From assembly GCA_040218735.1 (NCBI GenBank), contig JAVJQW010000046.1:1-64000 (forward strand): DNA of 64,000 nt, given 5' to 3'. Origin of the DNA: Deltaproteobacteria bacterium (GTDB lineage Bacteria > Myxococcota > Kuafuiibacteriia > Kuafuiibacteriales > Kuafuiibacteriaceae). Position numbers and translations under genes: made by a program. Every line of letters starts with the position of its first letter. The stretch's first letter is position 1. Shown in pieces: positions 1 to 64,000 of this stretch. A model generated the notes under the pieces. The model had not been told where the DNA came from. It made no database searches and saw nothing but the letters and a program-made list of their open reading frames with translations.

Positions 1-419
1 GCTCTTCGCGCCGGGGAACTCGGTGGCGATGAGCATCTCGACCTCGGCCTTGGACTTGTTCCGCGCCTGCTCGACGAGGCTGTGGGCGTTGTCGTCGTTC
101 ATGAACTTCGAGAGCTTCGCGACGCCCGTCATGTGCAGCTCACCGGTCGCGATCATCTGGAAGTCTCGGGCACCCGATGCGCCGCGCGCACCACGGCGAC
201 GCGCCGGCACGCCTGGTCCTCGGTCAGCCCGAGCCCCTCGACACAGAACCGAAACAGCGAGCTGAAGCCGCGCTCCACGTAGAGCTTACGCCGCTCGATC
301 TCCGCCATGAACAGGAGCGCCTGCATACCGCACTTCAGCTCCGCTCGAAGCGCCTCGCGAAGTCCGCTCAGGAGATCATTCTGGGTCATGCAAGACAGGT
401 TGCAAGCGTCCGCGCTCAT
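1..419 (-). pseudogene. DUF222/HNH-endonuclease-family gene (myxobacterial type), frameshifted near 163 and running off the window edge
   Basis: ORF 153-419 (AEIERRKLYVERGFSSLFRFCVEGLGLTEDQACRRV) stops early. A shifted frame continues FQMIATGELHMTGVAKLSKFMNDDNAHSLVEQARNKSKAEVEMLIATEFP, which matches the continuation I expect for this family. Confidence 0.7.
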
Positions 420-1036
420 GCATCGAACGTATCATCGAGCCCTGGGAACGTGATTTGGCAGGGCTCGAGGATGACGGCCTCATACGTGCGAGGACGCACG
501 ATACGGACCGTCAGCGTCCGGCTATGAGTCCAAGCTCGAAAACTTCGAAACGGACTGCGTTCGTCGAGCAGATGGCCCGGACAGGCCCTTTGATTCCGTC
601 AACCCCCAAAAGAGAGAAAGAAGATTCTTCCGCAACTCAACTTGCGCGACCGGCGGTCCCCCCTGACCAGCCGGCGAACCTCACTGGTCCATCGCAGCCC
701 TCGACCGCCGCCGGCGCAATCATCCGACGCTGATTCTCGTGGTCTCGTTGAAACGCGTCGAAGACGGCGTGGATTACTCGCGTGCGAGGCCGCGGAGATC
801 CATCTTCGTGGATGACCGCGCCGCGAGCGCTACATGGGGAGCATGGCGAGTGCCTCCGACCATCGAGCGGCGCCGACCGCCGTCCTCCTTCCGACGTGGA
901 GCGCGGGCCGCGCGGGCCGGCGGGGCACCAGCGTCGGGAGATGGTTCCAAGGTGCGTCGGCGCGTCATGCCCCGCCTACGGCGTTTCCAGGCGGCCCAGA
1001 TCCGCTAAGTCAACGGCATTGGTGCCAAGCCCTGCC

Positions 1037-1609
1037 CTAGCGCGCTTCGGCCACCCGCTTCGCCCACGCGTTCGCTTCCGGCACCACGAACCGCTCCACG
1101 GCGCCGTCCGTCGTCACGTGGAGCATCATCGACATCACCAGCCCCTGTCGCGCGACGACGCGGTTCCACGCGACGTCGTCGATCGCGGCGAGCGGGATCT
1201 CCAGCGGCGCCAACTGCACGTTGAAGCGGTGGGGCTCGAACACCAGGCGCCGGTCGGTGAGCACGAGGTGCCCTCCGCGGCCCTCGGCGCCTAGGAAGTG
1301 ATTTGCGCGGGTGCGGTGCACGACGGGCTCTCCCTCCGCCGGGACGAACGGCGTCGTCTTCTTCATCGCGCGCGACAGGAAGAAGCCCGGGAGGCCGATC
1401 ATCACGCCGAACCCGAAGCCGACGAGCGGCGCGATGAGCAGCAGCTCCGGCCCGATCGGTTTGCCGTTCGTCGTCGCCACGTCGTAGAGCCACGCACCGA
1501 ACACGACCGTACCGATCAGCCCCGGCACAAGCAGCCACCACCGCGTGAACAGATAGATCGCGCTCTTGATCCCGGGACCTGCCGCCGACGTGTCCTCGAG
1601 TTGCCTCAC
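1037..1609 (-). CDS. Membrane protein with two TM helices and a C-terminal GRAM/PH-like domain
   Basis: Two hydrophobic segments, then ANHF..EGRGGHLVLTDRRLVFEPH, typical of bacterial GRAM/PH-like domains. Confidence 0.7.
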   Translation of the reverse strand: MRQLEDTSAAGPGIKSAIYLFTRWWLLVPGLIGTVVFGAWLYDVATTNGKPIGPELLLIAPLVGFGFGVMIGLPGFFLSRAMKKTTPFVPAEGEPVVHRTRANHFLGAEGRGGHLVLTDRRLVFEPHRFNVQLAPLEIPLAAIDDVAWNRVVARQGLVMSMMLHVTTDGAVERFVVPEANAWAKRVAEAR

Positions 1610-1641
1610 GCCTGGCGTTCGACCACATCACGCGCGAGGCG

Positions 1642-2967
1642 TCACGCGAGATCGCCGGGTGTGATCGCCACCGTCCGCTCCACGCCGATCACATCGAGGA
1701 ACGCCGCGTCGTGGCTCGCGACGACCAGCGCCCCCGGCCACGCCGACAACGCGTTCACCAACGCGCGCCGGCCCTCGAAGTCGAGGTGCTCCGTCGGCTC
1801 GTCGAGGATGAGCAGCTCCACCGGCGGGTCGCGGCGCCAACACTGGATCAGCGCGGCGCGCGCGCGTTCGCCCGGGCTCAGCGAAGCGAGCGGACGCTCC
1901 GCGAGCGCGAGGGGGAAGCCGTGCGCGACGAGCAGCTCGGCAATCTGGGGGGGCGATGCGAACAGCCGCTCGACGAGGGTCTCGTTCGAACCGTCGACGC
2001 CCCCCTGCCGAATGATCGCCGTCCGCTCCGGCGGAGCGGCGTCGGCGAGCCGTTCGAGCAGCGTCGTCTTCCCCGCGCCGTTCGGTCCGACCACCCCCAC
2101 GCGGTCCCGCGGTCCTACCGCCAGCGGCCCCACCGTCACCGAAGCGCCGAGCAGCTCGGGGAGCGTCGGCGGGACCAGCTCGAGCGGCAGCGAAACGCTC
2201 AACATCCGACGCGCCGCCTCCGCGTACGCGCGCGCGTCGGCGACGGTCGCGTCGAGCCGACCGAAGCGCCGCCCCTGACTCTCCTGCGCGTAGCTGCGGT
2301 TGGTGTTGAGCATCCGTTTGTTCGGACACCGGTCGACCTCGTTCATGCGCCCGCGGTTCTTCTTGCGGAGTCGGCTCTGCCTCACCTTGTGGATGCGACG
2401 CTCCTTGTCGACGAGCCGCCGCAGCTGTCGCGCGTACCCGAGCTCGCGCTGCTTCCGGTCTTCCTCCAGCCGAGTCTCCAGCGCGTCGAACGAACCTTCG
2501 AACGCCCAGCACCCGGACTCCGCCGCGACGAAGAACCGCGAGAACACCGCGAGCAGACGCGGGTCGTGCGACACCACGATCAGCGCGCCGGGCCACTTCG
2601 GTATCCACGCCGCGAGCCACGCCACCCCGCGCGCGTCGAGGTCCTGCGTCGGTTCGTCGAGCAGAAGCAGATCCGGGAGAGTGCGCTTCGCCCGGACGAG
2701 CGCGCGTTTGCGGCGCTCGCCCGGGCTCCCTTCGTCGCCCGTCAGCTCCTGCGGGACGAGCACCACCGAACCGCGCCGAATCACGCGGCCGCCGTTCGCG
2801 TCTTCGTCGCCCGCGAGCACCGACAGCAGCGTCGACTTCCCCGCGCCGTTCCGACCGATCAGCGCGACGTGTTCGTCGGTGAGCGACAACGCCAGCTCGC
2901 GGAAGAGCGGGCGGCCGACCGGAGTGTCGACCGAGAGGTTCCTCGTTTCGATCACCGCGTGCATCAC
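1642..2967 (-). CDS. ABC-F family ribosome-associated ATPase (compact, 441 aa)
   Basis: Two NBDs (GRNGAGKS/LLLDEPT/VSHD and GPNGAGKT/LILDEPT/ASHD), a long basic helical linker and no TM segments. ATGA overlap with the upstream hflX. Confidence 0.88.
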   Translation of the reverse strand: MMHAVIETRNLSVDTPVGRPLFRELALSLTDEHVALIGRNGAGKSTLLSVLAGDEDANGGRVIRRGSVVLVPQELTGDEGSPGERRKRALVRAKRTLPDLLLLDEPTQDLDARGVAWLAAWIPKWPGALIVVSHDPRLLAVFSRFFVAAESGCWAFEGSFDALETRLEEDRKQRELGYARQLRRLVDKERRIHKVRQSRLRKKNRGRMNEVDRCPNKRMLNTNRSYAQESQGRRFGRLDATVADARAYAEAARRMLSVSLPLELVPPTLPELLGASVTVGPLAVGPRDRVGVVGPNGAGKTTLLERLADAAPPERTAIIRQGGVDGSNETLVERLFASPPQIAELLVAHGFPLALAERPLASLSPGERARAALIQCWRRDPPVELLILDEPTEHLDFEGRRALVNALSAWPGALVVASHDAAFLDVIGVERTVAITPGDLA

Positions 2968-4337
2968 GCCTGCCTCCCGCGCAGCGCGCGTTCGATCGCC
3001 GCGATGACCTCCGGGTCGCCGCCCAACGTGAACCGGACGCCGCGCTCCACCGAGCGTGCGTCGACGACCCGCGCCTTCGCGTAGACCATCGACATCACGT
3101 CGGCTGCCTCGTACGGGACGAACAGCTTGGTGAGCGCACCTTCGCCGCGCGCTGCGCGGACGATCCGCGTCGCGAGCTCGGCGACGGCGCCCTCGTCGAA
3201 GCTGCTCAACACCACGTACGGCCGACCGAGCGTCAGCGCGCGGATCTCGTTCGAGCTCAACGGTCGGCCGAGTTTGTCGGCCTTGTTGAGCACGAACAGC
3301 CGCTCGGTCTCGCCGGCCCCCAGCTCCTCGAGCAGCGCCTCGGTCGTGGCGACCTGCTCCTCGCGCTCCGGATCCGCGGCGTCTACGACGACGACCAACA
3401 GCGACGCCTCGCGCACCTCGGCGAGCGTCGAAGCGAAGCTCGCCATCAGCCGCTCCGGCAGCCGCCGGATGAATCCGACGGTGTCGCTGATCAACACGTC
3501 GCCGCCGTGCCGCGTGAGGTTCCGCGACGTGGTGTCGAGGGTCTCGAACGGCACGTCGCGCGCGGACAGCTCCGCTGCCGTGAGTGCGTTCATCAACGAC
3601 GTCTTGCCCGCGTTGGTGTAGCCGACGAGCACCACGCGCCGTGACGAGCCGCGCCCCTGTCGCCGCGTCCCTTCCGACCGCTCCAACCGTTCGTTCGATC
3701 GTCGGAGCTCGGCGAGCCGACCGTCGAGCTGACGGGCGAGCAGCTCGGAGGCCGTCTCGCCCGCGCCGCGCAGCGGGCCGGCGCCGCCGGTCTGCTGATC
3801 CATGTCGAGCCCGAGCCCCCGAATGCGGGGACGCAGGTATTCGAGCCGCGCGATCTCCACCTGGATGCGCGCGCGTTTCGTCTGCGCGTGCCGGATGAAG
3901 ACCTCCAGGATCACGCCTTCGCGATCCGCGACCGGGAGCCCGGTGGCGTCTTCGAGGTTGCGCGTCTGGGACGGCGTCAGCTCGGCGTCGAGGATCAATA
4001 GGTCTGCACCGGCCGCGCGCGCTTCGTCGCCGACGCGCTCACACACCCCCTTGGTGAGGAGCGTGCGCGGCTCGGTCCGCGTGAGGACCTGCGTGCTGTA
4101 GCCGACGACCGCGTCGCCCTTGGCGCCGACCAGCGCGAGGATCTCGGCGAGCCTCGCCTCGCGCACGTAGTCGGGGTCCGACGGTGCCGCGACCGAGACG
4201 ACGTAGGCCGGGACGCGGTGCGCCACGTCGCGCTTCGCGTTGCGTTCGGACCAGTACGCGACGATGCCCTCGAAGCGTCCCTGGTCCGCGACGGGCACCT
4301 CACGGTGCTCCGCCACGGGCTTGGAAGTGAATTTCAT
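2964..4337 (-). CDS. hflX: HflX-family ribosome-splitting GTPase (possibly HflXr-like)
   Basis: G1 GYTNAGKTS, G2 FETLD, G3 DTVGF, G4 NKAD; LTPSQTRNLE, IQVEIARLEYLRPR and RGAGET. Start placed at ATG 4337 with AGAGG upstream. Confidence 0.92.
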   Translation of the reverse strand: MKFTSKPVAEHREVPVADQGRFEGIVAYWSERNAKRDVAHRVPAYVVSVAAPSDPDYVREARLAEILALVGAKGDAVVGYSTQVLTRTEPRTLLTKGVCERVGDEARAAGADLLILDAELTPSQTRNLEDATGLPVADREGVILEVFIRHAQTKRARIQVEIARLEYLRPRIRGLGLDMDQQTGGAGPLRGAGETASELLARQLDGRLAELRRSNERLERSEGTRRQGRGSSRRVVLVGYTNAGKTSLMNALTAAELSARDVPFETLDTTSRNLTRHGGDVLISDTVGFIRRLPERLMASFASTLAEVREASLLVVVVDAADPEREEQVATTEALLEELGAGETERLFVLNKADKLGRPLSSNEIRALTLGRPYVVLSSFDEGAVAELATRIVRAARGEGALTKLFVPYEAADVMSMVYAKARVVDARSVERGVRFTLGGDPEVIAAIERALRGRQA

Positions 4338-4427
4338 GTCGATGTCCTCTCTCGACGGCCGCACGGGCGCACACGGCGCTCATCGAGCGGCCGAGCCTGA
4401 CCAACGAAAGGAGGTGCCAGGAGTGAA

Positions 4428-4448
4428 TTACAAGAATTCGTAGAACAT
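4428..4448 (-). promoter_or_regulatory. Putative leader-peptide uORF MFYEFL* (attenuator) upstream of the hflX/ABC-F operon
   Basis: Minus strand reads GGGAG-tccttcg-ATG TTC TAC GAA TTC TTG TAA, followed by the anti-SD-like CACCTCCTTTC (4416-4406). Confidence 0.6.
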
Positions 4449-4504
4449 CGAAGGACTCCCGAAGGAGCCATCAAAGTACCAGCGACGCGCGAGCCCGTCG
4501 AGCG

Positions 4505-6112
4505 TCAATTGAACGGGATGCAGATCGACCCGATGATCGGACACACAAAACACAGGCCCTGACACCCGGGGCACGTGAACTGCGGCGGCGCCTGCGTCAC
4601 CACACACTCACCCGCCGCCGTGCAGACGCCCGCGACGTCCTGGTCCACCAGACCGAGGCAGATCTCGTAGGTCGCGAGACACGTGACCCCCGCCGTGGGC
4701 AGACACGTTCCGGCGGAGCACGTCCCCGTCGGGCACTCCTGCGAAGTCGTCGTACACGCGCCGCCGCTGATCGGCGGGTTGCTGCAGCCCGAGACCGGGT
4801 CACACATGTCCGCGGTGCAAGCGTTGTTGTCGCCGCAGGTGTCGACCGCACCGCTGCGGCACTGGCCCGCGTTGCAGAAGTCACCGACGGTGCACGCGTC
4901 GCTGTCGTTACACGTGATCTGCGAGACCGGGTACTCACACTGACCGGCGTTGCACGTGCCGTTCATGTTGTAGACCTCGAGCGTCGTGCCGTCCGAGCAG
5001 ACGGAGGGCGGCGGCGTCGTGCAGACGAGCGGCGTGCCGGCGCACGTCCCGTTGTTGCAGACGTCGTTGTTCGTGCACGCGTCGCCGTCGTCGCACGGCC
5101 CCGCGACCGCGGTGTACGAACACGTGCCGTTGTTGCACGTCCCCATCGGGAGGTAACACGCCGGGAACGGCGGCTGGTCGCAGACGACGCCCGCGCACGG
5201 GTCGCCGTTACAGACGCCGTCCGTGCACCCGAACTGGCACTGCTGCTCCTGCTGCATGTACTCACACGCGCCGGTGCCCTGGTTGCAGACGCCCTGCGCG
5301 CTCCAGAAGCGCCGCGTGGTCGCGTCGACGCAGAGCGCCTCGGGCGGTGTGTCGCAGACGATCTGATCGCCGACGCACGCGCCCTCCGCGCAGCGGTCGT
5401 TGAGCGTGCACGGCTTCTCGTCGTCGCACGTCCCCTCGTTGTTGACGACGTACTCACACGCACCCTCGCGGCACATCCCGGCCGCGAAGAAACACGCGCT
5501 CGGCGGCGTGTTGCACGCCACCCCCGCGCACGGATCGCCGCGGCAGGTCCCGGTGTCGTCGTTGCAGCCGCGGTCGCACTGCTCGTCGACGTAGTTGTGC
5601 TCGCAGCGTCCGTCCGCGCAGACGCCCAGCGGCTCGTAGCGGCGGCTGCTGTTCTGCGTGATGCAGATCGGCGCCGGCGGTGTCGCGCAGTTCACACCCG
5701 CGCACGGATCACGTGGCACACCCGTGCCGCGGAGGGTGACCATCAGCGTCTCTTCGTTGCTGCTGTTGTTCGGGATGGTGAAGAACGTCTCGTACGGCTG
5801 CGGGTCGAAGGGGCTGAAGCGCACCTCCAGCACGGCCTCGTCCTCGGGGAGCACCGCTTCCTTGTCGAGGCGCACCGAGAAGACGCCGTTGAGGGAGTCG
5901 CCGTCCGGCAGCTCGAGGTTCAGCTGAATCTGGCCCTTGTTGATCAGGAAGATGGAGCGCGCTTCGGTCGAGCCGACCTCACGCTCGCCGAAGTCCAGCT
6001 CCAGCGTCGAAGCGGCGATGAACGGCGGCGTGCGGTTCAGCGTCGCGCCCTGATCACACGCCGCGCTCACGGCGATCGGGAGGAGCAGAGCGAGTTTACG
6101 GCAAGGACCCAT
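4505..6112 (-). CDS. Cys-rich lipoprotein with an N-terminal Ig-like (choice-of-anchor D/ASH-like) domain
   Basis: Signal peptide ending VSAAC; LDFG...I.N.G...L...F.P...SNE motif; repeated DPCAGVxCxxPP and CDDGDACTxxDxC units. Confidence 0.82.
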   Translation of the reverse strand: MGPCRKLALLLPIAVSAACDQGATLNRTPPFIAASTLELDFGEREVGSTEARSIFLINKGQIQLNLELPDGDSLNGVFSVRLDKEAVLPEDEAVLEVRFSPFDPQPYETFFTIPNNSSNEETLMVTLRGTGVPRDPCAGVNCATPPAPICITQNSSRRYEPLGVCADGRCEHNYVDEQCDRGCNDDTGTCRGDPCAGVACNTPPSACFFAAGMCREGACEYVVNNEGTCDDEKPCTLNDRCAEGACVGDQIVCDTPPEALCVDATTRRFWSAQGVCNQGTGACEYMQQEQQCQFGCTDGVCNGDPCAGVVCDQPPFPACYLPMGTCNNGTCSYTAVAGPCDDGDACTNNDVCNNGTCAGTPLVCTTPPPSVCSDGTTLEVYNMNGTCNAGQCEYPVSQITCNDSDACTVGDFCNAGQCRSGAVDTCGDNNACTADMCDPVSGCSNPPISGGACTTTSQECPTGTCSAGTCLPTAGVTCLATYEICLGLVDQDVAGVCTAAGECVVTQAPPQFTCPGCQGLCFVCPIIGSICIPFN

Positions 6113-6196
6113 CGCGCCGGACGCTAGACCATCGCGCCGGTGCCGCCAATCGTACGGCGTCCCGACGCAGAGCCCCCCGCGAACGGGTCATTCGGC

Positions 6197-7867
6197 TCAC
6201 TGCGCAAGGATGTGCTCGATGTCGAACTGCACGGTCTCCAGTACGTAGGGCGCCGGCGAGCCGAACGCCTCCAGCCCCGGACCGTCGCGCAACGCTTGCT
6301 CCGACACCCACGCCGTCCGTGCCGTCGTTGGATCCGTGAGGAGGAACTGGCGCCCGTCGGGGCCGTCGCGCACGTCGGTCGCGACGACCGCGTGGCCGCT
6401 GGAGTGCCCGGGGATCTGCATCCCGATGGCGGCGTGACCCGTCGCGTCGAGCTGCGCCGCGAGCCGGTCGAAGGCGTCCGGGAAGTCCTCGACGCGCTGT
6501 CGGATGTACGGGCGCTGCGCGATCTCCGCGAGCGCGCTGCCGGTGTCCATACCGGTGTAGCTGCCGTGCGCCTCCATCGTCTCGGCGTTCGTGCGCAGCT
6601 GGTCGAGGAGCTCGGTCGGGAGGTCGACGCCGTTCGCGCGCAGGTCGGCGAGCGCCGCGTCGAACCCCGCTTGGTCGAAGTCCTGTCCCTTCGCGTAGGC
6701 CTTCAGGTGATCGACGGCGGTCGAGTCGATCTTCCCGGCTTCGATCAGCGCCCCGATCTGCGGGCCGTACAAACCATTGATCGTGTCCGCGGGCTCGCGG
6801 TCGATCGCGAGGCCGCTGACGGTCTCGGCCCCGGGCGGAGCCTCCCAGCCGTCGGGGACCTCGACGCCTTGGAAGAACGTGCGCTCGCGCTCGAGGGTCG
6901 CGCGTTGCTGCTCGGTCGCCGCTTCGAAGCCCGTGTTGTGAACGTCGCGCGCGTAGACCGGATCGATCTCGCCTCTCACGATCTGCGCGACGGTCGGGGC
7001 GCAGGAATGCGTGAACGCCTGCGGCAGCGCGTCGTTGTCACCGCGGTCGTCGGTCGCGCCGATCCACGGGCGGTCCGGATCGATCGCCTGCGTGTTTGCC
7101 TCGTGCACGTCGGTGAGGGTTGTGGTGCGCGTCAGCTCGTCGCGCGGTAGCCCTCGGATGTCCTCGGCAAACGCTTCGACGTCGTCCAGGCCCTCCACCG
7201 ATCCCCCGGGCATCTGCGGCGCGCGTGCGCCGATGGCCTTCAGGATCAGCGCCTGCTCGGCGCTCGGCGACGCGCCGCCGGGGCGACGTCCGCCGGGGCG
7301 CCCCGCCTGGTCGAGGAGGTCCGTCACCCGCGCGCGTTCGGCGGGGTCGAGCGCGCCGAGGGTGTCGGCGGCGGCCCGCGCGTCGTTCGGGCTCAGCACG
7401 CCCGCCTGCCCGCGGGGGCTGTCGCTGCGCGGCGTCGCGACGCCGTTGGTGAGGATGCGACGCTCGCGCTCGTTGATCGCGGGGTGGCCGATGAGCGCTT
7501 CGTACGTGCCGAGCGCGCGCTCGGCGTTGGGGCCGCCGGCCGCGCGGCGCAGCGACGCTTCCGTCTGCGCACGGTCCGATGCGCCGAGCGTCGCGAGGTG
7601 TCCCGCGACGAGGTCTGCGTCGGCGAAGCCGGACAGATCGAACCCGCTGGCTTCGATCGCCGCGCGCTGGACCGCGCCCGCGTCGCGCATCTGTTGGCGC
7701 GCGGCTTCCGCCGCGGCGGGATCCGGTCCGTCCGCGGCCGCGCCCGAGAACAAGACGTCGGCGAGCCCGTCCGGGAACCCGACCGGCGGCGCTTCAACGC
7801 CGTCGACGACGGAGGGGCCCGGCGGGCCGAGGGTGGGGCGGGGACCGAGACCGTTCAACGGGGACAC
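6197..7867 (-). CDS. Hypothetical protein with a C-terminal papain-like (C39-like) cysteine peptidase domain
   Basis: QAFTHSCAPT (Gln/Cys), GHAVV (His) and LLTDP (Asp). Start placed at GTG 7867 with GAGG upstream; the ORF track extends to 8101. Confidence 0.65.
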   Translation of the reverse strand: MSPLNGLGPRPTLGPPGPSVVDGVEAPPVGFPDGLADVLFSGAAADGPDPAAAEAARQQMRDAGAVQRAAIEASGFDLSGFADADLVAGHLATLGASDRAQTEASLRRAAGGPNAERALGTYEALIGHPAINERERRILTNGVATPRSDSPRGQAGVLSPNDARAAADTLGALDPAERARVTDLLDQAGRPGGRRPGGASPSAEQALILKAIGARAPQMPGGSVEGLDDVEAFAEDIRGLPRDELTRTTTLTDVHEANTQAIDPDRPWIGATDDRGDNDALPQAFTHSCAPTVAQIVRGEIDPVYARDVHNTGFEAATEQQRATLERERTFFQGVEVPDGWEAPPGAETVSGLAIDREPADTINGLYGPQIGALIEAGKIDSTAVDHLKAYAKGQDFDQAGFDAALADLRANGVDLPTELLDQLRTNAETMEAHGSYTGMDTGSALAEIAQRPYIRQRVEDFPDAFDRLAAQLDATGHAAIGMQIPGHSSGHAVVATDVRDGPDGRQFLLTDPTTARTAWVSEQALRDGPGLEAFGSPAPYVLETVQFDIEHILAQ

Positions 7868-8108
7868 GCAGGGAGCCTCAGCAGGTTCCGTACCGGACTC
7901 GGCGTCGGTCCCTCGAAGCAGGGACTGTCGCCGACGGCCTACAGATCGCCGTCGGTAGAGTTCAGTACACGTGCGGTCCCCGCGTCGGCGGTAGTCGCAC
8001 CGCACACCTTGCCCTGCGCCTGCCTCGTGGAACGTCTGTTGCGAATACGAAAACCGCAGGACGGGCACCTTGTTCCGGCTTTCGATGGCTTCTAGCTTCA
8101 CAACTCGG

Positions 8109-8894
8109 ATGTGTGACGAGCTTCACGTCCGCGTCGAAGCGGCCGCGGGTCTGCTCGATCTTGCGAGTCTGTCGGTTCGTACGGCGTTCGAGAAAACGCG
8201 CGCGTACGCGAACACGATCGCCGCCGTCGCGATCCCGCAGCCGACGGGGCAGGCCGGCCTCGACCTCTGGAACGAGGTCGCGCCCGAGGTGCAGTGCCTC
8301 CTCGCATCGACGCAGCAGCTCTGTACCGAGCTCGACGCTCTGGGTGGACTCGGCCGCGGCCGCGCGCTCGACGAAGAGCTCGCCACGATCGTCGAGTTCC
8401 TGCGCGCCGACATGCAGCGTTTCTGCCATCGCGTCGGTAACGGTGCCCTCGACGACGCGTGGCTCCTAACCGCGAACGTCGAAGCGCTCGCGCGCGGATG
8501 TCACAGCGCCGTGACGGGACTTTTGTCTCTCTTCGTCCGGGCGACACACGGTCGTCACGCACCGGCAGTCGCGCAGTTCCTCGCGGCCGACCTTCGGCGT
8601 CGCACGGAGACGGTGCGTCAGCTGCGCGGGCTCACGGACCTCGTGCAGGAGTTGGAGCAGAATCCTCGGGCGCAGCCGTCGCAGACGACGGCCACCCTCG
8701 AAGACGCGCTCGCTGCGTTCGTCGCCGCCGGTGCCCTCCACTCCATGCCCGTCGAGATGCGGCGCGACTTCATCGCGTTTCGTCTGAACCTGTTGGAGGT
8801 CGACGGTCCGAGCACGCTTCGCCCCGCGCTCGAAGGTTTTTTGAGGTTCCTCGAGGTCCTCACCCACCAAGTCGCGAAGGGACAGAGCTGGTGA
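8109..8894 (+). CDS. Hypothetical alpha-helical protein, first gene of the FIST-kinase operon
   Basis: Balanced amino-acid composition and amphipathic helices; 28 nt upstream of the 2208-aa gene. Start uncertain (8070 or 8109). Confidence 0.65.
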   Translation: MCDELHVRVEAAAGLLDLASLSVRTAFEKTRAYANTIAAVAIPQPTGQAGLDLWNEVAPEVQCLLASTQQLCTELDALGGLGRGRALDEELATIVEFLRADMQRFCHRVGNGALDDAWLLTANVEALARGCHSAVTGLLSLFVRATHGRHAPAVAQFLAADLRRRTETVRQLRGLTDLVQELEQNPRAQPSQTTATLEDALAAFVAAGALHSMPVEMRRDFIAFRLNLLEVDGPSTLRPALEGFLRFLEVLTHQVAKGQSW

Positions 8895-8922
8895 GCTGTC
8901 TCGACGCACAGATCCGAGCGAG

Positions 8923-11900
8923 GTGACCGACGTGGTCCAGGTCCACAACAAGAACCGACTCCCCCTCAAGACCGTCCTCGCGGGGCGGTACCGACTCGAG
9001 GCGCTCGTCGCGTCCGGGGGGATGGGCACCGTGTACCGCGCGAACGATGCGTTCCTCGGTCAGCCCGTAGCGATCAAGGTGCTGCACCCGCCGAAGGCGA
9101 AGAAGACTTCGTCGGAGGTGAAGAAGGCGCTCGAAGATCTCAGCAACGAGGCGCGCGCGAGCATCAAGCTCACGCACCCGAACATCGTCCGTACCTACAA
9201 CTACGAACGCGACCACAGCCGCGAGTTCCTGATCAGCGAGTTCGTCGACGGCAAGGACCTCAAGCGCCACCGCGCCGAGGTCACGAAGCTCGCGCCGCAC
9301 GAGGTGATTCGGATCGGCATCCACGTCTGCGACGCGCTCACCCACGCGCGCGAGCAAGGCATCCTGCACCTCGACATCAAACCCGCGAACATCCTCATGA
9401 CCGCCGACGGCGTCGTGAAGGTCTGCGACTTCGGTCTGTCGCCGCTCACCGGGTTGATGACGTCCTCCAGCTCGGACCGCCTGATGGTCGGCAGCCCGCC
9501 GTACATGAGCCCGGAGATGATCCGCGAACGGCGCGCCGACCACCGCTCGGACATCTACTCGCTCGGCGCGACGCTCTACGACCTCGCGACCGGACGCCCG
9601 CCGTTCGGCCGGGATCCCGCGGCGTGCATGCGCCGACACATCGAAGCGCCCGTCCCCACCCCGAGCGGGTTGCCGAAGGGGCTCACGGTCGTCCTGCAAC
9701 GTGCCCTGCAGAAGGACCCCTGGGCCCGCTACCAAACCGCCGAACAAATGCGCCGCGCGCTCGAGGACCTGGGCCTCCCGCAGGTGCGGTCGTCGGCCGA
9801 CATCGCGTCGCTCGACGCCACCCAAGACAGTGAGCCGGAAGGAAAGACCATGGTGAACGTGAACGCCGACATCGCGAGTGACCTCGAAGCCGAGCCCGTC
9901 GAGAAGACCGCGAAGGAGCCCATGCCCGTGCCGCCGTCCTCGTGTGAGGTCGTGAGCCTTCGCTACGACCTCGACGCGAAGAAGTGGTCGCAGCCCGCGT
10001 TCCCGGCGCTCGACTCGCGTCGCACGCTCGTGCTCGTCGCCGGTGCGCCCGAGTGCTTCGACGATCCGCGCGCGTTGATCGAGCTGTTCTGCGCGTACCC
10101 GCAGTCGCACGTGATCGGGTGCAGCACTTCGGGGGAGATCTTCGGCCAGGAGGTCGTCGACCGGAGCCTGTCCGTCGGCATCATCAAGTTCGAGAAGACC
10201 GAGCTCGCCAACGTCACCGTCGAAGTCCCGGACGCACGTCACTCCTACGCCGCCGCCGAAGCGCTGGCGCGGAAGCTCACGCGCCCCGACCTACGCGCGG
10301 TGCTCGTCTTCTCCGAGGGGGTCTCCGTCAACGGCAGCGAGCTCGTGCGTGGCTTCAACGCGACGCTGCCCAAGGGCGTCGTCGTCGCGGGCGGGCTCGC
10401 GGGCGACGGCGAACGTTTCGAGCGCACGTGGCTGTTCGGCGGCGGGCGCGTCCGTCAGCACTCCGTCGTCGCGGTCGGGCTCTACGGTGACCACCTCTTG
10501 ATCGGGACGGGGTCGAAGGGCGGCTGGGATCAGTTCGGCGCGGACCGCGTCGTGTCGAAGTCGCAGGGCAACGTCGTGTACGAGATCGACGGCGTCCCCG
10601 CGCTCGCGCTCTACGAGCGCTACCTCGGCCCGAAGGCCAAGGACCTCCCGGCGAGCGGCCTGTTGTTCCCGCTCGCGATGCGCACCGAAGGCGGCAAGTC
10701 CCTCGTGCGCACGCTGCTCGGCGTCGACCGGAGCGCGCAGAGCCTCACCTTCGCGGGCGACATCCCGGAGGGCAGCCACGTGCAGCTCATGAAGGCGAAC
10801 TTCGATCGACTGATCGACGGCGCCAACGACGCGGGCATCGCGTCGACGTCGAAGCTCGCCACGCACCAGGGTCGCTTCCTCACGCTGGCGGTCAGCTGCG
10901 TCGGGCGCCGGCTCGTGCTCGGCGAGCGCATCGAAGAGGAGGTCGCGTCCGCGAAGCAGGCGCTCCCGAAGAACACCGACATCGTCGGCTTCTACTCGTA
11001 CGGCGAGATCTCACCGTTCACGACGGGCGCGTGTGACCTCCACAACCAGACCATGACGCTCACCGTGCTCGGCGAGTCCGCGGAGCCGGTGCGCCACGTC
11101 CCGGCGGAGGCTCCGTCGAAGGCCATGCGCGTCGAGTCGATTGGCTTCGACCTCGAGAACCGGACGTGGCTGCCGCCGAAGATGCCCGACCTCGATTCGC
11201 CGCAGACCCTCGTGCTCGCGTTCTGCGCGCCGGAGGTCGCGGACCAGGCGGCGCCGCTGCAGCAGCTCGCGCGTCAGTATCCCAACTCGGTCGTCGTCGG
11301 TTGCTCCGGCTCGGGCGAGATCCACGGTACCGAGGTGCGCGACCTCTCCATCGCCGCGACCGTCACGTCCTTCGCCCATACGAAGCTCCGCACGCACTCC
11401 GCGTCCGTCGCGCGGCCCGAGGAGTCCTACGCGGTCGCGCGCCGTCTCGCCTCCGCGCTGAAGGACGACGATCTCCGCGCGGTGCTCGTGCTCTCCGAAG
11501 GCCTCGCGGTCAACGGGAGCGAGCTGGTGCGCGGGTTCAACGAAGTGCTCCCCGACGACGTCATCGTCACCGGCGGGCTCGCGGGCGACGGCGCGCGGTT
11601 CGAGCGCACCTGGGTCTTCTGCGGCGGCGAGGTTCGGCAGAACACCGTCGTGGTCGTCGGCTTCTACGGCGACCACATCCAGGTCGGCCACGGCAGCAAG
11701 GGCGGCTGGGACAAGTTCGGTCCGGAGCGGCGCATCACGAAGGCGGTCGGCAACGTGCTCTACGAGATCGACGGCAAGCCGGCGCTCGAGCTCTACAAGG
11801 CGTACCTCGGACCGAAGGCGGCGGAGCTCCCGGCGAGCGGCCTGTTGTTCCCGCTGTCGCTCCGCGAGGACGCGAGCTCCGACAAGTTCCTCGTCCGCAC

Positions 11901-14900
11901 GCTGCTCGGCGTCGACGAGTCGAACCAGACGCTCACGTTCGCGGGTGACGTGCCGGAGGGCTACCTCGTGCAGCTGATGAAGGCGGACTTCGACCGCCTC
12001 GTCGTCGGCGCGGGCGACGCCGCGAAACACACGCGCGAGCTCCTCGAAGGCGACGTCGACCAGGCGCTCGCCGTCGCGATCAGCTGCGTCGGCCGGCGCC
12101 TCGTACTCGGGGCGCGGACCGACGAGGAGGTCGAGGCCGTCCTCGACGTCCTGCCGGAGGGGACGCAGCTCTGCGGCTTCTACTCGTACGGCGAGCTGTC
12201 GCCGTTCGGGCGCGGGAGCTGCGACCTGCACAACCAGACGATGACGCTCACGGTGTTCGCCGAGAGCGCGCGTCCGCTCCAGCGCCCGCAGCGCGACGCG
12301 ACGCAGCAGCTGCCGTCGTTCGATCCGATGCCCCGCAACGACACCCGTCCGAGCGTCGCGCAGCGGATGCAGGTCGAGCGTCGGCGCTACGACCTCGAGA
12401 CGAACCGCTGGTCCGAGCCGCTGCCCGACGCCGACTCGATCCGCACCCTCATCCTCGCGTTCGGCGCGCCGGAGGTGCCGGCGGACTGCCCGGCGATTCG
12501 CGAGCTCACGAAGAAGTACCCGCGCTCCACGATCGTGGGTTGCTCGACGGCGGGTGAGATCCACGGGACGGAGGTCGACGACCACTCGATCAGCGTCGCC
12601 ATCACGCGCTTCTCGCGGACACACCTCGCGCGCGCTTCGGTGCGCGTGAACGATCCACGGCAGAGCTTCGTCGCGGGTGAGACCCTCGCGCGCAACCTCG
12701 ACCGCAAGGACCTGCGCGGCGTGCTGGTGCTCTCCGAGGGCCTCGGCGTCAACGGGAGCGAGCTGGTGCGCGGCTTCAACGCCGTGCTCCCGGAGGACGT
12801 CGTGATCACCGGCGGCCTCTCCGGGGACGGCACCCGATTCGAGAAGACGTGGGTCCTCGTCGACGGCGAGCTGGTGCAGAACGTCGTCGTCGCGGTGGGG
12901 CTGTACGGCGACCACGTCCTGATCGGCCACGGCAGCAAGGGTGGCTGGGACAAGTTCGGCGCGGAGCGGCGCATCACGCGGTCCGAGGGCAACGTGCTCT
13001 ACGAGATCGACGGCGAGCCGGCCCTCGCGCTCTACAAGCGGTACCTCGGCGCGAAGGCGACGGAGCTCCCGGCGAGCGGGTTGTTGTTCCCGCTGTCGCT
13101 GCGTTCCAGCGCCGACGATACGAAGTTCCTGGTCCGCACGCTGTTGTCCGTCGACGAGGCGACCAACAGCATGACCTTCGCGGGTGACGTACCGACCGGG
13201 CACCTCGTGCAGTTGATGAAGGCCGACTTCGATCGGCTCGTGCAGGGCGCGACCGGCGCCGCCAACGCGTCGATGGCGCGCATCGGCTCCGAGGATCACG
13301 GCGCCGCGCTCGCGGTGGCGGTCAGCTGCGTCGGGCGACGCCTGGTGCTCGGTGCGCGCACCGAGGACGAGGTCGAGGCCGTCGACGAAGTGCTGCCGAA
13401 GGGTTCGGAGCTCGTCGGCTTCTACTCGTACGGAGAGCTGTCACCGTTCGCCGACGGTCGCTGCGATCTGCACAACCAGACGATGACGCTCACCGTCATC
13501 CAGGAGTCGCAGATGCCCGTGGAGCGGAAGGCGCGACCGACGCCCGCGCGCAGCCCTTCCATGGTGCAGACGCCCCCCGCGGCGCCCGCACCGGTGGCGC
13601 CCGAGCCCGCTTCGGACTCCGTGACGGGCACGGGGACGTTCACGCTGCAGGAGGCGCACCTCGGCGTCGACGTACAGGTCGCGAAGCACCCGACGCTCGA
13701 CGTCGTGCGTTTCAACGGCCGCATCACGGAGCAGTTCGAGGGCCGCCGCATCGCGGAGCGTCTGAGCGGACGGGTGGTGTTCGACCTCAGCGGCATCGAG
13801 CGCATCACGTCCTTCGGCGTGCGCGAGTGGCTGCAGATGACGAAGACCATGAAGGTCGACGAGCTCTACCTCGCGCGGTGCTCGGACGCGGTGGTGAACC
13901 AGCTCGCGATGATTCCGGGCTTCGCGGGGGACGGGCAGTTGGTCTCGTTCCACGCGCCGTACCTGTGTGATCGTTGCGGACACGAGTTCACGTCCGAGAT
14001 CGACGTCGAGCGCGACGTGGAGACGTTGAAGGGCGCCGAGAGCGTCGCGGACTGCCCGCGCTGCTCGGCGACGGCGCCGCTCGACGACGACCCGGAGGCG
14101 TACTTCGCGTTTGCGACGGGGGCCCTCGGGACCAAGGTCCCGGACGACGTTCGGGCCGCGCTGCAGGAGCACGCGGAAGCACCGGAGCCGGAGGCGGCGC
14201 GCGTCGAGAAGACGGTGGAGGGCCGTGTCACGCGCATCCGTGCGCACGGCGCGCTCGACACCTCGATCAGCTGGAAGCGTGTGCTCGACGGCGTCGAAGG
14301 GGACGTCGTCATCGAGCTCGGCGGCGCGACGTCGCACACCGACGCGGGGCTGCGGCTGTTCCATCAGGGGCTGAACCGCATCCGCGCCGACGTCGACTCG
14401 TTGAAGCTGAGGGGGGTCCCGCTCGACTACGTCGCGATGTTGCGCGAGCAGGGCCTGTCGGCGCGCGACGTCGAGAGTGTGATCGTCGAGGCGACGGGGA
14501 CGGAGTCGCAGACCAAGCGCGAGACGCGGATCGATCTCAACGAACACCGCGACCGATTGAGCGTGGGCGAGGCGCCGTTCGTCGTCGACAAACGCACGCA
14601 CGAGGTCCTCGAGTTCGGCCGCGCGCTCCCGCTCCTGACTTGGGCGACCGGAGGTATGACGTCCACGGCGAGCGCAGCGGCGGCGCCGACGACGATCCTG
14701 CGCGAGGCGCCGATCCCGCTCGCGCCGCCGCCGACGTCGTCGGCACGTCCGTGGTTGCCGTTCATACTCGGGGCGCTCGTCGTCGCCGTGGCGTTCCTCG
14801 GGTACCGCGAGATGACGCGCACGCCGCCGAAACCCGCGGTGGTCGAGACGGCGCCGAAGCCCGTCGCCGAGCCGACGCCGAAGAAGGTGGAGCTGCCGCC

Positions 14901-15549
14901 CGCGTGGACGGAGCGTCCGTTCGTGGTGGGGCCCGACGTCGCGACGATCGTCGGTCGCGCCGTGGGCGCCGACGAAGAGGCGGCGTTGGAGGCGGCGCGC
15001 ATCGACATGATGGCGCACCTCGCGCGGGAGCTGATCGGCTCGCTCGAAGGGACGTACGGCGCCTTCGCCGCGGCGCAGCCGAAGCTGGAGCAGCCGGAGG
15101 AGATCGCGCGTCGTCTGGAGGCGGCGGTCGGTCCGATCCTCGCGCCGGTGCGCAAGGACCACTGGAGCCGGCCGGCCGACGGTGGAGTCGAGATGTTCGT
15201 CCGGTACGAAGCGCCGCGTGCGCGCTACGACGAAGCGCGCGCCCACTTCGGGGAGGAGCGTGCGATCCGCGGGCTGTCGGTCGCGCCGATCCCGCCGACG
15301 ATCGCGGGGCCCGCCGAGGGGGTGCTCGTGTTCGACCTGCGGCCCGGGTTGCAGGCAGATCGTGCGGGCCTTCGGGTGGGCGACGTCATCACGCGAATCG
15401 GTGACCGCGTCGTGCGCACGCCCGCCGAGTTCGAGGAGACCTGGAAGAGTGAGTGGTGGCGGACGTCGGTCGGTCGTTCGTTGATCCTGCAGGTCGAGAC
15501 GCCGCGGGGTTCTCATCAGGTTCGGTTCGCGAGAACGTCCCGCCGATGA
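8923..15549 (+). CDS. Giant membrane-anchored Ser/Thr kinase with 3x FIST (NosP-like), 2x STAS-like/Zn-ribbon, TM, LPP20-like region and PDZ
   Basis: Kinase motifs SGGMGTVY, VAIK, HLDIKPAN, DFG, GSPPYMSPE. Three copies of GGLAGDG / GSKGGW / SCVGRRLVLG / GFYSYGE / LHNQTMT. STAS DLSGIERITSFG, then CDRC...CPRC; TM WLPFILGALVVAVAFLGY; PDZ ADRAGLRVGDVITRI. Confidence 0.92.
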   Translation: MTDVVQVHNKNRLPLKTVLAGRYRLEALVASGGMGTVYRANDAFLGQPVAIKVLHPPKAKKTSSEVKKALEDLSNEARASIKLTHPNIVRTYNYERDHSREFLISEFVDGKDLKRHRAEVTKLAPHEVIRIGIHVCDALTHAREQGILHLDIKPANILMTADGVVKVCDFGLSPLTGLMTSSSSDRLMVGSPPYMSPEMIRERRADHRSDIYSLGATLYDLATGRPPFGRDPAACMRRHIEAPVPTPSGLPKGLTVVLQRALQKDPWARYQTAEQMRRALEDLGLPQVRSSADIASLDATQDSEPEGKTMVNVNADIASDLEAEPVEKTAKEPMPVPPSSCEVVSLRYDLDAKKWSQPAFPALDSRRTLVLVAGAPECFDDPRALIELFCAYPQSHVIGCSTSGEIFGQEVVDRSLSVGIIKFEKTELANVTVEVPDARHSYAAAEALARKLTRPDLRAVLVFSEGVSVNGSELVRGFNATLPKGVVVAGGLAGDGERFERTWLFGGGRVRQHSVVAVGLYGDHLLIGTGSKGGWDQFGADRVVSKSQGNVVYEIDGVPALALYERYLGPKAKDLPASGLLFPLAMRTEGGKSLVRTLLGVDRSAQSLTFAGDIPEGSHVQLMKANFDRLIDGANDAGIASTSKLATHQGRFLTLAVSCVGRRLVLGERIEEEVASAKQALPKNTDIVGFYSYGEISPFTTGACDLHNQTMTLTVLGESAEPVRHVPAEAPSKAMRVESIGFDLENRTWLPPKMPDLDSPQTLVLAFCAPEVADQAAPLQQLARQYPNSVVVGCSGSGEIHGTEVRDLSIAATVTSFAHTKLRTHSASVARPEESYAVARRLASALKDDDLRAVLVLSEGLAVNGSELVRGFNEVLPDDVIVTGGLAGDGARFERTWVFCGGEVRQNTVVVVGFYGDHIQVGHGSKGGWDKFGPERRITKAVGNVLYEIDGKPALELYKAYLGPKAAELPASGLLFPLSLREDASSDKFLVRTLLGVDESNQTLTFAGDVPEGYLVQLMKADFDRLVVGAGDAAKHTRELLEGDVDQALAVAISCVGRRLVLGARTDEEVEAVLDVLPEGTQLCGFYSYGELSPFGRGSCDLHNQTMTLTVFAESARPLQRPQRDATQQLPSFDPMPRNDTRPSVAQRMQVERRRYDLETNRWSEPLPDADSIRTLILAFGAPEVPADCPAIRELTKKYPRSTIVGCSTAGEIHGTEVDDHSISVAITRFSRTHLARASVRVNDPRQSFVAGETLARNLDRKDLRGVLVLSEGLGVNGSELVRGFNAVLPEDVVITGGLSGDGTRFEKTWVLVDGELVQNVVVAVGLYGDHVLIGHGSKGGWDKFGAERRITRSEGNVLYEIDGEPALALYKRYLGAKATELPASGLLFPLSLRSSADDTKFLVRTLLSVDEATNSMTFAGDVPTGHLVQLMKADFDRLVQGATGAANASMARIGSEDHGAALAVAVSCVGRRLVLGARTEDEVEAVDEVLPKGSELVGFYSYGELSPFADGRCDLHNQTMTLTVIQESQMPVERKARPTPARSPSMVQTPPAAPAPVAPEPASDSVTGTGTFTLQEAHLGVDVQVAKHPTLDVVRFNGRITEQFEGRRIAERLSGRVVFDLSGIERITSFGVREWLQMTKTMKVDELYLARCSDAVVNQLAMIPGFAGDGQLVSFHAPYLCDRCGHEFTSEIDVERDVETLKGAESVADCPRCSATAPLDDDPEAYFAFATGALGTKVPDDVRAALQEHAEAPEPEAARVEKTVEGRVTRIRAHGALDTSISWKRVLDGVEGDVVIELGGATSHTDAGLRLFHQGLNRIRADVDSLKLRGVPLDYVAMLREQGLSARDVESVIVEATGTESQTKRETRIDLNEHRDRLSVGEAPFVVDKRTHEVLEFGRALPLLTWATGGMTSTASAAAAPTTILREAPIPLAPPPTSSARPWLPFILGALVVAVAFLGYREMTRTPPKPAVVETAPKPVAEPTPKKVELPPAWTERPFVVGPDVATIVGRAVGADEEAALEAARIDMMAHLARELIGSLEGTYGAFAAAQPKLEQPEEIARRLEAAVGPILAPVRKDHWSRPADGGVEMFVRYEAPRARYDEARAHFGEERAIRGLSVAPIPPTIAGPAEGVLVFDLRPGLQADRAGLRVGDVITRIGDRVVRTPAEFEETWKSEWWRTSVGRSLILQVETPRGSHQVRFARTSRR
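9940..13510 (+). repeat. Three tandem ~1.15-kb intragenic FIST repeats (~9940-11080, ~11125-12270, ~12367-13510)
   Basis: Near-identical nucleotide blocks, e.g. ctcccggcgagcggc/gggctgttgttcccgct, ggcttctactcgtacgg and cacaaccagac, recur in all three copies. Confidence 0.9.
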
Positions 15550-16499
15550 GCTCGGGCGCCCACATCGTCGTGTTCGACAGGAACGCCGCGGTGCGGAAAC
15601 GGATCGGGCGTGTGCTGGGCGCGGCCGGGAACCTGGAGGAGGTCGCGGGTTACGACCTGGTCGTGCCCGAGGCCTTCGCCGGACGGCCGCGTCTCATCGG
15701 CTGCAACCTCGAACAGCTCTCGGCGGTGACGGAGGTCCTCGCCGACGATCTCCCGTTCACGCAGCTGCTCGTGTGGGGGACGCGGGACTCCCGTACCTTC
15801 CTGTCGCGGTCGTCGTCGGACCGTCGCTACGGGCGCTTCGTCGCTTGGCCGGAGTTTGCGTCCATGCCGCGCCCCGCGGAGCTGTTCCTGACCGCGTCGG
15901 TGCTGCTGTCGCCGTCGTCCGGTGTCGCGCTGGACGGCCTCGTGCTGGCGGGCGCGGCGACGCGAACGTTCGAGCCGAGGACGACCGACGATCTCGAAGA
16001 GACGGTGCAGGCCGTGCGGGACCTCTCGCTGCAGAGTGGGATCGTGGGTCGCCAAGCGGAGCGCATCGCGGTCGCCGCGCACGAGCTGCTGATGAATGCG
16101 ATGTACGGCGCGCCGACGACGTCGGACGGGTTGCCGAAGTACGCGCACGATCGCAAACAGACGATCCGCCTGGAGCGCCAGGAGATACCGACGGTGAAGG
16201 TCGCGACGGACGGGTCGCGGTTCGGCATCGAGGTCTCGGATCCGTTCGGGCGGCTCTCGCGCGAGCACTTGTTCTCGGGCGTCGCGCGCGGCCTCGCCAG
16301 CCGGGACGCGGGCGACGTTCTGGACACCAGCCACGGCGGCGCGGGGATCGGGTTGTTCAAGATCTTCGACGCCGCGCACTCCGTGTTCATCGACGTCCGG
16401 CACCTGCGGAGCACACGCGTGACGGCGGTGTTCGATCTGGACGTCACGGCTCGCGACCAGCGCGCGATGCCGACGACACTCTGTTGGTTCGAGGATTGA
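15546..16499 (+). CDS. RsbW/SpoIIAB-like HATPase (Ser kinase) with a degenerate N-terminal receiver-like domain
   Basis: ATGA overlap with the giant kinase; N box HELLMNAM, G1 DPFG, G2 GGAGIGL; no HisKA H-box seen. Confidence 0.78.
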   Translation: MSSGAHIVVFDRNAAVRKRIGRVLGAAGNLEEVAGYDLVVPEAFAGRPRLIGCNLEQLSAVTEVLADDLPFTQLLVWGTRDSRTFLSRSSSDRRYGRFVAWPEFASMPRPAELFLTASVLLSPSSGVALDGLVLAGAATRTFEPRTTDDLEETVQAVRDLSLQSGIVGRQAERIAVAAHELLMNAMYGAPTTSDGLPKYAHDRKQTIRLERQEIPTVKVATDGSRFGIEVSDPFGRLSREHLFSGVARGLASRDAGDVLDTSHGGAGIGLFKIFDAAHSVFIDVRHLRSTRVTAVFDLDVTARDQRAMPTTLCWFED

Positions 16500-16507
16500 G
16501 GTAGACG

Positions 16508-17737
16508 ATGGAAGTCCAAGCCCTGTTGGCGCGCCAGCTGAAGAAGGTCGGGCACTCGGATCTCGACGCGGCCCCCTCGAACGAGGTGTGGCGCAAGCTC
16601 CTTCGACGGATCAGCGACCACTACAAACACATGGACGACGACCGCGAGATGTTGATGCGGTCGTTGGAGGTGTCGACGAACGAGATGTCGTCGATCTCTT
16701 CGGACATGGGGCACAGCGTCTCGAAGGAGCTCCTGGAGTGGCTGGCGGAGGCGCTCAACGCGATGTCCGCGGTGGGGGACAGCAGCCAGGTCGGCTCGGT
16801 GCAGGCGGCGACACAGCGCCTGGAGGGGATCGAGGTCGCCTTCCTGGAGCGGCTCGGCGGTCTGGGGGCGGGCGTCGGAGGTGACAACACGCCGGAGGTG
16901 ACGGCGCTGCGGCATCACTTCGTCACGCTGTCCGACGTCATCAAACGCATGCTCGAGGAGCGCGCGAGCCACCGCGAGATGGAGCGCGAGATCGAGGTCG
17001 CGCGGTCGGTGCAGAAGCTCCTCCTCCCCGACGCGAGTGAGTTCCACCGCCCGTTCCTCGACGTGTCGGCGGACTCGCAGGCGGCGTCCGTCTGCTCCGG
17101 CGACTGGTGGGCGGTGCACGATCTCCCCGACGGTCGGGTGCTGGTGGTGCTCGGCGACGTCACGGGGCACGGCGTCCCGGCGGGGATCATGACGGGCGTC
17201 GCGAAGGCGTCGTGTGATGTCACGCGGGCGGTCTACGGCGACAAGCTCCAGGCGGGTCAGCTGCTGACGCTCATGAACCGCGCCGTCGAGAGCGCCGGGC
17301 AGCAGCAGCTCCTGATGACCTGCGTCGTCGCGATCTTCAACCCGCACGATCGGGTGCTGACGATCGCCAACGCAGGGCACGTGCTGCCGTACATCGTGCG
17401 GCCGTCGTCCGACCGCCACCACATCTCGACGGTGCGCGCGCACGGGACACCGCTGGGGGCGAGCCACGACGCGAGTTACCGCGAGGTGCGGGTCTCGCTG
17501 GAGACGGACGACATGTTCATCTTCTACACCGACGGCCTCATCGAACGAGAGGGGCCGAGCGGCGAGCAGTTCGGACACCGCCGCCTGCAGAGCGTGCTGG
17601 AGCAAACGGCGGGCTTTGGCGCGGCGGGGGTGAAGGACTCGTTGCTGCACCACCTCGCGCGGCACGCGGAGGGGCTCCCGAACACCGACGACGTCACGCT
17701 GGTCGTCGCGCGCTTCGGTGAGGGGCCTCAGCCCTGA
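16508..17737 (+). CDS. SpoIIE/RsbU-like PP2C phosphatase with an N-terminal helical domain
   Basis: ARSVQKLLLP, SGDWW, GDVTGHG, NAGH, YTDGL, DDVTLVV. Confidence 0.92.
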   Translation: MEVQALLARQLKKVGHSDLDAAPSNEVWRKLLRRISDHYKHMDDDREMLMRSLEVSTNEMSSISSDMGHSVSKELLEWLAEALNAMSAVGDSSQVGSVQAATQRLEGIEVAFLERLGGLGAGVGGDNTPEVTALRHHFVTLSDVIKRMLEERASHREMEREIEVARSVQKLLLPDASEFHRPFLDVSADSQAASVCSGDWWAVHDLPDGRVLVVLGDVTGHGVPAGIMTGVAKASCDVTRAVYGDKLQAGQLLTLMNRAVESAGQQQLLMTCVVAIFNPHDRVLTIANAGHVLPYIVRPSSDRHHISTVRAHGTPLGASHDASYREVRVSLETDDMFIFYTDGLIEREGPSGEQFGHRRLQSVLEQTAGFGAAGVKDSLLHHLARHAEGLPNTDDVTLVVARFGEGPQP

Positions 17738-17740
17738 CGA

Positions 17741-19600
17741 TCACTTCGGCCGCTTCTCTTCGAGCGAGATCCGGACGTCGATGACGCCTTCCTCCAGCTT
17801 CGTGCGGATCGGCAGGCCGAAGTCGTGGAACACGCGGAGCATTTTCGCGTTGGTCGAGAGGACCTCGGCGGTGAGCGCGTCGAGCCCGCGGCTGCGTGCG
17901 AAGGCCACGAGTCGCTCCAGCAGCGCGGTGCCGACGCCGACGCCCTGCCAGTCGTCGCGCACGACGAACGCGACCTCCGCGTCGTCTTGGCCGACGACGC
18001 CCGCGTAGCGACCCACCGCGAGGATGGCGGGCTCGGCGTCCGGGCTCTCGGTGTGCTCGACCACGAACGCGACGCGCCGGTCGTAGTCCACGTCGAGGTA
18101 CTGCTCCATCGCTTCGTGCGGGAGCCGAACCATCGCCGTCATCCACCGCTTCTGCTTGGTCTCCTCGGAGAGGTTGTAGAAGAGGTCCTGCATCTTCCGC
18201 TCGTCCATGCGGCGCAGGAGTCGGATGCGCACCGTCCCGCGCGAGGTTTCGAGCTTGCGGCTCCAACCGCGGGGCGCGGTGGCCGGGCCGGTCTGCTGAT
18301 CCTGGAAGACGTACTTTCTCTGCTTGGCGGAGGCGAGCAGCTCGTCGCGGAAGTCGGGGTGGGCGATTTCGATCAGCGCCGTCGCACGCTCGCGCACCGA
18401 ACGGCCCCACAGGTCGGCGATGCCGAACTCCGTGACGACGTAGCGCACGTCGCCGCGCGAGGTGACGACCCCCGAGCCCTCGGCGAGGCTCGCGACGATG
18501 CGGCTGATCGTGCCGCCCTTCGCGGTCGAGCGCAGCGCGATGATCGGCTTCCCGCCGGGGCACAGCGAGGCGCCGCGGATGAAGTCCACCTGGCCGCCGA
18601 TGCCCGAGTAGAACTTGGACCCGATGGAGTCGGCCGAGACCTGACCCGTGAGGTCCACTTGGAGCGCGCTGTTGATCGCGACCATCATGTGCTGACGCGA
18701 GATGCGCCCCGGGTCGTTCATGATGTCCGACGGCCGGAACTCGAACGCCGGGTTGTCGTCGATGAAGTCGTAGAGGCGCTGCGTCCCGAACGTGAACGAC
18801 GAGTTGATGCGCCACTTGTCGGTGGTCTTGTACTTACCGGTGACGTTCCCGTTTTCGACGAGGTCGATCAGCCGGTCGGAGAACATCTCCGTCCAGACGC
18901 CGAGGTCCTTGCGATCCATCAGCGACATCAGCGTCGCGTCCGGGATGCGGCCGATGCCCATCTGCAGGGTCGCGCGGTCGGGCACGAGCGAGGCGACGTG
19001 TTTGCCGATCTCCATGTCCACCTCGTCCAGGGTCTCGGGCGGGTGCTCCGGGAGCGGGTGTTCGGTGGTGCACCAAGCGTCGATCAGGCGCGTGGGGATC
19101 GCGCCGGCGCCGTGGATGCGCGGCATCGCCGGGTTCACTTCGGCGATCACGACGTCGGCGGCGTCGACGGCCGCGAGCACGATGTCCACGGAGACGCCGA
19201 GGTTCACGTAGCCGTTGTCGTCCGGCGGGGCCACGGACACGAGCGCGACATCGACGGGCGTGCGGCGCGAGGTGATGAGCTTCGGGATCTGCGAGAGGAA
19301 CACCGGCGTGTAGTCGGCCCGCCCGGCGCCGACGGCTTCACGGACGTTCGGCCCGATGAAGTAGGCGTTGTGGCGGAAGTTCGATGCGAATCGCTCCTCG
19401 ACATAGGGCGCGGGTCCGAGCGTCAGCAGGTGAACGATCGGGTTGTCCGAGAAACACTCGGCGTTGGCGGTGAGCGCTTCGACGAGCGCGATCGGCTCGG
19501 CCGCGCCGGACCCGATGAAGATGTGCCGCCCCCGCCCGATGCGCCGCACGGCGTCCATCGCGGAGTGTTCTTTGGCCTTCCAGTCTTCCTTCCAACCCAT
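17741..19600 (-). CDS. Acetyl-CoA hydrolase/transferase fused to a C-terminal GNAT domain
   Basis: GSGAAEP, TLQMGIG, WTEM, YSGIGGQVDFIRGA; C-terminal EVAFVVRDDWQGVGVG. Confidence 0.92.
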   Translation of the reverse strand: MGWKEDWKAKEHSAMDAVRRIGRGRHIFIGSGAAEPIALVEALTANAECFSDNPIVHLLTLGPAPYVEERFASNFRHNAYFIGPNVREAVGAGRADYTPVFLSQIPKLITSRRTPVDVALVSVAPPDDNGYVNLGVSVDIVLAAVDAADVVIAEVNPAMPRIHGAGAIPTRLIDAWCTTEHPLPEHPPETLDEVDMEIGKHVASLVPDRATLQMGIGRIPDATLMSLMDRKDLGVWTEMFSDRLIDLVENGNVTGKYKTTDKWRINSSFTFGTQRLYDFIDDNPAFEFRPSDIMNDPGRISRQHMMVAINSALQVDLTGQVSADSIGSKFYSGIGGQVDFIRGASLCPGGKPIIALRSTAKGGTISRIVASLAEGSGVVTSRGDVRYVVTEFGIADLWGRSVRERATALIEIAHPDFRDELLASAKQRKYVFQDQQTGPATAPRGWSRKLETSRGTVRIRLLRRMDERKMQDLFYNLSEETKQKRWMTAMVRLPHEAMEQYLDVDYDRRVAFVVEHTESPDAEPAILAVGRYAGVVGQDDAEVAFVVRDDWQGVGVGTALLERLVAFARSRGLDALTAEVLSTNAKMLRVFHDFGLPIRTKLEEGVIDVRISLEEKRPK

Positions 19601-19671
19601 CGCGCTCGGCGTCTAACACGGAGGTCGAGGCCTGGCGACGGTGTGCCGCGTTCGTCACGATGCGTTGCGGG

Positions 19672-20784
19672 CTACACCTTCGGGGTTTGCTCGAAACGCT
19701 CGATCTCCGACGCCGTGATCGGGAGCTCGACCGTGAACTTCGACCCGTGCCCGCGTTCGCTCGTCGCGACGATCGAGCCGTTGTGTCTCTCGACGATGCG
19801 CCGAACCGTAGCGAGCCCCACGCCGGCGCCGTCCCCTTCGGAGGCGGGGACGAGGCGTCGGAAGGGGCGGAAGATCTCCTCTCGCCACTTCATGTCGAAG
19901 CCGGTGCCGTTGTCTTCCACTTCGACGTGCACCGAAGCGCCCACGACCGTCGCCCGGATGCCGACCTCGAGCATGATCTCCGGCCGCGCGAACGCCAAGG
20001 CGTTGGCGATCAGGTTCTCGAACACCAGGCGGAGCTGCTTCGTATTGCCGGTGACCGTCGGAAGCTTCTCCGCGGCGACCAGCGCGTGCGAGGCTTCGAT
20101 GGCCGGCCCGAATCCGTGCACGACCTCGCGGACGCAGAGGTCGAGGTCGACGCTCTCGTCGACGGCGCCGCGTGTCGCTTCGGCGTAGGCGAGCATCCCC
20201 TGGATCATCGTGTCCATCCGCGTCGTCGACCGCCGGATCTTGTCCATGTACTGGTCTCGATCCTTGGGGTCGTCCTCCGTGATGATGTCGAGGTACCCGA
20301 GGATCGCGCGGAGCGGCGCGCGAAGATCGTGGGCGGCGGCGTGGGCGAGCTCGTGCAGCTCGTCGTTGGAACGCTCGAGCCGTTCGGTCTTGTCGCGGAG
20401 CAGCTGACGCGACTGGTACATCTCGAGGTAAATCTTCGCCTTGCCGCGGAGCACACTCTGCCGGAACGGGAGGCGGAGACGATCGATGATGCCGCGATCG
20501 AACGCGAGGCTCCCCACGCGGTTCCACGTCTCGTCCGACGCCATCAACAGGATCGGCACGTGAGACTTGGTGCGGTCGCCGTGGATCAGTCGCGCGAGAT
20601 CGACGCCGCCGATGTCCGGGAGCTCGGCGGCGACGATGACGAGCGCGAGCTCGTTCTCCGAGACGTGCTCGAGCGCAGTGTTGCAGGCGCCCGCTTCGAG
20701 GACCTCGAAGCCCAACGATTGGAGCGTGCCGGCGATGAGGCCGCGCTCGGACTCGTCCGCGACGACGAGAGCCTTCGCGTTCAC
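19672..20784 (-). CDS. Histidine kinase with an N-terminal atypical receiver domain
   Basis: H box AHDLRAPL, N box NLIANA, G1 DNGTGF, G2 GAGVGL. The receiver has VIVA where the phospho-Asp is expected. GTGA overlap with cheR. Confidence 0.88.
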   Translation of the reverse strand: MNAKALVVADESERGLIAGTLQSLGFEVLEAGACNTALEHVSENELALVIVAAELPDIGGVDLARLIHGDRTKSHVPILLMASDETWNRVGSLAFDRGIIDRLRLPFRQSVLRGKAKIYLEMYQSRQLLRDKTERLERSNDELHELAHAAAHDLRAPLRAILGYLDIITEDDPKDRDQYMDKIRRSTTRMDTMIQGMLAYAEATRGAVDESVDLDLCVREVVHGFGPAIEASHALVAAEKLPTVTGNTKQLRLVFENLIANALAFARPEIMLEVGIRATVVGASVHVEVEDNGTGFDMKWREEIFRPFRRLVPASEGDGAGVGLATVRRIVERHNGSIVATSERGHGSKFTVELPITASEIERFEQTPKV

Positions 20785-21620
20785 CGGAGCGCTCCCTTCG
20801 AACGCTGGTAGATCCGCTGCGCGGCGTCGACCGTGCGGAACTGACTGTCGCTCGCGACCGTGTCGAGGCTCTCGGAGGCTCCGAGCGCCAAGTAGCCGAG
20901 CGGCGACAGGGTGTCGCGGAATCGCCGGACGACGCCGGCGCGAAGCTCTGGCCCGAAGTAGATCAAGGTGTTGCGACAGAGGACGAGGTCGACCTCCGCG
21001 AAGATCCCATCCGAGGTGAGGTCGTGCGCCGACCAGGTGATTGCGTCGCGGACGCGCGAGCACACCAGGCCCATCGGTCCGCCGGAGGTCACGAAGTAGT
21101 CGTCGAGCGAGCCCGGACCGCGGACGGCTCGGTAGTTGTCCTCGGCGGCGGCGATCGACTCCAACGGGTAGGCTCCCGTTCGCCCGATGCGCAGCGCGCG
21201 CATGTTGATGTCGGTCGCGTAGATCGTGCTGCGTTGGAGGAGGCCGGCTTCGTCGAGCAGGAACGCGAGGGAGTAGACCTCTTCACCCGTCGCGCAGCCC
21301 GCGTGCCAGATCTTCGGGCGAGGGTAGGCGGCGAGCTCGGGCAACACGACGTTCGCGAGCGTGCGGAAGAAGTCGGGGTCCCGAAAGAACGAAGTGACCG
21401 ACACAAAGAGCTGCGAGACGAAGGACTCCGAAAACGTCTCTTCGTAGACGAGTCGCTCGACGAGCGAGCTCAGTCGGCGGACGCCGAGCTCGGTCGCCGC
21501 TCGGTGGAGCTGCCGCGAAAGCGAGTCGCGTTTGTACCCCGAGAAGTCGATGCCCCACCGTCGTCGAATCGTGTCGACGACGATCTCGATCTCGATCTCC
21601 TCGAGGACCTCAGGTCGCAT
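20781..21620 (-). CDS. cheR: CheR-type protein-glutamate O-methyltransferase
   Basis: GIDFSGYK, VTSFFRD, IWHAGCATGEEVYS, YATDI, CRNTLIYF, LGASES. Confidence 0.92.
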   Translation of the reverse strand: MRPEVLEEIEIEIVVDTIRRRWGIDFSGYKRDSLSRQLHRAATELGVRRLSSLVERLVYEETFSESFVSQLFVSVTSFFRDPDFFRTLANVVLPELAAYPRPKIWHAGCATGEEVYSLAFLLDEAGLLQRSTIYATDINMRALRIGRTGAYPLESIAAAEDNYRAVRGPGSLDDYFVTSGGPMGLVCSRVRDAITWSAHDLTSDGIFAEVDLVLCRNTLIYFGPELRAGVVRRFRDTLSPLGYLALGASESLDTVASDSQFRTVDAAQRIYQRSKGALR

Positions 21621-24600
21621 TCGCCGTCCCCGCGTTCTGGAAGAGCAGGACACGCATCAGGGCCAGCAGGTTCTCCGGCGACATCGGTTTGCTGATGTAG
21701 TCACTCGCTCCGGCCGCCAGACACGCGTCGCGATCCTCCGGGAGCGTCTTGGCGGTCACGGCGATGATCGGCAGCTCTTTGTACTCGGGGAGGGCGCGAA
21801 TGCGCCGGGTCGCTTCGTAGCCGTCCATGATCGGCATCATGATGTCCATGACGACGACGTCGACGTTCGGGTGTGCATCGAGCTGCTCGAGCGCGACCTT
21901 GCCGTTCTTCGCCTGCACGACCTCGAGCCCGTGGCGTTGGAGCAGCTCGGTGAGCGCGAAGACGTTGCGCATGTCGTCGTCGACGACCAGCGCCTTCCGC
22001 CCGCGCAGGACCTCCTCCTTGTCGTAGAGCCGGTTCAACGTCGCGCGCTGCGGCGCGGGCAGATCACGTTCGACCTGATGCAGGAACAGGCTGACCTCGT
22101 CGAGGAGTCGGTCCGGCGTTCGCGCGCCCTTCAGGACGATGCTGTGGGTGTGCTCGGAGAGCTCGACCAACCGAACGTCGTCGAGCTCGGACGCGGTGTA
22201 CACGACGACCGGCGGGTGGCTCTCGTCGAGCTGCGCCAGCAGGTCCTCGCCGGACATGTCCGGGAGTCTTAGGTCCAGCACGATGCAGTCGAAGCGCTCC
22301 GCCGAGAGCGCTTCGAGCGCGGCCTCGGCCGTATCGACGACGAACAGCTCCAGCTTCGGGCTGTCCAGCGCCTCGCGGATCGCGGTCTGCGTGGCCACGT
22401 CGTCCTCGACGACGAGCACCCGCGCCACCGGTCGCGACTCGAGGGCGGCCAGACGCTCGAAGACGCCGACCATGTCCTGCTCGCCGATCGGCTTCTGGAC
22501 GAAACCCAGCGCACCGAGTCGGAGGACTTCGGCGCGACACGCGTGCGCGGAGACGACGTGCACCGGGATGTGTCGCGTGGTCAGCGTCTGTTTGAGCTGC
22601 TCGAGCACCTTCATGCCGTCGATGTCCGGCAGGCCGAGGTCGAGCACGATGCCCTTCGGGTCGATGCGCTGCGCGACGAGGATCGCCTCCTTGCCGGAGC
22701 CGCAGATGACCGGGTCGTAGTTTGCGCCCCTCGCGCGCTCCGCGAGCAGCTCGGCGAAGACCGCGTCGTCTTCGACGATCAGCAGCGCGCGTTCCGAAGC
22801 AGGTGCTTCGGGAGCGACCTCCTCCAGGGGAGGGGGCGCGACCTTCGGCGCGGGAGTCGCCGGGCTCGCTGGGCGAGGCTCAGCGCGACGCGGACGTCGG
22901 GGCACCCTCGGATACGAGTCCTGAGACCCGTCCGGATGTCGCACCGGCAGCACCAGCGTGAACGTACTCCCGTGTCCCAGCTCGCTCTCGAGGTGGATCT
23001 CTCCGGCGAGCAGCGTTGCGAGCTGGCGGGAGACCGCGAGGCCCAGGCCGGTGCCTCCGTAGGTTCGACTCGTCGAGCCGTCGGCCTGCTGGAACGCTTC
23101 GAACACTGCCGTGTGGTTCTCGCGCGAGATGCCGATCCCCGTGTCGCGCACGGCGATGGCGAGGCAGGACGAAGCGTCGAGCGAGGGGTCGCGGAGGACC
23201 ATCGTGGACGCCACGGGTTGGACGCGGACCGAGACGGAGCCTTGCGGCGTGAACTTGAGCGCGTTGCCGATGAGGTTTCTGAGGATCTGCTCCAGCCGAC
23301 GTCCGTCCGTGACGAGCTCGTCGGGGACACGTTCGTCGACCTCCACCGTGAGCGCGACGTTCTTCTTCTCCGCGACCGCCGTGAACTGATCGTGCATCGT
23401 GTCGACGATGCCTTGAACCGACTCGGGCTGAATCTGGAGCGTCATGCGCCCCGCCTCGACCTTCGACAGATCGAGGATGTCGTTGATGATGCGAAGGAGC
23501 TCGCGCCCGCCGTCGTCGATGATGCGCAGCGAGTCGAGCTGCCGTTCGGTGAGGTTGCCGTCCGGGTTGTGGCAGAGCCCCTCGGAGAGGATGAGCATAC
23601 TGTTCAGCGGCGTACGGAGCTCGTGCGACATGTTCGCCAGGAACTCGCTCTTGTACTTGCTCGCGCGGTCGAGCTGCTGGGCGCGTTCTTCGAGCTCCGC
23701 GGCGGCGGTCTCGAGGTCGCGTTGTTGGCGCTCGAGCGCTTCGTTGCGGGCTTCGATCTCCTTGCGCGAGACCTCCAGCTCTTCATTGGACGTCCGCAGC
23801 TCCTCCGCCTGCTCGCGGAGGGCCAGGCTCTGCACCTCGGACTTCTCGAGGAGCACCTTCATCAGCGCGCGCGACTCTGCGGCTTCCATCGCGATCGCGA
23901 CGTTCTCGGCGATCGACTGGAGCCAGTCCTGGCGGATCGCGTCGAGCGGCCGCGGGAGCGCGAGCTGGAGGACGCCGCGCACGGAGTCGTCGGACACGAG
24001 CGGAATCACCGCGATGTGTTTCAGGAGGATCTCGCCCAGCCCGTACGATCCGCGCACCGGGTTCGCCGACACGTCGAGGTCGAACACCGCGCGGTGCGCG
24101 TTGGCGATCTCGCCGACGAGGCCCTCACCCGGGCGAATGGTCTCGGGCACGTCCTCCGCGGCGATCCCGAACACCGCCGAGCGCCGCAGCGATCCGTCCT
24201 CCGTCGGCGCGAACACGGCGCCTACCGGCGCGCCGACGCGGTCGGCGACGTACGCCAACACACGACGCGCCAGCACGTCGACCTCCGGCCCGCCGCGCAT
24301 CTGCTCCAGCAGATCGGACTGCCCCTTCTGCATCCACCGGTCGCGCTCGGAGCGCTCCGTTGCGTTCCGCAGTGTGTTCGTCAGACGTGACAGCTCACGT
24401 CCTAGCTGGTCTTCGTCGGAGCGTGCTTCGAAGGCGTTGCGGTAGTCGCCGTCCGCCACCGCCCGGACCTGGTGCACCGTCGCCGAGAAGGACGCGAGGA
24501 GCTCGTTGATGGAACGTTCGAGGGTCTCGTCGTCCTCGGACTGCGCGATGTAGCGCAGATCGAAGTTGCCGACCGCCGCCGCCGCGACGACACGTTTGAC

Positions 24601-25152
24601 CTCTTCGTAGATGGCCGAGAGCTCGTCGTTCCGTGAGCCGCGCCGGGCGCTGTGCGCGGCGAGCTCCGCCATGACCAGCCCCGTGTCGAGCTGGAGCAGC
24701 GCCCCTCCTGCCTCCTGGGTGAGGGAACGCTCTTTTTCGTCGAGTCCCGCTTCGTCGATCGCGCGACGAATCGACGCGCGCGCGATCGTCATCTGGGCCG
24801 TGAAGGCCTCCGGTGGCAGGTCTTGTTCGACGTGCTGACGCCCGACGGCGCGCCGGTCGTCGACGTAGGCGTCGTCGACGCGCGCCCGCAGGAATCGTCG
24901 CCAATATTCGGGGTCGAGCGTCGCGCTCGACAGGGCGGCGTCGACCTTCTCCGCGCCCAAGTGCCGATGCGCACCGCGCGTCCACGCGCGCAGCTCGTCC
25001 GCGACGACCTGCGGGTCGACGTGTCCGTCGTCGATGAGCCTTCGGATCCTCGCGAGCTTGTCTTCGTCCAGCCCGTGGAGCGCACAGAGCGCCGCCGCCG
25101 ACACCTGGCCCTCGGCCGGGCCCGAGGTCTGCAATGATTTCGCCAGCGTCAT
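21610..25152 (-). CDS. Hybrid sensor kinase: protoglobin-like, HAMP, GAF, HisKA, HATPase and three receivers
   Basis: N-terminal YVDDRRAVGRQHV (globin proximal-His pattern); FLANMSHELRTPLN, NLIGNALKFT, GGTGLGL; three REC domains with Asp. Start 25152 or 25197. Confidence 0.9.
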   Translation of the reverse strand: MTLAKSLQTSGPAEGQVSAAALCALHGLDEDKLARIRRLIDDGHVDPQVVADELRAWTRGAHRHLGAEKVDAALSSATLDPEYWRRFLRARVDDAYVDDRRAVGRQHVEQDLPPEAFTAQMTIARASIRRAIDEAGLDEKERSLTQEAGGALLQLDTGLVMAELAAHSARRGSRNDELSAIYEEVKRVVAAAAVGNFDLRYIAQSEDDETLERSINELLASFSATVHQVRAVADGDYRNAFEARSDEDQLGRELSRLTNTLRNATERSERDRWMQKGQSDLLEQMRGGPEVDVLARRVLAYVADRVGAPVGAVFAPTEDGSLRRSAVFGIAAEDVPETIRPGEGLVGEIANAHRAVFDLDVSANPVRGSYGLGEILLKHIAVIPLVSDDSVRGVLQLALPRPLDAIRQDWLQSIAENVAIAMEAAESRALMKVLLEKSEVQSLALREQAEELRTSNEELEVSRKEIEARNEALERQQRDLETAAAELEERAQQLDRASKYKSEFLANMSHELRTPLNSMLILSEGLCHNPDGNLTERQLDSLRIIDDGGRELLRIINDILDLSKVEAGRMTLQIQPESVQGIVDTMHDQFTAVAEKKNVALTVEVDERVPDELVTDGRRLEQILRNLIGNALKFTPQGSVSVRVQPVASTMVLRDPSLDASSCLAIAVRDTGIGISRENHTAVFEAFQQADGSTSRTYGGTGLGLAVSRQLATLLAGEIHLESELGHGSTFTLVLPVRHPDGSQDSYPRVPRRPRRAEPRPASPATPAPKVAPPPLEEVAPEAPASERALLIVEDDAVFAELLAERARGANYDPVICGSGKEAILVAQRIDPKGIVLDLGLPDIDGMKVLEQLKQTLTTRHIPVHVVSAHACRAEVLRLGALGFVQKPIGEQDMVGVFERLAALESRPVARVLVVEDDVATQTAIREALDSPKLELFVVDTAEAALEALSAERFDCIVLDLRLPDMSGEDLLAQLDESHPPVVVYTASELDDVRLVELSEHTHSIVLKGARTPDRLLDEVSLFLHQVERDLPAPQRATLNRLYDKEEVLRGRKALVVDDDMRNVFALTELLQRHGLEVVQAKNGKVALEQLDAHPNVDVVVMDIMMPIMDGYEATRRIRALPEYKELPIIAVTAKTLPEDRDACLAAGASDYISKPMSPENLLALMRVLLFQNAGTANAT

Positions 25153-25259
25153 CCCCACTGACTCGTATTCGGCCGGTCGGGTTTCGAGTTGAGCCAAACC
25201 CGGAAGGGGAACTCTACCCGGCCAGCGGGCCGCCGAACCTGCTCCACGTGGGCACGGCG

Positions 25260-27086
25260 ATGCAGTCGAGCGAGTTCGTGAGTCTGGTGCGGTCGCTGGA
25301 GGCCACGCCCGGTCGCGCGCGCCGCGCCGCGCCCTCCGGGGATTCGAGCGGTGGCCGTATGCTGCTGATCGAAGACGACGACGCCGACGCCGAGCTCGTC
25401 GGCGTCTACCTCGTACGGCAACTCCCCGAGTGGACGTTCGACTGGGTCCGGAGCCTCGACGACGCGCTGTGTGCGCTCGAGAAGAACCGCTACGACATGG
25501 TGCTCGCGGACATCACGCTCCCCGACGCCGACGGCCTCGACGTCGTCCTGCGAATCCAGAACGCCGTCGACGCGCCGCCGATGATCGTCCTCACCGGTCA
25601 CGCCGACGAACGGCTCGCGCTCGAGACGGTGCGTGCCGGGGCCCAGGACTTCATCACCAAGAGTCAGCTCGACGACCGCATCCTCAAGCGCACGATACGC
25701 CACGCGCAGGAGCGTCAGCGCGCCGAGCAGGACCTGCGACGTCTCGCCAACTTCGACAGCCTCACGCAGCTCGCCAACCGGAGCAGCTTCGAGGAACGCG
25801 TCGCGCAAACCGTCGCCCGTTCCCGCCGCAGCGAGCAGCGCTTCGCGCTCCTGTACGTCGACCTCGACGGGTTCAAAGCGGTGAACGATACGCTCGGTCA
25901 CGAAAAGGGCGACGCGTTGTTGGTCGAAGTCGCGAGTCGTCTCCGACAGACGCTCAGAGACTGCGACTTCGCGGCGCGGTTGGGGGGCGACGAGTTTGCG
26001 ATCGTCCTCGAAGACGTCGCCACGACCGACGACGTTCAGTGCGCGGCGGAGCGCGTCCGCGAGGTGCTCGCGCGACGCTACGGTGCACACGCGTGCCAGG
26101 CGAAGGTCACCGCGAGCATCGGCGTCGCGACGTTTCCGGAGAGCGGGACCACGGCCGACGCGCTCGTCAAGGCGGCGGACCGCGCGATGTATGCGGCGAA
26201 ACACAGCGGGCGCAACGCGACGATCATCGACGAGGCGCTCCCCGGCACCCACGATCTCCCTTGGGGCCACGCCTTCGAGAACGCGCTGTCGGAGGGTGAG
26301 TTTCAGCTGTTCTACCAACCACAGGTCGACCTCGACGGCCGGCTCGTCTCCGCCGAAGCGCTGCTGAGGTGGGAACGGCCGGGCCACGGGCTCGTCGGGC
26401 CGGGTGACTTCCTCCCGCGGCTCGAGGCCTCGGACCACATGGTCTCCGTCGGGACGTGGATCATCGAACGCGCGTGTCTCGACTTCCAACGCCTGAAGCG
26501 CGCCGGCATCGTGATGGAGCGAATCGCGGTCAACATCTCGGCGCGTCAGCTCGAAGACGAGACGCTCATCCCGGCCGTGCAGCACGCGCTCGCCGCCGCG
26601 AACGTCGCCCCCGACCGACTCGAGCTGGAGGTGACGGAGTCCGCCGTCATGAAGTCACCGGAGCACGCCGCGCAGGTCCTGGCGCAGCTCGAAGCGATGG
26701 GCGTGCGGCTCGCGATGGACGACTTCGGAACGGGCTACTCGTCGCTCGCGCACCTCTATCGCCTCCCGTTCGACTGCGTGAAGATCGACCGCAGCTTCGT
26801 GCAGGATCTCCTCGACAACGATCGGTGTGACACGGTGACGCGATCGATCGTCGCGCTCGCGCGCGAGCTCGGCCTGTCGACCGTCGCCGAGGGGGTCGAG
26901 ACCGTGCAGCAGCAACGGCACCTCCGCGTGGTCGGGTGCACGACGCTGCAGGGCTACTTCTTCGGCAAGCCGATGCCGTACGACGCCTTCGTGGAGGCGC
27001 ACGCGCCGCGCAAGCGAATGCCGGTGCGGACGATCCGCCTCGGAGAGACGCCGGTCGGCGCGATGGTGCCGCACCGAAGGGGCTGA
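25260..27086 (+). CDS. REC-GGDEF-EAL diguanylate cyclase/phosphodiesterase
   Basis: LIEDD...LADITLP; RDCD I-site and GGDEF; EALLRW, DDFGTGYSS, KIDRSF, EGVE. Start uncertain (25260 or 25359). Confidence 0.92.
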   Translation: MQSSEFVSLVRSLEATPGRARRAAPSGDSSGGRMLLIEDDDADAELVGVYLVRQLPEWTFDWVRSLDDALCALEKNRYDMVLADITLPDADGLDVVLRIQNAVDAPPMIVLTGHADERLALETVRAGAQDFITKSQLDDRILKRTIRHAQERQRAEQDLRRLANFDSLTQLANRSSFEERVAQTVARSRRSEQRFALLYVDLDGFKAVNDTLGHEKGDALLVEVASRLRQTLRDCDFAARLGGDEFAIVLEDVATTDDVQCAAERVREVLARRYGAHACQAKVTASIGVATFPESGTTADALVKAADRAMYAAKHSGRNATIIDEALPGTHDLPWGHAFENALSEGEFQLFYQPQVDLDGRLVSAEALLRWERPGHGLVGPGDFLPRLEASDHMVSVGTWIIERACLDFQRLKRAGIVMERIAVNISARQLEDETLIPAVQHALAAANVAPDRLELEVTESAVMKSPEHAAQVLAQLEAMGVRLAMDDFGTGYSSLAHLYRLPFDCVKIDRSFVQDLLDNDRCDTVTRSIVALARELGLSTVAEGVETVQQQRHLRVVGCTTLQGYFFGKPMPYDAFVEAHAPRKRMPVRTIRLGETPVGAMVPHRRG

Positions 27087-27200
27087 GCTCAGGCCGCCTT
27101 CGGCAACGTGACGACGAACGTCGCGCCCAAGAAACCCTCAGGAAGCGCCGGCCGCGGCAAAAGTCGTTGTTCCCCCGCCCCGTGACGCTATCCTCCGCGC

Positions 27201-28664
27201 GTGAAGGTCCTGTTCGTCGCCTCGGAGTGCACCCCCTACGCGAAGGCGGGTGGCCTCGGCGATGTCGTGGGCGCGCTCCCCAAGGCGCTCCACGCGTTGG
27301 GCGTGGACGTCCGCGTCGTGCTCCCCAAGTACGCGCACATCGACGTGTCGGGGTACCAACGGCACCTCGCACCGCTCGGTGTGCCGCTCGGCGACGGGAC
27401 GGCGTGGTGCGCGCTCCACGAGTCGCGCCTCCCGGGCACGAACGTCCCCGTCTACTTCCTCGAGCACGACGCGCTGTTCGGTGGTGCGATCTACGAGAGC
27501 TACGGCGGCACCGTGCACGAGGCCGCGCGCTTCGGGTTGCTGTCGCGCGGCGCGTTCTCGCTGTGTCGCTACCTCGGGTTCGTGCCGGACGTCTTCCACG
27601 TGCACGACTGGCCGAGCGCTTGGCTGCCGATCATGCACAACACGGTCGAGGCGAAGTACCCGTTCTTCGACGCCGCGACGGTCTTCACGATCCACAACAT
27701 GGCGCACCAGCCGCGGTTCCCGAAGGAGGCGCTCGCCACGCTGCGGATCCCGGAGTCGCAGTTCAAGCCGGACGGCCTCGAAGACTTCGGGCAGCTCAAC
27801 CCGTTCAAGGGCGGCGCGTACCACGCCACGATGATCACCACCGTGTCGCCGCGCTACGCGTGGGAGATCCGCACGCCCGAAGGCGGCGCCGGGCTGCACG
27901 AGGTGATGGAGTTCCGCGGTGCGGACCTCGTGGGCATCCTCAACGGCATCGACGAAGAGGTGTGGAACCCCGAGAAGGACCCGTACCTCGCCGCGCACTA
28001 CGCCGCGGAGGATCTCTCCGGGAAGGCCGTGTGCAAACGCGCGCTGCAGCGGGAACTCGGGTTGGACGTCGGGGCGACCACGCCGCTCATCGGAATCGTG
28101 TCTCGGCTCAATCACCAGAAGGGGAGCGACGTCATCGCGACGACGCTCGACGCGATCCTCGCGATGGGCGCGCAAGTTGTCTTGCTCGGCTCGGGTGACC
28201 CGACCTACGAAGCGGTGTTCGCCGCGAAGAGCGAAGAGCTTCGCGGGCGCTTCGCGGCGCGCATCGGTTTCGACGAAGGGCTCTCACACCGGATCGAAGC
28301 GGGCGCGGATCTGTTCTTGATGCCGTCGCGCTTCGAGCCGTGCGGGCTCAACCAGATGTACAGCCAGCGCTACGGCACGCTCCCGATCGTCACCGCGACC
28401 GGCGGCCTCGACGACACCGTCGAGCAGTGCGACCCGGCGACCGCGCGCGGCACCGGCTTCAAGCTCTCGTACCTGTCCTCGTCGACGCTCCTGCACACGA
28501 TCGACTGGGCGCTGTCCGTGTACCGCGACGCCCCGCTGGTCTTCCGCACGATGCAGGAGCGGTGCATGGAGAAGCCGATGGGCTGGGAGCCCGCGGCGAT
28601 CCGCTACCGCGAGCTGTACCAGTGGGCCCTCGAGCGGCGCCGCCCCGCGTTCCGCGCCTCCTGA
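27201..28664 (+). CDS. glgA: Glycogen synthase (ADP-glucose, GT5)
   Basis: KAGGLGDV, HVHDW, TIHN, SRLNHQKG, PSRFEPCGL. Confidence 0.95.
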   Translation: MKVLFVASECTPYAKAGGLGDVVGALPKALHALGVDVRVVLPKYAHIDVSGYQRHLAPLGVPLGDGTAWCALHESRLPGTNVPVYFLEHDALFGGAIYESYGGTVHEAARFGLLSRGAFSLCRYLGFVPDVFHVHDWPSAWLPIMHNTVEAKYPFFDAATVFTIHNMAHQPRFPKEALATLRIPESQFKPDGLEDFGQLNPFKGGAYHATMITTVSPRYAWEIRTPEGGAGLHEVMEFRGADLVGILNGIDEEVWNPEKDPYLAAHYAAEDLSGKAVCKRALQRELGLDVGATTPLIGIVSRLNHQKGSDVIATTLDAILAMGAQVVLLGSGDPTYEAVFAAKSEELRGRFAARIGFDEGLSHRIEAGADLFLMPSRFEPCGLNQMYSQRYGTLPIVTATGGLDDTVEQCDPATARGTGFKLSYLSSSTLLHTIDWALSVYRDAPLVFRTMQERCMEKPMGWEPAAIRYRELYQWALERRRPAFRAS

Positions 28665-28747
28665 AATCGCGCGATTTCGACTCACGTTTCCCCTCGGATC
28701 GGCCGAAGGATCCCTCAGAAGGGCTCCCAGGGTCGGTTTCCGCGCTC

Positions 28748-28783
28748 TTGACCGTTGCGAATGCAATTGAATATCATTCTCAA
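28748..28783 (+). promoter_or_regulatory. Sigma70-like promoter overlapped by a Fur-box-like site upstream of bfd-bfr
   Basis: TTGACC (28748) N18 TATCAT. TTGAATATCATTCTCAA (28767-28783) resembles the Fur 7-1-7 TGATAAT-N-ATTATCA. AT-rich island in high-GC DNA. Confidence 0.75.
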
Positions 28784-28807
28784 CAACGCCTCGGAGGGTC
28801 ATGTGTC

Positions 28808-29020
28808 GTGATTGTCTGTGTCTGCCGTCGAGTCTCGGATCGCCAGGTTCTGAACGTCATCCAGGAGGGTGCCGCCACCGAAGAAGCGGTCGAGCGGCGC
28901 TGTGGGGCGGGCGGCGACTGCGGCGCCTGCAAGAAGACGATCGAGGGCATGATCACCGAACACGCGAAGACGGGATGCCGGTTGCCCTCCGGCGAACGAC
29001 CCGATAAGCGCGCCGCATGA
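28808..29020 (+). CDS. bfd: Bacterioferritin-associated [2Fe-2S] ferredoxin
   Basis: GTG start; [13 protein letters not shown]...[10 protein letters not shown]; ATGA overlap with bfr. Confidence 0.9.
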
Positions 29021-29487
29021 AGGGCGACGCCGCAATCATCGATCTGCTGAACGAAGTGCTGACGGGGGAGCTGACCGCCGTCAATCAGTACTGGCTCCAC
29101 GCACGGCTCTGCGAGAACTGGGGCTACCAGCGGCTCTGGAAGAAGGTCCGCGACGAGTCGATCGACGAGATGAAGCACGCCGACCAGCTCGTGCACCGCA
29201 TCCTCTACCTCGACGGGCTCCCCAACCTTCAGCGCCTCGGCAAGATCAACATCGGCGAGACGGTGAAGGAGCAGTTCGAGGTCGACCTCGCCCTGGAGAA
29301 GGACGCCCTCGTCCGACTCAACGACGGCATCGCCCTCGCGCGCGACGTCGGTGACAACGGCACCCGCGAGCTCCTCGAGCGCATCCTCGTCTCCGAGGAG
29401 GAGCACGTCGACTGGCTCGAGACCCAGCTCGAGCTGATCAAGAACCTCGGCGAGACCGCGTACCTCGCCGAGCAGATTCACGAGTAG
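29017..29487 (+). CDS. bfr: Bacterioferritin
   Basis: MKGD...[21 protein letters not shown] (heme-ligand Met), EEEHVDWLE. Confidence 0.97.
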
Positions 29488-30032
29488 GCGACGATCCAGG
29501 TCCCCGTCGCGTCGGTGTCCGCCGACGCGATCCGCATCTGCGCGAACATCGGCCGCAGCTCTGCCTCGCCGAGGAAGCTGAACACGATCCACTGTCCACC
29601 GGGGCGCAGGACCGCGCGGACCTGTTCGCCGTAGCGCGCCAGTCGATGGCGCGGCAGATCACTCGCCGGGCCCAGCACGTCGATCGCGGCGTCGAAGCGC
29701 TCACCGTCGAAGGCCTCCGTGAGGTTTGTCGCAGACAGACGTCGGAAGTCCTTCGCGACGCCGCGGCGCGCGAGGGTCAGCGGGCGCTCGAACAGATCGA
29801 TCCCCACCGCGTCGTAGCCGCGCTCGGCGAGCGCGTGGGTGTGGCGGCCCGCGCCGCATCCGATGTCGAGGATCCGCGCGGGCGCCGAGACCTCGAGGCG
29901 GTCGAGCAGCGCCGTTTCGGGCGCGGAGGTCGTCCACCCCGCGACGTGCGGGCGCGCGTGGGCGCGCAGGTAGAAGAGGAGGGCGCCCCGGTCGAGCTCG
30001 CCGAACGGAGCGACGAGGCGCCGCCAGCTCAC
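29478..30032 (-). CDS. Class I SAM-dependent methyltransferase
   Basis: [20 protein letters not shown]; GTG start overlaps the upstream stop. Confidence 0.82.
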
Positions 30033-30604
30033 GCGGGCTGCGGGGCGGCGGAGCTCGTAGCGGCGTCGAGCCGCTCGAAGAGGATCGTGTTCATGAGCAT
30101 CACGAAGCCGAACGCCGGGATGCCGAGGACGAACGTCCCGCTGAGGACGGAGTTGATCACGCCGCCGATCAGGAACACGAGGATGCACGGGCCCATGTTG
30201 GCCTTCACGATCTCGAGGCTGCGTTTGATGGCGTCGATCGCGCCGATCTCGTCGTCGAACGCGATGACGTGGAACGCGAACATCGCGATGAACGCGAGGA
30301 TCAGCGGGCCGACCATCGTGCACGCAGTGACGATCATGCCGACGACGAGGATCAGACCGAGCACGAAGGCGCGCGCGAACTGCGAGAAGCCTTCCGTGAC
30401 TTGCCCCGGTTCGATCGTCTCGCCGTCGATCACCCGCCGGCACATCCGGATGTAGCCGACCATCAGCGGTGCCATCAGGATGCCGAGCGTCAGGCCGCCG
30501 CCGACCAGCACGATCAGCGCGGCGATCAGGAGCGGGACGAGGTTCTCGGACTTGCTGAAGCGGTTCCAGGTCTCGGTGAGGAGCTCTTGAAGGTCGATGT
30601 TCAC
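30029..30604 (-). CDS. Integral membrane protein (about 4 TM)
   Basis: Four hydrophobic segments and the AIDAIKRSLEIVK motif; start at GTG 30604. Confidence 0.8.
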   Translation of the reverse strand: MNIDLQELLTETWNRFSKSENLVPLLIAALIVLVGGGLTLGILMAPLMVGYIRMCRRVIDGETIEPGQVTEGFSQFARAFVLGLILVVGMIVTACTMVGPLILAFIAMFAFHVIAFDDEIGAIDAIKRSLEIVKANMGPCILVFLIGGVINSVLSGTFVLGIPAFGFVMLMNTILFERLDAATSSAAPQPA

Positions 30605-30636
30605 GCCCCGTTGGTAAGGGCAGGCCGGGGTTCGGA

Positions 30637-32904
30637 TCAACCCCCGGCGGGGTGGAGGACCCGTTCGTCGGGGGCGAGGAGCCCGAGCTCGACGAGCAGA
30701 TAGGCGACGACGAGGGCCGCACGGACCTCCTCCGGGCGAACACACTGCGCGAGGGACTCACCGAGCGTGTAGCCGTGACCGAAGGGCGCGACCAGGTTCG
30801 TGGGGCCGTTTCGCAGGCCGAGCGCCCCCACCTCGTCGTCGAAGCGGTCGGTGCGCACGAAGGTCGTGTCCAGGGTCGGCGACAGCGTGGCCTGGAGGCG
30901 CGTGTGTTCGATCGCGTGTGCGATGGTGCTCGGCAGGAGCGAGCACAGCGGGATCGGGGAGGTCGTGTGGTGCAACCCGGCGCTGGGATCGAAGCCGAAG
31001 TGCGCCTGCTCCCACGCGAACACCTCGCGCAAGGCACGTTGCGCCGCGCCGGCGCGCGCGTTGGCGACCTGGTTCAGCACGAGCGGTGAAGCGACGTCCT
31101 GGATCGACACCGCGCGCATCGCGACCTGTTGCAGGTGGAGCGCGAGGTCGGGGGGCCGGTTGATCCGGTCGTTGATGAGCCTGTCCCACGCCGCGAAGGG
31201 GTGCTGGCTCGAGAAGATGCCCACGAGGCACCCGCGCTCGACGCACATCTCGCGACGGTCGACGCCGTGCGCGGTGTAACGCACGAGGATCAGCCGACCG
31301 GTGGAGCGCGTGCGGGCGAGCTGCCCGAAGATCGCAGCGAGGCTGTGCACGTCGATCGTCCCGCTGAACTGGTTGTTCGGAAGCACCGGGCTCGCCGCGA
31401 CGATGCCCTCGCCGAGCAGCTCGCCGAACCGCGTCCACGGCATCCATCGCATCCCGTCACCGGACACTTCGATGTCCGACGCCGAGCCGCTGTCGTCGAT
31501 CAGATCCGAGAGCGCACCGAGGACTTCCAGTGCATCGATCGGGCCGAGCGTCTTGTGCGTCGGCGTGCGGAGGAACAGCGATCCGGGCGGCGCCACGGGG
31601 CGGCCCTTGATGATGTCTTCCGTGTTGTTGCGCCCTGGGACGGCGGAGATCGGCGGCTCGATGGTCGCCTTCTTGCGGAGCAGGTCGCCGGTCTCGACGT
31701 TCGCGGGTCCGCCGAGCATCGGGATCGCGGGGAGCGCCTCGACGGCGTGCGGCGGTTTGATGATCGAGTACGTGAATCCTTCGGTCGGCGAGCTGAGTCG
31801 TTTGGCGGCGAGCTCGTCCTCGTAGCTGAACTCGGCCTCTTCACACGCGAGCGTGACCTCCTCCGAACCGTCGTCGACGATGTCCGGGAGCTCGAGCACG
31901 GGCGCGTCGGGCACGGAGTCGAGCTCGGGGTTGGAGAGGTTCGACAGCGTGTACGGCGCGGACGCCTCGCCGGTGACGAGCTCGCGCACCAGCGACTCGA
32001 GGTTCATCGGATCGAGCGCAGGGTCGAGCTCGTTGAGCACGCCGCGCAGCTCGTTTTGCATCGTCTTCGCGCTCGGCGTACGACGGTGCAGGTCCGGTTC
32101 GAGCGCCCGCAGCACGATGCGGTCGAGCGCGGGCGGGATGTCGTGGCGCATCGCCGAAGGCGGCGTGCGCGGCGCGACGCAGATCCGCGACATCGTCTCC
32201 GTCGGCGTGTCCGACGCGAAGAGGCGATGCAGCGTGAGGCTCTCCCACAACACGATGCCGCACGAGAAGACGTCCGCGCGGTGGTCGGGGCGCTGACCGT
32301 TGATCTGTTCGGGCGACAGGTACGTGACCTTGCCTTTGATCTGGCCTTCGAACGCTTCGGCCGTACGCGTGTCGTCGTTCGCGACGCCGAAGTCGCCGAG
32401 CTTCACCTCGCCGGTGCGCGACACGAAGATGTTCTCGGGGGTCACGTCGCAGTGGACGATGTTGCGGCGGCGACCGTCGCTGTCCCGAAGCTCGTGCGCG
32501 AACGCGAGCGCCTCGAGGACCTGCATCGCGACCGACACACACGCCCACGTCGGCAGCATCCGCTGCGCGCGCGCGGCGCGCTTGAGGATCTGCTTGAGGT
32601 CGAAGCCGTCGACCCACTCGAGCGCCATGTACAGCTCGTCGTCGCCGATGCTCTCCAGCTCGAAGACCTGCACCACGTTCTTGTGTTGCACCTGGGCCGC
32701 GAGCTTGGCCTCGTCGATGAACATCTGCCTGTACTCGAGATCATGAACGTGCTCGTCGCGGAGCCGTTTCACGACGACGGTCTTCGTGAAACCGCCGAGG
32801 CCCGAAGTCCGGGCGAGGTACACATCAGCCATTCCGCCGGTGCCGATGTGTTCGAGGAGCTCGTAGCGACCGTACTGTCGCGGTGGCGAGATGGGCGTAG
32901 GCAT
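30637..32904 (-). CDS. Ser/Thr protein kinase with a C-terminal DUF4388-like region
   Basis: GTGGMADVY, VVVK, HCDVTPEN, DFG; C-terminal SGTIDVHSLAAIF...STGRLIL and EVFAWEQAHFGF. Confidence 0.9.
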   Translation of the reverse strand: MPTPISPPRQYGRYELLEHIGTGGMADVYLARTSGLGGFTKTVVVKRLRDEHVHDLEYRQMFIDEAKLAAQVQHKNVVQVFELESIGDDELYMALEWVDGFDLKQILKRAARAQRMLPTWACVSVAMQVLEALAFAHELRDSDGRRRNIVHCDVTPENIFVSRTGEVKLGDFGVANDDTRTAEAFEGQIKGKVTYLSPEQINGQRPDHRADVFSCGIVLWESLTLHRLFASDTPTETMSRICVAPRTPPSAMRHDIPPALDRIVLRALEPDLHRRTPSAKTMQNELRGVLNELDPALDPMNLESLVRELVTGEASAPYTLSNLSNPELDSVPDAPVLELPDIVDDGSEEVTLACEEAEFSYEDELAAKRLSSPTEGFTYSIIKPPHAVEALPAIPMLGGPANVETGDLLRKKATIEPPISAVPGRNNTEDIIKGRPVAPPGSLFLRTPTHKTLGPIDALEVLGALSDLIDDSGSASDIEVSGDGMRWMPWTRFGELLGEGIVAASPVLPNNQFSGTIDVHSLAAIFGQLARTRSTGRLILVRYTAHGVDRREMCVERGCLVGIFSSQHPFAAWDRLINDRINRPPDLALHLQQVAMRAVSIQDVASPLVLNQVANARAGAAQRALREVFAWEQAHFGFDPSAGLHHTTSPIPLCSLLPSTIAHAIEHTRLQATLSPTLDTTFVRTDRFDDEVGALGLRNGPTNLVAPFGHGYTLGESLAQCVRPEEVRAALVVAYLLVELGLLAPDERVLHPAGG

Positions 32905-33002
32905 GCGCCGGACTCAGGGAACCGGACCTAGAACTTAGCGGCCCGAATCGAGCTTGGATAGTTCCCGACCGGGGACAATTCAGGACCGGGTAGGTGACGC
33001 GC

Positions 33003-35402
33003 TCATGCGTAGAGTGTCGCCAGCCAGCGCTTCAGATCGAGCGCGGTGAACGGGCGTTCGAGATCGACGAGCGTCATCTCCAACGCTTCCCACATCGCTG
33101 CAAGGTCGTCCCCTCGTTCGCGAGGTGAAGGGAGCAACGCGCGATCGACGAGGCGGACAACCCGCGAAGACACGTCGCGGGAGCGCGTCGCGAGGGAGGG
33201 GAGCTCCCCTTGGGTGAAAAGCCCTTCGTCGCGCATCCGTTTCAGCGTGAGGCTCTCGTCGATGATCCGGGCAACACCGTACACGTCGGCTTCGGGGCCG
33301 GCGGGCTCACCGTCGTGGACCTCCGGTGGAGCGTACGGTCCCGCCTCGCGCGCGTATTGCGGGGCGCCTCGTTCCTCGAGCCGAACGTGCTCGAAACCGC
33401 CGAGCTTCACCTCGCCGTCGCTCGTGATCAGCACGTGACTCGGCTGCACGTCGCCGTGGATCCACGTGCCGGTCTCGTGACGGTGCATGTGCAAGAGCGC
33501 CGCGCAGAGCTCGGCGCCGATGCGACACGCGGCGCCCGTCGGCAGCACCCGACCCGTCGCGCGCGCGCGTGTGAAGATCGCGTCGAGGCGTCGCCCCGGG
33601 TACGCCTCGGTCACCCAGAAGAAGCCGTCCTTCTCTTGGAAGTCGAGCGTCTGAATCAGGTTGGTGTGCGTCCAGAGCGCGGACGCACGCGCGCAGTCCA
33701 CGAGGTGCTCCATCCGCGGGTCGTCCGGCGGAGCGCCGTCGGGGAGGCGGAGGATCCGCACCGGTCGCCGAAAGCCGCGCGGTCCCCGACGCGTCGCTAC
33801 GTACTCGACGAACGACTCGGTCGTGCGATCGACGCCTTCGATCGCGTACTGCTCGAGGTCCTTCGTCTCGGCGTTTGGGCCCGCCTCGTTCGCGAGGTTC
33901 GTGTCGGGGGCCTCGCTGTAGGCGTCGTCGAGGACCTCGTCCACGGTGGAGCGCGAGATGGCGTCCGGCGTGCTGTCCTCGAGCGTGAGATCGCCCGTGA
34001 CGACGTTCGCGAGGTGCAGCCCGGTCCGCGAGATGTTCGCGCTCATCGACTCCGGCAGCAGCAACGCCTGGCTCTGTCGTCGCGGCGGCGGCAGGCGCGC
34101 GGGCGGCGGCTCACGAGCGTCGTCGATCCGGTTGGGGACGAGGTCGACGGTGTCCGTCTCGGCCGTGCGACGTACGTCCATCGCCCCGAGGAGGTCTTCG
34201 CTCGGCGGTGCGCTCGCCGGCAGCTGGAGCGGAGGGCGTTTGGGGGCGCCGAACTTCTTGATCGTCGGGAGCTCCGGCTCCGTCGGGTTCTCCGCGCTCG
34301 GCGGCGGTTTGACGCCACGCTCCGACACGGTCTTCTTCGTCCCCTCGCGGAGCGCCTCGACGAGCGCGCGATTGTCGCCGCTCGCGCGCGCACGCGCGAT
34401 GGCTTCGATGCGGTACTCGAGCTCCCGTCGCATGAAACGCGCGACCATCTGCTTCGACGCACCGATGCGGTCACGGCGCATGAACATCTCGAGGTCGTTC
34501 AGCATCGTGCGTGCGTTCGGGTAGCGATCCTCGGGCGACTTCGCGAGCGCGCGCTGGATGATGCGCCACAGCTCCGGCGGGAACGAGGGATCGAGGTCGA
34601 AGGGCGACGCCGGGTCCTGCTCCATGATCGCGCGGAGGACCATCGCGTCGGTGCGCCCGTAGAACGGGTGACGGAACAGGAGCGCCTCGTAGAGCAGCAC
34701 GCCGAGCGCGAAGAGATCCGCGCGTCTGTCGATGTGCTCGTCGGCGCGGATCTGCTCCGGCGCCATGTACGCCAGCTTTCCTTTCAGTAGACCGGGGTGG
34801 GTCTTGTGGAGCCGCCCTTCCGCCTTGGTGACGCCGAAGTCGAACAGCTTCACGTCACCCTCGAAGGACACCATGATGTTCTGCGGCGACACGTCGCGGT
34901 GGATGATGTTGAGCGGTCTTCCGTCCGGGCCCGTGAAGTCGTGCGCGTAGGCGAGCGCGTCGAGCACACTCACCGCGATGTTGAGCATCACCGGAGGCGG
35001 GAGGCGTCGGCCCGCGCCGACGAGGTGCCGGAGCAGGCCCGAGAGGTTCGCGCCCTCCACGAGCTCCATCGAGATGAACATCGAACCGTCGAGCTCGCCG
35101 AGCTCGTAGATGCGGATGATGTTCGGGTGGTCCATCTGCGAGGCGATGTGCGCCTCGTCGTAGAACATCTCGACGACGCCGGGCTCGAGTTGCAGCTCGG
35201 GGCGAATGCGTTTGAGCACGACCTCCGCCGCGACGCCGGAGCGTCGACGCATCCGCGCGACGAACACCTGACCCATCGCGCCGGACGCGATGCGTCCCAA
35301 GATCTCGTAGCGGTGGTCGGCCGGCCCCGAGGTGTCGATCCCGCTGAGGTCGGGGCGCGGCTGGTAGCTCCGCACGGTCCGCGGAGTTAACCACACGGTC
35401 AC
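33003..35402 (-). CDS. Ser/Thr kinase with a second, degenerate (pseudo)kinase domain
   Basis: Domain 1 has HRDVSPQN, DFG, YMAPE. Domain 2 has HGDVQPSH, GFE in place of DFG, and YAPPE. Start uncertain. Confidence 0.88.
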   Translation of the reverse strand: MTVWLTPRTVRSYQPRPDLSGIDTSGPADHRYEILGRIASGAMGQVFVARMRRRSGVAAEVVLKRIRPELQLEPGVVEMFYDEAHIASQMDHPNIIRIYELGELDGSMFISMELVEGANLSGLLRHLVGAGRRLPPPVMLNIAVSVLDALAYAHDFTGPDGRPLNIIHRDVSPQNIMVSFEGDVKLFDFGVTKAEGRLHKTHPGLLKGKLAYMAPEQIRADEHIDRRADLFALGVLLYEALLFRHPFYGRTDAMVLRAIMEQDPASPFDLDPSFPPELWRIIQRALAKSPEDRYPNARTMLNDLEMFMRRDRIGASKQMVARFMRRELEYRIEAIARARASGDNRALVEALREGTKKTVSERGVKPPPSAENPTEPELPTIKKFGAPKRPPLQLPASAPPSEDLLGAMDVRRTAETDTVDLVPNRIDDAREPPPARLPPPRRQSQALLLPESMSANISRTGLHLANVVTGDLTLEDSTPDAISRSTVDEVLDDAYSEAPDTNLANEAGPNAETKDLEQYAIEGVDRTTESFVEYVATRRGPRGFRRPVRILRLPDGAPPDDPRMEHLVDCARASALWTHTNLIQTLDFQEKDGFFWVTEAYPGRRLDAIFTRARATGRVLPTGAACRIGAELCAALLHMHRHETGTWIHGDVQPSHVLITSDGEVKLGGFEHVRLEERGAPQYAREAGPYAPPEVHDGEPAGPEADVYGVARIIDESLTLKRMRDEGLFTQGELPSLATRSRDVSSRVVRLVDRALLPSPRERGDDLAAMWEALEMTLVDLERPFTALDLKRWLATLYA

Positions 35403-35425
35403 AGATGTGTGATAGGGCCGAGAGG

Positions 35426-35926
35426 ATGACTGACTTGGCGTACAGGGCGACCGCGGACGTGAGCGACGAAGCGGGTGACGCCGCCCTCGTGGCGGACCCC
35501 ATGTTCACGCGGTACGGCGCCCGGGAGCGCTACGCGGGGCGCATCGCGACGCTGAAGATCTTCGAGGACAACCAGCTCGTGCGCACCGTGTTGTCCCGGC
35601 CGGGACAAGGCCGCGTGCTCGTCGTCGACGGCGGCGGGAGTCGGCGCTGCGCGCTGGTCGGTGACAGTCTCGCGAAGCTCGCGAGCGACCAGGGCTGGGC
35701 GGGCATCGTGGTCTTCGGATGCATCCGGGACACCCTGGAGATCGGCGCGATCGACATCGGCATCCACGCGCTCGGCGCGCACCCCAAGAAGACGAAGAAA
35801 CGTGGCGAAGGGATCGAGGACGAGCCGGTCACGTTCGGGGGTGTGACGTTTTGTCGCGGCGACGCGCTCTACGCGGACTCGGACGGGATCGTGGTGATCC
35901 CCGCGGGCGGGTCACAGTACCCCTGA
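35426..35926 (+). CDS. rraA: RraA-family protein (RNase E regulator / HMG aldolase-like)
   Basis: TADVSD, FEDN, VLVVDGGGSRRCALVGD, GCIRD, YADSDGIVV; AGAGG RBS. Confidence 0.9.
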   Translation: MTDLAYRATADVSDEAGDAALVADPMFTRYGARERYAGRIATLKIFEDNQLVRTVLSRPGQGRVLVVDGGGSRRCALVGDSLAKLASDQGWAGIVVFGCIRDTLEIGAIDIGIHALGAHPKKTKKRGEGIEDEPVTFGGVTFCRGDALYADSDGIVVIPAGGSQYP

Positions 35927-35966
35927 AAGACAAAAGGCGACGGACGCCACAAGGACGCCCGTCGCC
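35926..35966 (-). terminator. Rho-independent terminator oriented on the minus strand
   Basis: Minus strand reads GGCGACGGGCGTCC-ttgt-GGCGTCCGTCGCC followed by TTTTGTCTTT. Confidence 0.75.
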
Positions 35967-36070
35967 GGGGCTGGCCTCCACGAGGAGTGGAGCTCGCTCA
36001 GCTTGCACTCCTCGTTAGACCGTTATGTTTGTGCACGCTTGCTTTACCTCCCCCGGCAACTGTCGCCGGC
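35926..36070 (-). ncRNA. Candidate small RNA or small-ORF transcript
   Basis: Perfect 10-bp inverted repeat (35980-35989 / 36006-36015) plus a terminator, with no supported minus-strand CDS directly upstream. Contains GGAGGT and a 12-aa ORF (35998-36036). Confidence 0.4.
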
Positions 36071-36269
36071 ACTGGGCCGTTTACGTCGAGCTGGGCTCTA
36101 AACCAGGCCGAGTGTTTCGTTGGTCGAACCCGGCGCTTCATGCGTCGAGCTCGCGCGTTGTCGACGCGACTCCCACGGTCGCGACGGCCGGATGGTAGCG
36201 GACCGCGATCCGTCGCGCCAGTTGGGGTTGTTCATGGACCGCTTCATCCCTGCGTGCGATCCTTCGACC

Positions 36270-36782
36270 GTGGTCGTGCGGTGCATCACCGCGGTCCTGT
36301 TCTGCGTGACGCTCGTCGCGTGTCGGAACCCCTTTGCCGCCGAAGCCCCCGTCGAACCCGGCGGGGTCCTCTCGTACATGGTGCGGGAGACCACCGAGGA
36401 AGGGCAGGAATCGTACGTGCTCCGCGCGCGCGTGCGCGAGACCGACCACGGGCTCGAGGTCATGATGCAGACCCCCGTCGCCGCGCTCTCGATCCCCGTC
36501 GACGCGCAGCTCGTCCCCATCGACGAGAAACATCTGCCGATCGAGTACCCGCTCGTCCTCACCTCCACGCTCGCCAAGCCCGGCCTGTTGTGGCTCCCCG
36601 AAGATCGCCGCGGCGTGACCGACTCGAGCGACGTGGTGCTGCACCAACAATGGAAGGCGTGGCGCGTCGTCGGTGAGGACGGGATGCCGCGCTACTACGA
36701 GATTCAGACGGGGTTGCTCGTCGACTTCAAGCTGTTCGTCGGCGGCGTGCGCGTCGGTGGCCAGCTCATCTCCGCGCTGTGA
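36270..36782 (+). CDS. Hypothetical lipoprotein
   Basis: Hydrophobic signal with lipobox LVAC; overlaps the next gene by GTGA. Start approximate. Confidence 0.65.
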   Translation: MVVRCITAVLFCVTLVACRNPFAAEAPVEPGGVLSYMVRETTEEGQESYVLRARVRETDHGLEVMMQTPVAALSIPVDAQLVPIDEKHLPIEYPLVLTSTLAKPGLLWLPEDRRGVTDSSDVVLHQQWKAWRVVGEDGMPRYYEIQTGLLVDFKLFVGGVRVGGQLISAL

Positions 36783-37447
36783 GCCACGACCCGCACTCCC
36801 GCAAGCGGCTGCACAAGCCGTCGAAGGTCGCGTTCACCGGGGAGCACCTCTTCGACCGCGTCGCGCGCGCCGTGTGTGACGCTGAGTGTCTCCCGCGCAA
36901 AGAGCTGTACGAGTCGTGGGAGGTCGCGCGTCGGGCGCGGCGCCGCTTCAAGGGCGGGCGCGTCGTGGACCTCGCGTGTGGGCACGGCGTCGTCGCACAC
37001 TTGATGGTCCTGCTCGACAAGGGCGGCGGGTCGGGCGCCGTCGCCGTGGATCGAAAGTTACCGCCGTGTGCGTTTGCGGTGCAGGCCTCGCTGGTCGAAG
37101 CGTTCCCGCAGCTCGCGAATCGCGTCGAGCTGTTGCAGGGCGACGTCGAGGACGTGACGCTGACCGCGGACGACGTCGTCGTCGCCGCGCACGCGTGCGG
37201 AGGTCTCACCGACCGTGTGCTCGCCGCTGCGATCGCCGCGCGTGCGCGCGTCGCGGTGCTGCCGTGTTGTCATTCGTTCGGTAAACAGGACCAAGGCGGG
37301 CTCGCGGGGTGGCTCGAGCCTTCACTCGCGATCGACGTCGTGCGCGCCGCGCGTCTGCGCGACGCCGGCTACGACGTACACACGCAGACGATCCCGGACA
37401 CGATCACCCCGAAGAATCGACTGCTCTTCGGGCGGCCGCGGTCATAG
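36779..37447 (+). CDS. SAM-dependent methyltransferase (Methyltransf_32-like)
   Basis: VVDLACGHG, AHACGGLTD, LPCCH, TPKNRLL. Confidence 0.85.
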   Translation: MSHDPHSRKRLHKPSKVAFTGEHLFDRVARAVCDAECLPRKELYESWEVARRARRRFKGGRVVDLACGHGVVAHLMVLLDKGGGSGAVAVDRKLPPCAFAVQASLVEAFPQLANRVELLQGDVEDVTLTADDVVVAAHACGGLTDRVLAAAIAARARVAVLPCCHSFGKQDQGGLAGWLEPSLAIDVVRAARLRDAGYDVHTQTIPDTITPKNRLLFGRPRS

Positions 37448-38017
37448 GAACATCTCGGTCAGGAACGTCACGAGCGCGACCGGCACGACGAGGCCCACGG
37501 CGGAGCCGACGACGAAGTGTTTGAAGCGCACCGTCGACATCGCGAGTGCGTAGTTCATCGCGGGGGCGAGCCAGAACAGACAGCGCAGCACGATCACCGT
37601 GCGGATGGGTCGCGCGTCGAGCTGCCCGAGGACCTTCTTCACGAACGGTTTGTCGATCGTGGTGAGCGCCTGTCCGCCTGCGCGTCGCACGATCAGGAAC
37701 GTGAACGACACCGCGACGACCGCGCCGAGGAGCGCGACGGGGAAGCCGAGCGCGCGACCCCAGATGAGGACGCCGGCGACGACGAACACCATGCCCGGGA
37801 CGTGGAAGAACATGCCGAGCGCGAAGGCCCCGACGAACACCACGACGCCCAGCGCACCCGCGTCCTCGACGGCGGTGCGGATCGATTCGGGGTCGATGTC
37901 GCCGATGAGCCCCGTCATGCGCCCGATCACGTAGACCGCGACGCCGGCCGCAACGAGGAGGCCGAGCCGTAGCCAGGGACGTTCGGGAGTGTTCGAGGCC
38001 TTCGACACCGTCTCCAT
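37442..38017 (-). CDS. TVP38/TMEM64 (VTT/DedA-superfamily) membrane protein
   Basis: Hydrophobic helices; FHVPG, LRCLF..APAMNYA, FVVGSAVGLVP. Confidence 0.85.
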   Translation of the reverse strand: METVSKASNTPERPWLRLGLLVAAGVAVYVIGRMTGLIGDIDPESIRTAVEDAGALGVVVFVGAFALGMFFHVPGMVFVVAGVLIWGRALGFPVALLGAVVAVSFTFLIVRRAGGQALTTIDKPFVKKVLGQLDARPIRTVIVLRCLFWLAPAMNYALAMSTVRFKHFVVGSAVGLVVPVALVTFLTEMFL

Positions 38018-38084
38018 CACCCCATCAGACTGGATCCGGCCCGACAACCGGTCAGGGATCGGGCCGGTCGTCTGGATGGAGCCG

Positions 38085-38795
38085 CTACTGGAGCAGGTGC
38101 GCGATGATGTCGGCGAGGTCCTGCTGCGACAGGTCCGCCGGCTCGAAGAAGGGCATCGGCCCCGGCGTCGAGTCACTCGCGTCCATCATGCCGGACGGCG
38201 GCGGGCCCGAGGTGCGGACCTTCTGGGCGATCCGGCCCGCGGTGTACGTGCCGAGCGTCGCCTTCGCGAGCGAGCCCGCCGGGCCGACCTTCAGGTTCGC
38301 GTCGTGGCAGGTGCCGCACGCCGCGGTGTACTTCGCGGCGCCGGCCGTGGCGTCGCCTCCGCCGTAGGCGGCTTCGTACGCGGCCTCGTTGTCCAGAACC
38401 TCGGGCATGAGCGGGTTCGGATCCGTGACGCTCTCGCTCGAGATGCTCTGCAGATAGGTCTCGAGCATGATCCACGCCTCGTCGGTTTCGCCGAGCGCGG
38501 TGCCGCCCATCCAGCCGGTGACGCAGGCGTTGCTCGCCGCGAGGAGGTTCGGCGCGTCGCCGCCCTTGAAGCTGGTGCGGTACGCGATGTCCTTCAGCGA
38601 GTCGCCGGAGCGCTTGCTGCCGTCGTTGCTGTGGCACGTGGCGCAGTCCGCCTGGTTGCCAGCGGCGCCGAGCGCGGCCGATGTGGCGCCTTGGTAGTAG
38701 TCGATGGGCTGGGATTCTTCTTCGTCGCCGCCGCCGCACGCGAAGGTGCCGACGGCGAAGAGGGACAGTACGAGTCGAGCGTGGGTTTGGATCAT
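38085..38795 (-). CDS. Diheme c-type cytochrome lipoprotein (TsdA/SoxA-like fold)
   Basis: Lipobox TFAC; CATCH and CGTCH; NACVTGWMGG and C-terminal MP...LSQQDLADIIAHL. Confidence 0.85.
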   Translation of the reverse strand: MIQTHARLVLSLFAVGTFACGGGDEEESQPIDYYQGATSAALGAAGNQADCATCHSNDGSKRSGDSLKDIAYRTSFKGGDAPNLLAASNACVTGWMGGTALGETDEAWIMLETYLQSISSESVTDPNPLMPEVLDNEAAYEAAYGGGDATAGAAKYTAACGTCHDANLKVGPAGSLAKATLGTYTAGRIAQKVRTSGPPPSGMMDASDSTPGPMPFFEPADLSQQDLADIIAHLLQ

Positions 38796-38929
38796 CTCGA
38801 GCGCAGGTACTCCGCGGTCCCCTGGGAGTTACATCGAGGGCGTCGCCGATCGACCGACCGGGACAACCCCGGCGACGCGGCTCAGCTTCGCGGCGTCCGG
38901 CCCGCGGCGCTGTGCTGCGCCGGAGGCTG

Positions 38930-38968
38930 TCTTTGGTCGAGGCGCCCGGTTCTTTGGTCGAGGCGCCC
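38930..38968. repeat. 18-bp direct repeat with a 21-bp period in a divergent intergenic region
   Basis: TCTTTGGTCGAGGCGCCC at 38930 and 38951, with a degenerate third copy following. Confidence 0.8.
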
Positions 38969-39014
38969 ACGTTCTTGGGGCCCGAGGGCGCGTCCTCCAG
39001 CGCACATTGGCACG

Positions 39015-40238
39015 ATGCGATTGGAGCAGGTCGGCCGAGGGGTCCTGGTGTTGTTGGTGGGGTGCGGGAGCGGGGAGGTCACCGACCTCGGCGTCCGCGA
39101 CGGGGGGCCGGCCCGGGACGCCGGCGAGGCGCGGGACGCGGGCGCCGTACGCGACGGCGGACCGCGGGACGGGGGACCGACGATCGAACCGTGTGTCCCG
39201 GGGTTCGTCGAGATTCAGCCCGTCGGGCTCCCCGCGCAGCTCACGCCCACACCGCTCCCGGCGAAGGTCACGGCGGAGGTCGGCGGGTTCAACTTGGGCG
39301 TCGCGTTCTTCTACGAGCAGAACGGCGAGCCGGCGAGCGGCGTCGCCGGGCTTCGGTTCGGCACGAACGGAGGGCTGCCCGTGCCGCTGTTCGCGATGTT
39401 GAAGCCGACCCGCGTCATCCACGGCATCTTCGATCATGGCGCGGGCCGCGTCGCCGTCTTCAGTGGAGGTGTCGCGACGAACCTCGACCGCGACGGCGTC
39501 GCGGTGGCGTTCTTCGGGCCGGCGTCGACCCGACCGGAGACGGTGCGGCACGTGCAGACGAGCGATGACTTCCGCGGCGTAGCACCGACCTCGACGGAGG
39601 TGGTCGTGCTCACGCAGACGTCGCAGACCGTGAGCCGTCGGTTGTTCTCCGTCGACGCCTACGACACGGAGCGCTTCTCCATCGACTCGAACCGCCCCGC
39701 GCTCGCGGTGACCGTCGATACCACGACGTACCTCGTGTACGACGCGGGAGATCTCACGAGCTATCGCCTGGGCGTCGTGCCGCTGTTGGAGGGCGGCCCC
39801 GGAAAGGCGATCACCGTCGACCTCCCCGAGACGGAGACGGTCGCTGGTGTCGCCGCGTTCGGGAGCGACGTCGTCGTGCTCTTTTCGACCGGCGAGCGAC
39901 TCCGGCTCGCGTTGGTCGATCCCTTCACCGGTGATCTCGCTTGGGGCGCCGACCTCGACCGGTCGCTCCGCGACGGAACCGCCGAGCTCGCCGCGATCGA
40001 CGGCACGGTCGGCGTGGCGTACTTCGCGGACGGCGCGCAGGCGCCCGAGGTCCACCTCTTCGATGCGGAGCTTCAGCCCATCGCGGACGCGCCCTTCGTG
40101 CCCGACGTCCGGGTCCTCGAACCGCGCCTCGGGATGTCGTTCGCGGGCGGCCGAGACACGTTTGCGCTGACCACGAGTGAGGGCGAGTCGGGCACCGTGC
40201 GCCACACGATCGTCTTCTTCGACGCCTGTTCGTTCTAA
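39015..40238 (+). CDS. Hypothetical beta-rich lipoprotein
   Basis: Lipobox LVGC, RDGG/RDAG linker repeats and a beta-strand-rich body. Confidence 0.75.
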   Translation: MRLEQVGRGVLVLLVGCGSGEVTDLGVRDGGPARDAGEARDAGAVRDGGPRDGGPTIEPCVPGFVEIQPVGLPAQLTPTPLPAKVTAEVGGFNLGVAFFYEQNGEPASGVAGLRFGTNGGLPVPLFAMLKPTRVIHGIFDHGAGRVAVFSGGVATNLDRDGVAVAFFGPASTRPETVRHVQTSDDFRGVAPTSTEVVVLTQTSQTVSRRLFSVDAYDTERFSIDSNRPALAVTVDTTTYLVYDAGDLTSYRLGVVPLLEGGPGKAITVDLPETETVAGVAAFGSDVVVLFSTGERLRLALVDPFTGDLAWGADLDRSLRDGTAELAAIDGTVGVAYFADGAQAPEVHLFDAELQPIADAPFVPDVRVLEPRLGMSFAGGRDTFALTTSEGESGTVRHTIVFFDACSF

Positions 40239-40920
40239 CGCGGCGCCGCGTTGACCGCGAGCGCCGCGACCGCCGCCGTCTCGACCCGCAACACCCGCGG
40301 GCCGAGGTGTGCGCGTTCGAACCCTGCGCGCTCGAAGGCTTCGACCTCGTAGTCCGTGAAGCCCCCCTCGGGGCCTATCGCGATCACCCGCGCGGGCGTC
40401 GCGCGCAGGTGCGTCGGCGCGCCGGGGTGGAGCACGACCGCCGGGCCGTCCAGCGCCGCGGCGCGGTCCTCGACGAACGGTTTGAACAGGGGCTCGACAA
40501 TCACGTTCGGCACGTGGGTGTCGCGCGCCTGCATGAGTCCTTCGACGAGGAGCGGGCGGTACCCGTCGGGTTCGAGGAGCGGCGACCCGAGGTAGGCCTT
40601 GTCGGTGCGCCACGTTCGAACGAGGACGATCGTATCGACGCCGAGCGCGGTGACCTCCGGAAGGAGCTTCTTGAGGGACTTCGGTCTCGGCACCGCGACG
40701 ATCAGGACGGTGGTGGGGCGCGGCGGGACCTCGCTCCACGCGACGGAGAGCGTGAGCGCTTCGTCGACGATCGTCGCGACGCCGACCGGACCGTCGACGA
40801 GGCCGACCTTGAGTGTGTCGCCGACGCCCTTCCCGAGGACCGCGCGCACGTGGGTCGCGCGGTGATCGGCGACGACGAAGACGTCGCCGCGACGATCCGA
40901 CTCGAACAGCAGCAGGAGGT

Positions 40921-40924
<4 letters not shown>
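40235..40924 (-). CDS. rsmE: 16S rRNA m3U1498 methyltransferase
   Basis: HVRAVL, AIGPEGGF, LGPRVLRVETA (SPOUT knot); overlaps the recD stop. Confidence 0.9.
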
Positions 40925-42798
<1,874 letters not shown>

Positions 42799-42831
42799 GT
42801 CGCGGGCGAGACCATATTACACTCACGGGCG

Positions 42832-44823
42832 ATGGTGCGTTGGATCCTCGTCCCCCTGTTTGCGCTCTTCGTCGTGGCCTGCAGCGGCGGGGACGACGGA
42901 GACGGCGGCGACCGCGACGCGACGCCGGCGCCCGACTACGACGGCGGGCCTGCGCCCGACGGCGGACCGCTCGCCGACGGTGGTTTCCGCGACGGCGGCC
43001 CGACGCCGGACGGCGGGACGCGCGACGGAGGTCCGGTGCGGGACGGCGGGTTCGTCGAGGGCGACTGCGTCGAGCTCACCGGCGACACCACGATCGCGAT
43101 CGATCTCCTCCCGAGCCACCCACGGACGGGTGACTTCACCTCGAACCAGATGGTGCTCCCCGAAGCACCGGGCGGGCGCGGCCTGATCTTCTTCCGGGGC
43201 CGCGACACCGGCGCCCAACCCTTCACGTTCCTCCCCCCGATGGGGCCGTCGAGCTACGCGCTGGATCTCGTCGAGGACACCTACGACGTCGACTTCGTCG
43301 GGACGTCCTGCAGCGTCGATGCACCGCCGTTCTGCGGGCGCTTCGATCTCGCGCAGGGCCTCGAAGTCTCGGCCGCAGGTACGGCGGACTTCGAGCTCTC
43401 GCGGGTGAGCGTCACGGGCCGAGTGACCGCGAGCGGCGCCACGCTCCCCGACGTTGCGCCGAGCTTCCGAGGGCGCATCGAGCTCATCGCACAGAACCCG
43501 ATGGGGTTCCCGCGGAGCGCGGCGATCGACCTCGGTCAGACCGGCGACCTCACGTACACCGTCGAGCTCGCGCCGGGCTCCTACGACGTCGTGTTCGTGG
43601 GCGACGCGATGAACTGCGACCGCGCGGACCTCCCGTGCAACGTCGGCGTCGTCATGCAGAGCGTCGACCTCACCGCCGCCCGGACGCTCGACATCGACTT
43701 GCCCGTCGCGATCGTCACCGGCGAGCTCACGCAGAACGGGGCCACGCCCAGCGAAGCGCCGTTCATCCGCGGGCAGCTCGTGTTCGCGGAGCCGGGGCTC
43801 CCATCGACGTACGTCGACATCGTCGCGCAGGGCCCCGCGAACTACGCAGCGAGCGTCCTGCCCGGGACCTACGACGTTCGCTTCCGTGGCCTCAACGCGG
43901 GCACGGTACCGACGCTCCCGATCGGCGAGGGCACCGTGATGAACGGCGTGACGATCGCGGCCGACCAAACGCTCGACCTCGACATGACGACCGCGCGCAT
44001 CGGCGGCCTGATCACGGTCGATGGTGCGGGCGCGGTCGACGTCACGCCCCCCGCCACCCGCGGCGAGTTGGTGTTCGTGGACCCGAACGTCGATGCCGCC
44101 GTCATGAACCCGGCGTTTGTGCTCGGCTCGACCGGACCGGCGCGCATCGACATCACGATCCTCGCCGGCACCTACGACATCTTCTACCGCCCCTCGGCCT
44201 GCCTACCCCTGCTCCCCTGCACCAGCGGGCGTTTGTTCACGGGGCGCACCATCAGCACGGACGAGACGCTGACGCTGGACCTCGAGACCCACCGCCTCCA
44301 CGGCGCGATCACGATCGACGGCGCCCCGTACCCGGATCTCGCGGTCGAGCGCGGCAACGTCACGTTCATCAGCGATGGGGGCTTGGGGACCTTCCCGCTC
44401 GGCATGTCGGGATCGACGTACGACGTGCGGGTCTTCTCCGGCGACTACGCCGTGGTCCTCGAACCGCCGGCGCGCACCGCGTGCCTCGAAGGCTCGACGC
44501 CAGGCCTCCCGTGCAGCGCCGCGTTCTTCGCCGAACGCACGGTCGTCACCGACACGACGCTCGACCTCGCCGTGAGCACCGCCGATCTCTCGGGTGTCAT
44601 CACCGTCGACGGAGCGACCCTCCCCGCGCAGGGCAACGGCATCCTGTGGGCGTACGCCGAGGGCGGCCAGACCACGCCGTACCCCGTGCAATCCGACGGC
44701 ACCTTCTCCATCACGCTGCCGCACGGGAGGTACGATCTCGAATGGGCACCCGGCGACGTCTGCAACCAGACCGTCGACGACCCGCGCCCGTGCGCGCGGC
44801 ATTACGTCCGTCGCTGTCGCTAG
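42832..44823 (+). CDS. Hypothetical lipoprotein with about five tandem beta-sandwich repeats
   Basis: Lipobox VVAC and a DGG linker; repeats of G.(I/V)T..GA...RG...F...(PG/AG)(T/S)YD(V/I)...C...PC...TLD(L/I)D(L/M). Confidence 0.8.
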   Translation: MVRWILVPLFALFVVACSGGDDGDGGDRDATPAPDYDGGPAPDGGPLADGGFRDGGPTPDGGTRDGGPVRDGGFVEGDCVELTGDTTIAIDLLPSHPRTGDFTSNQMVLPEAPGGRGLIFFRGRDTGAQPFTFLPPMGPSSYALDLVEDTYDVDFVGTSCSVDAPPFCGRFDLAQGLEVSAAGTADFELSRVSVTGRVTASGATLPDVAPSFRGRIELIAQNPMGFPRSAAIDLGQTGDLTYTVELAPGSYDVVFVGDAMNCDRADLPCNVGVVMQSVDLTAARTLDIDLPVAIVTGELTQNGATPSEAPFIRGQLVFAEPGLPSTYVDIVAQGPANYAASVLPGTYDVRFRGLNAGTVPTLPIGEGTVMNGVTIAADQTLDLDMTTARIGGLITVDGAGAVDVTPPATRGELVFVDPNVDAAVMNPAFVLGSTGPARIDITILAGTYDIFYRPSACLPLLPCTSGRLFTGRTISTDETLTLDLETHRLHGAITIDGAPYPDLAVERGNVTFISDGGLGTFPLGMSGSTYDVRVFSGDYAVVLEPPARTACLEGSTPGLPCSAAFFAERTVVTDTTLDLAVSTADLSGVITVDGATLPAQGNGILWAYAEGGQTTPYPVQSDGTFSITLPHGRYDLEWAPGDVCNQTVDDPRPCARHYVRRCR

Positions 44824-44825
44824 GT

Positions 44826-47800
44826 TCAGTCGGGCTTCGCGATTTCGGCGAGCCCTTCGCCGTACGCGCTCAGCGCTGCGAACGACGGGCGCGAGAAGTA
44901 CACGCCGTCGGTGCCGTCGCCGTCGATCTTCATCCCGCGTAGGAAGCAGTACACCGCGCCGCCGAAGCGCGCTTCGTAGGCGGCCTCGGTGTCGAGGCGG
45001 AACAGCTTCACGAGCGCGAGGGAGTAGAGCTGGGCCTGCAGGTCGTAGTTCTCCGCGACGTGGGCGTCGATGGTCGCGGCGTCGTAGTTCGCGAGGAGGT
45101 CGCTCTTCCAGTCGAGCACGTAGACGCGGCCCTCGTGCTCGACGACGAGGTCGATGAAGCCCTTCACGAAGCCGTCGGGCGCGGATGGCTCGCCGAACGG
45201 GAAGTGAAACTCCATCTCGCGCACGAGGCGGTCGGCGTGCACGAGCCCTTCGACGCGTCGCTCGCCGAGCGCGACCGGTGCGAGCATCGCGGTGTAGACC
45301 ATCGACTGCGCTTCGAAGAGGTGGCGCGGGTCGAGGTCGTAGCGACGGAGGCCGTCCACGAACAGGGCGCGGACGTCGCGGCGCGCGGCGAACAGGTCGA
45401 CCGTCGAGGCGTCGAGGAGCGCGTTCGGTTCGACGAGCTCCAGCATCTCGTGGATGAAACGCCCGGTGGCGGCGCCGCTGGGGAGCACGTCGGGATCGAC
45501 GGGTGTGGTGCCGTCGACGTCGACCGCGATCTCCTCTTCGAGCAGCCCGGTCGGCGCGCGGTAGCCACCCTTTTGCGCCTTGATGCGCGAGTAGGAGGTC
45601 ACGTCGAAGCCGCGGTGGGCGCGGTGCAGCGCTTCGTACGGAGGTCTGTCGACGATCGGCTCGAACAGCGCGTCCGAGGGCGACCAGGTGGCGAGGCGAT
45701 CGAGGTCGTCCTTCGTCGCCCTCGTGCGCGTTCGTTCCACCTCCTCGATCTCCACGTGTTCGAACTGCGCCGCGTCGAGCCCCGCGAAGACCATCGCGTC
45801 GAGGCGGTCGTTGAGCTGCTTGTACGAGCCTCGAATGCCGCTCCGCACGTACGGCAGGTACAGGCGCGCCTTCGCGCGGGTCATCGCGACGTAGAGGAGG
45901 CGCTGGTTCTCTTCGAGCGCTTCATCTTCCGCGGCCCGCGGCCTCCCGGGGCCGACGTGTAACAGCCTTCGCCCGTCTTCGTGGTACACCGCGAACGATC
46001 CTCGCGGCTCGTCGAAGCCGCCGTACAGGAACACCGCCGCCGCCTCGAGCCCCTTCGCCTTGTGCATCGTCATGATCTGCACGGCGTCGCGGTCCGACTC
46101 CACGCGCTGCACGTTCCCGTCCTCGCCGGGCGGCGCGCGTCGGCCCTCGATGAAGTGGCGCAGCGAAGAGAGGAGCTCCGGCAGCGTGGACGCCTGCTGG
46201 TTCGTCTCCTCCACGAGGATCTCGAAGATGTGCAGGTAGTTCGTGAGCTCGCGCTCGCTGTCGTGGAGGAACAGCGCCCGTTCGATGAGCCCCGTCTCTT
46301 CGAGCACCGAGAAGAAGAGCCGCTCGAAGCGTTTGTCGTCGGCGAGTGACTTCCACTCGAAGAGGGTCTTCATCAGCCGGTGCGAGCCGGGGAGGTCGTC
46401 GAGGCGCCCGAGGTCCTCGATCGGCACGGCGAAGAACGGCGAGCGCCAGGCGTCGAGGCGGCGCGACTGGTCCATCGGGTTCGCGATCGCCGCGAGGAGC
46501 GCGTAGACGTCGCGCGCCTCCTGCGTCTGGAAGAGCCCGTCCTGTTTGTAGAACGCGTGGGCGACGCCGTGGGCGCGGAGGACCTTGGCGATCTCCAACC
46601 CTTCGTCCGCCGAACGGGTGAGCACGAAGATGTCGGCCGGTGAGACGGGTTTGCCGTCGCGCTCCGTTCCACTGAGTAGACGGGCGGCCTCCTTCGCGAT
46701 CGCGTCGGCGAGCGTCGCGCGGGCGTACTGCGACTTCTTGAACTCCTCGTCCTTCGGCACCAGCTCGAACAGCACGACAGGCGCCAGCGCGTGGCCGCCT
46801 CGCGTGAACCCGGTGAGCCCTTCGTCGCCGCAGCGCACGGGGTGGTCGTAGCGGATCTGTCCGGTGAAGAAGCGCGGATCGGCCTCGTCGTCGAGGACGT
46901 GGTTCACGGCCGACACGAGGCCCTCGCTGGCGCGGAAGCTCTCGGTGAGGTGCACGGTGTGACCGCCCGCCGCTGTGATTCGCTCGCGGGCTTCGAGGTA
47001 GGTGTGTACGTCGGCGCCGCGGAACCCGTAGATCGCCTGTTTGGGATCGCCGATCACGTAGAGCACACAACCCTTCGGCGCGTCCTCGACGAACAGCTTC
47101 GAGAAGATCCGCCACTGCGTCTCGTCGGTGTCCTGGAACTCGTCGATCAGCGCGTACGCGAAGCGACGCCGCAGCTGCTCGACCATCGCGGCGCCCTCGT
47201 CGCCGTCGAGGCTCTCCGCGAGCAGGGTGAGCATGTCGTCGAAGTCGAGCTCACCGCGTTTGGCCTTGCGGCGGCGGACCTCGGCCTGCACCAGCGGGAG
47301 GAAGCGCTGACACACCGCGGACTCGAACCCGACGAGCAGCGCGTCGAGCCGTCGCAGGCCTTCGAGGAGCTCCTTCAGCTTGCCCTCCTCGGTGACGTGT
47401 TCTTCGAGTTTTTCGATCGCGTAGCGGAGGAAGCCGCTGGCGCGTCGGTTCTCCGCGTCACACGCCGCGAGCACCGCGGGGACGTTGCCGTCCTGGAGGA
47501 ACGAATCGAGGATGCGGCGAAGCGCGACGACGCGCTCCAGGATCGCGCGGATCGACTGCGCGTGCATGCGCGCGCGCTGCATCGCGGGCCGCAAGGCGCG
47601 CGCGGACATCTCCAGGCGCGCGAGCGTGCGCAGCGTCGCGACGAGGTTGTCTTCGTCGTACTCCGGCTCGAAGGCCCCGCGCACGACGCTCGCGTCCCAC
47701 AGCAGCGAGACCAAACGAGGGAGCGACCGGCTCGCGAGCCACGCGTCGAGGAAGACACGTTCTTCGTCGTGGTGCGCGATGCGCGTGCGGAGCACCTCGT

Positions 47801-48248
47801 AGAACGCGCGGTCGAACGCGGTTCGGCCGTCCACGAGCTCCTGCTCGAAGTGACGCGCCGATTCGAACGCGTTCTCGGCGAGGACCCGTTGGCAGAAGGC
47901 GTGGATGGTCGAGATGGACGCGGCGTCGAACGAGAGGAGGGCGCGCGCGAGCTTCTTCTTCGCGTCGTCGTCGATGCACCACGCGTGCTCTTCGGGATCC
48001 GAATCGGTCTTCTCGACGAGCTCCGTCATCTTCTTCCGCAGACGGGCGCGGAGCTCGGCGGCGGCCTTCTCGGTGAACGTCACGACGAGGAGCTGGTCGA
48101 GCGTGACGTCGCCCTCCAGGAGCAGATCGATCACGAGGTGCTCCAGCGTGTACGTCTTGCCGGTGCCCGCGGACGCTTCGATCACGGCGTGCCGGTCGTG
48201 CGGCAGCTGCGCGAGGATCGCCGGCTTCTTCGCGTAGACCTTCGTCAC
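44826..48248 (-). CDS. recB: Exodeoxyribonuclease V beta subunit
   Basis: IEASAGTGKT, TFTEKAA, IDEFQDT, IGDPKQAIYGFRGAD, TMHKAKGLE, YVAMTRA; nuclease GFIDL...DWKS. Start at GTG 48248. Confidence 0.95.
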   Translation of the reverse strand: MTKVYAKKPAILAQLPHDRHAVIEASAGTGKTYTLEHLVIDLLLEGDVTLDQLLVVTFTEKAAAELRARLRKKMTELVEKTDSDPEEHAWCIDDDAKKKLARALLSFDAASISTIHAFCQRVLAENAFESARHFEQELVDGRTAFDRAFYEVLRTRIAHHDEERVFLDAWLASRSLPRLVSLLWDASVVRGAFEPEYDEDNLVATLRTLARLEMSARALRPAMQRARMHAQSIRAILERVVALRRILDSFLQDGNVPAVLAACDAENRRASGFLRYAIEKLEEHVTEEGKLKELLEGLRRLDALLVGFESAVCQRFLPLVQAEVRRRKAKRGELDFDDMLTLLAESLDGDEGAAMVEQLRRRFAYALIDEFQDTDETQWRIFSKLFVEDAPKGCVLYVIGDPKQAIYGFRGADVHTYLEARERITAAGGHTVHLTESFRASEGLVSAVNHVLDDEADPRFFTGQIRYDHPVRCGDEGLTGFTRGGHALAPVVLFELVPKDEEFKKSQYARATLADAIAKEAARLLSGTERDGKPVSPADIFVLTRSADEGLEIAKVLRAHGVAHAFYKQDGLFQTQEARDVYALLAAIANPMDQSRRLDAWRSPFFAVPIEDLGRLDDLPGSHRLMKTLFEWKSLADDKRFERLFFSVLEETGLIERALFLHDSERELTNYLHIFEILVEETNQQASTLPELLSSLRHFIEGRRAPPGEDGNVQRVESDRDAVQIMTMHKAKGLEAAAVFLYGGFDEPRGSFAVYHEDGRRLLHVGPGRPRAAEDEALEENQRLLYVAMTRAKARLYLPYVRSGIRGSYKQLNDRLDAMVFAGLDAAQFEHVEIEEVERTRTRATKDDLDRLATWSPSDALFEPIVDRPPYEALHRAHRGFDVTSYSRIKAQKGGYRAPTGLLEEEIAVDVDGTTPVDPDVLPSGAATGRFIHEMLELVEPNALLDASTVDLFAARRDVRALFVDGLRRYDLDPRHLFEAQSMVYTAMLAPVALGERRVEGLVHADRLVREMEFHFPFGEPSAPDGFVKGFIDLVVEHEGRVYVLDWKSDLLANYDAATIDAHVAENYDLQAQLYSLALVKLFRLDTEAAYEARFGGAVYCFLRGMKIDGDGTDGVYFSRPSFAALSAYGEGLAEIAKPD

Positions 48249-48249
48249 G

Positions 48250-51200
48250 TCAGTCGTCTCCGTGGCGGCGCGCGAAGTACGGGCCGAAGCGGCGGTCGAT
48301 GATGTCGACCGCTTCGTCGAGATCGAGCGTGCGGACCTGCGCGTCGCGCAGGACGCCAAAGCGCGCGGCGGGGGCCTCGGCGAGGATGCGCTCCATCTCC
48401 CGTTTGCGTTTGCGCTCGCGGGCCTTCTGCAGGCGCACCACCGTCTCGAAGGGGAGGGCGTAGGCGTGCGGCGCCGAGACGAGGTCGGCGACGAGGCGGG
48501 TGAGGTAGTCCTTCGCCTCCGCCGAGGAGAACGCGTCGAAGCGTGCCTTCTTCGGGTCGCCCTCGGAGAACGCGACGTGCACGGTGTGGGCGTCGTCGAT
48601 GCGCCGGGCCGCGGTGAGCACGACCTGGTCGACGAAGCCGCGCAGCTCGAGCGTGCGGTCGGACTTGCGCCCGGGGCGGCCGACGAAGACGAGCGAGGTC
48701 GACGGTTCGTCGAGGAGCGGCTGGGTGGTGCCGTGCAGCTCGACCACGTGGTCGCCGATCCCGACCGGGAAGGGGGGCTCCGCGTTGCGCACGACTTCGT
48801 TCTCGCGTCCGCGGCCGAAGCGGATCGGATCGATCGCGCGAAGCTCGCCGCGCGACACCCGGCGCAGCTCGCGCTTCCAGGTCTCGAGCGCTTCGAGGTG
48901 TCGTTGCCGTTCGGCGGTGCCGAAGACGCCGGTGGGCAGGACGCCGGAGAGCTCCAGGTAGTCCGCGCGTTGGTGGTACAGCGCGGCGAGGTCGGTGCCG
49001 GGGGCGCGCGCATGTTCGTAGAGGACGGTGCGGAGCGCGCTGTCGCGGATCTGCGCGGGGGTGCCGAAGCGTTCGTCCTCGCGCGCGAAGGGGTCCTCGC
49101 GGTCGTCGTCGTCCATGCCGAGCACGACGCTCGCCCACCCTTGGAGCGGCGACTCCAGGAACAGGCGGAGCAGGTAGAGCGAGATCGAACGGAGGCGTTC
49201 GTCGTCGGCACGCGCGGGCGGAAGCTCGGCGAGGCGCAGGCGCGACGCGACTCTGCGCCGCACGGGTTCGGCGAGTTTCTTCGTGAGCAGATCCAGATCC
49301 GGGAGCTCGTCGCCGTCGAGGTGATCGAGGAGCGCGGAGCGGAGCCGACGGGACCCGGCTTCGCGCACCGCCGCGCGCGACGCAAACGGACGGTCCTGCT
49401 CGACACCCGTCCAGCGGCGCAGCGGGTGGTTCACGATCATCGCTTCGATGCCTCGGCCCACGTAGCTTCGTTCGAGGAGGTGCATCAGCTCGGCGACGGT
49501 GGGCGCCGGTTCGCGTTTGTCGCCGGTGCCCTGCTCGGTCGCGACGTAGGACAGGTGCACCGCCTCCGTCGTACCGAGGAGCCGGAGCAGGAACGCGTAC
49601 TGATCGCGCTCGCGCGGCGTGACCTGACCGGCGCGACGCTGGTCGGCGAACAGGTCGAGCGCAGCGGGGCGCTCCGGCGCGGGGAAGCGCCCCTCCTGAA
49701 GGCCGGGCATGAACACCACCCGGAACGGCAGCGCGTACGCGAGTGACAGCGGCGCGATGACGACGCCGTTCGCGAGCGGCCGACCGTAGTTCGTGGTCAT
49801 GTTCTCCAGGCGTGATTCGAGGAGGCCGGTCGCCGCGGCGAAGGTGACGGCGAGGCCTTCGACGTCGAGCCGTCCGAGCTCGTGGATCGCTTCGAGCGCG
49901 CGGACGAGGTCGCGCTCTTCGGCGTCGGAGGTCGCGACGAGGTACGTGGTGACGAGCGCGTGCAGGAACTCGGACCACTCACAGAGCGTGAGGCGTTCGC
50001 TCTGCGCGAAGCGGGCGTCGGCGATCAGCGAACGCACGAGCACCCCGAAGCGCGCCGCGGAGCTGGAGCGCGACGGCGAGACCTCGTAGGGGAGGTATTG
50101 GTCGCCCGCGATCTCGAACGCCCGCTCCTCGCCGCTCTTCTCCGCGGCCATGAACGTGCCGAGCACGAGGCGTTTGAGGCCTTGGTCCCAGTTGTAGAGA
50201 TCGCGTTCGATGTACGTGCCGGCGTGGTCGGACTTGTCGGCGCCGTGCACGACGAGGAGCGCTTCGCACCAGTCGGTCCACTCGTCGGCGTTGGTCTCGT
50301 CGTAGCGCGCGAGGACGGTGGGGTGGGTGACGAGGCGCAAGAGATCTTGTCGCGTGTAGCGCGAGTAAGGGAGCGCGCAGAGGAGGTGGATCGCTTCGAT
50401 GATGCGGCTCGACGCGGCGATCGGTACGTCCATCACGTGGTGCGGGATGTCGCCGTGCTCCTGGAACACCGCCATGAGGTGCGCGCGGTAGATCTCGCGA
50501 TCGCGGCTGGCGAGGACGACGCCGATCTCGTTGAAGCGCAGCGGATGGTCGGTGTTCTTCGACGCGGCGACGAGTGACCAGATCTGCTCGGCGATGACTT
50601 CCACTTCGCGCCGCACGCCGGGGCACGCGTGAAGGCGCAGGCTCGCGTCCGGTTCCAAGGCGTCCTCGCCGACGACGCGCTCCGGGCGGCGGTCGAGGAC
50701 GTCGCGTTGGACGTGGTGGAGGATCGTGTCCGGCTCGATCGATTCGAAGCGCGCGACGAACGTCGACCCCGAGAGATGGTCGAGGAGTCGCACGCTCTCG
50801 CGGCCCGGGCGGCCCCACAGACGGAGCGCGGGGGTGTCGGTGTCGACGAGGAGGCCGAAGGGATCGTCTTCGGGTGCTTCGGGCTCGGTGCCGGTGAGGC
50901 GGCGCTCCATCGCGTCGACGCCGAACCGCGCGACGTCCTCCCAGTATTCGCGACACGGGTTGAGCGCGTAGAGGTAGACGTCGCGGACCTGGGCGATGCG
51001 ATCGACGATCGACAGCAGCACCGGGGACGCGACCGACAGATCGAAGAGGTGGATCGCGGGCGGGAGGTCGAGCTTCGTGACGTCGGCGAACGCGGAGGCG
51101 AGGGTGTCGTGCTCCGGGAGCGCGAGGTACAGCGCGCGTTGCCAGCGCTCGGTCGTGGTCTCGCCGGCGCGTCCTTGCCGCCAGTGTTCGAGGCGGTCGG

Positions 51201-51621
51201 GACGTTCGAGGGCGTAGGTGTCGAAGAGGCGTCCGAGGCGGGTGGCGAGGCCGAGGCGGCGCCGGTCGCGGTCGACGTCGTCGGGCCCGGCGGCGGCGAG
51301 GTAGCGCCGCACGGGGGCGAGGTCTTCGGTGTTCAGGAACGCGTCGTCGTAGAGGCGCTCGAGGACCAGCGTGGCGAGTTGGTCCTGGTTGGGGATCTTC
51401 GTGTCGGCGAGCTCTTCGAGGAGCCCGCGCAGGAAGCTGAAGGCGAGGTTGGCGGCGATGCCGTTCTTCTTGGCGATCGCGAGGACGAGGAAGTGTTTGG
51501 CGGCCTGGTTCGGGACGACGACCGGCAGCGCGTCGAGCGGGCTGTCGCTGCGCGCCGCGATGTTCTCGGCGAGCGCGTCGGCGAGCTGCTCGATCCGGTT
51601 GGCGTAGTAGAGGTGGATCAT
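48250..51621 (-). CDS. recC: Exodeoxyribonuclease V gamma subunit
   Basis: MIHLYYANRIEQL, VVVPN, NPCREYWED, HACPGVRREVE; lies directly upstream of recB. Confidence 0.92.
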   Translation of the reverse strand: MIHLYYANRIEQLADALAENIAARSDSPLDALPVVVPNQAAKHFLVLAIAKKNGIAANLAFSFLRGLLEELADTKIPNQDQLATLVLERLYDDAFLNTEDLAPVRRYLAAAGPDDVDRDRRRLGLATRLGRLFDTYALERPDRLEHWRQGRAGETTTERWQRALYLALPEHDTLASAFADVTKLDLPPAIHLFDLSVASPVLLSIVDRIAQVRDVYLYALNPCREYWEDVARFGVDAMERRLTGTEPEAPEDDPFGLLVDTDTPALRLWGRPGRESVRLLDHLSGSTFVARFESIEPDTILHHVQRDVLDRRPERVVGEDALEPDASLRLHACPGVRREVEVIAEQIWSLVAASKNTDHPLRFNEIGVVLASRDREIYRAHLMAVFQEHGDIPHHVMDVPIAASSRIIEAIHLLCALPYSRYTRQDLLRLVTHPTVLARYDETNADEWTDWCEALLVVHGADKSDHAGTYIERDLYNWDQGLKRLVLGTFMAAEKSGEERAFEIAGDQYLPYEVSPSRSSSAARFGVLVRSLIADARFAQSERLTLCEWSEFLHALVTTYLVATSDAEERDLVRALEAIHELGRLDVEGLAVTFAAATGLLESRLENMTTNYGRPLANGVVIAPLSLAYALPFRVVFMPGLQEGRFPAPERPAALDLFADQRRAGQVTPRERDQYAFLLRLLGTTEAVHLSYVATEQGTGDKREPAPTVAELMHLLERSYVGRGIEAMIVNHPLRRWTGVEQDRPFASRAAVREAGSRRLRSALLDHLDGDELPDLDLLTKKLAEPVRRRVASRLRLAELPPARADDERLRSISLYLLRLFLESPLQGWASVVLGMDDDDREDPFAREDERFGTPAQIRDSALRTVLYEHARAPGTDLAALYHQRADYLELSGVLPTGVFGTAERQRHLEALETWKRELRRVSRGELRAIDPIRFGRGRENEVVRNAEPPFPVGIGDHVVELHGTTQPLLDEPSTSLVFVGRPGRKSDRTLELRGFVDQVVLTAARRIDDAHTVHVAFSEGDPKKARFDAFSSAEAKDYLTRLVADLVSAPHAYALPFETVVRLQKARERKRKREMERILAEAPAARFGVLRDAQVRTLDLDEAVDIIDRRFGPYFARRHGDD

Positions 51622-51690
51622 TGGTGATCGCCGATGGGTGGAGGGCCTACGTATCCCGCCCGGGTACGCGTTTGGTATGGTAGCGGGGTT

Positions 51691-53157
51691 TTGTCCACAC
51701 CGCGTCCAGGGGAGCGTCGCGTCTGCCCCATCTGCGACGCGACCACGTCTGCGCCGGTGTGTGAGCTCGACCGGACCGCGACGCTGCTGTTGGACCTGCC
51801 GCCCGAGGAGGCGCCGGCGCCTGCACCGGGGATGGTGATCGCGGGGCGCTACGAGATCGAGCGTCGGATAGGCGCCGGTGGTTATGGGCAGGTGTTCGCG
51901 GCGCGGCACCGCGGGACGGGGCAGAACGTCGCGCTGAAGATCCTCCGTCCGCTGATGGACGGCGACCACGTCTTCGCGACGAAGCGTTTCTTCCTGGAGG
52001 CGCGGGTGACGTCGGGGCTGACGCACCCGAACACCGTGCGGGTCTTCGACTTCGGGCAGGAGGACAACGGGCTGTTGTTCATCGCGATGGAGCTGCTGAA
52101 CGGGCGCACATTGCGGTCCGAGCAGAAGGCTCGGCGCGGGGTGTTCTCGGAGGTCGAGGCGATCGAGATCGCGACGCAGGTGACGCGGAGCCTCTCGGAG
52201 GCGCACGACGCCGGGCTGGTCCACCGCGACCTGAAGCCGGACAACATCTTCCTGCACCGCGCGGCGGTCGACGACGTCGTGGTGAAGGTGCTCGACTTCG
52301 GGATCGCGAAGCTCGGCGGCGGACACGCGACGCTTTCGAGCGACACGAGTGTCCCCGGGACGCCGGCGTACATGGCGCCGGAGCACGCGTTGAATCGACC
52401 GGTGGACGCGCGCACGGATCTGTACAGCCTGGGCGTGGTGCTGTGGCAGCTCGTGACGGGGGAGCTGCCGTTCGCGGGGGCCTCGGATCCGCAGACGCTG
52501 TACATGCACGCGTACGAGCCGCTGCCGAGTCTCGAGGCGAAGGCGCGCACGGCGTTGTCGCCGGCGTTCGAAGCGGTGATCGTGCGAGCCCTCGAAAAGG
52601 ACCCCGCGCAGCGGTTCGCGAGCGCGCGGTCGATGCGCGACGCGTTGGCGGCGTGTGTGGGCGCTTCACCGTCGGTGGTGTCGGCGTCCGAGGGCGCCGG
52701 TGAGATGCACGTGAGCCACATGTCGACGCCGGTGGCGGGGACGGGGTTCGTGCCGCCGGTGCGCGCGACACCGAAGTGGCCGCTGGCGGTCGGGGCGCTG
52801 TTGTTGGTCGGGTCGGCGGTCGCCGCGTACTGGGTGCAGCGCGGGCCGGGGCCGGGTGTGGAACGCGCGCGGTCCGTGGAACCGGCGCGCGCGGTGGTGC
52901 CGGCGACGGTCGACGTGGCGCCGGACACACCCGCCGAGCCGGCGGAGCCCGCAGTAGAGTCGGTGTCGCGGGACGGTGGTGCGCCGCCCGCCGTGGATCC
53001 TGCGCCGCCGCCCGAGGACGTGGCGCCGAAGAAGACGAAGCGTCGCCGCGTGCGCCGTCGGCGCGCACCGAAGACGGCACGGCCCGAGACGCCGAAGAAG
53101 CCCGACCCGCGCCTCGAGATGCGGCTCGAGGATCTGATCGAGGAGAAGTCGCCATGA
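51691..53157 (+). CDS. Membrane Ser/Thr kinase with an N-terminal Zn-ribbon
   Basis: CPIC..CELD; GAGGYGQV, VALK, HRDLKPDN, DFG, GTPAYMAPE; TM WPLAVGALLLVG. Start uncertain. Confidence 0.9.
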   Translation: MSTPRPGERRVCPICDATTSAPVCELDRTATLLLDLPPEEAPAPAPGMVIAGRYEIERRIGAGGYGQVFAARHRGTGQNVALKILRPLMDGDHVFATKRFFLEARVTSGLTHPNTVRVFDFGQEDNGLLFIAMELLNGRTLRSEQKARRGVFSEVEAIEIATQVTRSLSEAHDAGLVHRDLKPDNIFLHRAAVDDVVVKVLDFGIAKLGGGHATLSSDTSVPGTPAYMAPEHALNRPVDARTDLYSLGVVLWQLVTGELPFAGASDPQTLYMHAYEPLPSLEAKARTALSPAFEAVIVRALEKDPAQRFASARSMRDALAACVGASPSVVSASEGAGEMHVSHMSTPVAGTGFVPPVRATPKWPLAVGALLLVGSAVAAYWVQRGPGPGVERARSVEPARAVVPATVDVAPDTPAEPAEPAVESVSRDGGAPPAVDPAPPPEDVAPKKTKRRRVRRRRAPKTARPETPKKPDPRLEMRLEDLIEEKSP

Positions 53158-53993
53158 TCGCCTTGCTCGCGTTACTCGCCGTCGCCCAGCCGGGTGATGC
53201 GAAGAAGTACGATCCGATCGCGGCGATGGAGCGCGCGGTCGAGGCCTACCAAGCCGGGCGCTTCCGCGATGCGGGCGACCAGTTCGTCGATATCTTCGAG
53301 AACACCAAGGTCGCGGCGCAGCTCCGCAACGCCGCGAAGGCGTACCAGGACGGCGACCTCTTCGATGCCGCGATCCTCACCTGGCGCCGCTACCGCGCGC
53401 TCGACGGCCTGAAGGCGAGTGAGATCGCCGAGGCCGACGCGCGCATCCGCTACATGGAAGAACGCCGCGCCGCCGCCGCCGCGCGCGCGGAAGCGGAGGA
53501 AGCGAAGGCCCGCGCCGACGCCGCGGAGCTCGAGAAGCAGGAAGCCAAGGCCCGCGCTGACGCCGCGGAGCGCGAGAAGCAGGAAGCGGAAGCCGCGCGT
53601 TTGGCCGCCGAGCAGCGCGCGAAGTTGGCGCCGCCCCCTCCGCCGCCGATCGAGATCGTCACCGCGCCGCCGCCCCCTGCGCGTCCCTACGGCGCGTACG
53701 TCACGACCGGCGTCGGCGCCGTCGCGCTGGTCGTCGCGGGCGCGCTCTACCTGCACGCCGACGCACGCCTCGGAACACTCGACGATCAGCTCTCCACGCG
53801 AAACGCGTCGGGTCGGATCGTGGGCATCGACCGCCAGGACGCCCAGGCGGAGCTCGACGGCATCAACACCGAGCGCAACATCTCGGCCGCCGCCGCGGGC
53901 GTCGGCGCCGTGGCGCTCGCGGTGGGCGTGGTGTGGTGGGTGCTCGCGGACGAGGCCCCGGAGCCGGGGCAGACGGTGGCGCTGCGGTTCTGA
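53154..53993 (+). CDS. Exported TPR-like protein with a coiled coil and C-terminal hydrophobic helices
   Basis: ATGA overlap with the kinase; signal peptide; AYQAGRFRDA...NAAKAYQ; 14-aa tandem repeat. Confidence 0.8.
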   Translation: MIALLALLAVAQPGDAKKYDPIAAMERAVEAYQAGRFRDAGDQFVDIFENTKVAAQLRNAAKAYQDGDLFDAAILTWRRYRALDGLKASEIAEADARIRYMEERRAAAAARAEAEEAKARADAAELEKQEAKARADAAEREKQEAEAARLAAEQRAKLAPPPPPPIEIVTAPPPPARPYGAYVTTGVGAVALVVAGALYLHADARLGTLDDQLSTRNASGRIVGIDRQDAQAELDGINTERNISAAAAGVGAVALAVGVVWWVLADEAPEPGQTVALRF

Positions 53994-54009
53994 CGGCGTT
54001 TTCGATCGC

Positions 54010-54849
54010 TTAGACAGCACCGCGACGGAGCCACGGCGTGGCGGCGTCGAGCTCAAGGAGCGCGCGGAGCGTGGCCTCGGGGTCGTCGCTCGCGATGGCT
54101 TCGAGCGCCTCGTCGCGTTCCTCCGGCGGGAGCGCGAGGAGCTTCGTCGTCGCCGCCGCGATCGCCCGCACCGCTTCGGCGTCGACGTACCGATCCACGA
54201 AACACAGCGGCTCGGCGAGGGGCGGGGCGAGCGCGGCGTGCTCCGACGCGACGTAGAAGCGGTTGCACCCGTCGAACGCGGTCGGGATGTAGTCGGCGCC
54301 CGTGAGGATCGGCTCCCACGCGTCGTGGGATCGCGTGCGAGACAGAGGCCTCGTCGCCTCGACCACCACGATCCGCGGTCGCCACCGCCGAAAGTCCGCG
54401 CCCGCGAGGACACGCGCCTCGGCGCCTTCGACGTCGATGACCATCAGATCGATCGCGCGACCTTCGAGGTGTGTTTCGCAGAGCCCGGCGAGCGTGAACA
54501 GCGGGACGTCGTGGGTTTCGTGGGCGAGCCCGAGCTCGTGCTGCGCGGCGATCGTCGCGTCGAGCGTCGAGAGCCCCGGCGCGTGGGGGAAGAAGTGCAG
54601 CGTCCCGCGACCCGCCGCGTCCCACGCCGCCCCGTGCACGTTGATGTCCTCGGAGCGCTCCGCCTCGAGCCGCGCGAACATCGCCGGCGACGGCTCGACG
54701 TTCACCCCGCGCCACCCGCGGTCGTAGAAGTGTTTGGTGACGGAACCCTCGGAAGGGTGATTCGCGCCGACGTCCACGTACGTCCCGCTCGCGGAGGTGA
54801 GCACGCGCGCGAGCCGGACGTCCTCGTGGTTGGCGGCGTAGCTCAGCAT
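54010..54849 (-). CDS. FkbM-family methyltransferase
   Basis: SYAANHED, YVDVGANHP, GWRGVNVEP, IDVEGAE, RPRIVVVEA. Confidence 0.9.
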   Translation of the reverse strand: MLSYAANHEDVRLARVLTSASGTYVDVGANHPSEGSVTKHFYDRGWRGVNVEPSPAMFARLEAERSEDINVHGAAWDAAGRGTLHFFPHAPGLSTLDATIAAQHELGLAHETHDVPLFTLAGLCETHLEGRAIDLMVIDVEGAEARVLAGADFRRWRPRIVVVEATRPLSRTRSHDAWEPILTGADYIPTAFDGCNRFYVASEHAALAPPLAEPLCFVDRYVDAEAVRAIAAATTKLLALPPEERDEALEAIASDDPEATLRALLELDAATPWLRRGAV

Positions 54850-54955
54850 CGGGGCGACGCTACACGGAGGCGAGCAGGGCATCCACGCAGCGCAGGCTTT
54901 CACTTTCTTCGTATTTGCTGCGGATTCCGCATGCGGACGTCGCGTGCCTTCCTGA

Positions 54956-57900
54956 ATGCGACTCCGTTTGCTCCTTATCCCTACACTTATCCTCGCCGCC
55001 TGTAGCGGCTCCGAAAGCGCGGACGACCCCACGGATCCGACGCCTGACGCCGGCTTCACGCCCGAAGACGCCGGTACCACCCCGCGCGACGCCGGCACGG
55101 CCCCCCACGACGCCGGCACCACGGCCTCGCTCTGGGCGTGCTCACCCGACGCCGAGCGCATCGCCGCGCGCGAAGCCTGCGTGCGGGACGCCGACTGCCC
55201 CTGCGGCACGGCGTGCACCCTCGGGGTTTGCCAGGCCGCCTGCGCGACCGACGACGACTGCACCGACGCCGTCTGCGGTCGCTTCGGTACCTGCGTCGCG
55301 GAGATCTCCCGAGACGCGCCGCGCGCGATCGACCGCGTCGCCGATGGCGTACTCCACGCTACGCCCGAGTACCTGGTCGCCTCCGACACCCTGGGCGTGC
55401 GTCCGATCGTCGTCACCGCCCAGACCCGCGCGCTCGACACGGTTCGCGTCGCCGCGAGCGACGGCGTCGAGGTGAAGTGCCCCGGCGGGGCGTTCGCCGC
55501 GGAGTGCCTCGTCGAAGGTGTCACCGTGGATGAGCGCGTCGAGGTCGAAGTGCAGCTCACCGCGCCGCTCGCCGACGCCGAGATCCGTCGCGTGCAGATC
55601 TTCGCCGCGAATCAGCGCGCCGAAGTCGGCGTCACCAGCGATGCCGCCGTGCGCTCCGCGATCGCGCTCGACGACGACGCCCCGCTCGCCGGCATCTACA
55701 CCGGTCACGCACGACGTCTCGGGTTGGCGCCACTCACGCTCCCGATCAGCGCGCGCCTGTACGACGACGGCACAAACGTCGTCTTCGAAGCCGAGGATCC
55801 GTGGCGCATCTTCCACCCCTCCGGTCGTCTCATCGGCACCGCGACCACCGGCGCCGCCGCCGATCTCGTGACCAGCGCGATGCGCTTCCCGGCCACGCTC
55901 CACGACGACGGCGACTTCGTCCCCGCCGCGACCGGCGCGCTCGTGATCGACGAGACCCGCACGATGGAGTTCTTCTACGACGTCGGCGGCGCGGCCGACG
56001 TGCGCTGGCACTTCGCCCTCGAACGCGCCGGCGAGCTCCCCGGGGGCACGGCGCCCGTCGTTCCGGAAGACGACCCCACGCCGGACATCGACAGCTACGT
56101 CGATGCGCTCGGTGACAACTGGCAGACCAACTCCATCGCACGCCGCTACGCGTTCGCCGAGTACCTCGTCAGCCCGGAGTCGCGCCTCGAGCTGTGCGGG
56201 CCCGAGCTCTTCAGCACGATCACCATCGAGGCGACCAACGTCCTCTTCACCGGGAGCGCGGAAGGCGACGGCGGCTCGGTCGGCAGCAGCGGCAACCCGC
56301 TCGTCGACATGTTCACCGGCGCGAGCCGCGTGAACCGCACCGAGCTCCGCTACGAAAGCGGCGCCTGGGGCAACGGCAACGACACGGGCAACGCGATTCC
56401 GTGCGCGATCGAGTTCGAACGGTTCCAAACCACGCAGAGCGGGCACCAGATCGTCTTCGACCCGGGCACCGTCGATCACTGCGCCACGCTCGCCGAGGAC
56501 ACCGGCTGCACCGTCTACGCGACACCGAGCCCGCGCTCGATCGAGATCATCTACTCCGGGGTCCAAGCGCCGAGCGGCTTCGCGTACCCCTACGTTCGCG
56601 ACGCGGCGATCGTAGGCGTGTGCCGCATGGACGGCGCGCTCGCGAAGCGCTGCGGCGAAGCCGTGTCGTGCTTCGAACGCAGCGGGAGCGACACGCTCTC
56701 CTCGCACCTCACCGCCGGGGCGCTCGTCCCCGCGACGGGTGATCTCACCTGCACGGCCGGGGGCGAGACGCTCGCGTTCGACGCGGACCTCACGCTCGAC
56801 GACGCCGGCACGTTGTTCGCGACGTGCCTCGAAGAGCTCACGGATGCACCGGACGCACCGCCCGCGAACGGTGACATCGCCGGCTCGCTCACGAGCTGGT
56901 TCCCGAACCGGTCTTGCGTCGAGAAGACCCGCGAGCTCACCGCGATCGAAGCCTTCGCGCAGTCGGCCGAAGGGCGCCCCGGCGCCCACCGCCTCCTGCA
57001 GCGCTGGCTCGGCCTCCATGCGTTCCTCGCGCGCGAAGGCGCGCAGCGGGTGCACCTGCCCTCCGCGGTCGTACAGACGAGCCCGAGCGATCTCGACGCG
57101 CGCGAGATCCTCGAGCTCAGCGTCGACGCCTGGGAGCCCGTGCTCGGGTCGATGGCCCTCGTGCTCGCCGACGACGACGTCCTCGCGATGCCCGACTACC
57201 GCCCCTGGTTCGACGACACCGCGCCGGCCGCGACGGGTACCGAAGAGCTCGCGCAGGGCCTCCCCGTCCTCGTGCTCGACACGATCGTCGCGCAGGTCGA
57301 GCTCGCAGAAGCGTACCTGGAGCTGTCGCAGACGGACCTTACGGGCGCAGGGCTGCGTCGCATGGGGCGTGTGCTGCGGTACGCGAGTGAAGCCGAGTCG
57401 ATGGCGGAGGCCGCGTACGCTCGGATGCCCAACGCGACGTGGTCCGCGGACTACCTCGCGCGGCGTGACAGCCTGCGTGCGGCGATCGGTCGGGTGTCGG
57501 CGAAGCTCACCGCGCTCGGCACCGGCGACAACCTCCTCGGCGTCGCGGAGGACGATCTGCCGTTGTACTTCTTCGGCGACGAGATGACGGCGAGCCAGCG
57601 CTTCACCGCGATCTCCGACTTCCTCCTCGGCGACTCGTTCAACAGCCTCACGGCGTGGGCGCCGCAGGTCGTCGCGCAGGCCGATACCGATCTCGAAGAC
57701 GCGCGTACCGCGTTCATCGCGCAGTCGGACCGAGAGCTGCAGCGTACCCGGGATACGCGAGACCAGGAGATCCTGATCCAAAATCTGAAGCAGCAGTACG
57801 GCGACGATCTCTTCAACCTCTGCGGCGCTCCGAGCACGCTCCTCGGCGCGCAGCTCCTCGAAGAGTGGGAGACGGGGCAGGGCCGCCCGTTCTCGCCGGA

Positions 57901-59968
57901 CGACTGCTACATCGACCACGCGGACACGACGTGCACGCAGAGCTTCGACGTCGAAGGTCCCGACTACGTGTCGATCCTCCGCGCGGACGACATCGCGTAC
58001 CAGGTGTGCCTCCTCACCGAGAAGCGCCTCGCCATCTTCGATGTGTTCCCGTTCGTCCCCTTCGTGGTGGGCGGCGCGCCTGGGCAGAGCACGACCCTGA
58101 TGTCGGCGGGCCTCTGCGGGCGCAACGGTGGCACGATCGCCGTCGAAGCCTGCGGCGAGGACGAGATCTGCTACAGCTGCACGAGCGACGACGAGACGGT
58201 CACGATGCAGATGACGCAGGCGGAGCTCATGGAGCTCGGCGGCGGCCTCGACGTCCCGCTGAAGGCGCGCACTGCGGCGCGGTCGGCCTGTGCGGACCGT
58301 TTCCCGAACGCGCGCACCACGCTGCCGAGCCTCGAAGACGTCCCCGGCGTCGACCTCGACGTGCCCGCCTGCTACCGCGGTGCGCTCGGTGAGCAGGCGC
58401 TGACGCTCCGTGCGCTCGCCACCGAAGTCGAGATCGCGCGCTCCGAGCTCGCGGAGCTGAACGACGCGTACGACATCGCGATCCAGAGCTGCCTGATCCT
58501 CCAACAGGGCAACGTCCAGATCGAGGACGCCACCGCGAAACACAACGAGACGATGACCGAGCTGCGCGAAGCGAAGCTCGCGGCGGACATCGTCGCCAAC
58601 GTCGCCGCTGGCGTGAAGGACTGCGCATCGTCGGTCGGGGTGTCACCGTTTGCTTCCGGCGCCGCGTGCGCGGGCGCGGCCACCGAGGCGGCGGCGCTCT
58701 CGGTGTCCGACGGCATGGCCTTCGCGATGGAGGAAGCCCAGCAGAAACACGACACGCTCATCACGCAGATCGAGAACGACATCTCCGAGCGCACGTGTTT
58801 CAACGAGGCCGAGCTCGAGCTGGTCGGCGCGCGCACCGCTGTGCTCCGCATCCAGCAGACGATGATCGAGCTCGAAGCCGCGAACCTCGCGTTCGAGAAC
58901 ATGAAGGTCGCAGCGCAGGGCGTCTGGGACGACGGACACGCAAACCTGGCCTTCCTCGAAGAGCGGTTCGTGACCCCGATGGCGCACGACTACTGGCTCG
59001 ACGAACGCGTCACGACGTACGAGCGGAGCTTCCGCCTCGCGAAGCGTGTCACCTACCTCACCGTGCGCGCCGTGGAGTACGAGCTTCAGCAGACGTTGGT
59101 CGATACGAGCGGCGAGTCGCTCCGCAACCTGTCGCTCACGGCGGAGAGCCCGTCGGATCTCGAGGGAGTACTGCAGGAGCTGTACAGCTTCGCCGGCGTT
59201 CGGAGCATCAACGGCAACCGCCCCACCGACTCGAAGGTGGTCGTGAGCCTGCGTCGGCATCTGATGCAGCTCGCCGACGGCTCGTCGCGGCCCGCCGGTT
59301 GGCAGACGCTCACGGAAGAAGAGCGATTCCAGCTGCTGCTGTCGGATTCGCGCTACGCGACGTTCGATGACGACGGTCGCTACCTCGGGCAGCAGATCCC
59401 ATTCACGGTGTCGCCGCTCGGTACGCTCGGCCTCGGCGACGCACAGGGCATCGGTGTCCTCGCGGCGAACTCCTGCGCGGAGCGCGTGTGGTCGGTGAAC
59501 GCGTCGATCGTCGCGAGCGGTGACTTCTTCGTGGGTGACGATCCGTCGTTCATCAACGTCGATCTATTGAAGCGAAACACCTTCTACAGCCAGTGGTGCA
59601 GCTCGCGGGGCCGCGAGGATGCGTTTCAGTTGGCGTCGGTGCGCCCGTCGAAGAACCTCTTCCGCGACCCGAGCGCGGGCGTCGCAGTGGGCGGCACGTT
59701 CCTGGGTGTGCAGAACGAGACCGCGGCCTACACGCGGGCGCAGATCGAAGCGGTGTTCAACGTGTCTCGCGAGGACTTCTCGGATGACGCCTACGCCAAC
59801 GGTCAGACCACGCAGCTCGCCGCGCGCGGCCTGTATGGCGAGTACGCGCTGTTCCTCCCCGCTGCCATCATCAGCGAGACGACGGGGAACACGGCGAGCA
59901 GCGGGCTGGACCTGACCAAGGTCGAGGACATCCTGCTGCGCATGGACTACGTGTCCGTCGCCCGTTGA
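54956..59968 (+). CDS. 1670-aa Cys-rich lipoprotein with a C-terminal Tc-toxin TcA-like region
   Basis: Lipobox LAAC, DAG linker and Cys knots; long heptad helices around a small/hydrophobic hairpin; LAFLEERF..YWLDERV; ends VEDILLRMDYVS. Confidence 0.75.
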   Translation: MRLRLLLIPTLILAACSGSESADDPTDPTPDAGFTPEDAGTTPRDAGTAPHDAGTTASLWACSPDAERIAAREACVRDADCPCGTACTLGVCQAACATDDDCTDAVCGRFGTCVAEISRDAPRAIDRVADGVLHATPEYLVASDTLGVRPIVVTAQTRALDTVRVAASDGVEVKCPGGAFAAECLVEGVTVDERVEVEVQLTAPLADAEIRRVQIFAANQRAEVGVTSDAAVRSAIALDDDAPLAGIYTGHARRLGLAPLTLPISARLYDDGTNVVFEAEDPWRIFHPSGRLIGTATTGAAADLVTSAMRFPATLHDDGDFVPAATGALVIDETRTMEFFYDVGGAADVRWHFALERAGELPGGTAPVVPEDDPTPDIDSYVDALGDNWQTNSIARRYAFAEYLVSPESRLELCGPELFSTITIEATNVLFTGSAEGDGGSVGSSGNPLVDMFTGASRVNRTELRYESGAWGNGNDTGNAIPCAIEFERFQTTQSGHQIVFDPGTVDHCATLAEDTGCTVYATPSPRSIEIIYSGVQAPSGFAYPYVRDAAIVGVCRMDGALAKRCGEAVSCFERSGSDTLSSHLTAGALVPATGDLTCTAGGETLAFDADLTLDDAGTLFATCLEELTDAPDAPPANGDIAGSLTSWFPNRSCVEKTRELTAIEAFAQSAEGRPGAHRLLQRWLGLHAFLAREGAQRVHLPSAVVQTSPSDLDAREILELSVDAWEPVLGSMALVLADDDVLAMPDYRPWFDDTAPAATGTEELAQGLPVLVLDTIVAQVELAEAYLELSQTDLTGAGLRRMGRVLRYASEAESMAEAAYARMPNATWSADYLARRDSLRAAIGRVSAKLTALGTGDNLLGVAEDDLPLYFFGDEMTASQRFTAISDFLLGDSFNSLTAWAPQVVAQADTDLEDARTAFIAQSDRELQRTRDTRDQEILIQNLKQQYGDDLFNLCGAPSTLLGAQLLEEWETGQGRPFSPDDCYIDHADTTCTQSFDVEGPDYVSILRADDIAYQVCLLTEKRLAIFDVFPFVPFVVGGAPGQSTTLMSAGLCGRNGGTIAVEACGEDEICYSCTSDDETVTMQMTQAELMELGGGLDVPLKARTAARSACADRFPNARTTLPSLEDVPGVDLDVPACYRGALGEQALTLRALATEVEIARSELAELNDAYDIAIQSCLILQQGNVQIEDATAKHNETMTELREAKLAADIVANVAAGVKDCASSVGVSPFASGAACAGAATEAAALSVSDGMAFAMEEAQQKHDTLITQIENDISERTCFNEAELELVGARTAVLRIQQTMIELEAANLAFENMKVAAQGVWDDGHANLAFLEERFVTPMAHDYWLDERVTTYERSFRLAKRVTYLTVRAVEYELQQTLVDTSGESLRNLSLTAESPSDLEGVLQELYSFAGVRSINGNRPTDSKVVVSLRRHLMQLADGSSRPAGWQTLTEEERFQLLLSDSRYATFDDDGRYLGQQIPFTVSPLGTLGLGDAQGIGVLAANSCAERVWSVNASIVASGDFFVGDDPSFINVDLLKRNTFYSQWCSSRGREDAFQLASVRPSKNLFRDPSAGVAVGGTFLGVQNETAAYTRAQIEAVFNVSREDFSDDAYANGQTTQLAARGLYGEYALFLPAAIISETTGNTASSGLDLTKVEDILLRMDYVSVAR

Positions 59969-59984
59969 CCGGTTGGGGGCACGG

Positions 59985-61583
59985 TCAGTGCCCCCAGCTC
60001 ATCGCGACCACGTAAGCCACGGTCGCCGCCGTCGCGATCGCGACCACCACCCACGGCCACCGCGAGGGCGGGGCGGGCTCGGGCACCAGCTCCTCGAGCC
60101 GGCCCACCGCGCGCGTGGGCGCGACGTCGTTCGAGGCGGTCGACGGCGCGAGCTCCACCCGCCGCGTCGGACCCACCGGGCCGTCCTCGGTCGGCGGCTG
60201 CGACGCCGCCGACAACGTCCGTTGCACGGCGCGGAGGCGTCGCACCGTCGATGAGTAGGCGGGCTCGGCTTCCTCCGCGTCCTCGACGTCCTCTTCGTCC
60301 ACGATGTCGTCGGTCGTCGTGAGCTGCACCTTCGAGGCCCCCGCGGCCGGCAGCGACGGGTTCGTCGGCTCGGCGGTGATCGCCGCGAAGTCCAGCGGCA
60401 TCAGCCGGCTGAACACGTCGCGCCCCATCACCGTCGCGAGCGGATCGCCCGGCACCACCTCCGCGAGGTCGCGCAGCCGTGACGCGACCTGGGCCGCGGT
60501 CTGCATCCGCTCCTCCGGCAACACCGCGGTCATCTGTACGAGCAGCTCGGCGACCGCGTTCGGGACGTCGTACTTCGCCTCGTCCAGGCACGCGCGCATC
60601 GCCGGCTCGCTCTCGGTGATCAACATCAGCTGCGGCGGCAGCACCCGTCGCCCGCCGATCATCTCCGCGAGGATCAGCCCCAGCGCGAAGATGTCCGCGC
60701 GGCTGTCGACGCGGGTTCCCGAGCGGCACTGCTCCGGCGCCATGTACCCGAGCTTGCCGCGGAGCTGACCGTGCTGCGTCTCGGTGTCGCGCCCCGCGAA
60801 GCGCGCGATCCCGAAGTCGACGAGCTTCACGATCCCCTCGCGCGACAGCAGCACGTTGTGGGGCGTGACGTCGCGGTGCACGAGCTCCAGCGGCGAGCCG
60901 TCTTCGCGCGTGGCGGTGTGTGCGTAGGCCAACGCCTCCGCCGCCTGCGCGCCGAGCTCCAACACCGAGCGCAGCGGCAACCGCGCTGGGTCGATCAGAC
61001 GCGCGAGCTCCCGCAGCGAGATCCCGTCGATGAGCTCGAACGCGAGGTACGGGACCCCCTCGACCTCGCCGCGATCGTACAGCTGCACGATCCCGGGGTG
61101 GTTCAGCCGCGCGCACGCCTGACCCTCCTCCTCGAAGAGCTGCCGAAGCTGTGGGTGGTCGGCGATCTGCGGGAGCATCACCTTCACCACCGCGAGCCGC
61201 ACCTCGGAACCCGCGCGCGCGCGCGCCGCCAGCCGGACCTCGGCCATCCCGCCGCGCCCGATCACCCCGAACAGGACGTAGTCACCGAACGGCTTGCCCG
61301 ACGCGTCGACGCCCTGCCGCCGCACCTCCCGGAGCTGCGCCAAGAACTCGGGCGCCAGCTCGGACGTGGACGGCTCTTCGGCGATGCGCCCCTCGGCCCG
61401 CGCCTTCTCGACCAGCGCGGTCAACGCGCGTCGATCCACGCGGCGGGTGGTCGGGTCGAAGACCGAGTCGGTCGCGTCGTCGAACTTCGGGTGGAACGTC
61501 GCCGTCCCCGCGCCCGCGACCGCCGATGGACCCGACGGCAGCTCGGTCGGCGCCTCGTCGTCGTGCGAACCGTCGCGACTCAC
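59985..61583 (-). CDS. Membrane Ser/Thr protein kinase
   Basis: GRGGMAEV, VVK, HRDVTPHN, DFG, GKLGYMAPE; C-terminal TM. Confidence 0.9.
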   Translation of the reverse strand: MSRDGSHDDEAPTELPSGPSAVAGAGTATFHPKFDDATDSVFDPTTRRVDRRALTALVEKARAEGRIAEEPSTSELAPEFLAQLREVRRQGVDASGKPFGDYVLFGVIGRGGMAEVRLAARARAGSEVRLAVVKVMLPQIADHPQLRQLFEEEGQACARLNHPGIVQLYDRGEVEGVPYLAFELIDGISLRELARLIDPARLPLRSVLELGAQAAEALAYAHTATREDGSPLELVHRDVTPHNVLLSREGIVKLVDFGIARFAGRDTETQHGQLRGKLGYMAPEQCRSGTRVDSRADIFALGLILAEMIGGRRVLPPQLMLITESEPAMRACLDEAKYDVPNAVAELLVQMTAVLPEERMQTAAQVASRLRDLAEVVPGDPLATVMGRDVFSRLMPLDFAAITAEPTNPSLPAAGASKVQLTTTDDIVDEEDVEDAEEAEPAYSSTVRRLRAVQRTLSAASQPPTEDGPVGPTRRVELAPSTASNDVAPTRAVGRLEELVPEPAPPSRWPWVVVAIATAATVAYVVAMSWGH

Positions 61584-61650
61584 CGTCCGCCCGGTTTAAC
61601 GCAGCGTCGTCCGATTTGACACCCACGCGGCCCCTTCCTAAACAGAGTCG

Positions 61651-62961
61651 GTGACGCGCGACGCCCATACTTCGACGCTGACCGTCGCCGGGGGCGACGC
61701 GCAGCAGCTCGAGCGCCGCACGTTCGTCCTCCACGTGGTCGAAGGGCCGGACGCCGGGACGTCCCGCGAGGTCGGCGCGGGCCACATGGTCATCGGCTCC
61801 GCCGCCGACGCCGACCTCGTGCTCACCGACCCGACCATCTCCCGCCGCCACGTCGAGCTCCGCGCGCTCTCCGACGGCGTGCTCGTCGTCGACCTCGACA
61901 GCAAGAACGGGACGCGGGTGGGGGGCATCCGGGTCAAGGAGGCGCTCCTCCCCCCCGACGGCACGTTCGCGCTGGGCTCGACGACGGTGCGTGTCGAGCA
62001 GGTCCGAGAGGCGCTCGACGTCACGCCCGACGGCACGGTCCGCTTCGGCGACTACCTCACCTGCAACAAGAAGCTCGCCGCGCAGCTCGAGCTGTTGCGC
62101 CGCGTCGCGAAGTCCGAGGCCACCGTCCTCGTCGAGGGCCCCACCGGCACCGGCAAGGAGCTGCTCGCCCGCGGGATCCACGACGCCTCCGAGCGCAAGG
62201 ACGCACCGTTCATGGTCGTCGACTGCAGCGCGGTGAGCCCGTCGCTGCTGGAGAGCCAGCTCTTCGGGCACAAGAAGGGTGCGTTCACCGGCGCCGTCGA
62301 AGATCACCAAGGCGCGTTCGAGGCGGCGCAGGGCGGCACGGTCTTCCTCGACGAGCTCGGCGAGCTGCCGCTCGACCTGCAACCCAAGTTGCTCCGCGCG
62401 CTCGAGGCACGAACGATTCGCCGCGTCGGCGAGGTCGTCGATCGTCCCATCCAAGTGCGCTTCGTCGCGGCGACCAACCGCGACCTCAAGGCGATGGCGA
62501 AGGCCGGCACGTTTCGCGACGACCTCTACTACCGCGTCGCCGTCGTGCGCGTGAGTGTCCCGCCGATCGCGGAGCGTCCCGAAGACGTCCCGCTCCTCGC
62601 GCAGCACTACGTCGACCAGCTCACGGAGGGCATGCGTGTGCTCTCGCCCGACGCCTACCTCACCCTCTCGCAGTACGACTGGCCCGGCAACGCCCGCGAG
62701 CTGCGCAACGTGATCCAACGGGCGCTCGCCGTGTCCGACAAGTCGGAGATCGAGCCCGAGGACCTGTTCGTGGAGTCGAGCGAGGAGTCCCCGGCGTCGT
62801 TCCACGAGGCGAAGGACCAGCTGATCGCCTCGTTCGAGGTGCGCTACGTGCGCGCGCTGCTCGAGCGCCATCGGGGAAACGTCAGCCGCGCCGCGAAGGA
62901 AGCGGGACTTTCGCGCAACGCACTCTATGCGCTGATGAAACGCGCGGGCGTTTCCACGTAA
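61651..62961 (+). CDS. FHA-domain sigma54-dependent activator (Fis-type HTH)
   Basis: FHA ISRRH..SKNGT; [31 protein letters not shown]; [17 protein letters not shown]. Confidence 0.95.
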
Positions 62962-63084
62962 GGTCGCGTGTTTGGCACGGCCCGCCGGGTCCGACGGATG
63001 ACCGATGAGCCGTCGTCTGTTTCTTGCGCTCCGACGTCCACGCTCTATTAAATCGAGATTCGCCGCTCGCGTTTCTTGGCATCC

Positions 63085-64000
63085 ATGTCGCGTTTGAAGA
63101 TCGTCGTCGTCGACCCCAACCCGCGGGTCACACTCTCGGCACACCGCATCCTGAGCGGTGAGTGCCACGACGTCTTCGCCGCCAACGGCATCGCCGACGC
63201 CGTGCGGATCACGCAGCGCGAGAAGCCCGACGTCGTGGTTCTCGACGCCGAGCTCGCCGCGCCGTACACGCTCCGCGAGCTCGCCCAGGCGACGCACCAC
63301 GAGCTGGCGCTGGTCCTGACCTCGACGCACAGCACGACGATGACGCCCGAGGTGATGGAGGGCGTGCGGATCGTCGGCGTCGTCGAAAAGCCGTTCTCCG
63401 CGGGGGCGCTGGTCGACGCGGTGGAGATCGTCGACGAGTTCGAGGAGCCGACGCTCAGCGGCATCGACGCCCTGGACGACGCGCTCTTCGCGACCGCGCA
63501 GGACACCCCCGAGGCCGACCCGCCGGAGGCGACGCTGGAGATCTCGCTGGAGCCCCCCGCGGCGACGACGCCCGAGGTGGTCGTCGTCCACGACTCGCGC
63601 GACGCGACGGTGCAGATTGTCCCCGCGGACCTCGACTTCATCCACCGCGCGCAGCCGCCCGGGGCGACCAGCGCACCCGACGCCGCGACGGAGCTCGGCG
63701 CCGCGGCGGCTGAAACGCAGGACGCCGCGACGGCCCTCGGCTCGGCCGCCGTCGAAGCGGACGAACACGGCGTCGACACGGAGGAGTCCCTCGAAGAGGC
63801 CCCCCGCGCCCCCTCCGCACAGCATGTCTTCGACACCATCGAGGACGACCCGGACGTCACGCCGCGCGCGCGGCAGCTCGCCGATCGGATCTGTCACGAG
63901 TTCCCCGGCCTCGGTCAGGACGCCATTCACCGCCGGCTCCTCGATCGCGCGTGTGCGCTCGCGCTGGAGGACGAAGCCGAGAAGGCGCCGCTCACCCGGG
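63085..64000 (+). CDS. Receiver-domain protein with an acidic linker (partial, runs off the window)
   Basis: MSRLKIVVVD...PDVVVLDAEL...EKPFS; open to the window end and absent from the ORF track. Confidence 0.8.
   Translation, partial: MSRLKIVVVDPNPRVTLSAHRILSGECHDVFAANGIADAVRITQREKPDVVVLDAELAAPYTLRELAQATHHELALVLTSTHSTTMTPEVMEGVRIVGVVEKPFSAGALVDAVEIVDEFEEPTLSGIDALDDALFATAQDTPEADPPEATLEISLEPPAATTPEVVVVHDSRDATVQIVPADLDFIHRAQPPGATSAPDAATELGAAAAETQDAATALGSAAVEADEHGVDTEESLEEAPRAPSAQHVFDTIEDDPDVTPRARQLADRICHEFPGLGQDAIHRRLLDRACALALEDEAEKAPLTR

Follow-up and report, generated by a model that had tools for sequence, protein, structure and literature searches.

Fusions of kinases with STAS domains in Sorangium have been in print since 2010 (PMC2887360), and the same source names the “RsbRST” module. 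FIST/FIST_C is the domain of the NosP proteins, which are reported (PMC12570481, PMC8846402) to bind heme and to respond to nitric oxide. The second of these, a review, describes the ligand and mechanism of FIST as little known (PMC8846402).

The locus described here carries kinase, STAS and FIST domains in a single protein. The window is the whole stretch of DNA that was analysed, the 64,000 nucleotides at positions 1-64,000 of contig JAVJQW010000046.1 (assembly GCA_040218735.1) from a Deltaproteobacteria bacterium (Myxococcota; Kuafuiibacteriaceae), and the operon occupies window positions 8109-17737 on the forward strand. The reading favoured here, which is considered probable without being secure, is that the operon encodes a partner-switching module that is anchored in the membrane, lacks a sigma factor and belongs to a large Myxococcota family; in it ORF3 and ORF4 would flip the state of the first STAS domain of ORF2 and so, most likely, gate its Hanks kinase.

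Operon layout and assembly integrity

The operon consists of four genes:

8109 (alternative starts 8085/8070)-8894, forward strand: ORF1, 261 aa
8923-15549, forward strand: ORF2, 2208 aa, from translation, Pfam matches and the architecture map
15546-16499, forward strand: ORF3, 317 aa, start fixed by a recorded 317-aa protein
16508-17737, forward strand: ORF4, 409 aa

The tight spacing given in the original prediction is reproduced at every junction: a 28-nt gap between ORF1 and ORF2, an ATGA overlap between ORF2 and ORF3, and an 8-nt gap between ORF3 and ORF4. No promoter-like site was found at the operon, and terminator-like sites are no commoner there than in shuffled sequence.

The first gene, which had been counted as part of the system, has no detectable relative beyond its own cluster. 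ORF1 has no Pfam or NCBIfam match, a search of 1.84 billion representatives returned three matches, of which its own cluster alone is strong, and tblastn found it at none of the best 80 ORF3-family loci. Its Atlas entry begins at the ATG at 8109 and has nothing informative attached. The base composition at the three codon positions (GC1/2/3 of 0.74/0.47/0.81) is coding-like, yet GC3 is below that of its neighbours (0.90-0.93 in ORF2-4). As far as its sequence goes, ORF1 is an orphan protein of no family, and it probably does not belong to the conserved components of the module.

A long reading frame containing three tandem paralogous FIST units could in principle, in an assembly of metagenome type with 70 contigs, be an artefact in which paralogous FIST genes have been fused, as the original prediction had itself cautioned. 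The three units are, however, only 58-63% identical to one another in protein. Window positions 8000-17800 are covered, without any gap and with 67 differences, by a single 22,553-base contig of run X2, which belongs to a different study than X1, the possible source run. Contigs from a third run bridge both FIST repeat junctions (10954-12058 and 12032-12459). The same architecture recurs in two recorded proteins, one 98% identical and 2208 aa long, the other 55% identical and 2231 aa long. ORF2 is not an assembly chimera, because an independent metagenome contig reproduces the whole stretch gap-free, and an artefact can be given next to no credence.

Architecture of the scaffold protein

ORF2 comprises, in order, a protein kinase, three FIST+FIST_C units, a first STAS domain with a zinc ribbon, a second STAS domain, a transmembrane helix, an alpha/beta domain and a PDZ domain:

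8995-9747, forward strand: Hanks-type Ser/Thr kinase domain, residues 25-275 (Pfam Pkinase, E 2.3e-44)
9949-13578, forward strand: three tandem FIST+FIST_C units, residues 343-730, 736-1150 and 1151-1552 (Pfam, three stretches each)
13648-14157, forward strand: STAS-1 with Cys4 zinc ribbon, residues 1576-1745, proposed phospho-acceptor domain (profile matches, invariant residues)
13810-13812, forward strand: Ser1630 codon, predicted phosphorylation site in the T1629-S1630 dyad (conservation, model position)
14158-14622, forward strand: STAS-2, residues 1746-1900, degenerate copy (fold matches)
14752-14805, forward strand: single predicted transmembrane helix, residues 1944-1961 (Kyte-Doolittle)
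14902-15252, forward strand: alpha/beta domain, residues about 1994-2110 (model, pLDDT blocks 94-98)
15253-15546, forward strand: C-terminal HtrA-type PDZ domain, residues 2111-2208 (fold matches)

Most of this architecture had been anticipated, namely the kinase, the three FIST units, both STAS domains, the first zinc ribbon, the transmembrane helix and the PDZ domain; the second zinc ribbon was not borne out and an “LPP20-like” label is unconfirmed, as described below.

The kinase domain contains a G-loop (32-37), the VAIK lysine K52, HLDIKPANI (149-157), DFG (169-171) and SPE (196-198), and is of the non-RD type (HLD). In a tree of kinases it forms one clade, with support of 100, together with eight other FIST-fused kinases. 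This clade stands apart from the kinases of the neighbouring kinase-STAS genes, to which identity is 30-35%, and since the ORF2 kinase is therefore of a different lineage, the fusion is not a simple join of two neighbouring genes.

That the operon serves in defence against phages, with a Ser/Thr kinase at its centre in the manner of PD-T4-6 or MADS-like systems, is suggested by matches of the kinase domain to the PADLOC models PD-T4-6 (best E 5e-72) and mad6 (E 6e-62) and to the NCBIfam model MADS6 (141.5 bits). These matches are limited to the kinase domain, the MADS6 score is far under its cut-off of 460, and other NCBIfam kinase families score equally well or better (Stk1/PknB, 259 bits), while ORF1, ORF3 and ORF4 match no PADLOC model. 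The operon does not stand out in the composition profile, and the flanking genes that were scanned have metabolic or signalling roles and include no mobile-element family. A defence role is accordingly regarded as highly improbable.

The FIST units are clear in Pfam (FIST, three stretches, E 9e-152; FIST_C, three stretches, E 2e-109). Whether they are NosP-type heme proteins, so that the hub would report nitric oxide or heme as originally proposed, is a separate matter. The reported heme binding and nitric oxide response of NosP proteins (PMC12570481, PMC8846402) speak for this reading, as do the well-kept Cys and His columns across 188 FIST units of the family (C794 99%, H1103 91%, H923 87%). 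Against it, the NosP equivalog model of NCBIfam gives 68-72 bits per unit and 191.9 bits for the whole of ORF2, compared to a cut-off of 450, and no published heme-ligand residue was found for comparison. The window's genome also encodes a separate, stand-alone FIST protein adjoining a hybrid histidine kinase, which is the usual NosP arrangement. The heme or nitric oxide input is thus unsupported by the equivalog scores, and it is considered decidedly doubtful.

ORF2 has no hydrophobic stretch of 19 residues other than the transmembrane helix (Kyte-Doolittle mean up to 1.9); by the same measure ORF1, ORF3 and ORF4 have none. We infer that the region beyond the helix is periplasmic, although positive charges are more numerous on its C-terminal flank, contrary to the positive-inside rule. 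For the alpha/beta domain no fold match was listed in the structure searches, and the LPP20-like assignment is unconfirmed: Pfam LPP20 is found in none of 28 family members, and the Atlas offers weak leads alone (“Lipoprotein family”, 0.90; LPP20-bearing clusters, 0.86-0.87). The PDZ domain is under the Pfam cut-off in the window's ORF2 (24.2 vs 27 bits) but is clear by fold, as had been claimed, with matches to MamP (Z 12.8, rmsd 1.8, 90 aligned), DegQ (Z 12.5) and, by Foldseek, an HtrA/DegQ PDZ (E 3e-5); Pfam PDZ_2 is found in 21 of the 28 members.

STAS is weak in Pfam (STAS_2 in ORF2, E 0.0022), but a profile of STAS-1 matches solved STAS proteins (4hyl_A, E 8.7e-8; prestin STAS, 3e-5). 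Ser1630 is invariant in 85 of 85 STAS-1 sequences, together with R1627, G1632, R1634, W1636 and the zinc-ribbon cysteines C1682, C1685, C1711 and C1714, and T1629 is kept in 83. In the STAS-1 model, where it is numbered Ser55, Ser1630 caps the N-terminus of helix 55-67, which follows strand 40-53, and in alignment it falls on the SSxG serine of 4hyl, an anti-sigma antagonist. It is thus predicted to occupy the anti-sigma-antagonist phospho-site. The model of STAS-2 has the same kind of fold (4hyl_B, Z 8.2; RsbV, 8.1; SpoIIAA, 7.7; RsbS, 7.5; stressosome chain, 7.2), and a conserved acceptor is absent among 76 relatives, in which the equivalent column varies (A 25, P 21, S 12, D 8). The zinc site of STAS-2, which had been counted as a second ribbon, is lost in the window's protein: G1859, S1862, D1889 and T1892 replace cysteines kept in 66-71 of the 76 relatives (about 87-93%), leaving the first ribbon as the only intact one.

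ORF3, ORF4 and the proposed partner switch

ORF3 (model pLDDT 93.7) consists of a receiver-like domain (residues 5-126), overlooked in the original prediction, and a GHKL serine kinase of the SpoIIAB/RsbW type (residues 136-300), which had been correctly described as an RsbW-like HATPase without an H-box. The N-terminal domain matches receiver domains at Z 8-10; the acceptor-position Asp is present in 34 of 48 sequences and is Asn in the window's ORF3. Residues 136-300 match SpoIIAB (1th8_A, Z 14.3, rmsd 2.1, 129 aligned), RsbW (13.1), UsfX (12.2) and SiaB (10.9). Kinship with SpoIIAB rests on fold and motifs because sequence profiles miss ORF3, to which no Pfam family is assigned (HATPase_c_2, E 0.088) and which has no PDB match by sequence. 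All 48 of 48 sequences keep the N-box-like HELLMNA, the DPFG and the GGAGLG segments unchanged, along with E180, M183, N184, A185, D232, G235, G265, A266, G267 and G269, which argues for retained ATP binding.

A model of the complex between ORF3 and STAS-1 has an ipSAE of 0.76 (runs 0.76, 0.76 and 0.73), while the best of three controls reaches 0.00. Among solved complexes 116 of 157 attain this mark, as do 2 of 215 mismatched pairs; these calibration counts are valid only roughly for a complex modelled with our own alignments, and the result may owe something to similarity with the SpoIIAA-SpoIIAB and RsbV-RsbW complexes, whose structures are solved. The runs share at least 87% of contacts, and the partner has a pLDDT of at least 86. 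Ser1630 contacts ORF3 residues 180, 183 and 272, and the invariant DDD of the zinc-ribbon region (1721-1723) contacts ORF3 residues 301-303, adjoining the nearly invariant R303 and R306.

ORF4 contains an N-terminal region of about 200 residues and the SpoIIE-type PP2C phosphatase that had been predicted (residues 207-403; Pfam SpoIIE, E 7e-42), with the metal motifs GDW, GDVTGHG, AGH, TDG and DD kept in at least 95% of 22 aligned sequences. Related proteins of full length, at 27-40% identity, are encoded in 21 related loci.

The partner-switch wiring originally proposed is upheld in silico by the fold and ATP site of ORF3, the invariant serine of STAS-1 and the phosphatase motifs of ORF4. In such a switch, ORF3 would bind the first STAS domain of ORF2 and phosphorylate Ser1630, and ORF4 would strip the phosphate from it. 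The three FIST units would supply a cytoplasmic input, and the alpha/beta and PDZ region beyond the transmembrane helix an outside one. The Hanks kinase would most likely be gated either by whether STAS-1 is phosphorylated or by ORF3 docking and being released.

The same components might instead be wired like a stressosome, with the scaffold acting as RsbR and RsbS and holding ORF3 like RsbT; upon a signal ORF3 would phosphorylate the STAS domain and be freed, to activate ORF4, which would then, by way of its N-terminal region, act like RsbU on a substrate whose gene lies elsewhere. The order of sensor-STAS, second STAS, GHKL kinase and PP2C, which mirrors the RsbRST-RsbU set, is consistent with such wiring, as are the full-length alignment of the ORF4 N-terminal region in relatives and the RsbS and stressosome matches of STAS-2. 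However, neither the operon nor the adjoining DNA contains a single-domain RsbV-like STAS gene or a sigma factor, the scaffold has a membrane anchor in addition to zinc ribbons, which stressosome proteins do not have, and the ranking of fold matches does not separate an RsbT-like from a SpoIIAB-like ORF3. Stressosome-like wiring is judged unlikely.

Family, neighbourhood and output

The original prediction knew of no described protein with the architecture of ORF2, but this architecture is not unique, and the operon is one member of a large family of modules of its kind. A single search yielded 86 family proteins with one to six FIST units, 11 of them with a kinase; the STAS-STAS core is present in all except one partial record, and the transmembrane helix and PDZ domain in most. 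In most relatives the kinase is carried by a second, paralogous kinase-STAS-STAS-TM-PDZ protein encoded next door.

Species genomes contain at least 592 ORF3-family loci, and the neighbourhood counts refer to the best 80 of these, among which are myxobacterial titles. A STAS/Zn gene neighbours ORF3 in 69 of the 80, bearing out both the conservation of the neighbourhood and the proposed linkage of ORF3 to STAS. FIST is found in 31, PP2C in 29, and PP2C, FIST, STAS/Zn and kinase all together in 20. Because 38 of the 80 (“type B” loci) combine ORF3, STAS/Zn and kinase without PP2C or FIST, the phosphatase is not universal in the module. Among 41 related genomes, nine have an ORF3 match, and all nine have a strong STAS/Zn match, compared to 2 of the remaining 32; the two lie within about 1.1 kb of each other in the eight of these nine other than the window's own. 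The latter has three further ORF3 copies, two directly adjoining STAS/Zn genes and the third a Hanks kinase gene. A genome of the same genus (75% complete) has neither an ORF3 nor a strong STAS/Zn match.

The module is nearly always found together with a Hanks kinase (66 of the best 80 loci, among them 36 of the 38 of type B), and this raises the alternative that the Hanks kinase, rather than ORF3, phosphorylates T1629-S1630, in cis or between scaffolds, with ORF3 serving as an ATP-dependent reader or effector of one phospho-state that passes the signal on itself or via its receiver-like domain. The Thr-Ser dyad would suit a Hanks kinase, and the STAS-kinase fusions of Sorangium prompted an earlier proposal of a kinase-linked role (PMC2887360). 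The invariant ATP-site residues of ORF3 argue otherwise, as does the complex model, in which Ser1630 is set against the ORF3 ATP site in kinase-substrate geometry, and the operon encodes a PP2C belonging to the class whose targets are phosphorylated serines of STAS domains. This alternative is held to be improbable, and phosphorylation by ORF3 is preferred.

The absence of an adjacent sigma factor, remarked on originally, extends beyond the window: in the window flanks and 18 loci, neither a sigma factor nor any other output gene recurs near the module, and in an all-against-all comparison of the 18 loci nothing beyond the scaffold proteins, PP2C and ORF3 recurs in more than two. An output through the Hanks kinase is therefore reasonable. 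The module family is large yet unstudied, and would represent an uncharacterised form of partner switching, without a sigma factor and with coupling to Hanks kinases.

Organization of the operon and reality of its genes

Four consecutive open reading frames lie on the plus strand across window 8070-17737, and the genes assigned to them are as follows.

Genes of the operon (window coordinates)
8109-8894, plus strand: ORF1, 261 aa from the ATG used by the Atlas record
8923-15549, plus strand: ORF2, the scaffold protein, 2208 aa in the translated frame
15546-16499, plus strand: ORF3, 317 aa with the start as in the protein on record
16508-17737, plus strand: ORF4, 409 aa

The tight spacing claimed in the original prediction (28 nt between ORF1 and ORF2, an ATGA shared by ORF2 and ORF3, and 8 nt between ORF3 and ORF4) is borne out. 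The GC content is about 69% throughout the window, and GC3 is 0.90-0.93 in ORF2-ORF4 and 0.81 in ORF1. A second in-frame GTG is located at 8932, 8 nt past a GAGG with which the annotated GTG of ORF2 (8923) overlaps (window 8920-8934); the true start may be the GTG at 8932, which would make the protein 3 residues shorter. A promoter scan returned no sites, and the five terminator-like sites are within the range given by shuffling.

No family was found for ORF1 in Pfam, NCBIfam, Atlas, PADLOC or a search of 1.84 billion proteins; its GC3, which is below that of its operon neighbours, and the confinement of its relatives to its own cluster form the pattern of a young or recently acquired gene. 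Upstream of ORF1, a divergent 634-aa open frame (6197-8101, minus strand) has a coding-like GC3 of 0.87 and matches no Pfam family.

The reading of ORF2 as an assembly artefact or chimera is scarcely credible. Its FIST units share 58-63% protein identity with one another, and are therefore too diverged for easy collapse or mis-joining. A contig of 22,553 bases from sequencing run X2, assembled from short rather than long reads in a study other than that of X1 (the run that is a possible source of the window DNA), covers window 8000-17800 with 67 differences and no gaps, and both FIST repeat junctions are bridged by short contigs of a further run, X3. Contig joints with short sides (20-27 letters) were given no weight, being attributable to other organisms or to repeats. 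The same domain order is, moreover, on record in a 2208-aa protein (98% identity) and in a 2231-aa protein (55%).

Domain architecture of the scaffold

The N-terminal Hanks kinase of ORF2 (residues 25-275) scores 152 bits with Pfam PF00069 against a cut-off of 31.7, and it possesses the expected catalytic motifs: a glycine loop, K52, an HLD catalytic loop (non-RD; HxD-K-N), DFG and SPE. The kinase is also the only domain that matches the PD-T4-6/MADS kinase defence systems, with 141.5 bits for MADS6 against a cut-off of 460, and ORF1, ORF3 and ORF4 have no match in PADLOC; a function in phage defence is given very little probability.

The kinase is followed by three stretches each of FIST (PF08495, 502 bits against a cut-off of 23.2) and FIST_C (PF10442, 362 against 28.5). 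The proposal that these are heme/NO sensors of the NosP type was not upheld, since the three units score 68.1, 68.7 and 71.9 bits, and the whole of ORF2 191.9 bits, against the equivalog cut-off of 450 for NosP (NCBIfam NF041558). Two reports describe NosP, in the NosP-NahK/NosK systems, as a lone FIST protein, separate from the histidine kinase over which it has control (PMC12570481, PMC8846402). The FIST+FIST_C pair is shared, but the window has three units that are internal to the scaffold, in an operon with no histidine kinase, unlike the pairing of a stand-alone FIST protein with such a kinase. Conserved His and Cys columns are present in the FIST units of the family, and the literature searched yielded no published heme-ligand residue with which to compare them. 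A heme/NO input through the FIST units is considered quite improbable; it would concern the input only, and would be compatible with the switch proposed below. Elsewhere in the same genome, on contig C21 (locus L014: 7482-8624 and 8621-10486, both minus strand), a 380-aa stand-alone FIST+FIST_C gene is directly downstream of a hybrid histidine kinase gene; this is the NosP-type arrangement, yet the protein scores 63 bits against the NosP cut-off of 450.

The C-terminal part of ORF2 (residues 1576-2208) was folded with an alignment of 28 relatives from genome loci, which gave a mean pLDDT of 87, with values below 50 only at 1916-1988, the membrane segment and its linkers. The top 50 Foldseek matches of this 633-residue model are PDZ-bearing chains only; a wider fold search matched STAS-2 and the PDZ domain, and its list, filled by PDZ and STAS chains, included no match for model residues 419-535 or for STAS-1 alone. 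The PDZ domain (2111-2208) is of the HtrA type (MamP, Z 12.8; DegQ PDZ, Z 12.5). In the window protein PDZ_6 reaches 24.2 bits, under its cut-off of 27, and PDZ_2 matches 21 of the 28 relatives at E up to 0.01. The alpha/beta domain that precedes it (1994-2110) is modelled with confidence and has a fold without a listed match. The LPP20-like label of the original prediction (PF02169, residues ~1994-2110) has weak Atlas leads of 0.86-0.90, and LPP20 matches none of the 28 members at E up to 0.01. The sole candidate for a membrane segment in ORF2 is the hydrophobic stretch at 1944-1961. The distribution of charge flanking this helix opposes the positive-inside rule, and an N-in topology is argued on the single ground that the 1943-residue N-terminal part bears an enzyme.

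STAS domains and the candidate acceptor serine

STAS-1 is homologous to STAS-2, as its sequence also matches the second domain in many relatives, and a profile built from it picks up structurally solved STAS proteins at the sequence level (4hyl_A, E 8.7e-8; prestin STAS, 3e-5). The segment R-x-T-S-F-G-V-R-E-W runs through the 85 family sequences, with S1630, R1627, G1632, R1634 and W1636 kept in all 85 and T1629 in 83; the cysteines of the zinc ribbon (1682, 1685, 1711 and 1714) are likewise invariant in 85 of 85. S1630 lines up with the SSxG-motif serine of an anti-sigma antagonist, and in the predicted model it opens the helix after the central strand, which places it at the helix N-cap. This position corresponds to that of the phosphorylated Ser58 of SpoIIAA.

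The fold of STAS-2 (~1754-1875) resembles those of a Haliangium antagonist (4hyl_B, Z 8.2), RsbV (8.1), SpoIIAA (7.7), RsbS (7.5) and a stressosome chain (7.2). Its column equivalent to the acceptor is unconserved (A in 25, P in 21, S in 12 and D in 8 of 76 sequences). The zinc ligands are kept in 66-71 of the 76 relatives, so that the description of two STAS/Zn-ribbon units is apt for the family, but it fails for the second ribbon of the window protein, in which the cysteines are replaced by G, S, D and T.

The GHKL kinase ORF3 and the phosphatase ORF4

ORF3 is nearly invisible to sequence profiles: the only Pfam match is HATPase_c_2 with E 0.088, NCBIfam has no match, and the family profile finds nothing relevant among PDB sequences, where it has one chance match (E 0.17). 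There are 68 detectable relatives of similar length, and only three of them carry a precomputed Pfam domain (HATPase_c). A model built with 48 aligned relatives (pLDDT 93.7) superposes ORF3 136-300 on the whole of SpoIIAB with Z 14.3 and rmsd 2.1 over 129 residues; further fold matches are RsbW (Z 13.1), UsfX (12.2), SiaB (10.9) and the RsbW domain of Rv1364c (10.7). Ten columns are invariant in 48 of 48 sequences (E180, M183, N184, A185, D232, G235, G265, A266, G267 and G269), and they presumably fall in the Mg-ATP-binding segments of GHKL proteins. The SpoIIAB/RsbW fold thus agrees with the earlier description of an RsbW-like HATPase without an H-box, which had missed the N-terminal domain: residues 5-126 form a receiver fold (PhyR, Z 10.2; Spo0F, Z 8.8). 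The Asp at the acceptor position of this domain is kept in 34 of 48 sequences and is Asn in the window protein, and none of the columns shows a conserved lysine. This organism's version of the domain is probably a pseudo-receiver. The sole longer fused form found is a 602-aa relative (P0196) in which a precomputed Pfam cNMP-binding domain is joined to the GHKL half, and the evidence for it is weak.

ORF4 is the SpoIIE-type PP2C phosphatase that had been predicted (Pfam E 7e-42, 144 bits against a cut-off of 25). Full-length relatives with 27-40% identity are encoded in 21 related loci, and at least 95% of the sequences in an alignment of 22 retain the motifs GDW, GDVTGHG, AGH, TDG and DD. With the SiaA model (NCBIfam NF038263), ORF4 scores 62.9 bits against a cut-off of 700.

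Predicted complex of ORF3 and STAS-1

The complex was predicted from the ORF3 family alignment together with residues 1-175 of the scaffold alignment. The ipSAE is 0.76 (0.76, 0.76 and 0.73 in the individual runs), compared with 0.00 for the best of three controls; the mark used is reached by 116 of 157 solved complexes and by 2 of 215 mismatched pairs, a calibration that holds only roughly here because the alignments were our own. The runs share at least 87% of their contacts, and the pLDDT of the partner is at least 86. In the model, S1630 (fragment residue 55) contacts ORF3 residues 180, 183 and 272, which belong to the ATP-site helix and the lid, and the invariant D1721-D1723 after the zinc ribbon contact ORF3 301-303, next to R303 and R306, which hardly vary across the family. 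In silico, therefore, ORF3 is predicted to bind STAS-1. Since the SpoIIAA-SpoIIAB and RsbV-RsbW complexes have been solved, the core of this result may reflect likeness to them rather than independent evidence. The contact made by the ribbon is not known to have a counterpart in those complexes.

Distribution of the scaffold and of the ORF3 family

A search with the whole length of ORF2 gave 183 matches, and 85 of the best 120, together with the query, form one scaffold family of 86 members. The number of FIST units per protein is one in 10 members, two in 54, three in 19, four in 2 and six in 1. STAS-1 is present in 85 members, the one that lacks it being a partial record; 70 members have the TM/outer region, 68 PDZ and 11 the N-terminal kinase. 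The architecture, for which the original prediction could name no described precedent, is consequently not unique, given this family and its 11 kinase-bearing members among the best 120 of 183 matches. Its proteins come from Sorangium species, Kofleriaceae and Haliangium, and are annotated merely as FIST-domain proteins. The member with six FIST units on an ORF2-type scaffold (P0006) is 3151 aa long.

A pattern scan that used one genome per species found at least 604 stretches, of which at least 592 encode a relative of ORF3, and the best 80 of these were analysed. Their titles name Sorangium, Chondromyces, Polyangiaceae, Kofleriaceae, Haliangium/Haliangiales, Myxococcaceae, Archangium, Labilithrix and Nannocystineae, together with one Bradymonadales MAG and unresolved 'Myxococcales/Delta-/Proteobacteria' MAGs.

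Window domains detected by tblastn at ORF3-family loci (best 80 of at least 592)
STAS-1/Zn: 69 of 80 loci
Hanks kinase: 66 of 80 loci
FIST: 31 of 80 loci
PP2C: 29 of 80 loci
ORF1: 0 of 80 loci

Two layouts account for most of these loci. Type A (36 of 80, 20 of them with all four components) has the order ORF3 - PP2C - [FISTxN-STAS-STAS-TM-PDZ] - [kinase-STAS-STAS-TM-PDZ], or a rotation of it; Pfam identifies kinase, Zn ribbon and PDZ in the second of these scaffold proteins in Sorangium So ce26 and Chondromyces apiculatus. Type B (38 of 80, 36 of them with a kinase) has a divergently oriented kinase gene followed by ORF3 and a protein with two STAS/Zn domains, and has neither FIST nor PP2C. 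At the one type B locus examined (L048), a gene for a Metallophos_2 (calcineurin-like) phosphoesterase (13152-13826, plus strand) follows that of the STAS-STAS protein, and may supply an alternative phosphatase where type A has PP2C. The remaining 6 loci have neither layout, and at least three of them are short or truncated on the ORF3 side.

ORF3 matches were obtained in 9 of 41 related genomes; a strong STAS/Zn match is present in all 9 of these, as against 2 of the 32 others, and in 8 of them (the window's own genome left out) the two are within ~1.1 kb of each other. In an all-against-all comparison of the ORFs at 18 loci, no gene family besides those of the module recurred in more than two. 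The observation that no sigma factor is adjacent to the operon stands, as no sigma-factor family was found among the flanking genes scanned. A dense signalling cluster is present downstream in the window (19672-27086).

Signalling genes downstream of the operon (window coordinates)
19672-21063, minus strand: REC-HisKA-HATPase
20781-21653, minus strand: CheR
21610-25197, minus strand: protoglobin-GAF-HisKA-HATPase with three REC domains
25134-27086, plus strand: REC-GGDEF-EAL

The window's own genome (G000) has three more copies of ORF3 on contig C28, two of which adjoin STAS/Zn-ribbon genes, while the third comes directly after a Pkinase-PEGA gene. The genes of this cluster (locus L013) are at 3630-4589, 4594-6552 and 8738-10411 on the minus strand and at 10464-11396, 11418-13499, 14850-15305 and 15311-16285 on the plus strand. 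Of the STAS/Zn-ribbon genes on C28, one encodes a 151-aa stand-alone protein, one is TPR-fused and one heads a 693-aa protein; a PAS-HisKA-HATPase-REC gene follows.

Origin of the kinase-FIST fusion

In a kinase tree of 93 rows, obtained by a quick search, all nine FIST-fused kinases group together (support 100), apart from those encoded by kinase-STAS genes and at type B loci, to which the window kinase is only 30-35% identical. Neither result supports the candidate explanation that the fused kinase is the orthologue of the neighbouring kinase-STAS gene in Sorangium-type operons. A scaffold tree, also from a quick search, with 60 rows picked from the 86 proteins and the loci, groups the window protein with the 2231-aa protein (support 99) and places the one-FIST fused proteins elsewhere (support 100); at least two placements of fused rows in it are forced by starred branches. 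The trees thus disagree on whether there were one or two fusion events, which could be due to domain shuffling or to tree error.

Comparison with known systems

A switch in which a kinase and a phosphatase act on a STAS serine is textbook knowledge. The Bacillus systems SpoIIAB-SpoIIAA-SpoIIE and RsbW-RsbV-RsbU share with the window the GHKL kinase fold (Z 13-14), the STAS serine at the same position, a SpoIIE-family PP2C and, in the model, the same mutual orientation of kinase and STAS domain with the serine at the ATP site. Unlike them, the window operon encodes no sigma factor; its STAS domain is one of two tandem copies in a 2208-aa membrane scaffold and has a Cys4 ribbon; ORF3 is extended by a receiver-like domain; the scaffold also bears a Hanks kinase and FIST units; and the sequence similarity is below profile detection.

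The stressosome (RsbR-RsbS-RsbT with RsbX/RsbU), whose proteins assemble into a large particle, resembles the window operon in combining a sensor N-terminal to STAS with a further STAS domain, a GHKL kinase and a PP2C. This suggests the alternative that ORF3 is released from the scaffold onto ORF4, for which the similar domain order and the presence of RsbS (Z 7.5) and a stressosome chain (Z 7.2) among the fold matches can be adduced. It is nevertheless regarded as unlikely. The fold search does not single out RsbT, the two STAS domains of the window operon belong to a single membrane protein that carries Zn ribbons, and an RsbV/sigma branch is absent from the vicinity.

Partner switches without a sigma factor are already known, for instance SypE/SypA and SiaABCD. 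SypE of Vibrio fischeri brings together serine kinase, receiver and PP2C domains whose target is Ser56 of SypA, a STAS protein that is a downstream partner and not a sigma antagonist (PMC10120452). ORF3 and ORF4 together hold the same three domains, but SypE is a single kinase-REC-PP2C protein, whereas the window separates the receiver-like domain and kinase from the PP2C and has Asn at the receiver acceptor position; SypA is a free 105-aa STAS protein, unlike the scaffold-borne STAS-1. In the SiaABCD system of Pseudomonas aeruginosa, the PP2C SiaA and the kinase SiaB reportedly set the phosphorylation state of SiaC, and SiaC in turn controls an enzyme. The fold matches of ORF3 include SiaB (Z 10.9), and ORF4 weakly matches the SiaA model; the SiaABCD output is a diguanylate cyclase encoded in the operon, while the window operon has no such gene and its candidate output is the Hanks kinase.

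That STAS proteins of Sorangium cellulosum occur fused to eukaryote-like kinases was noted by Treuner-Lange 2010 (PMC2887360), in one sentence beside counts that left the function open; FIST does not occur in the text of that paper, which is also silent on the ORF3 family, on the Zn ribbon and on the operon, and some genes of the scaffold/ORF3 family may be in the paper's supplementary alignments or tables. The Sorangium fusions are of the same family: the operons there encode an ORF3-like protein, PP2C, FISTxN-STAS-STAS-TM-PDZ and kinase-STAS-STAS-TM-PDZ, and the window differs in having kinase and FIST on one scaffold. A full-text search, to which most subscription journals were out of reach, found no literature on FIST joined to STAS or a partner switch, on FIST-kinase proteins in myxobacteria or on STAS with a zinc ribbon.

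Proposed mechanism

In the proposed switch, ORF3 would dock on unphosphorylated STAS-1 and phosphorylate S1630, and ORF4 would remove the phosphate. The FIST units inside the cell and the alpha/beta and PDZ region outside it would bias this cycle, and the Hanks kinase would be its read-out. The scheme as a whole is considered rather probable. The Hanks kinase is chosen as the read-out on the ground that no further enzyme besides it accompanies the switch; the downstream position of the STAS protein, rather than the kinase, in SypE/SypA (PMC10120452) offers a precedent for a STAS domain whose state controls its own carrier. Neither a sigma factor nor another alternative partner of the kinase was found at the locus, and such a partner could be encoded elsewhere. 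The assignment of the Hanks kinase itself as the STAS kinase, in place of ORF3, is given only a small share of the probability.

A more general proposal, put forward tentatively and with more doubt than belief, is that the at least 592 loci represent a phylum-wide device of the Myxococcota, in which a switch of GHKL kinase, PP2C and STAS/Zn domain would control membrane Hanks kinases instead of a sigma factor; one invariant scaffold serine would gate the kinase, and the heads (one to six FIST units inside, PDZ outside) would set its state.

Significance

The window system is neither categorically new nor unique to this genome. Four features stand out: the ORF3 family is large and lacks annotation, it is almost always accompanied by Hanks kinases, a single scaffold combines FIST and kinase heads in modular fashion, and there are predictions at residue level, which concern Ser1630, N184 and D232, and the contact between R303/R306 and the DDD segment. 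ORF3 represents a protein family that is invisible to domain databases, and FIST, a widespread sensor domain of unsettled ligand, gains a new testable output. Myxobacteria have record numbers of eukaryote-like kinases and of STAS proteins, and a survey from 2010 left the role of the latter unsaid (PMC2887360); the present results point to one module, which wires a partner switch to Hanks kinases on a membrane scaffold, as the setting for a share of each expansion. If the phylum-wide device proposed above exists, it would be a direct and previously undescribed bridge between the two worlds of serine phosphorylation in bacteria, and would offer a reason why STAS proteins and kinases expanded together in myxobacteria.
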